Shown here: one piece after another, positions 1 through 20,000 of the stretch
How the letters are laid out: the number at the start of each line of letters is the position of its first letter
Numbering within the stretch: the first letter of the stretch is position 1
DNA from: Raillietiella orientalis
Taxonomy: Eukaryota
Reading direction: 5' to 3'
DNA length: 20,000 nt
Assembly: GCA_036172245.1 (NCBI GenBank)
Contig: JAYWIR010000021.1
Coordinates: forward strand, 3,346,645-3,366,644
The notes under the pieces: generated by a model
What the model saw: the letters and a program-made list of their open reading frames with translations, nothing else
Told to the model about the DNA's origin: nothing
Databases searched by the model: none
Translations under genes and position numbers: made by a program

Positions 1-140
1 CTTTCTGTTTTTCGAATGGTTGTGGTTGGTTTTCCCGTAAATATTTTTCTGTTCTTTCCTTTTTTTCTGTATGCGATGATCTGAAATGCATTGTGTTCAT
101 TTGTCCTTGTATTCGATGTACTTGATCTGTATAGTAGGAG

Positions 141-422
141 CTAGTCTGCCTCTTTCGCATGCTTGCTGGTCTCTTTGTGGTGAGGATTTCCTTTGGCGGT
201 TTCGGCGGGAGCTCTTGAGAAACGTTGGATTCGTTTTATCTGAGGTATCGTGGAGGGTATCGCTGTTTGGAAGCATCCCTGGAGATGCGGGGTTGCTGTT
301 GAGCTTCCTTCTTCACCGAGGATTGCGTGCTTTCCTTTTCGAAGTGACCTTTCCTGCGTTTGTTCTGCGGTTGTCCAGTTGTTTGAGGTGAAGCACCGCC
401 GCGTGCACTTTGCGTACGGCAT
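141..422 (-). pseudogene. rep: CRESS-virus replication initiator (Rep) HUH endonuclease domain, degraded
   Basis: MPYAKCTRRCFTSNNWT resembles RCR motif I (WCFTLNN); KHAILGEE..TPHLQGCF contains motif II (PHLQG); RAPAETAKG resembles RAHxExAKG; motif III (YCSKE) is decayed to HAKE; premature TAG at 141-143; a QGQ-like stretch follows in another frame. Confidence 0.85.
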
Positions 423-620
423 GTTGGAACTCTTTGGTGCGGGTGTTTTCGGTTTGATACGGTTTTGAAAGTGCCGAGGTCAGGGTCACCCTCTGCTGTT
501 TCCAAGTGGTTTTTGCGTAGTCGGTGTCAAATTGGAGGAATGTGAGGGTCAGGGGGTTCGTATTCTCTTTGTTCCCTTCATTTTGGAATGCATTAGGATA
601 CAAGAGGTTGCGGTGTGAGG

Positions 621-950
621 ATGCCTGTTGCAACACGTGCACCTCATCGTGCTGATCTTAGGAATGTTTGTTTACGTAAACAGCGTCGTAGACGTCGTGC
701 ATTGCATTCTCCTGGTAATCATCGTAAGCGTAATTCTATGAGGAGGCGCGTTAATGATCGTGGCAATTTTGGACGTGCTTCCTCCTGGATTGGGAATGTG
801 TTGCGTTCTGGTGCGCGTATTCGGTTTAGGGATTTCGGTTTCACGGAGGGTGCTTATACTGTTCGTCAAGAGCTGAGGCCTGTTGGCAGTGAAGGTTATT
901 ATGCCGATTTCCATAATAACTTTGCAACCACTTACGGAAACTTTTTCTGA
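621..950 (+). pseudogene. cap: Putative CRESS-virus capsid N-terminal part; broken remnants may extend to ~1140
   Basis: ATG at 621; Arg-rich N-terminus (RKQRRRRR...RKRNSMRRR) with many CGT codons; divergent from rep as in Circoviridae-like genomes. No recognisable capsid fold motif. Confidence 0.6.
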
Positions 951-1141
951 TCAAAAAGAGTCGAATGTGTTGAATTCTGAAGTAGGTGGAGACTATATAT
1001 GTAGAATAATTATGTTGTTGTGACAAATCCCGGATAGGAGGAAGATTTTGCGAATATGAAAAATCATGGTGATTCCTAAGGAATGTGGAATCAGCTGACT
1101 TGGCAGCAAAACAGATCTCCTGTGTTTCGTAAATTCTGCCT

Positions 1142-2706
1142 GAGGAAGCGCCGGGTGCCTTGGCGGTCGCATTCGACCTTCACAAGACGTTCGATTGCGT
1201 AAACCAAAGACTCCTCTTGGAGCTCTTGGAACGCCTCGGTCTCCCGGCGCAACTCCTGCATTACTTGCGCGCTTGCTGGCGCCACGCGCTAACGTGCATT
1301 TCTTTTAGTGGCTGCCACGTGTACGGTATTCCCGTACCCAGGAGCATCAGGCAAGGCGACAGTTTAAGTCCGTTGCTCTTTAGCATCTTGTTTGAGTTGG
1401 TGCTGAGGGCGTATAGGGTGACGCTGGAGTACCGGCCTAGCTCATGCCCGGGAACGCCTGCCGTGGCTGCCTACGCTGATGACTTGCTTCTTCTGCTCCC
1501 CATGTCCACCCCGACGTCCAGTGTCGAAGATTTCTTCGAACTGATCCGTCGGGTGCGGTCGTGAGCGTCAACAGAGGAAAGAGCGTGGTCGTTCCTGTGG
1601 GAGCGTCGTGGGAGGGGCAGCCCGACTGGATCCGCCTGGGGATCCACACGGCAGGGTATTTAAAGTACCTTGGAGTTCCGCTGGGCGACTCGGCACAGCC
1701 GAGGCGTCGTCGGGCTGCCTTCATAAGGCAGAGTTGGCCGCCAGCCCGTTCATTAAGGGCAGGTTTACCTTGCCGGAACGGGCGGCTATCAGAAATACCT
1801 TTGTGGCCCCCCTCCTCCGCCCCCCGTTTTTTGTTTTGAACCCCCCTTACGCGGCCAAAGAGCGGGCAAAACGCCTGCTAAGGAACGCTCTCTGGGGTCC
1901 GGGGCGATCCAGGATCCTCCTGAAAGGCCTGACGGCTCCATGTCGCGATGCCGGTCTTGGTATCCTGACGATGGAGCGGATCGGACTGCAAGTGCAGTTT
2001 CGGATGCTGGCACTGTGTGCCGAGCTATGGACTTCTCCCCTGTGTGCGCCCGCGCGCATCCTCCTACGGAGGTGTGCCGGAAGCGAAGGACTTCTTTCCT
2101 TGCTGCCAGGCATGCGTCACAGGAGACAGGGATTTGGCTATCCTTTGAGGCAGCTCACCACCTTGTTGGAAGCAAATAGATGGATTTCCTGCCGCCCAAT
2201 GAACTACAATGCATGGCGGCAGGAATCCATTGATTCCTTGGCTGCATTCTTAGGAATGAGCCACGAAAATCTTAGCCCCCTGCGTCACTTTCAACCTTGG
2301 TCACTCCAAAATGTGATGCAGGACGAGGTGAGGTTTTCCGCTTTGGCCATCACGCCCCTTGCCGAAGCATTGTCTGTCCTCGAGGTTCGAGAAGACAGTA
2401 GCCATCCGGGAAGGTGGGAGTTCTCCTGCACCATTGCAGGAAGAACGAAAGCACTTGTCCAATGGGCCACGAGCGAGCTTGCGGATGCCGCCACCCCTCG
2501 TGCTACGCCAAAAGGGTTACTTCGGTGGGGAGAAACTCTTGGTGTTGGAGGAACTTATAATCCCTCCCTGGTGTTTGGACGGCTCGGTGTTTCCCCTTGC
2601 ATGGAAGCAAGACGTCTTGCTCTTCTTGCACTGGGGCTTGCGCTACAACGAACGGCGCCACCGAGCTTGCGGTGGGGTGGCTTCACCCTACTGTGCACGA
2701 TGCGGC
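1142..2706 (+). mobile_element. Tx1/L1-type non-LTR retrotransposon fragment A: ORF2 RT domain to zinc finger, truncated at both ends, frameshifted
   Basis: AFDLHKTFD, IRQGDSLSPLLF, AYADD, VNRGKS, KYLGVPL, DAGLGI, then LHWGLRYNERRH..CARCG across ORFs 1160-1564, 1561-1839, 1608-2756 and 2359-2814. Confidence 0.92.
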
Positions 2707-2806
2707 CCACCTCCGCCGTGGTCGCACGCGTTTTTGGTGAGCTCCAGCGAGCGTAATCAAAAGCAGTTTTTTGTGAGTGCGGAAGTGCGGTCGTTGGAGG
2801 GCAGAA

Positions 2807-4440
2807 ATGCCTGAAGACGCCGCAACACCTGCGACGGGAGACGTGAGGCCCACGTCTCCCCAACCTATGGAGGTGGGGTCATGCCCCACCAGAAAATCAG
2901 CCCCCGCCACCCCGGCGAGGGCGTGGAACAAGGTGGCAGCGGCGGCTCCGCCGGACGTGGCCGCCGAAGTGCAGGCCTACATAAAGGAGGGCTACAACCC
3001 AGCCCTCCTTTACAAGGTAGGAAATCTTTATTCTCCGCTTACCACGCGGAAATTTGGAAACGCCATCCGTAGGATGGGAATCTCTGACGAGGAGATTCTT
3101 TGCTTCTCGATTCGGAGCGGCGGGCAGTTCGCGGAGCTGATCTGCAAAGATGCAGCGCTCACACACAAACTGCTCTGCACGCCCGTTCCGTTCGAAGGGC
3201 GGAATCTCCTCCCACACACGGTGGATCACTCTATGGTGATCCACCTCACTGGTACAACGGTGCGGATGACCGAGGAAGCCATCCGCACTGAAATCAACAA
3301 GTTCGCGGAGATATACGCGATGTGGTCGAAGCCCAACGCCTTTACTTATCGAGGCGCATTCAGTGGGCGAGTTGCCGCACGCGTAACTCTCCGCGAAAAC
3401 AAAGAACTTTTCCACAAGCTGGAGGTCAACGACGAGCTCGTCGACCTCTGGTACGTGGGGAAGGAAAAATACTGTGGGCTGGGCAACACATTCGGGCATC
3501 TTAAAAAGAGATGCCCGGATGCCACATGCCCAACCTGCGGCGCGAAGGGCCACACTAGTGCTGTGTGCCCGAAAAACGCCGCGACAACGCCTTCAGCCCC
3601 TTCGACAAATGAGGGGAAGAAGGCAGAAAACAAAAAAACGAGCGACCAACAGCCGACCTCAGAAGAAGTCGTGCAGAAGGAGCAGGAGTCTCAAGAGAAG
3701 ACTTCTGAACCAACTGCCGACGAGGAAAACTGGAAAGTCGTTTCAAACAAAAAAGCAAAAGAAACACACAAAAAACAAAAACTCCAAAAAAAAATAATAA
3801 TAATACAAATAAGAACGCGAGCGTTCCCAAAAAACCCGCGGTCGGCAAACCAAAAATTTCGCCGCGCGAGTCCATAAAGGAATGCCGCGTTAACATCGAG
3901 CGCGTTCCGTCGATCGAGCGTCGATCGGCGAACGCGACTCCCGCAACCGTCGCGAACGCCGCGGAACCGCCGCAGGAATCCTGCGACAAACACGCGAGTA
4001 GCAGCGACGAGAAAAACTTCGCGAAGGCGGCGGAGGAACTCGCGGCCACCTTAATGCAGCCGCCTAAGGCTGCAAAGAAGGCCGTCAGACGTCCGGCGGA
4101 AGTTAAGGGCCCGGAAACTTCCGGGTCCGAGGCAGAAGCCGGAAACCCTCCCACCGTCGCCCTTCCGAAGAGGAAGGCGGGCCGGAAGTCGCGCAACCCT
4201 CTGCGCATCGCTCCCCCTCAGGCTGAGGAGGAGGAGATGCGCTCGGATAGCGAGGAGGCGATGTCCGCGAGGTCGCGGGATCCCTCTATCGACAGCATCC
4301 GGTCGGTCCTTCCTATCGACCTCAGTCCGGCTGCAGACGTTCCGGTCGTTGCCGAAACGCCACCACCGCAGATGGACAACGACCAGCCGCCTCCCGAACA
4401 GGAGGCGGCAATACACACGCCACCACCATCATTAGTATGA
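2807..4440 (+). pseudogene. ORF1 gag-like nucleic-acid-binding protein with two CCHC zinc knuckles (copy B), one frameshift
   Basis: ATG 2807; YCGLGNTFGHLKKRC (first knuckle has lost a Cys) and CPTCGAKGHTSAVC; frame change in the A-rich tract ~3745-3795 into the frame of ORF 4054-4440; colinear with the copy G ORF1. Confidence 0.88.
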
Positions 4441-5326
4441 TGCGTGGAATCGCCTCTTGCCGGCAGCTGCGTATAGCCTGTTGGAATGTCAACGGGCTGC
4501 GTAGCGAAAGCAAGAGGCGTAGCGTGGCCGACACCCTGCGACCTTTCGACCTGGCACTTCTCCAAGAGGTGCATGCCCTCAGAGCAGAGGACGTCCAGGA
4601 AATCGAGAGGCTCACAGGGGGGAGGCTACTTTGGCGTGATGGAGGAGACCACTCCCGCGGAGTGGCCTTCCTGCTGAAGCCGGCCGTCGCCAATGCGGTG
4701 CGCAGAGCACAGTTCGACGAGGAAGGTCGAGTAGGACAACTTGTCCTCAAGTGGTCCGAATCGATCGACCTCGTAGTTACGAACGTGTGCGCGCCCTGCA
4801 CCAGCCACAGGCGCGCAGAACGCACTGCGTTCTTCGAAGCCCTGCGGCGAGACTGGCTGGCCGAAGCAGGCGTGCGGCGGGCGCATCTGATAGCGGGAGA
4901 CTTCAACGTCCGCCTGCTGTCGGAAGCGCCCGACATAAGAGCACAATTGGTCAACGAGTTGTGTGCGGCTATGCACACACGCAACTTGTTGGCCGATGAA
5001 GCCGGGGTGAGAAGCAGAATCGACCACGTGTTCCTCGATAACCACTTGTGTACGCGGGTGGGGACTCGAGGAGCAATTGCGTCGGAGCTGTCCGATCACC
5101 CTCGGCTAGTAAACAACATCCATCCGCGCGACAGAGGTCCACCCTCCGAAGCGTGGCGCCTGCCGGGGGACTGGTTGCGACTCGCAGGAGCACGCGAACA
5201 TCTGCGCGCATTCCTGCGTAGTTGCGAATTGCAGACTCTCGCTGACTGGGACAAAATAAAACGCTCAGTCCGAGAGTTCTGTGACCAGTTTCCCCTCCAT
5301 CAACTTCCTCCAGGTTTCGGCGATGC
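4437..5326 (+). pseudogene. ORF2 N-terminal APE-type endonuclease and linker (copy B), truncated before RT
   Basis: WNVNGL, LLQEVH, GVAFLL, NVCAP, IAGDFN, SRIDHVF and SDH motifs, plus L1/Tx1-like linker WDKIK..REFC. The last codons of ORF 4437-5354 run into the 3' end of copy C. Confidence 0.93.
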
Positions 5327-6946
5327 CACCCGGATACGCCGGGACGTTTATTAAAAACATTTCAACAGTCAATACAGAACGTGGTACAAGGCCCCACTGA
5401 CGGCCACGCAATACCGGAACTGCCGGGACACTGGGACGCAGCCCGGTGTGGCTCTCCTCGGCAGTGGAGGGGGATGGGGGAGAAAATAAAAATAAAATAA
5501 AAGAGAAAAACAAACCACAAAAAAAAAAAAGTTTGGAGGGCCGGGAAGGGATCACAGAAAACTGCTGGGAGCGCCCATCCTTTGCAGGATGCCTTCTAGT
5601 TCCATTTTCAGTTTTCCTAGATTGGGCCATCGGGTAGCTCTCTGCAGGAAGCGAGAAGCATACTCGATGACGTCCCTCACGATGCAGTCTTCATCTTCGG
5701 CATCACTCCAGGCCGCCACGATACCACGAATGCAGCAAAGTGCTGCCAGGGCTGCGGCTGGACTGAGGGCGTCCCGCACGAAGACAAGACTGAAGACACA
5801 TCCAACATTGCCACCATCCGGTATCCGGAGGGCCGTTTTCAGACGATCCCAAAGAATCTGGACGGCAGGGCATTCAACTAAGAGGTGGGGGAGCGACTCC
5901 CGCTCCCCACACCTGGCACACGCAGGATTTACTCTTCCCCGCGTCCAGTGGAAGCGGCGCGCGTTGCAGGGTAGACCCCAATGCAGCCACAGAAGCGCCG
6001 ATTCTTGCCACTTCAGGGGAAGAATCCTGGATCCAAGTAGAACCGGGGGTCACTTCAGGTCATCCAATCGGATGCCGAGCAGCTCGCCCCATCTTCTTAA
6101 TCCACGCGGCTGGAGACTAGGGGTCGTTGCATCTGTCAACTCTCCCATGGTCCAGCCGCTCATCATCTTCTCTCTGCCTGCGATACGGCAGCAGACTTGC
6201 CACCTTGGCTTCCGGCTTTCGTGAAGCACCCTTTGGAGGAAGGGCATCGCCGTAACAAGGGGTGCGCCTTCCGCCCACGTGTAACTCTGTGGAAATTCAA
6301 GAATTTCACGGAGAGTTCGGCGGGCGTAAAAGCCGACTCGCAGGCAGTTCATCCGGTCTTCGCACCTCTGGTTCTGCTTGGCCCAGGTGCCAACAGTCTC
6401 TTCCAGCCAAGCGGAGGAGTTGGCAGGGCCACAAACCATCCAGTCGTTCTCCTTTGCCAGGGTTGCCATGCGGCCGAGCGGTAGACCGCATCTTCGAATC
6501 TTCCGGCCAGGGCACAGAAGAAACGATGCAAGTCCTTCGCAGCGGGACACACGCCTGGCCAGGAGGCGGGCCGGAATGCATCGAGCGGTGCTCCACATCT
6601 TCGCTGTGATGGCGAGGGTCCGCCATCGCAGCTGCTTCTCCACGCGCTCCAGCGTCCGGATGCTGAGACCGCCGTCCCGACGCGGAGCGCACAAGTCCTT
6701 CAGAGGCAATCGGGGCCTCCCCTTGCCCCAAAGGGCGATACGGAAGATGTACTTTGTCCTCTTCTTCGATTCCACGGTGGGGGGGCAAACAAAAAGCAAG
6801 GGGCGGAGGATGAGGGCCGAGAAGGCGTTCCAAACCGCGGCCCGTTTCGGCAAGTGAAACTTCCCTTCCAGGAACGGGCCGATCGCCGTCTTGACTTTTT
6901 GGAGGCAGCTGGACCACGCTTCCGCAGGGGAGTAGTCCCCCAACGG
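5327..6946 (-). mobile_element. Tx1/L1-type fragment C: post-RT ORF2 C-terminus, zinc finger, 3' UTR and 3' end
   Basis: PLGDYSP..DGGLSI..LHWGLPCNARRFHW..CARCGERESLPHLLVEC; internal TGA at 6050-6052; ORF2 stop at 5552-5554; T-rich 3' UTR; AATAAA at 5347-5352; terminal hairpin at 5329-5343. Confidence 0.92.
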
Positions 6947-7270
6947 GCCATCGGGATGCTATTCGCAGAAAGCGAGCTGCAAACTCCATGCCATCCCTTC
7001 CGTTGACATCCTCTGCTTCGTCGGATCCACTCCAAGCTGCCACAATACCGCGAACGCGGCAGAGAGCTGCTATTACAGCGGCTGGCTGCAGGGCGTGCCG
7101 CACGAAGAGGAGCCGAAAAACGTCTCTGGGAAGGCTACCATTCCGGATCCCTAAGGTGGAACCGAAGCGTTCCCACAGGGGCCGGAGGGCAGCACAGTCA
7201 ACTAAAAGGTGAGGGAGGGTTTCCCGCTCCCCACACCGGGCACAGTTTGCGTTCACACTCCCCCGTGTCC
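6945..7270 (-). mobile_element. Tx1/L1-type fragment D, distal part (zinc finger and C-terminus)
   Basis: TRGSVNANCARCGERETLPHLLVDC..RIASRWP continues the ..HHWTRGS reading that ends at 10038; fused to fragment C over a 2-nt overlap at 6945-6946. Confidence 0.88.
7257..7270 (+). repeat. Left target-site duplication of copy G (ACTCCCCCGTGTCC)
   Basis: 13/14 match to ACTTCCCCGTGTCC at 10038-10051; removing the insert restores the host ORF2 reading. Confidence 0.88.
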
Positions 7271-7281
7271 TTCTAGGGAGC

Positions 7282-7288
7282 GGACGTG
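7282..7288 (+). promoter_or_regulatory. DPE-like GGACGTG motif in the LINE 5' UTR (variant GCACGCG at 2724-2730 in copy B)
   Basis: Matches RGWCGTG, known from internal promoters of arthropod LINEs; lies closer to the apparent 5' end than the canonical +28. Confidence 0.4.
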
Positions 7289-7364
7289 GTTTGGCATCGC
7301 TCCACGGACTGGTTAGTGGGAAGCTTTTCGTTGGTTGTCTGGTGTGTGGGAGCACCGGTGTCCC

Positions 7365-9081
7365 ATGGAAGAAATGCCTGAGGACACCGCGATGGAAGTT
7401 GGAGTAGGAGAAGCGACATGCTGTCCTCCATCAATGAAAGTGGGGGCATCCGCCCCCCCGGAATCCCTGGCACTTGCCCCATCGGAATCGGGGGCAACCG
7501 CCCCTTCGCGACCCTCTTCGCCATTGGCGAGGAGTTGGAGTGACGTCGTTGCTGCACCATCCCCGGATGCAGTAGCGGAGCAGACTGCCTACAAGGACAG
7601 CGGCTACAAGCCGTCTCTGATCTATAAGGTAGGCAGTGTGTTTGATGAAAAAATTGCACGCTCCTTCGAAATGGAGCTGCAAAGGTTGAACGTGAGGGAG
7701 GAAGACCTTGAAGGCCTATCCGTCCTTAGTGGAGGCCAGCGAGTTGAGCTGACATGAAAAGAGGCAAGTCTGGCGCAGCGACTGCTGAACACCCCTATTA
7801 CGGTGGACGGCCGCAGGATCTTCCCTGTGACGGAGGACCGCTCCGTCGTGATCCACCTCACGGGCGTATCACTCCGAATGGACAAAACCAGCGTCCATGA
7901 GGAGTTGTCGAAGCATAGTAGTGTGCACGCGTATTGGGCCAAACCCAATGTCTTCCGAACGTACGGAAGGCTATTCAGTGGGATGGCCGCAGCCCGCGTC
8001 ACCCTACCAGAGAATGGTGGGCTTCCCCACAAACTGAATATCGGCGAAGAAAAAGTCGCGGACGTACGTGGGTAAGCCCAAGTATTGTGGCCATTGCGAT
8101 GCTACAGGGCATCTAAAAAAACGGTGCCCTAACATCCAATGCCACTTATGTGGAAATAAGGGCCACATCCGTAAGGTGTGCCCAAGAAGAGAAATCCCGT
8201 CCCCATCCGCTGCCAAAAAGACAAAAGGGAAACGCACGGGAGAGACGCATACACAGAAACAGGCTGTAAACACCCAGATGTCAGTCCCTAAGCCCTCACA
8301 GCAAACGTCGGTTGAGAACACTCCCGACGACGCTGGTGACGGCGAAGGCTGGCAGACGGTACAGCCACGAAGAAAACCCGGGAGTCCCGAACGAAACGCG
8401 GTGAAAACAAAAACGCAGCGCGAAAAACCGTGCCGCGAAAAGCTCCGCGCGTGTTCAGTAAAATTAGGACGTGTGGAGGCACCCGATGCCGCCGCCGGGG
8501 GAGCAATCCCCCCCCTCGCGTCCGCCGAAGCCGCGACGGTCGATGGCGAACCCTCTGGGGAAACAGAGGGGGAACCGCGCGCCGCGCTCGACGCGATCGA
8601 GGAGGCCGCCTTCCAGCAGGCGGTGGAAGAAATCGCGGCTGAACTGCAAGGCCGTGAGAAGAACTCCCGGAAAGGCTTACGAAGGCCGGCCGCGAGGAAG
8701 GCTCCGGATGCAGGTGAGGCCGATCCGGATGCTGGAAGTGCGTCCTCCTCAACGGAGGCGCCACCAAAGAAGACGGGACGCAAGTCCCAGAATCCCAGGA
8801 GGCGCGTACGGATCAAGAAGGAGGAGGATGAACTGGCACTCGAGGGGGAAGCCGGCAGCGTGGGAGGCGAGGGTGGGAATCTCTCATTTCAAGACACCGT
8901 GCAGCTGGCGACCCCCATGGAGGAGGAAGTACAGGTGGGTGAAACCCCCCTTCCTCTGCACGGCCCTGACGAAGACTCGGCCCCCATGGAGGAGGGAGAA
9001 GCGATGCGCGACGCACCCCCTCCTCCTAGCGTCCCGCCAGACAAGGTGGCGGGAGCCCCATTGCCACTTTCCCAGGATTAA
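7365..9081 (+). pseudogene. ORF1 gag-like protein with two CCHC zinc knuckles (copy G)
   Basis: CGHCDATGHLKKRC and CHLCGNKGHIRKVC; premature TGA at 7755-7757 (Cys in copy B); frameshift near 8064. Confidence 0.9.
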
Positions 9082-9819
9082 CACCTGGGCTCGCCTGTCG
9101 CCGTAGGATCCGCGTAGCCTGCTGGAACGTCAACCGGCTGCGCGACGACGGCAACAGGCGGGATACGGCCGACACCCTGCGCGACTTCGACCTGGCGCTC
9201 CTGCAGGAGATTCACGTGATCACCGCGGAGAACGCTCAGGAGATCGAGAGGATCGCAGGGGGTCGTCTGTTTTGGCAGTGAGGCGCTCGCAACACCTGTG
9301 GCGTCGCCAGAAACACTTGGGCGGAGACGACCCCACTGGCCACGGCGCTGCCCTTCCTACGAAGGGAGCTTCAAAACAGCCGGAAGCCGAGATGGCAAGT
9401 CTCCTGCTGGATAGCGGGCAAGGAGAAGGATCTAAGCGGGTGGACAATAAAGGAACTGGCAGACGCCGCAACCCCAAGCGTTCACCCGCATGGAATACGG
9501 AGATGGGTCGAGCTGTTTGGCATCCCGGCGGATAATTACCCTAGAGTGGCCCCCGTTATTTAGAGACGCATCCACCCTCCCCCTCAAGTGGCAGGAAACG
9601 GCGCTGTTGTTGTTGCACTGGGGTCTTCCCTGCAACGCGCGCCGCCACCACTGGACGTTGGGGAACGTGGGACAGAACTGTGCAGTGTGCGGGGAGAAGG
9701 AATCCCTCCCCCATCTGTTAGTGGACTGCGCTGCCCTCCGGCCCTTGTGGGAACGTTATGCTACGACCCTCCCTATGCCGGTCGGCAGTACCGAGGGAAA
9801 GGATAGTCTCTTCCTCTAG
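9081..9819 (+). pseudogene. Internally deleted ORF2 of copy G (endonuclease N-terminus joined to C-terminal zinc-finger region)
   Basis: ACWNVNRL..LLQEIH..GVA is joined at GCC (9306-9308) to RNTWAETT..; later LHWGLPCNARRHHW..CAVCGEKESLPHLLVDC. Confidence 0.88.
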
Positions 9820-10037
9820 CGGGTTGTGATCCCTTCCCGGCCCCCCAAATAGTTTCTTTTTGTTATTTCATTTATTTTTCTTTTTGTTTCACCCCCTATC
9901 ACCTCCGCTGCCGAGGAGGACAAGCTGGCCTCAGAACCGGCTTCCTGGCAGGTCCCATGAAATATTGGCCGTAGCGGGGCCTAGTACCTCAAATGCAAAG
10001 CGTTTTTTAATAAACGCCCCGGCGTGACCGGGTGAAA

Positions 10038-10051
10038 ACTTCCCCGTGTCC
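10038..10051 (+). repeat. Right target-site duplication of copy G (ACTTCCCCGTGTCC)
   Basis: 13/14 match to 7257-7270. Confidence 0.88.
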
Positions 10052-11240
10052 AATGGTGGCGGCAAGCATTGCAGGGGAGTCCCCAGTGCAACAGCATCAG
10101 CGCCGACTCCTGCCATTTTAGGGAAAGGATGCTTGTTCCAGTTATCACTGGAGGCCACTTCAGGTCATCAGTCGTGATGCCGAGCAGCTCGCCCCATTTT
10201 CTAAGTCCTTGCGGAAGGACGCTATGGGTTGTGGCGTCCGCCAGCTGTCCCATTGTCCAAACGCTGAACAATTTTTCTCTGCCTGGGATACGGCAAGAGA
10301 CTTGCCACCTTGGCGTCCGGCTGCTGACGAGGGCCCTACGTAGGAAGGGCAGCACCGTCGCCAGGCAGGTCGTCTCTGCCCACGTGCTTCTGGCTGGACA
10401 CTCCAGGATCTCGCGTAGAGTGCAGCGGGAGTATCTGCCCCGCCGCAGGCTATTCCACCTCTCGTGGCTCCTCTGATTCACTACCGCCCACGTGCCAACT
10501 GTTTCTTCCAGCCATGCGCTGGAGTTGACGGGGCTGCGGATCATCCACGCATTCTCCCTCGCCAGGGTGGCTCCTCGGACGAGTAGAAGGCCGCATCATC
10601 TTGTCTTCCTTTCACGACATAGAAGAGATGCGAGTCCTCCCGTTCCGGATGCACGTCTGGCAAGGAGGCGGGCAGGAACACACCACGGGGTGCTTCACAA
10701 CTTCGCTGCGATGGCCAAGGTTCGCCATCGCAGCCGAATTTCCATGCGCTCCAGCGTCAGGAGGCCAAGACCACCATCACGACGCGGAGCGCACAAGTCC
10801 ATCAAAGGAACTCGGGGCCTCCCCTTGCCCCAAAGGGCGATGCGCAGGAGATCCTTTGTACTTTTTTTCATATTCATGGGGACGGGGCAAACAAAAGTAT
10901 TAATGAAGGATAGGGGCCGCAAAAGCGTTCCATACTGCGGCCCGTTCCGGCAAGTGGAACTTGCCCTCCAGGAACGGGCGAATCGCCAAATCCACTTTCT
11001 GAAGACGGCCTGACCATGCTTCTCACGGGCAGAAGTCTCCCAGCGGAACGCCAAGGTACTTCAGATGTGTGCCCGTCGGGATCCCCAGGCGGATCCAGTC
11101 AGGTCGTCCTACCCACGTCGCTCCAACTGCCACCATCGACGATTTTGCCCTGTTGACCCGTGGCCCTGTCCCACGGCTTAGTAGGTCGAAGAAATGTTCG
11201 ACCGCCGTTGCCGGAGCGGACATTGGGAGCGGGAACAGCC
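10038..11240 (-). mobile_element. Tx1/L1-type fragment D, proximal part (end of RT to zinc finger)
   Basis: LPMSAP..VNRAKS..DWIRLGI..LKYLGVPLGD..DGGLGL..LHWGLPCNACRHHWTRGS with several frameshifts; closer to C than to A. Confidence 0.9.
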
Positions 11241-11850
11241 GGAGCGAGTGCCCGGCAACAGCGAGAGCAGTCCTCCGCTGCCGGCGCATCTCCTCAGGAG
11301 AATGCGTGCAGGCACACACTGGGGGGTTGTCCACAGCTCGGCACACAGTGCAGCAGTCGGAACTGCTCCTGCAGTCCGATTCGCTCCATTGTCAGGATGT
11401 CCAAGCCAGCATCTCGACGTGGAGTTCCGAAGACTTTCAGGCTGATCCTGGATCTCGCCGGTCCCCAGAGAACGTTCCTAAGCAGGCGTTTAGCCCGCTC
11501 TTTTGCCGCGAAGGGAGGTTCTAACAAAATAAACAGGGGGTGGTGGAAGGAGGCCACAAAAGTATTATAAACAGCCACCCGTTCCATCAAAGTAAACTCG
11601 CCGTTAATGAACAAGATGGTGGTGGACAACTCTGCCTTCTGAAGAAAGTCCGACCACGCTACGGCTGCGCCGATAGCGCCCAACGGAACGCAAAGTACCC
11701 GACCGTAGGGATCCCCAGGCGGATCCAGACTGGATCCGCCTGGGGATCCGGACTTCCCGTCCCACGACGCACCCACTGGAACAACCACGCTGTTCTCTCT
11801 GTTGATGAAAAATTGCAGCGTCGTCCCACAACGATCACAGAACGCCCTCA
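11241..11850 (-). mobile_element. Tx1/L1-type fragment E (end of RT and thumb region), same subfamily as A
   Basis: VVPVGASW..AAKERAKRLLRNVLWGPARSRI..DAGLDILTMERIGLQ closely matches fragment A; homology is clear to ~11806 and weak to ~11850. Confidence 0.88.
11709..11749. repeat. Perfect 41-bp palindrome (20-bp arms, 1-nt spacer)
   Basis: GGATCCCCAGGCGGATCCAG-A-CTGGATCCGCCTGGGGATCC; absent from homologous A and D. Confidence 0.95.
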
Positions 11851-11904
11851 GTAATCTACCCTTTTTCCAAGCAAGTTCTGTCTGAAACGTCCCTGCCTAC
11901 CGTT

Positions 11905-12337
11905 TAACAGCACTGCAATGATCGCAGCAATTACCGCATATGCAGAAACGTTAGCACGATCCAAGACATACAATAGGCACTTTGTATACAACTTGGAGAA
12001 TGTGCCTTAATTCTCAAAGTCTCCTTCTTCTGATGCTTTCATCGCAGCTACGTCATCTTGATGTATTGCATTGCTCTTTCCAAATAATGGACCAAGTTGG
12101 AAAAAGAGAGCAAAAAGCAGAGTTGCCTAATATGAAAATAGCAGTAATTGGCAAGTGGTGCGTAAATTGCTAAAGAACTCCAGGCCAAAATAGAAGAGGA
12201 GAAAATACTATGATTTTCACCAATGTGGATGTCAAGATCGGCCGAAACATATGCGTTGCAGCAGCAGTAAATGCACCCTGCAAAGGTGCTCCCTTAATTA
12301 CTTTACGATCAGCATATTCACTTACTACTATTGCATC
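11905..12337 (-). pseudogene. Bacterial AcrB/AcrD/AcrF-family RND efflux permease fragment (Rickettsiales-like), decayed lateral transfer
   Basis: DAIVVSEYADRKVIKG..MFRPILTSTLVKIIVFSPLLFWPGVL*QFTHHLPIT.., then after a frameshift GPLFGK..MKASEEGD..LYTKCLLYVLDR; matches the RND TM4-TM6 region; stops at 12170-12172 and 12007-12009; AT-rich relative to flanks. Confidence 0.85.
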
Positions 12338-12438
12338 TAGAGTGACGCTCCATTTCATATATTAATTATGTTTTTGCAAGTTGGCCTGCGATATTTTTGC
12401 AGTCGTCGTCTATAAATTCTAAATTTCAGAAATTGTAC

Positions 12439-12522
12439 CGTATTAATGGCACGCCGGAAGCTAAAGGCTTCAGCACCTCTTAATTCTCCAACTAGTATTC
12501 GATCTGGCCCAAGTCTTAAGCA
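12439..12522 (-). pseudogene. virB11: Type IV secretion ATPase VirB11 fragment (Walker B region)
   Basis: 28 codons [28 protein letters not shown], close to the VirB11 motif [29 protein letters not shown] as I recall it from Rickettsiales; too short for the ORF track. Confidence 0.87.
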
Positions 12523-12529
12523 TAGGATG

Positions 12530-12698
12530 TTTTTTGTTCTCAGTCCCCACCTCCCACACCCATTTGGAACCTACAGCTTTCCTGGCATGCGAACCGTTGG
12601 TGTTTTTGAGTTTTGCTTTTTGGTAGGCTTCAGCGGGAGGAAGCAACTGTTCCCTGCTTGTTCATGGAAATAAACGTCCCCTCGTGACAGGGAAAAAA
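12530..12698 (+). mobile_element. Solo 3' UTR and 3' end of a related Tx1/L1-type element
   Basis: AATAAACGTCCCCTCGTGACAGGG-A6 mirrors the termini of C and G; upstream T-tract, CACCTCC and GAACC..TTCCTGGCA blocks are shared with the G 3' UTR. Confidence 0.72.
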
Positions 12699-13058
12699 CT
12701 TCATGCCAAACATTGTCGTGAATTCCTTCTCGAACGGGAGAGGTTGGGGTGCAGGAGAGAACATTCGGACGTGTAGTGCGCGCGAGCTCAACAGCATTGC
12801 ATTGTCCCCGCGCGCAGCATCCCTCCATTAGCCTCCTCCTCTGCAGAAAGAGTCGATAGGCTTTCTTCTTGGTTCTGGAAGCGGCATTTGAACGGACGAA
12901 GGCAGTGAGCGGTTCCCCGCGTCTCGCCTCTCCATTGCTTTTCCTCGGGTCGCACACCCCGTGCCTGCTGTCGTCAGGCAGCCGTCGACGCACGCTGAGC
13001 GCCTCCGGCACGGGACATGGGTCTGACAGAGGACCTGCGTATGCTTGGTTTTCCGCGG

Positions 13059-14160
13059 GTTCGCTGCTGGCGATTGTGCCTCTGCAGCATCAGGAGTGCA
13101 CAGAGTGCTACCATCAGGGCACCTGCCTCTGGTGCCTCTCTCACCTCAACTGCGTTGTTCGCAGGGGCACCTTCGTGGATGGGTGCGGCTTCGGCGTCTG
13201 CTGCAAAGTTCAGGCACGACACCCGCCCGGCTGTTCCAGATTTTCGCACCCTGAATCCGGATCCCAGTGTTCATCACGTGGAATCGCACCATCTCTGCCA
13301 ACAACACGTTCTCTGTCAACACACTGGAGGTCGTGTATGCTAAAGGAACCTTCCAGGAAAAGCTAAACAAAGGCGACTCGTCCGCGTTCCAGTAGAGATA
13401 TGCGGAAAGGGAGGACACGCGGTGAATAAGGAGGATCTGGAGGATGGAAGCACGGAGACATACGCCAATTCCCCCCCCCCCCATTGCAGGAACGACGGCG
13501 TGCCCATTGCTGCATAGCGGTGGGAGAGCATGGCAACTGGTGCGTTGCCAAGGTGGAGTGCGCCCTGAGATCACCAATCGCGTGCCTTCTGTGCAAGGGG
13601 GAACTTTGCAGGAATGCCACAGTAGGTGGCATGTGTCTGCATTCAACGGGGGCGCATATCCTTCCGAATCTGTCGCCTCCACAACTCCTTTCCTCCGGCA
13701 ACTTCGAAGGCAGAACCGGGAACGCACGGCCCTTCGTGCTATCTCTGGCACTGCACGATAAAGGCATCTGCTGAACGGATTCGCTCTCCGTTTCTTCCGG
13801 AGGGAAGGGTCCAGCCATCCGCTACCTCTGAAATGCGCTTCGAACAAGAGCAACCACTTTGAGCAACCGTCGAGGTCCCTCTCTCCGATTGCCTTTCGGC
13901 AAATGTGCGTCCGCGTTTTACCGGATGTCCGGAAACTCGCTTGCATGCCTTGCTTGAGGAAAAAGGGGAAGAATGGGAGACGTCTGTCCAGAAATTCCTG
14001 CTGGACGGCGGCTTCCTGCCCGACCATCCTTCCATTGTACGTCCCTTCCGACACGGACGTTTATCAACACATTATTACGGCGACCTTGGGGTCCTTGTCC
14101 ATGGACCTCATTTGCATGTGGATAATCCGAATACTGCAGATGCACCTATTGCGCCTGGCC
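13059..14160 (+). pseudogene. Decayed paralog of the neighbouring CUB-domain gene
   Basis: Exon remnants 13059-13208 (SLLAIV..GTCL..GFGVCCK), 13268-13397 (130 bp, same length as the paralog exon, TAG at 13393-13395) and ~14036-14160 (LYVPSD..WIIRILQ); splice sites mutated (GCGG and CAT acceptors, TT and AT donors). Confidence 0.8.
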
Positions 14161-14527
14161 TGGACTCGTTCGTTCTTTGCTCTTCCGAAAGGAATGCGAA
14201 AAGCGAAGTATTATCCCAGTATGTAGAATCCCAGGAGCTCGATATGAAAAGTATTGTAAGGCGAGTCCATCTGGCCTTTGCGTTCGATTCTTCCCACCGC
14301 ACCATCCACGAGGTTTCCTCAGCTCTTCCGAAATCACGCAAACAGCAGCGACATCGCAACGCCGAATATTTCATTTTCAACCTTAAAGTGCCTATCTGCA
14401 CCGAATACATGAGCATCCTCAAGCAGCATCACGCCCATTGCATGTGGTTCGCAGCAGTTATCCTTGCAAACCTCCGGCGGCAAGAGTCACAGTCCTTTCT
14501 CAACCCACGAGAGGTACAGAGCAAACT

Positions 14528-14533
14528 TTTATT
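14528..14533 (-). promoter_or_regulatory. Polyadenylation signal AATAAA of the CUB gene
   Basis: Starts 24 nt after the TAG at 14558-14560. Confidence 0.65.
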
Positions 14534-14557
14534 GCTATACCAGATATCAGCAGATCA

Positions 14558-17500
14558 CTAATTCACTTGATTGTACATGAGGTTGAACCCAACGTTCCTC
14601 GCCATGGTCATCACAGCGTTGTTTGTTTTGATGTGCAGCATGAATGGAAACACGGCAGCTGAAAGCACAGATGACTCCGAAAACCTATACTGATCGTTAT
14701 CTTACTGCACACTTGAGATCCAGCATTCATCCCAGTTACAGCGTTTAGCCAATTCCCGCAGAAACGCTCTTGCGTGCACATTGGGTTGGCCGCAAGAACA
14801 GCAGCCTGAGCACCACCGCAAGGGATGATAAACGCATCGTTGACACAATTTGCTGCTACACTGTTGCTCAAGGAAGTCGCAGCAGTCGCGTCAATCGAGA
14901 AACCAACGTCGGCCATGTTGGGTATCGCATTCAAGCACAACGCCCTGGCTCCAGGGGTAGCCCTCACACACATCGCGTATTCCAGGTTGGTATTTAGAAC
15001 CGACATGACGTTGTTCATCCAGCCAAAGGATACGATCATACCTGTGGCCTCAAGGAAGTACTGAAGGCATCCGATGGGAGCTGCAAATGAGAAAACACTT
15101 TGAATTCACCCCACTCTATCCGCATCGCAGTGAGGATGCGATAGGGTGTTCTGTGAATTAACTGTCCGCTTCCATTTCAACATATAATTTGGCACAACCC
15201 CTTCATTCCGCTGGGAGTTTTTGCTATTGCACAGACCAATGCAGCGTCAAGGAAGCTGCGAACCCTCCACTGGTCATGGAGTCGACCGACCTCAGCAACA
15301 ACCAAAAGGCGGGACATGCCATCGTCAAACAGGAAACCCCTGCCGTCAGCTCCGCCGCTCGCATTGCGAAATCGAATGGGAGTTCCCAACAAATTTACTG
15401 CTCTTTCCTTGCGACATTCTTTTTTCTAAACTACGGCATGCACCATGTCCCTTTTAATTGCACGTTCGGTGTCTCGCGGGAGGGAGAATGGGGTGGTACG
15501 CGTAAAGGGATATTCGCGGCAGCCATTGCCACAACGGTGCAACCTCCTACAGCGCGTGGGACAGGAAGGGCAGAGCTTTCTTTGGGTGGGTAGCCAATTC
15601 GACGAAGCATGGAATGGGACGGTTCCATCCACTTACCCAGATACTCGGATCCGGATTCGATCTGCAACACACGGATGGACCAGGATCTTATTTCCATAGG
15701 CATCGCAGAGGCGACCGTGATGACTAGCATAACTCCCGTCGTTGCAGCGTCCATCCTCACGTACACTAAAATCCAGAAGAGGGGGGGCTTAACTATGCCA
15801 GCTGGCATTGGGGTTCTGTGTCTTCTGATTGTACTTCAGTCAAGCTCTTTTGGCCAATATCCGCAGCGACTTCACGGATATGTGTCCAAGAGCCCGGCAC
15901 CGCTGATTCATACCAGCGGACACACGCCGACATGCCACGTAGGCAAAGACAGCAGTGGCACCCTCTTTTCCGAATTCGCTTCGGGACTCTAACAGATGCA
16001 CAAAAACAGGAAGACCTTTCGAGGGTGCAGAAATCTTTCGGGACTGTGTCACCAACCTACGTCCCTTTCACCAATACACTTTGGGAGGACAACCCCCGTG
16101 GTACGAGATCAGCACCGCGGATGGCAAGAGCGATGTTTAGCTAACATTTCCAGGGACGTTTGGTTCCCATTCCTGCAGGACTGTTGCTTGGATTTGCTCT
16201 TCTATCTCTAAAACCGCAGAAAGCCAACAGCAGCATTGCAAGAGAGAAGCGTTGGTCCGGCAGACTCGAGCGCGAGAGATGGGAGTCGGCTCTCCGCATC
16301 CCCCTCTGTGGTGCCGCACACGGCAAGCGAACCGACGATCTTCAGCGGTCAAGCCGCGCCGAAGATTGGCAGCGCTGTTTCGGAAGACGTACTCAATTCA
16401 GCGGCTTCCTATGACTACGGTCTCACACGAATGGCGCCAATGCTGGTGCTTGCCACTTACCAGCGACCAAAATAGTTACTTACGGTGATTGTTCGGGTTC
16501 GGTCCGCAAATCGAGGAAGGGATGCTTTGTAAAGATCCGCTACCCATGGGCGTTATCACCAACGAATCCGGGTCGCATTGCCCGGTGGTACGCACTGCTG
16601 ATCGAAGAGTCAGGGGCTGTAGTTCGATCCTGAAATTCACAGGTGCTTGTAAATCAAATTCTCCTCTGTGTCCCTGCTTTGCCACCGAAAATTGACCCCG
16701 TACATCCCAGCAGGGAACAAACAGCGCTTGTGCGAGAGGGAAGTGCGTGATGAAGAAGCGCGGTCAGCAGTCCCTCGGCTTTTCTCACTGTGCATCAAAC
16801 AAACGAGCGGTGCCTTCATGCCGGGAGCTCTTGAGGCAGCTCCTTCTCATTGCATGCGACCTTTCTCCCCCAAAATAGGCTTCCTGCGGTATCTTCTCCC
16901 GCAGCTTGTGCTTCCCTTTGGGCTTCCTGACCTTTACACGTATTCTGATTCCCGATGGCTACCAAGCACGTGTACAAGCTCATACCCTTCGGTTCCGCGT
17001 TTTTCCGGCTTCACAATTGGTGGACGTTCGTTTTCCATTCTCGCAGGAGGAGAAATGCAGAAAGAATTCTATTTATGCTTTGCTTTATAGAAGGGTGTTG
17101 CCGCACCCAACAGTATCGTGGAATCTCACTCCCCCCTACAGCGTGGCGCCTGTCGTAAACTTCCACAGCAAAACTGCCTGATGCTGCATGCAAGTGGATG
17201 CGCTTCCCGTGGAAACGACTTGCTCGTCCGTCTTAGCGTTCGTGTTTTCCAATGTGGCGGCAAGAACTGCAGATCGACTTCGGTTGACGGTGTTTGCGAT
17301 CGTCTTCCCGGTAGGGTCCTCATCCCAACGGCTGCTTGGCTTCTCTACCTCAAAAGCCACGTCTGGAGCGGAGACGTTCATCGGCGTAGCCAAATTTGAC
17401 AGACACTTGGGAACCATCGTGGGTGAAACGAATGTCGATGGACAAGATGCTGCTCACAGCTACCAAAAGGGAGGCTTCGCAGGCACTGAAGCCTTTTACG

Positions 17501-18716
17501 ATTCGATGGTGATCAGCAACCATTCCAGGATCAGTGGGCTCTCTCGCGCTGTGAGATGACGAGCTGCTTGACGAGCGAGACTCGCGTCATCCTCCATTGT
17601 GTAGCTAATTGAGATCCTATTCCGTTGCCTACGTTCTCTTTCAGCACACTACTCAATATTCGAATAGAACCGAATTTCCGAAGGTCGTCCGTTGCCCGGG
17701 GATCCACTTGTGGGTTCGAACTGCTCCCTCGTCCTCACCTGAACTGTTGGATACGCGAGTTGAGTTTCTGGACCGTCGCTTGGCATGTCCCTCCGGTCGT
17801 TAGGACGTCCGTCGTGTTCTCGAAGTACGTATTGTTTATTCTTGAACTTTGCCCGCATCCAAGTATCACTTTGGAAGTTTGACCATTTTCGGCATGGGAT
17901 CATTGCGGGTCTTACCTATGCAGCAAACACCGATCCCCAGGGCGCATTGACCATTCCTCAAACCACCGGCATTTGAGCACTCTCCAGGAGGAAGGCACGT
18001 CCCGTTGCGCGAGTTGACGAAGCAAGGCGTGTTTTGTATCCGCACTATTTGCATCAGTGAACCTGAAGAGGAGGACGAAATGATGAGTACTCGGTGGTGA
18101 TCCCGAAACGCCATTTACGTTTGCCACGAAAATCGTGCCCGTCGAAGAAAGCGTCATTGGGTGTCATCGCTTGACACTGTCGGCGAAGTTCCAGTTGCAC
18201 GCGTTTTGAGGAATGCTTTCAACAGGAATGGTTTCGATCGTCCAACGAGGTCATACGCTGGCGTGGGAAGGATTGGGAAGAAGCACGTGGAGGGAACATT
18301 CGGGAATAAGGAGATTGAGGAGGTGCACGACTTCGATTCCTCTCGTGCTTCGCCCTAGGCCACCTGACTGAGGACGAATGGCTGCACTCAGCAGGCGCGT
18401 TCTTCTCGAACTGGCAAGCACAGAGGAATCCGTGCAAGAGGGCAGCTGCCCGACGGCATGTGCGCCTCTGCAGCTCGGCCAAGTCGACTCGTTTGGCATG
18501 GCGGTGGTGAATGTGTGTGTGGATGTGTGCGAGTGGGTAGGAAGGTGGATGTGTGGATGCATGCGTGTGCTTGTGTGTTCGGAATAGCCTCAAGCGAAAA
18601 CGCGCAGAGGTCCGCGGAAGCACTCGTTACTTACGGGATTGGTGTCTTGAGGTTGTGTTTGCTGCTTCTCCCTGCATGCACGTCATGACGAAAATTCCCA
18701 AAATCCACGCACACAT
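14558..18716 (-). CDS. Secreted arthropod-type CUB-domain protein, 7 coding exons, 369 aa (386 aa if ATG 18767 is used)
   Basis: Exons 18635-18716, 17916-18062, 17739-17868, 16484-16629, 15637-15765, 14706-15080 and 14558-14658; all GT-AG and phase-compatible, 1110 nt in total; signal-peptide-like MCAWILGIFVMTCMQGEA; NGTC..EC..GG..G.CA.G.GVCC module; NNTYF, ICGPN, APIGCLQYF, RFCG and GFNLMY motifs. Confidence 0.9.
18503..18579. repeat. Degenerate (GT)n low-complexity tract in intron 1 of the CUB gene
   Basis: Interrupted GT/TG dinucleotide runs. Confidence 0.6.
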
Positions 18717-19806
18717 CTCGAAAATCGCGCAGCCACCTTGGTAACCACCTCGAGTTGTCAGCTCCATGGATGCAATTCCCTCGGTTTGCGGCAACCCTTA
18801 GATGAAAACCTCTCCGCAAGATACGTTTTTTGTGAACAAAATGATGTTCTTGAATGACAAAAGAGGAAAACGGTGAGGTCAGTTTTTTTTTTCTCCAATG
18901 TGCGTTTGTGAGTTTTTGTGTCTGCTGGGGATGCCCGTTATTCGGAAAGGGCCGGTTGTGGTTCCATGTTCTGGTGTCTGGGGAAATACCAGTGGATTTA
19001 AAGAAAATCATTTCGGTCTTTCAATTTTATTACATTAATTTAGAACTTTTGCTGGATCTTTCTCTGTAGGTCTGTTTCATGAGTAACAAAGACACTCTAC
19101 GGATTCGTATAGGGCAAAACAGGAGTGGTGTTCTTTTCTGCTCTGATCAAAGGACGCTCTCCAAGCAAACTCCTCGGTTCTCGCAAGTTTCGCAGGCAAA
19201 TGGTCAACTGCGCTTGCAGGCGAGCGGGCGACGAGACCTTCCAGAAGAATGGTATACGACGCAGTGCAGCCTTACTTTCCCATGTGCTTTACATGCTGAA
19301 CGTCCATTCACACTCAGTAGTCCATGTGGGGTAACAGAAAGTGGCAAAGGAGAAAAGCCTCACATGCGATGTGGCAGCATTTTTTATCGCGTTCTGAATC
19401 AAATGTGCGTTTTAGATAGCATCCGGAACGCGCATTTGATACCAACAGCCGGCCGTTTCTGTTCTGCTGCGAGCAGACTCTTTTGGTATTCGAATTGACC
19501 GTGTCAGTGTAGGGCTCGCGAATTGATGTGCCGTTCTACTGGTGTCTGAGGTAGCTGACGGGACTTTCCTTCCTAATGGAGTTTCAGCGAAGGTCTCCAA
19601 CATGATGGCAAAGGCGGTGGCAGGTGTCGCGTTGCAACGGGGACGGCTGTCCATCGAAGTCTGTCGAAGTGATGACCGCGTAGCTGCCCACGTCCACTTC
19701 GATGGCGGAATGGGGGATAAACGAAAGTTTTGTTCCTAACGTTTGTCCTGATTTTTTCTTTTTCTGCTGCGGGGCTCGTGTCTTTCAGCCCTTCGTGATG
19801 GCTTCC

Positions 19807-20000
19807 TTAATCCCGAATAAGGATTTGCATGACGGATTCGCTCTTCCTGTTGTCCAGAGGGATGGTGACCTGCGACCCGATGACGCTGAATTGCAGTTCC
19901 AACAAGAACAACCACCGTCCTTGACCCTCGCTCACTTCGCCGTTCCCGCAAACATGGTGTCGGCCTTTTCGACGATGTCGAGAATCTCTGTGGTGCTTAT
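19807..20000 (-). CDS. Probable last two coding exons of an unidentified upstream host gene
   Basis: Exons 19936->20000 and 19807-19885 joined by a 50-nt GTGAG..TTCAG intron give ..ISTTEILDIVEKADTMFAGTANVIGSQVTIPLDNRKSESVMQILIRD*. No family recognised. Confidence 0.5.
   Translation of the reverse strand, partial: KHHRDSRHRRKGRHHVCGNGEVSEGQGRWLFLLELQFSVIGSQVTIPLDNRKSESVMQILIRD

Follow-up and report, generated by a model that had tools for sequence, protein, structure and literature searches.

The window, the whole 20-kb stretch of DNA analysed here, opens with a 12.7-kb locus (1-12698) that is a nest of LINE fragments holding decayed virus and symbiont relics, all of known kinds. LINE sequence makes up about 84% of the locus, bacterial sequence 5.8% and a viral Rep relic 2.5%. 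The original prediction had fragments of these three parasite classes filling nearly all of the locus; ~7.6% of it carries no assignment. Its claim that fragments lie in both orientations was correct, with four LINE pieces on the plus strand and four on the minus strand. All the foreign pieces, viral and bacterial, are disabled, and GC content is 0.417 in the bacterial part versus 0.586 in the LINE nest. Scans of the 20-kb window for Rfam families, tRNAs and tandem repeats returned nothing relevant.

The LINE nest

Self-comparison resolved at least eight fragments of one endonuclease-type LINE, belonging to two diverged lineages (alpha and beta), that cover 1142-11833 (10.7 kb) almost without gaps:

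1142..2776, plus strand: copy A, lineage alpha; 5'-truncated, starting mid-RT and continuing through the zinc-binding region at the C-terminus
2777..5556, plus strand: copy B; ORF1 (two CCHC knuckles are present), endonuclease domain, 3'UTR-like end
5560..6946, minus strand: copy C1, lineage beta; 3'-terminal 1.4 kb, comprising post-RT sequence, zf-RVT and the 3' end
6930..7340, minus strand: copy C2, beta-like; C-terminal piece only
7344..9308, plus strand: copy D; ORF1 followed by the beginning of the endonuclease
9306..9819, plus strand: piece E, lineage beta; zf-RVT region at the C-terminus, as far as the ORF2 stop
9825..11230, minus strand: copy F2, lineage beta; 3'-terminal 1.4 kb, 3'UTR included, tail-to-tail with E
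11208..11833, minus strand: copy F1, lineage alpha, closest to A; internal piece that meets the rpoC piece described below at its 5' end

The copies are truncated or internally deleted; in B the RT is missing and the endonuclease domain is joined directly to the 3'UTR-like end. The 3' limit of copy A lies somewhere from ~2740 to 2776. Together with this map of eight pieces, Pfam domains bear out the LINE content that had been read from the sequence: a reverse transcriptase (RVT_1, 1133-1561(+), E 6.5e-11) and an APE-type endonuclease (Exo_endo_phos, 4251-5351(+), E 4.8e-14) are both present, and a second Exo_endo_phos match lies at 9030-9278(+) (E 0.007). Matches to zf-RVT at 5555-6049(-) and 9451-9816(+) fall under the Pfam cut-off, and the ORF1 CCHC knuckles are weak in Pfam and visible in the translation. 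The endonuclease ORF gave no match in a word search that would name the element, and the Atlas placed it in generic endonuclease clusters only.

Copies of one lineage differ by 20-35% at the DNA level, and the two lineages share 35-45% of their amino acids. We considered segmental duplication of a 4.5-kb unit and ruled it out: the ORF1 sequences of B and D are only 41% identical in amino acids while the 3' pieces C1 and F2 are 74% identical in nucleotides, which indicates separate insertions.

The Rep relic and positions 1-1141

Two features lie to the left of the nest:

144..458, minus strand: Rep nuclease-domain relic, the N-terminal HUH domain (315 bp), within an open frame at 141-479
597..950, plus strand: arginine-rich ORF, pointing away from the Rep relic; capsid-like in composition only

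Judged by its protein matches, 144-458(-) derives from a CRESS-DNA-virus Rep, of which it preserves the N-terminal HUH nuclease domain as a relic. Pfam's Viral_Rep family scored under its cut-off (18 versus 26 bits). When 1.84 billion proteins were searched exhaustively with phmmer, there were 33 matches at E<=1e-3, 29 of which contain Viral_Rep, 15 of these with RNA_helicase as well; all 29 map back to 144-458(-) and to nothing else. Identity to the nearest Reps found among the 1.84 billion proteins is 41% at best. The relic retains CFTSNN (motif I) and PHLQG (motif II), and the tyrosine at the motif III position is not conserved. None of the 29 Reps matches the window past its first ~100 residues, where the helicase part would follow, and the Rep gene may run off the start of the window. 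The repetitive proteins P0001, P0002, P0003 and P0005 top the phmmer list, a rank that we discounted because repetition inflates scores. A word search for longer relatives of the Rep was empty, and scans of IMG/VR turned up no relative of either the Rep piece or the arginine-rich ORF.

A viral assignment of all of 1-1142 holds for the Rep relic only, and 826 bp are left without assignment. A capsid identity for 597-950 is unsupported, the ORF having no Pfam family and only chance-level matches to antibodies in the PDB; its AF2 model is all-helical at pLDDT 52. The CRESS-origin nonanucleotide NANTATTAC is absent from 1-1142, and the sole hairpin there (892-923) carries an unrelated loop.

A four-piece bacterial mosaic

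By DNA identity, 11825-12561 (737 bp) is a patchwork of four pieces of Midichloriaceae (Rickettsiales) genome DNA, flanked by LINE sequence at 11824 and by non-bacterial DNA past ~12561:

11825..11910, minus strand: rpoC piece, ~29-32 codons with one in-frame stop
11911..12337, minus strand: RND (AcrB-type) efflux permease piece, residues ~399-545 of 1040
12336..12407, no strand assigned: intergenic piece matching a non-coding stretch of genome G040
12434..12561, minus strand: virB11 (type IV secretion ATPase) piece, residues ~216-258 of 326-331, shortened by a 6-nt deletion

We compared the pieces with 47 Midichloriaceae genomes (E-values per genome from 7.6e-121 to 4e-15), and G040 was the best match at 82-94% DNA identity, a result that upholds and refines the earlier reading of Rickettsiales-like DNA. 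The rpoC piece is 94% identical to G040 over 11825-11904 and 88% over a longer alignment, the RND piece 82% over 11912-12337, and the intergenic piece 86%; the virB11 piece is 86% identical over 12434-12518 and 84% over 12434-12523, its match reaching 12555 with G040's own gene and 12561 with a Bandiella homologue. The RND piece carries two in-frame stops, a 2-nt deletion that shifts the frame and a 6-nt deletion. In an RND tree of 81 rows it falls within a clade of 20 (SH-aLRT 99), 15 of them titled Midichloriaceae and 5 untitled. The G040 counterpart of the intergenic piece sits between an antiporter-like gene and groES/groEL and holds no ORF of >=50 aa and no Rfam match. Outside the mosaic, the 20-kb window has no match to G040.

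The pieces match four distant places on one 1.59-Mb G040 contig: the RND piece at 99 kb, virB11 at 926 kb, rpoC at 1243 kb and the intergenic piece at 1547 kb. The homologues of the three genes likewise lie apart in genome G001 (248, 520 and 946 kb), and in G003 ~60 kb separates rpoC from the RND gene, with virB11 ~1 Mb away. A contiguous bacterial insert that later decayed is therefore unlikely, since its sources would be 300-1100 kb apart in G040 and its three genes are apart in G001. Junctions within the mosaic show 0-2 nt of overlap (rpoC/RND at 11910/11911, RND/intergenic at 12336-12337) or 26 nt of filler, close to those first proposed at ~11850-11905, 12337-12439 and ~12525. From these abutting ends, the four pieces look like the product of a single insertion event rather than of repeated sampling. 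All four share one orientation, which is also that of LINE F1; by chance this would occur once in 8 for the four pieces and once in 16 with the LINE included, a weak hint of a directed process.

Independent reads and the right flank

A separate DNA run of short contigs (X1) shares 0.10 of the window's words, covering mainly LINE parts at 90-99% identity and leaving 13341-18009 without cover. We used this run to weigh whether the locus could be an assembly artefact in which reads from a live symbiont or virus were misjoined to host repeats. Among the X1 matches listed, the only contig in the mosaic is one of 207 nt inside the RND piece, and none bridges a junction (156 pieces lie beyond those listed), as such an artefact would allow. 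However, that contig is 98% identical to the decayed RND version in the window (4 differences in 207 nt) and only 82% identical to G040. A live bacterium would moreover give long intact genes, whereas the mosaic consists of pieces of 72-427 bp from four distant places in a donor-like genome, with stops, frameshifts and base-to-base joints. We regard misassembly as very improbable.

The claim that ordinary genes adjoin the locus found little to sustain it, as Pfam, word search and folding gave nothing and a single Atlas lead emerged:

14614..15105, minus strand: candidate host CUB-domain exon; lead to CUB_animal, score 0.96, of low recognition value

This segment has no Pfam match and no word-search homologue, and its AF2 model has a pLDDT of 31.

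Origin of the locus

The locus is probably an insertion-tolerant repeat graveyard that received its foreign pieces through break repair and LINE integration. Under this account it would be a repeat-rich stretch of a eukaryotic nuclear genome, probably that of an invertebrate, into which the four bacterial pieces entered together during repair of one double-strand break, degraded fragments of symbiont DNA having been ligated end to end in the manner of mosaic organelle-DNA inserts. The Rep piece would have entered by a separate event, and the LINE copies, before or after, would have landed beside or into one another by target-primed reverse transcription, F1 becoming joined to the rpoC piece at its truncated 5' end. 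The foreign pieces would persist because nothing selects against them here, and the locus could be explained without any function. Against this, three foreign classes within 12.7 kb may exceed what passive accumulation would leave. Nuclear relics are described in PMC4046930 as having a standard signature, namely symbiont fragments that are short, disabled and assembled together with host DNA, and a survey of 47 termite and cockroach genomes gives pseudogenised bacterial transfers as about tenfold commoner than genes (10.1101/2025.03.16.643567).

The mosaic could instead have been made by the LINE itself, if reverse transcriptase copying F1 RNA had switched onto leaked symbiont RNAs (rpoC, RND-permease, upstream-of-groES and virB11) and so produced a chimeric retrocopy, 5'-virB11-X-RND-rpoC-LINE-3'. 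All four pieces do lie at the truncated 5' end of F1 and point the same way as F1, and three of them are gene fragments in sense. The joints have either no gap or a short overlap of a few bases (at 11825-11833, up to ~8 nt could belong to rpoC or to the LINE), and template-switch chimeras of L1 are known. Yet the orientation argument is weak at 1 in 16, joints with microhomology fit DNA end joining too, and the intergenic piece maps to a G040 stretch that has no ORF of >=50 aa and no Rfam match and need not be transcribed. The 3' end of F1 has also been replaced by F2, so a target-site duplication or tail cannot be sought. We consider template switching improbable, and favor repair of a chromosome break for the mosaic.

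A reading in which the locus is all or part of a putative piRNA cluster, turning TE, viral and symbiont fragments into piRNAs as a heritable record of invaders, is possible and rather unlikely. A piRNA cluster is defined by its small-RNA output. The high load of fragmented TEs on both strands (eight LINE fragments making up 84% of 1-12698) together with an endogenous viral element, all within a small stretch, is what such a cluster would show. On the other side, the symbiont contribution is a lone 737-bp mosaic that one event could account for, and the Rep relic, at 41% protein identity to its nearest relatives, has diverged much too far for it to target a virus from the set of Reps found. The LINE orientations (4 plus, 4 minus) carry no strand bias of the uni-strand type and are still compatible with a dual-strand cluster. 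The literature searched yielded no paper that connects piRNA clusters with bacterial inserts. The anatomy of the locus fits a piRNA cluster and a passive repeat graveyard equally well, and a small-RNA role is quite possible. A more specific proposal, that a precursor running through the virB11, RND, rpoC and Rep relics yields piRNAs or siRNAs that would pair with the transcripts of a symbiont from the Midichloriaceae, is considerably less plausible; a variant has the symbiont pieces captured as RNA by LINE reverse transcriptase. The symbiont in this proposal lives in the host cytoplasm or mitochondria.

The locus is a clean base-level record of Midichloriaceae endosymbiont DNA entering a host chromosome, and the mosaic testifies to a symbiosis, past or present, between the host lineage and a close relative of G040. 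If small RNAs arise from the mosaic, it would be a test case for piRNA-type loci that sample bacterial symbionts, and the idea of a genomic memory of invaders would extend from transposons and viruses to intracellular bacteria; without them, the locus would be an ordinary repeat graveyard.

Comparison with known systems

Mosaic nuclear inserts of organelle DNA (complex NUMTs and NUPTs) are made by end joining at chromosome breaks. The bacterial mosaic resembles them in that several non-adjacent donor fragments are ligated across short filler or with an overlap of at most a few bases, and differs in that the donor is a bacterium and all four pieces share one orientation. It also resembles the nuclear relics of other Rickettsiales (Wolbachia 'nuwts' in Dictyocaulus viviparus, PMC4046930; termites and cockroaches, 10.1101/2025.03.16.643567), likewise short disabled alphaproteobacterial fragments in host repeats, with an identity to living relatives of ~82-94% here versus 84.5% in PMC4046930. 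Unlike the Wolbachia relics described there, the donor is a member of the Midichloriaceae, a family that we did not find as a donor in the transfer literature searched, and here four scattered fragments are fused within 737 bp beside a LINE 5' end. Arthropod piRNA clusters with endogenous viral elements are, in the accessible portions of 10.1101/396382 and PMC13643977, similarly dense in TE fragments on both strands with a viral element inside, a likeness that here concerns anatomy; bacterial DNA is not reported in those portions, whereas it is present at this locus.

The Rep relic shares with endogenous CRESS Reps (Pfam family PF02407) an HUH nuclease with motifs I and II and, by its matches, an N-terminal position in proteins of ~300 aa. 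It differs from them in having ~100 codons left, no conserved motif III tyrosine, no helicase and its low maximum identity. Endogenous Rep elements of CRESS-DNA viruses occur in invertebrate genomes. By domain content, the LINE resembles the L1/Tx1 group, with CCHC knuckles in ORF1 and an APE-type endonuclease, an RT and a C-terminal zinc-binding domain in ORF2. Its 3' end is A-rich and then reads ...GGGATCACA, in place of a plain poly(A).

A four-piece Midichloriaceae mosaic beside the LINE nest

The original prediction of a locus built from fragments of a CRESS-DNA virus, a Rickettsiales-like bacterium and LINEs proved largely right, and we can sharpen it with four bacterial pieces, their donor family, one close relative and junctions placed to the base. 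The bacterial DNA first appeared as weak Pfam matches to ACR_tran, T2SSE and RNA_pol_Rpb1_1. We scanned species-representative genomes with the 63-aa frame of the RND piece, a fragment of an AcrB-type efflux permease, which gave 518 pattern matches; a relative was encoded in 90, and 80 were kept. The top relatives were 64-73% identical and nearly all titled Midichloriaceae (Bandiella, Aquarickettsia, Cyrtobacter, Jidaibacter). In a tree built by a quick method (81 rows, 79 columns), the RND piece fell on a long end branch (1.5) inside a 20-row clade of 15 titled Midichloriaceae and 5 untitled rows (SH-aLRT 99). DNA matches to the mosaic were present in 43 of 47 Midichloriaceae genomes. Far ahead was G040, a donor-like genome in one 1.59-Mb contig, which matched four separate pieces at 82-94% DNA identity and had no match elsewhere in the 20-kb window. 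The fragments predicted as Rickettsiales-like are thus Midichloriaceae.

Bacterial pieces within 11825-12561 and their sources in G040
11825-11904, rpoC; source at 1243 kb; DNA identity 94% (83/94 in a longer alignment)
11912-12337, RND permease; source at 99 kb; DNA identity 82% (356/434)
12336-12407, non-coding piece; source at 1547 kb; DNA identity 86% (62/72)
12434-12523, virB11; source at 926 kb; DNA identity 84% (76/90)

The virB11 protein match reaches 12555 with G040's own gene and 12561 with a Bandiella homologue, where DNA homology is weaker. By NCBIfam, the reference ORFs scored over the cut-offs for VirB11 and RpoC and, for the RND permease, under the cut-off (E 3.7e-156). The source of 12336-12407 lies between an antiporter-like gene and groES/groEL and contained no ORF of at least 50 aa and no Rfam match. 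The captured 72 bp derive from a 1.1-kb AT-rich stretch of G040 (positions 959-2082 of G040:C1:1545500-1548700), upstream of groES/groEL and free of long ORFs.

The pieces are tightly joined and decayed. The rpoC/RND joint, at 11910/11911, lies in a single reading frame, the RND and non-coding pieces share two bases (12336-12337), and 26 bases lacking assignment precede the virB11 piece. Two in-frame stops interrupt the RND piece, which has also lost 2 nt at one place and 6 nt at another; rpoC has one stop and virB11 a 6-nt deletion. All four sources are widely separated in G040, as are the three genes in a second bacterial genome, G001; in a third, G003, about 60 kb separate rpoC from the RND gene, and virB11 is distant. 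The mosaic is therefore unlikely to be the leftover of a single contiguous insert, and pieces so short, broken and fused base to base make a live contaminant a very improbable source. Short, broken pieces are common to the mosaic and to the nuclear symbiont relics described in PMC4046930; the placement within a symbiont clade and the inactivating mutations fit such a relic.

X1, a sequencing run of short DNA contigs, contained one tenth of the sampled window words, covering mostly LINE parts and nothing at 13341-18009. One 207-nt contig aligned to 12126-12332 with 4 differences, so that it resembles the decayed RND piece of the window much more closely than G040 does, and none among the matches listed (8 of 164 pieces) bridged a junction. 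The contig lends weak independent support to the relic existing outside this assembly.

Eight LINE fragments in a twice-seen layout

Fragments of putative Tx1-type LINEs had been predicted in both orientations, and self-comparison of the window at the DNA and protein levels delimited eight, four on each strand, with Pfam reverse transcriptase, endonuclease and zf-RVT matches.

LINE pieces within 1142-11833
1142 to about 2776 (+), piece A
2777-5556 (+), piece B
5560-6946 (-), piece C1
6930-7340 (-), piece C2
7344-9308 (+), piece D
9306-9819 (+), piece E
9825-11230 (-), piece F2
11208-11833 (-), piece F1

Pfam placed the reverse transcriptase at 1133-1561(+) (E 6.5e-11) and an APE-type endonuclease at 4251-5351(+) (4.8e-14), the first part of which recurs at 9030-9278(+). 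C-terminal zf-RVT matches at 5555-6049(-) and 9451-9816(+) each fell slightly under the Pfam cut-off; a CCHC knuckle was weakly matched in 8038-9078(+), and each ORF1, once translated, has two CX2CX4HX4C knuckles. The endonuclease ORF, used as a word-search query, returned no match. One lineage comprises A and F1 (76% nt, 55-73% aa) and the other C1, C2, E and F2 (58-70% aa), with only 35-45% aa in common between the two; between the ORF1s of B and D, aa identity is 41%. Every copy is truncated or internally deleted.

The same layout occurs at 2777-7340 and 7344-11833: a (+) 5' part carrying both ORF1 and endonuclease, a short (+) 3' piece, a tail-to-tail 1.4-kb (-) 3' piece and a second (-) piece. 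Divergence is unequal between the two (41% aa in ORF1 versus 74% nt in the 3' pieces), and we therefore reject segmental duplication in favor of separate insertions; a recurrent integration geometry is possible. The outermost copies, A(+) and F1(-), are mutually closest (76% nt; 1142-2116 versus 11249-11833) and inverted, with the viral and bacterial relics immediately outside the pair. In B and F2 the LINE 3' end (5460-5559, 9820-9900) lacks a plain poly(A) tail; it consists of A-rich sequence and, after it, ...GGGCCGGGAAGGGATCACA.

A CRESS-virus Rep relic

The assignment of 1-1141 to a CRESS virus holds for 144-458(-): by sequence, 315 bp are demonstrably viral, but the remaining 826 bp carry no assignment. 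Frame 141-479(-), open for 112 codons, contains CFTSNN and PHLQG, which we take to be motifs I and II of a Rep; conservation does not extend to the motif III tyrosine. Pfam alone left Viral_Rep sub-threshold (18 versus 26 bits). Searched exhaustively with phmmer (E<=1e-3), 1.84 billion representatives yielded 33 proteins, 29 with Viral_Rep and 15 of these also with an RNA_helicase domain. All 29 mapped back solely to 144-458(-) via roughly their first 100 residues, the top pairwise match being 41% identical across 74 residues. No helicase part was detectable in 1-143.

The other four matches are repetitive proteins with scores inflated by repetition. Two long predicted proteins of about 55-aa tandem units, P0001 and P0002, top the list (42 and 12 matched stretches), with weak per-unit similarity (30-36% over about 44 aa, E about 1e-3); possible readings are a satellite that arose from a Rep-like element, and scores raised by the repeated units. 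Divergent from Rep, an Arg-rich ORF of capsid-like composition at 597-950(+) had no family, relative or confident fold. Within it, 892-923 holds an inverted repeat of 12 nt whose 8-nt loop is unlike the CRESS origin nonanucleotide.

Origin of the locus

Taken singly, the LINE nest, the symbiont-DNA relic and the Rep EVE are all of kinds already known; what is new in detail is the Midichloriaceae donor and the four-piece make-up of the mosaic. Passive accumulation in an insertion-tolerant region is the simplest and most likely account. In such a region, LINE copies would have inserted beside and into each other via target-primed reverse transcription, end joining at a chromosome break may have captured four degraded symbiont-DNA fragments at once, and another event would have captured part of a CRESS-virus genome. 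At the joint between the truncated 5' end of F1 and rpoC, up to about 8 bases fit either side, as would be expected had a LINE copy been joined to its target at the 5' end through microhomology. The mosaic could instead have arisen if the LINE reverse transcriptase had jumped from its own template to symbiont RNAs, given that the four pieces all sit beside the 5' end of F1, oriented as F1 is, and three of the four are sense gene pieces; however, the fourth is of non-coding origin and the orientation statistics are weak (1 in 16), and we regard such a jump as improbable.

The anatomy is also compatible with a putative piRNA cluster archiving invader sequence, for which the prior in arthropods is fair: in 10.1101/396382, 28 of 48 genomes show enrichment of EVEs in clusters, and primary piRNAs arise from 81.4% of the EVEs inside clusters versus 35.7% of those elsewhere. 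Yet the symbiont 'archive' is one small mosaic rather than repeated sampling, and none of the nearest Reps retrieved could be a target of the Rep relic, which has diverged too far from them. The literature searched, partly as titles and abstract openings, contained no report of bacterial inserts within piRNA clusters.

Composition of the window

The window is, on its sequence features, eukaryotic in character; it has long decayed retrotransposon frames and no bacterial gene density, and scans of the 20 kb found no tRNA and no Rfam match. G+C is 0.35-0.52 across the first 1141 bases, 0.586 at 1142-11824 and 0.417 at 11825-12561. Two cysteine-rich open frames, at 14614-15105(-) and 17869-18114(-), are exon-like. 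The first, a weak candidate for a host exon that had no Pfam match, word-search homologue or confident fold, scored very highly in the protein atlas against animal CUB-domain clusters, mostly from arthropods.

Follow-up and report, generated by a model that had tools for sequence, protein, structure and literature searches.

Symbiont DNA fragments chained to truncated LINE fragments in Raillietiella orientalis: a locus that more closely resembles a repaired DNA break than a novel means of gene import

Within the 20,000-nt window of the Raillietiella orientalis genome that was analysed, four fragments of bacterial symbiont DNA are joined end to end, in one orientation, to three truncated LINE retrotransposon fragments. 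The locus looks more like broken DNA that was patched up than like a new route of gene import, and break repair capturing symbiont DNA and LINE cDNA is, with somewhat better than even confidence, favoured over one multi-jump reverse transcription. For the entry of bacterial DNA into animal germlines this locus offers a clean test case, with the joints of a four-piece Lariskella-like insert readable at base level and a close reference genome for each piece. It records both a transfer from the Midichloriaceae to the host and a LINE family that has almost no database relatives.

Structure of the chain

Read along the minus strand, the chain runs from a virB11 piece through a 26-nt filler to a non-coding piece (X), an acrB piece, an rpoC piece and the LINE fragments E, D and C (Table 1). 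The seven pieces are directly joined and the filler is the only sequence interposed; its sole match to the reference symbiont genome described below (17/17, on the other strand, E 0.33) is not significant. The chain is real and has more pieces than the initial annotation listed: virB11, acrB, E, D and C belong to it as proposed, and rpoC and X were missing from the list. The proposal that C, D and E are co-oriented minus-strand LINE fragments was borne out by tblastn with a related protein (P0001), which placed all three. The run of at least 7 co-oriented pieces among 11 has a p of 0.047 (96/2048), which is suggestive only.

Remnants of dead retrotransposons surround the chain, in a part of a eukaryotic chromosome that is rich in repeats. 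No credible family was found by Pfam among the 126 ORFs of 12574–19998 or by NCBIfam among 13 further small ORFs of 11659–12673, and in Rfam nothing in the whole window reached the gathering score, 11800–12720 having only a chance lncRNA match (E 0.8).

Table 1. Positions of the viral, LINE and symbiont-derived features in the window.
Feature	Position	Strand	Basis
Circovirus-like (CRESS-DNA virus) Rep fragment, endonuclease domain	141..479	-	PF02407 Viral_Rep, E 0.0035, profile 3-73 of 82
Arg-rich ORF, putative 'cap'	597..950	+	Divergent position next to Rep and Arg-rich N-terminus only
LINE fragment A, RT to ORF2 C-terminus, 5'-truncated, without 3' UTR	1145..2811	+	P0001 aa 218-593 at 1145-2270
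LINE fragment F, ORF1 and ORF2 endonuclease domain	2804..5326	+	Colinear with G 7371-9308
LINE fragment C, 5'-truncated	5327..6946	-	P0001 aa 396-619 at 6946-6278 (tblastn); zf-RVT
LINE fragment D, 3' part	6945..7270	-	Aligns to C 5946-5624 (7270-6945)
G target-site duplication, left copy CTCCCCCGTGTCC	7258..7270	.	
LINE G	7271..10038	+	zf-CCHC and zf-RVT; alignments to other LINE fragments
G target-site duplication, right copy CTTCCCCGTGTCC	10039..10051	.	12/13 identical to left
LINE fragment D, 5' part	10039..11247	-	P0001 aa 332-619 at 11238-10383 (tblastn)
LINE fragment E, truncated at both ends	11249..11827	-	P0001 aa 352-555 at 11833-11199 (tblastn)
rpoC piece	11825..11904	-	G549 1,243,048-1,243,127, 75/80 nt
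acrB piece, RND/AcrB-type permease, codons ~399-543	11912..12337	-	G549 99,075-99,508, 356/434
Piece X, non-coding symbiont DNA	12336..12407	-	G549 1,547,052-1,547,121, 62/72
Filler	12408..12433	.	26 nt, AT-rich
virB11 piece (type IV secretion ATPase, codons ~232-261)	12434..12518	-	G549 925,863-925,947, 73/85
H, diverged 5'-truncated LINE 3' tail	12530..12698	+	Ends AATAAACGTCCCCTCGTGACAGGG plus A6

Origin of the bacterial pieces

An order-level search yielded a 1.6-Mb Rickettsiales genome (G549) to which the four bacterial pieces (72–426 nt) are 82–94% identical at the DNA level, at four distant places. All four derive from one strand of that genome, and the three genic ones lie in sense, co-oriented with E, D and C. 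The virB11 and acrB pieces had been annotated as bacterial, and family profile, protein and G549 matches agree that they are. The former is an internal fragment of a 337-codon gene (NF010475, E 2.2e-12; 21/28 aa to 330-aa VirB11-size ORFs). The acrB piece, correctly identified at first but measuring 426 nt instead of the about 170 nt given, comes from a gene of 1045 codons, contains in-frame stops and two indels (tblastn and alignment), and has 87–89% amino acid identity to 'Candidatus Lariskella'-named and related proteins (E 1.7e-20 and 2.9e-21). The rpoC piece matches RpoC 360–391 of G001 in 25/32 aa and the profile TIGR02386 (E 7.4e-7), with an in-frame stop where Ser is expected. The counterpart of X lies 470–540 nt upstream of groES (groES-groEL), in a stretch of G549 without an ORF, a tRNA or a match in Rfam. 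Neither rRNA nor tRNA occurs among the four pieces, and differences from G549 fall at 14/142, 11/143 and 45/141 of codon positions 1, 2 and 3.

From these similarities the donor is identified as a Lariskella-like member of the Midichloriaceae. Class-level donor searches were uninformative (matches in 196/401, 49/401 and 147/401 genomes, with a best full-length RND identity of 47%). For virB11, a protein search returned nothing at E ≤0.001 and a scan of genome contigs gave 10 loci, all generic T4SS/T2SS ATPases (best 81% over 27 aa). A TLC marker search found no match anywhere.

Because stops and indels are present, the bacterial pieces are nuclear relics and not contamination; their DNA similarity to a symbiont genome and the LINE fragments on either side are what a nuclear insert would have, with partial support from independent reads. 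It is very improbable that the chain is an assembly artefact in which reads of a live symbiont or of different LINE copies were misjoined. Repeats at 72–76% mutual identity do assemble poorly, only one public run (X1) contains part of the sequence (0.13 of sampled words) with no RNA run listed, and among the listed X1 contigs none bridges the bacterial joints. However, pieces with stops and indels that are 6–18% diverged from the nearest genome are not live-symbiont reads, and misjoins do not typically produce as many as four clean microhomology joints in a span of 700 nt. The 151 X1 contigs aligned to the window were mostly other LINE copies (105 at 90–95%, 34 at 95–99% and 12 at ≥99% identity). 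One contig of 223 nt bridges the D/G joint at 7270/7271 and another of 207 nt covers 12126–12332 with 4 differences.

In chain order the four pieces map to 0.93, 1.55, 0.10 and 1.24 Mb of G549, an order that is not colinear in one turn of the circle and therefore does not fit a single genome copy that was inserted and simply eroded. The same order bears on a stepwise history, in which a larger symbiont insert and independent LINE insertions would have been whittled down by deletions and rearrangements, with co-orientation arising by chance; we consider this rather improbable. At least three very large deletions would have to leave stubs of 72–426 nt that abut exactly, with microhomology, although the donor gene order may differ from that of G549. 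The window is nonetheless a graveyard of repeats, with a putative endogenous viral piece and with fragments in either orientation (plus: A, F, G, H; minus: C, D, E), and the insertion of G and its internal deletion are proven later events. Such an end state is already known from filarial nematodes, whose genomes contain scattered Wolbachia fragments from many genes that are short (~150–180 bp), roughly 80% identical and sometimes near retrotransposon remnants and poly(A) tracts (McNulty et al., 2010; PMC2882956). The pieces described here resemble them in being short, pseudogenised, host-linked and of about that identity, and differ in their Lariskella-like (Midichloriaceae) donor and in the concatenation of four distant loci in one orientation.

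LINE fragments, joints and flanks

As annotated initially, C alone keeps its 3' terminus, ending ...AATAAACGTCCCGGCGTATCCGGGTG at 5327, and this end aligns with the 3' end of G (165/235). D stops ~297 nt before the element 3' end and E earlier still. The 5' part of D is 74% identical to C over 1018 nt, and E is 76% identical to A, of the same subfamily. C, E and D are all truncated on the 5' side within ~195 nt of one another (p 0.004–0.013 under a uniform model), a hint of a site where the RT stopped or switched.

Short overlaps occur at the X/acrB (GA), acrB/rpoC (1–2 nt), rpoC/E (3–5 nt) and D/C (CC) joints, the last agreeing with the overlap noted before (CC common to both, 2–3 nt). The earlier observation that no target-site duplication bounds the chain also holds: nothing of ≥10 nt in the flank at 5290–5330 recurs at a candidate 5' joint, and no duplication was found at the H flank. 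H itself, which the initial annotation did not contain, abuts the 5' end of the chain, head to head with it. It matches the G terminus at 28/34, and its alignments of ~180 nt score 47 with the 3' UTR of G and 50 with that of C, where 300 shuffles reached no more than 39 and 43.

Joints of a deletion type or formed other than by target-primed reverse transcription (TPRT) are general in the window: the 3'-truncated head-to-tail joint A>F on the plus strand, without a terminal LINE 3' end; the cutting of F at 5326 by the 3' end of C; and the internal deletion of G at ~9308/9315. F is not resumed to the right of the chain, which is compatible with deletion of target DNA. G retains both of its ends, the 3' one with AAAA, together with ORF1, a small part of the endonuclease domain and the ORF2 C-terminus. 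That it is a later insert splitting D, as had been suggested, is confirmed by its 13-bp target-site duplication, and its insertion is TPRT.

Formation of the chain

Capture of the foreign sequence by a LINE reverse transcriptase (RT) had been proposed for this locus. As a single TPRT starting from the 3' end of C, it would take at least six template jumps (C, D, E, rpoC, acrB, X, the filler and virB11, in that order), with sense copying of RNAs from other LINEs and of RNA or single-stranded DNA from the symbiont, and is unlikely. That a LINE RT crossed a series of short templates, in one insertion or one break repair, seems equally doubtful, and so does the order of events that this would entail, LINE transcripts first and then four one-strand Lariskella-like symbiont fragments, into the host germline; if true, retrotransposon RT would be a route of symbiont-to-host gene transfer. 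Template jumping agrees with the seven co-oriented pieces having a 3' terminus on the last only, with the short overlaps at the junctions, with the clustered 5' ends of C, E and D, and with the symbiont pieces coming from one strand with the genic ones in sense, which is what copying of RNA by RT predicts. There are also precedents: site-preferred template switching in Magnaporthe, double jumps and LINE-LINE mosaics (PMC2104539), and an RNA route claimed for bacterial integration in human tumours (PMC3688693).

The chain was compared with features i–v of template-switch chimeric retrogenes as given in PMC2104539. Like the U6/L1 and the bipartite and tripartite chimeras there (Gogvadze et al., 2007), it has on its 3' side a LINE that is 5'-truncated but retains its 3' end (feature ii; C, 6946–5327). 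Like them and those of Law & Burns (2025 preprint), it has foreign pieces on the LINE 5' end, co-oriented and with short overlaps, and direct joining in a common transcriptional orientation (feature iv) extends to all seven minus-strand pieces, with one filler. The flanking short direct repeats (feature v) are absent, and there is no 5' part that copies a full-length RNA: virB11, acrB and rpoC are internal fragments, X is non-coding, and D and E are truncated twice. The proposal stands as regards symbiont sequence at a truncated LINE 5' end in co-orientation; as regards mechanism, the lack of these two defining features speaks against it. The chain further differs from the chimeras in its bacterial source, which includes a non-coding piece, and in having at least six joints where they have one or two; six jumps compare with a published maximum of two, the chimeras having one, rarely two jumps (1 tripartite to 33 bipartite in Magnaporthe; PMC2104539).

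Also against template jumping, the acceptor sites lie inside D and E and not at RNA 3' ends, the 5' end of the chain meets the LINE tail H and not unique target DNA, and the A>F joint arose without a terminal LINE 3' end. Bacterial RNA is mostly rRNA, and rRNA accounts for 0 of the 4 pieces; with the non-coding X and no rRNA or tRNA, sampling of genome DNA fits and sampling of total RNA does not.

In the favoured reading, repair mainly at the DNA level, loose DNA fragments of a Lariskella-like intracellular symbiont would have been joined end to end via 1–5-nt microhomologies. Together with the both-end-truncated LINE cDNA pieces E and D they would have been sealed either into a broken chromosome or between LINE insertion intermediates that had stalled. 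C and H, which have opposite orientations, are the two outward-facing LINE 3' ends. G afterwards entered D by ordinary TPRT, and general decay followed. We infer that the symbiont material entered as DNA and that end-joining repair was the joining process.

Non-classical (endonuclease-independent) L1 insertions at DNA breaks have no duplications, have deletions, and carry extra non-LINE DNA of 4–312 bp at 15/21 loci (Sen et al., 2007; PMC1920257). The chain has their multi-fragment structure, microhomology (overlaps of 1–5 nt) and extra non-LINE DNA (~0.7 kb of symbiont DNA and the 26-nt filler), and the lack of a duplication at the chain and H, with D and E lacking 3' ends, matches published marks of this class; it is unlike them in the perfect 3' terminus of C and in the bacterial source of the extra DNA. 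In yeast, end joining puts organelle DNA (~45–200 bp) and retrotransposon cDNA into breaks (Yu et al., 2024; PMC11372161). Short extranuclear DNA and retroelement cDNA serve as filler here as well, although the source is an intracellular bacterium and not a mitochondrion, and the event is an old one, inferred and not seen in progress.

The outward 3' ends of C on the left and H on the right, with truncated 5' ends joined in the middle, recall twin priming (PMC1920257) and the recombination of L1 cDNA insertion intermediates with each other (Mendez-Dorantes et al., 2026; PMC13526784). C and H differ from both in being different LINE copies, with E, D and bacterial filler (0.7 kb) between them, and in having no duplication; nor is homology-driven joining evident. 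Twin priming was itself rejected, the arms being different elements with no duplication, as were a telomere-like head-to-tail array, D and E having no 3' ends, and homology-driven LINE-LINE recombination, the joints being out of register.

Some observations speak against break repair. A one-strand, sense, co-oriented bacterial block joined to E has a p of about 1/16 under random end joining, the 3' terminus of C is perfect, as expected of a product primed by TPRT, and the cluster of C, E and D 5' ends and the co-oriented run are hints in the same direction. Should co-orientation and linkage to LINEs be found again across the genome, RT-driven capture could be tested; otherwise the locus would be a textbook case of break repair with symbiont DNA and retroelement cDNA as filler.

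Circovirus-like Rep fragment and the LINE family

The Rep fragment at the left of the window aligns with PCV2 Rep (2hw0, E 0.012), FTSNN and TPHLQG facing FTLNN and TPHLQG, which we take to be HUH endonuclease motifs I and II. It had no relatives in viral contigs, and a nonanucleotide origin motif was looked for and not found. The neighbouring ORF had been called 'cap', an identity that could not be confirmed: Pfam, NCBIfam, Atlas clusters, viral contigs and PDB gave no match, and its Arg-rich start and position alone fit. It does share the plus strand with A, as noted initially, but the viral piece is not simply co-oriented with A; it is ambisense, because Rep adjoins 'cap' on the opposite strand. 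An antisense Rep beside a putative 'cap' is what a viral genome piece would have, unlike a cap mRNA, and this too counts against template jumping.

The LINE family, initially labelled Tx1-like, has Exo_endo_phos, RVT_1 and zf-RVT domains and an ORF1 zinc knuckle. Fragment A matches RVT_1 (E 6.5e-11), and its C-terminal part matches G 9340–9807 and C 6109–5906; its RT ORF had no match among solved structures. The homologue search with the ORF of C returned one protein (P0001) among 4011 candidates, and a search of representative proteins gave 407 at E ≤0.001, only 3 of them at ≤1e-10 (best 57% over 106 aa). None of the 203 pattern matches from a metagenome scan, for which an alignment of 4 sequences was used, was a relative. 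The 13 full-length relatives compared with the window mapped poorly: 12 gave any match, and the two examined gave only 3–4 short ones each. The endonuclease of F (Exo_endo_phos, E 4.8e-14) has human L1 endonucleases as its best solved relatives (3.8e-6). Fragment E contains a 41-nt palindrome at 11709–11749.

Organization of the window

A patchwork formed at the DNA level is the reading towards which we lean, with some reserve, for the origin of the minus-strand chain virB11 > 26-nt filler > X > acrB > rpoC > E > D > C, in which X is a non-coding symbiont piece and C, D and E are LINE pieces. The first part of the window (1-12700) is made up of repeat remnants at 55-60% G+C, apart from two A+T-richer islands at 1-1130 (G+C 0.455) and 11855-12522 (G+C 0.406); beyond 12700, 126 ORFs were searched against Pfam and none had a credible family match.

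The LINE anatomy was established by mapping onto the window both the homologue P0001 and the ORFs of the window itself. P0001 (58% identity) was the single passing protein among 4011 candidates in the LINE homologue search, and only 3 proteins were found at E 1e-10 or better in a representative search with the LINE protein. The family is thus almost without relatives among billions of database proteins. It has a long ORF1 with a zinc knuckle, an L1-type endonuclease, an RT and a zf-RVT, and its 3' end has a CCCGG...CCGGG hairpin and a very short A run.

Features of the window (G549, 1.6-Mb Rickettsiales reference genome)
Feature	Position	Strand	Description
Circovirus-type Rep fragment	141-479	-	PF02407 E 0.0035; PCV2 Rep E 0.012
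'cap' ORF	597-950	+	Arg-rich start; divergent position, as expected
RVT_1	1133-1564	+	Pfam
A	1145-2811	+	RT domain to ORF2 end; without 3' UTR
F	about 2804-5326	+	ORF1 and ORF2 endonuclease domain; stops at 5326
Exo_endo_phos	4251-5354	+	Pfam
C	6946-5327	-	P0001 aa 396-619, zinc finger, 3' UTR
zf-RVT	5552-6049	-	Pfam
D, two parts	11247-10039 and 7270-6945	-	74% identity to C
G	7271-10038	+	splits D; end ...CCGGGTG AAAA
Zinc knuckle, weak	8038-9081	+	Pfam
zf-RVT	9451-9819	+	Pfam
E	11827-11249	-	aa 352-555 of P0001; 76% identity to A
rpoC	11904-11825	-	G549 1,243,048-1,243,127, 94%
acrB	12337-11912	-	G549 99,075-99,508, 82%
X	12407-12336	-	G549 1,547,052-1,547,121, 86%
virB11	12518-12434	-	G549 925,863-925,947, 86%
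H, diverged LINE 3' tail	12530-12698	+	ends AATAAACGTCCCCTCGTGACAGGG plus A6

Symbiont-derived pieces

NCBIfam searches identified VirB11 (2.2e-12), an RND permease (6.6e-4) and RpoC (7.4e-7) on the minus strand. Over 55 aa the RND piece matched two proteins at 89% (E 2.9e-21) and 87% (E 1.7e-20), one of these top matches carrying the NCBI name 'Candidatus Lariskella endosymbiont of Epinotia ramella', and every source-named protein among the next-best matches (64-73%) was from Midichloriaceae. This piece (acrB) spans codon 399 to at least 531 by tblastn, which also detected a frameshift and in-frame stops, and to 543 by eye. An order-level search gave G549, a single contig (83% identity, E 6e-27), and DNA comparison of G549 with the whole window returned exactly four matches, all carried by one G549 strand. 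As virB11, acrB and rpoC are encoded on that strand, the genic pieces are in sense. X derives from a 1.1-kb G549 spacer, 470-540 nt upstream of groES-groEL, at a spot where ORFs longer than 44 aa, tRNAs and Rfam matches are all absent. The 26-nt filler (12433-12408) lies outside the four G549 matches.

Differences between acrB and G549 by codon position (14/142, 11/143 and 45/141) are concentrated at the third, so the bacterial lineage accounts for most of the divergence, and at most about 6-8% is neutral decay after the transfer. For rpoC, 5/80 positions differ. The stops and indels mark the symbiont pieces as nuclear relics and not reads of a live symbiont, and it is highly improbable that the chain is an assembly artefact. 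Among public runs, X1 alone has part of the window, in thin cover. Its 207-nt contig (window 12126-12332) has 4 differences from the acrB relic, G549 reaching only about 82% there; the run contains either the relic or a donor very close to it.

Stepwise accumulation of pieces plus deletions is an unlikely origin of the chain. Simple erosion of a single large insert is a poor fit: in chain order the symbiont pieces map to 0.93, 1.55, 0.10 and 1.24 Mb, which is not a colinear series within one turn of G549, although the gene order of the donor may differ.

Candidate circovirus-like element

Window 141-950 is a candidate endogenous circovirus-like element, consisting of a minus-strand fragment of the Rep endonuclease domain and a divergent plus-strand Arg-rich ORF. 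The former was aligned to PCV2 Rep, including the motifs FTSNN and TPHLQG; no homologues of the latter were detected in Pfam/NCBIfam, Atlas, viral contig or PDB searches, and no origin nonanucleotide was found. The initial annotation had suggested that the LINE RT may copy foreign RNA or DNA and so import viral sequence. Capture of viral RNA by RT is not supported here, as Rep adjoins the putative 'cap' in antisense, so that the piece resembles viral genomic sequence and not a cap transcript.

Joints and origin of the chain

Joints were read with reference sequence on either side. The overlaps are GA, possibly TAGA (X/acrB), 1-2 nt (acrB/rpoC) and GGG to GTGGG (rpoC/E); the 2-nt D/C overlap noted initially was recovered as CC common to both pieces, and the E/D joint is placed to within about 15 nt. 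Short overlaps arise from end joining and RT template switching alike, hence the joints do not discriminate.

Serial RT template jumping, which the initial annotation suggested for the chain, is unlikely. It is favoured by the seven co-oriented pieces (a run that long among 11 pieces has p = 0.047), by the single source strand of all four symbiont pieces and by the 3' end, which, as first described, is present only in C among the chain pieces. C, E and D also have their 5' ends close together, at distances of 1620 (C), about 1755 (E) and about 1815 nt (D) to the 3' end (p 0.004-0.013, uniform model, post hoc); this was counted in favour of jumping, but a 5'-truncation hot spot predicts it equally. 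The three truncation points span about 195 nt, immediately 3' of the RT segment that encodes YADD, and may mark a hot spot at which the RT stops or switches.

Against serial jumping, X is non-coding, and rRNA is absent from the four symbiont pieces; bacterial RNA is mostly rRNA. Acceptor points fall within D and E. D breaks off about 297 nt before the 3' end, at the position that corresponds to C 5624. A and F form a plus-strand head-to-tail joint at 2804-2814 that is of one kind with E>D and D>C, and this similarly 3'-truncated row has no terminal LINE 3' end. The sharp internal deletion in G (about 9308/9315, from the early endonuclease domain to the ORF2 C-terminus) was also counted against it. 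The chain lacks the full-length 5' parts and flanking repeats among the chimera features listed in the available text of PMC2104539, and would need six or more jumps, where published chimeras, as far as the available text goes, have one or two.

Repair of breaks, the DNA-level route, has direct precedents in L1 and yeast work. In the portions available, PMC1920257 describes non-classical L1 insertions at breaks, without duplications, truncated and with deletions, 15 of 21 such loci carrying 4-312 bp of extra DNA, and PMC11372161 reports that end joining in yeast introduces short pieces of organelle DNA as well as retrotransposon cDNA at breaks. The initial chain stands but omitted H, which matches the terminus of G at 28/34 positions and whose alignment to the 3' UTRs outscores all 300 shuffles. 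H is on the plus strand, and the chain thus abuts, 5' end to 5' end, a LINE remnant of opposite orientation; neither the chain nor H was found to be bounded by a duplication. Two L1 cDNA intermediates can recombine, according to the available part of PMC13526784, and would yield two outward-facing 3' ends, like those of C and H.

Later insertion of G and minor features

G is flanked by CTCCCCCGTGTCC and CTTCCCCGTGTCC and is therefore a later, ordinary target-primed insertion. A 223-nt X1 contig (window 7145-7366; about 92% identity, 18 differences) spans the D/G joint at 7270/7271; either the G-in-D composite is repeated, or this position in the zinc-finger region of the family is a recurrent target for its own insertions. 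F is colinear with G 7371-9308 and lacks about 100 nt of the 5' end relative to G. E holds a 41-nt near-perfect palindrome (11709-11749), in which, by comparison with A, some 20 nt of neighbouring sequence have been duplicated in inverse orientation, and which reads as a small fold-back or template-switch scar. CTTC follows the A runs of both G and H.

Follow-up and report, generated by a model that had tools for sequence, protein, structure and literature searches.

A probable relic of Lariskella-lineage symbiont DNA, joined from four unlinked loci, in a LINE-rich host chromosome region

The window, that is, the whole 20-kb stretch of DNA that was analysed, contains an island of about 717 bp (11825-12540) that joins pieces of virB11, of an intergenic region, of an RND efflux permease gene and of rpoC. 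The island is best explained, with a probability of about 0.68, as a non-functional relic of DNA from a symbiont of the Lariskella lineage that was inserted in a LINE-rich region of the host chromosome. This chromosome is eukaryotic and probably that of an invertebrate. The donor is, judging from its affinities in DNA and protein comparisons, a Lariskella-type bacterium (Midichloriaceae, Rickettsiales), and no protein is expected to be expressed from the island.

The comparison of the whole window by blastn with the reference Lariskella genome (G934, 1.6 Mb, the sole genome of its genus in the collection) gave exactly four matches, all of them on contig C1 and all pairing the minus strand of the window with the plus strand of G934. 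The virB11 piece (12434..12540, minus strand) comprises about 35 codons of this type IV secretion ATPase and ends abruptly after ...RAINT. Positions 12434-12518 correspond to G934 925863-925947 (86%; 0.926 Mb), where the plus-strand ORF encodes 337 aa, and recognisable identity extends to about 12540 in the pairwise alignment. This piece matches the NCBIfam VirB11 family NF010475 (E 2.2e-12, profile positions 218-258 of 333), Pfam T2SSE (E 0.0026) and VirB11-sized proteins (79-83% over about 30 residues); the word-indexed protein search with it gave no match. The VirB11 likeness of GCGRWGLRTKNIL, upstream of 12540, appeared at the protein level alone and was dropped, as DNA identity gives no support for it.

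The virB11 piece is separated by an AT-rich filler of about 26-28 bp (12408..12433), which has only chance-level matches to G934 (17 bp at E 0.34), from the intergenic piece (12336..12407, minus strand). The latter matches G934 1547052-1547121 (86%, E 2.6e-15; 1.547 Mb), within an AT-rich spacer between ORFs; the match is found in front of groES/groEL, 470-540 nt upstream of groES, which is on the same strand. No Rfam family was found in the piece or in the G934 intergenic region, and the promoter-like sites of the latter were 7 versus 7.4 in shuffles. The RND piece follows (0.099 Mb in G934), and then the rpoC piece (11825..11907, minus strand), with about 27 codons of the RNA polymerase beta' subunit. 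Its positions 11825-11904 align with G934 1243048-1243127 (94% over 80 bp; 1.243 Mb), in an ORF on the plus strand, and the protein matches TIGR02386 (E 7.4e-7, NCBIfam) and beta' chains of the PDB (E about 1e-5). In this piece a TGA at 11848-11850 replaces Ser, for which G934 has TCA. The segment 11806-11910 had been considered as the post-YADD region of a LINE reverse transcriptase; this assignment was dropped in favour of rpoC on the strength of TIGR02386, the PDB beta' chains and the DNA alignment with G934. A continuation of rpoC as 'IFHQQ' past a frameshift was dropped too, since the DNA alignment there is weak at most and rich in indels.

Concerning the overall architecture, the donor loci of the four pieces are about 0.1-1.5 Mb apart in G934, and the pieces themselves (about 72-426 bp each) follow one another head to tail, all oriented alike and separated by 0-28 bp of filler, with a few-base overlap at the RND/rpoC junction. 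No piece keeps a start codon or more than 14% of its gene. The GC content of the pieces is 0.33-0.51 versus 0.56-0.58 in the flanks (about 57%). The RND piece was the only one of these four co-oriented Lariskella pieces that an earlier reading made from the sequence only had described; the other three went unnoticed there.

The RND piece is a pseudogene fragment located at 11912..12337 on the minus strand, so that the earlier placement at 11905..12337 was right to a few bases. Read from 12337 to 11912, it corresponds to residues 399-543 of a 1040-aa permease, from TM4 to about TM7, and carries the motifs DAIVVSEYADRK and PLLFWPGVL*QFTHHLPIT by which it had been recognised as an RND permease. 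The minus-strand reading is DAIVVSEYADRKVIKGAPLQ...PLLFWPGVL*QFTHHLPITAIFILGNS and, after the frame change, LFALFFQLGPLFGKS...EEGDFEN*GTFSKLY...YAVIAAIIAV. That identification was confirmed at both levels: a 102-aa read-through with X at the stop retrieved two RND permeases, P0003 (E 1.7e-31) and P0004 (E 1.3e-30), from a database of 5.8 billion proteins (142 of 196 candidates at E<=0.001), and the DNA matches G934 99075-99508 with 82% identity (blastn, E 4.9e-121). In tblastn, P0004 covers 12337-11947 with its residues 399-477 and then about 478-531. Pfam PF00873 (ACR_tran) scored 16.1 bits with the 63-aa ORF and 26.2 bits with the read-through (profile positions 401-479 of 1021), both below the cut-off of 28 bits, the latter by a small margin that is due to the shortness of the piece, and the PDB matches of the short peptides are weak (best E 0.0015). 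When genome contigs were scanned with the broken peptide, the matches were all distant RND genes, of 37-51% identity, from Marinobacter, Granulosicoccaceae, Myxococcota and Verrucomicrobiota. The GC content of the piece is 0.405 versus 0.58 and 0.56 in its flanks, in agreement with the AT-richness noticed before.

The reading frame of the fragment is broken at several points. An in-frame TAG (12170-12172) replaces a conserved Gly (GQF) and an in-frame TAA (12007-12009) replaces Leu (ENLG), and a 2-bp deletion relative to G934 shifts the frame near 12118-12119, its exact site being ambiguous in a TCTCTG run; the two stops and the frameshift that had been read from the letters are thus real. Also present, though overlooked before, is an in-frame loss of 6 bp between 12097 and 12096 that turns QPSLGP into Q--LGP. 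All these defects are given for the minus strand. A full-length RND permease has about 1000-1100 aa, twelve helices and two large periplasmic loops, and only 143 of 1040 codons are kept here; no further piece of the gene was found in the 20 kb with the whole P0004 (tblastn) or with G934 (blastn). The fragment belongs to the RND family by homology and lacks an uninterrupted reading frame. With 14% of the gene, two stops and a frameshift, it is predicted to be unable to make a pump. This call rests on the truncation, stops and indels and not on heavy erosion of residues: 3 of 41 conserved columns are changed, and among the controls three or more changes are found in 5 of 63 clade members.

The donor was identified by protein and by DNA. 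P0004, an intact RND (MdtC-like) permease of 1040 aa, is attributed by NCBI to Candidatus Lariskella endosymbiont of Epinotia ramella and matches the NCBIfam model RND_permease_2 with E 2.2e-157. The 143-residue read-through of the fragment, with X at the breaks, is 80% identical to P0003 and P0004 over 145 columns, and the next of 120 proteins reaches 59%; with P0004, 116 of 140 comparable residues are identical. The sequence-only reading had named a homology search and a phylogeny as its checks; the former found RND permeases, and a maximum-likelihood tree (120 rows) placed the fragment in a clade with P0003 and P0004 (SH-aLRT 100). This trio lies within a 64-row clade (98) that holds all named Midichloriaceae, namely Cyrtobacter, two Fokinia, Bandiella and two MAGs, and whose sister is a 13-row clade of Wolbachia and Anaplasma. 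The affinity to Rickettsiales that had been proposed is borne out by the tree and by protein identity. Its narrower form, an affinity to Wolbachia/Anaplasmataceae, has to be abandoned: the RND proteins of Wolbachia and Anaplasma are 46-50% identical to the piece and form the sister clade, whereas the fragment falls inside the Midichloriaceae with Lariskella.

The RND ORF of G934 is 99.9% identical to P0004 over 1040 residues (95.5% to P0003), and therefore G934 stands for that Lariskella lineage. In the order-level genome search, 39 of 400 scored genomes gave E<=1e-20, with G934 as the best (79%) and the next one at 63%. Among the 47 genomes of its family, G934 was the best for every piece of the island: 82% versus at most 73% for RND, 94% versus at most 82% for rpoC, and 86% versus at most 85%, the latter over a shorter stretch, for virB11. 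The intergenic piece was matched in G934 alone among these 47 genomes. At the DNA level, the closest relative of all four segments (82-94%) is consequently an intracellular symbiont.

Around the island, the window is crowded with truncated LINE copies, which belong to two subfamilies and run in either direction. Pfam hits were obtained in 6 of the 96 window ORFs (stop-to-stop, at least 100 aa): RVT_1 (6.5e-11), Exo_endo_phos (4.8e-14), zf-RVT twice, zf-CCHC and a weak Viral_Rep. The RVT_1 and Exo_endo_phos domains of the LINEs show that the fragment is found within repeat DNA of a eukaryote; that this eukaryote is an animal, as the earlier reading had it, is plausible. The LINE endonuclease ORF had no match in the word-indexed protein search, and a protein cluster search gave generic endonuclease clusters only. 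An NCBIfam scan of 39 proteins (37 window ORFs and two read-throughs) found bacterial families inside the island only; two weak, chance-level matches lie outside it. With Rfam, nothing reached the gathering score in the window, and around the island there was one chance-level match (E 0.78). In the assembly, the island is flanked by LINE fragments and GC-rich sequence, and LINE-rich sequence of the same contig occupies 11 kb on one side of it and 7 kb on the other.

The LINE copy that adjoins the rpoC piece, immediately 3' of it, is an internal, 5'-truncated fragment of the post-RT region (fragment A, 11249..11808, minus strand). It was mapped by tblastn and by blastn, in which 11249-11805 corresponds to the copy at window 2112-1568 with 76% identity. 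The bases CATCA are common to rpoC and LINE at their junction. Fragment A is cut at its 3' side as well (about 11208-11249) and ends at the equivalent of residue 203 of the 403 of the reference ORF. In the next copy (copy C) homology is lost about 370 nt before the end of the ORF, so that it has no 3' end. Two further candidates were dropped around these copies: a 200-bp 'fragment B', which is the start of copy C and not a separate LINE piece, and the 9-bp repeat TTCCTGGCA (at 9942 and 12579) as a target-site duplication, since about 0.1 such repeats are expected by chance and copy C has no 3' end.

Regarding the timing, the RND piece differs from G934 by 70 substitutions in 426 sites, distributed over codon positions 1, 2 and 3 as 14/142, 11/143 and 45/141. 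The Nei-Gojobori estimates for 139 codons are dS 0.61 and dN 0.089 (dN/dS 0.145). As the divergence is mostly synonymous, most of it arose under selection in bacteria, before the insertion, and the donor was therefore a Lariskella lineage clearly different from G934. Three stops and two deletions are present in the island, and dN is above the expectation for a dS of 0.61 under usual constraint. From this excess of dN, assuming a bacterial omega of 0.02-0.1, we estimate that the neutral change since insertion is roughly 3-8%; the rpoC piece, whose 80 bp hold 5 differences, limits the decay after insertion to a similar maximum. The substitution pattern fits a past in bacteria and then a brief period of neutral change. 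The sequence-only reading had spoken of an old integration: integration is the favoured reading, and 'old' needs softening, given the mostly synonymous divergence and a neutral decay of roughly 3-8%.

A public sequencing run (X1) was also considered; it is a single run with depth at contig level, and possibly comes from the same sample as the window. Its short contigs over 11937-12332 are 95-98% identical to the window at a depth of 2.3-3.9 (9.2 in one bin), with 10 differences in 189 positions at 11937-12125 and 4 in 207 at 12126-12332; for these two stretches the depth is about 2.6-3.4. For comparison, the unique flank 12831-12962 has a depth of 3 with 0 differences in 132, and LINE parts reach 16-20. 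The depth over the RND piece thus fits a host-borne sequence, and the contigs that diverge by 2-5% possibly represent a second copy or allele. The contigs listed for this run measure 92-739 bp and none of those listed is shown bridging a junction; the lack of cover at 12344-12763 and 13016-13500 is uninformative, as the contigs are short.

How the four pieces came together can be explained in more than one way. DNA freed from symbionts in germ-line cells could have been inserted at a chromosome break, either as several fragments ligated by end-joining into a mosaic or as a much larger collinear insert in which deletions would have left four co-oriented remnants; after the insertion, the block would have drifted neutrally by a few percent. 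The collinear route needs one wrap of the circular donor, with which the order 0.926, 1.547, 0.099, 1.243 Mb becomes monotonic, and because half of all possible orders need at most one wrap, the order is uninformative. This route also calls for three very large deletions whose leftovers abut by chance, a point against it. The single orientation of the four pieces would have a chance of 1/8 under random ligation, and the adjoining LINE fragment has the same orientation too. Since four co-oriented pieces are not predicted by random ligation, an origin through RNA is to be considered, though as an unlikely alternative: a LINE reverse transcriptase would have left its LINE RNA and copied four Lariskella transcripts one after another (the rpoC mRNA, the RND mRNA, a transcript upstream of groES and the virB11 mRNA), giving one mosaic cDNA 5' of a truncated LINE. 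U6/L1 chimeric retrocopies are made by this template switching of LINE reverse transcriptase, and the island resembles them in that foreign pieces in sense orientation are joined to the 5' side of a LINE which is itself 5'-truncated. The rpoC, RND and virB11 pieces are all sense, on the same strand as fragment A and 5' of it (chance 1/8 if random), and the intergenic piece faces groES, a gene of the same strand in G934. Short pieces from unlinked loci with 0-28 bp of filler, the shared CATCA at the rpoC/LINE junction and the overlap of a few bases between RND and rpoC also speak for such switching. An RNA intermediate in the integration of bacterial sequences has been proposed, within the literature searched and in the accessible part of the source, for human somatic cells only (PMC3688693). 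However, the island departs from the known chimeras in that it is bracketed by neither a LINE 3' end nor a tail, nor by a target-site duplication that would convince. Fragment A is 3'-truncated and copy C lacks its 3' end; a complete, tailed insertion of the target-primed kind cannot be seen, and the sole flanking direct repeat is the 9-bp one at chance level. Moreover, one piece is intergenic in the donor, where the number of promoter-like sites and the Rfam search give no sign of a transcript, a collinear DNA remnant predicts the co-orientation equally well, and, with LINEs this abundant in the window, the island would be expected to lie next to one in any case. The insertion of symbiont DNA remains our preferred reading.

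An assembly artefact, in which host repeats were wrongly joined to reads from a living Lariskella-like symbiont, has some appeal since symbiont reads are common in invertebrate assemblies and the junctions rest on one assembly, with no junction-spanning reads among the listed contigs of X1. It is nevertheless the least probable of the readings considered here: a live symbiont would give intact genes, and the roughly 610 coding bases of the island are interrupted by three stops and two indels; four loci up to 1.4 Mb apart are joined within 717 bp of one contig between its long LINE-rich sides; and the depth in X1 is host-like and low. The earlier argument that stops and indels speak against reads of a living contaminant stands as well, strengthened by the truncation to 143 of 1040 codons. 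A retained function, for instance within a cluster of the piRNA type or through a non-coding transcript that targets the symbiont, is very improbable too. A dense array of transposon fragments is the usual make-up of small-RNA source loci, and some of the cassettes derived from Midichloria in Ixodes have RNA-seq reads, according to the accessible part of the report (PMC11617991), but no open frame is left in the island and the pattern of changes fits neutrality after the insertion.

Comparable relics are known from other donors. Mosaic NUMT/NUPT loci contain distant organelle fragments that were ligated before or during insertion, with little filler, microhomology and mixed orientations. The island shares with them the concatenation of short unlinked donor fragments, the scarce filler and the microhomology at junctions; in contrast, its donor is a facultative symbiont and not an organelle, and all four orientations agree. 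Dunning Hotopp et al. reportedly described, in 2007, nuclear inserts of Wolbachia in insects and filarial nematodes. Such inserts, the classic parallel, are germ-line, usually pseudogenised and often repeat-rich, next to retrotransposons. The donor family is different here, since the Wolbachia RND proteins have an identity of 46-47% with the RND piece and belong to the sister clade. The closest described case is that of about 40 cassettes derived from Midichloria mitochondrii in the nuclear genomes of Ixodes ricinus and I. inopinatus, mostly of <0.1-0.4 kb and 92-98% identical to the symbiont, as given in the accessible part of the paper (PMC11617991). These are also short fragments of a Midichloriaceae symbiont genome, scattered over a host nuclear genome. 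Compared with what that part describes, the donor here is Lariskella, the identity (82-94%) is lower, chiefly owing to the difference between donor lineage and reference, and the arrangement is a string of four unlinked pieces, all oriented alike, next to a LINE. No report of host-integrated Lariskella DNA was found in the accessible portions of the Lariskella literature, including a cytoplasmic-incompatibility paper, and no paper on template switching in lateral transfer from Wolbachia was found in the literature search. The island appears to be an ordinary kind of symbiont-to-host relic whose donor genus is, as far as the accessible texts go, apparently unreported.

If the island is such a relic, it would be a molecular fossil indicating a past or still ongoing infection of the host lineage with a Lariskella-type symbiont, and it would add Lariskella to the Rickettsiales genera with DNA left in host chromosomes. 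Its uniform orientation beside a LINE also offers a way to ask whether some transfers from symbiont to host pass through RNA. Were the capture of transcripts true, bacterial RNA and not DNA would have been written into the germ line, by a retrotransposon-driven route from symbiont to host, and the scraps of symbiont sequence would be expected to show a genome-wide bias to the sense orientation and to the 5' junctions of truncated LINEs. Furthermore, scraps of this kind could be mistaken for a live symbiont or for a resistance gene in PCR or read-mapping screens, a risk of false positives illustrated by the rpoC piece, which is 94% identical to the real gene.

The symbiont-derived block, the Lariskella-derived island at 11825-12540, may have a second or further copy, or its alleles may have diverged. 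Over the broken RND efflux permease piece (11924-12332), the contigs of a single public sequencing run, available as short contigs with contig-level depth, were 2-5% divergent from the window, whereas they did not differ from it in a unique flank piece (0 of 132 bases). The depth of this run was 9.2 in one bin (11924-12007) and about 3 elsewhere. Concerning the surroundings of the island, the 9-bp direct repeat TTCCTGGCA is found at 9942-9950, near the truncated end of a LINE copy (copy C), and at 12579-12587, directly beyond the virB11 end of the island. The chance expectation for a 9-bp match of this kind is about 0.1 within the regions compared.

On the donor side, the intergenic stretch copied into the host corresponds to positions 1501-1570 of locus L035 in the reference Lariskella genome G934 (1547052-1547121), 470-540 nt upstream of groES. 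None of the family's 46 other genomes matched this stretch, and neither did any Rfam family; it might be a Lariskella-specific leader or small RNA.

The flanks (1-11250 and 13100-20000) are crowded with truncated LINE copies in both orientations, belonging to two subfamilies that share about 40% protein identity with each other. This content includes gag-like ORF1 frames with CCHC knuckles (2777-3874 and 8038-9078), an AP-endonuclease (4251-5351), and LINE 3' ends that meet tail-to-tail near 9820-10030. LINE fragment A, adjoining the rpoC piece of the island, contains a perfect 20-nt palindrome at 11709-11749 (GGATCCCCAGGCGGATCCAG / CTGGATCCGCCTGGGGATCC). Its relatives are present in LINE copy C (11075-11103) and in another LINE copy at about 1613-1645, and the palindrome is a conserved feature, predicted to form a hairpin, of this LINE family.

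Two open frames on the minus strand should also be mentioned. A cysteine-rich frame of 164 amino acids (14614-15105), which lies within a lower-GC stretch and had no match in Pfam or NCBIfam, may be a host exon. The other, a 112-aa ORF at 144-479, is similar to the nuclease domain of the circovirus-type (CRESS-DNA virus) Rep and presents FT.NN-like and PHLQG motifs, with weak matches to Pfam PF02407 (E = 0.0035) and PDB 2hw0 (E = 0.012); this ORF may represent a fragment of an endogenous viral Rep.
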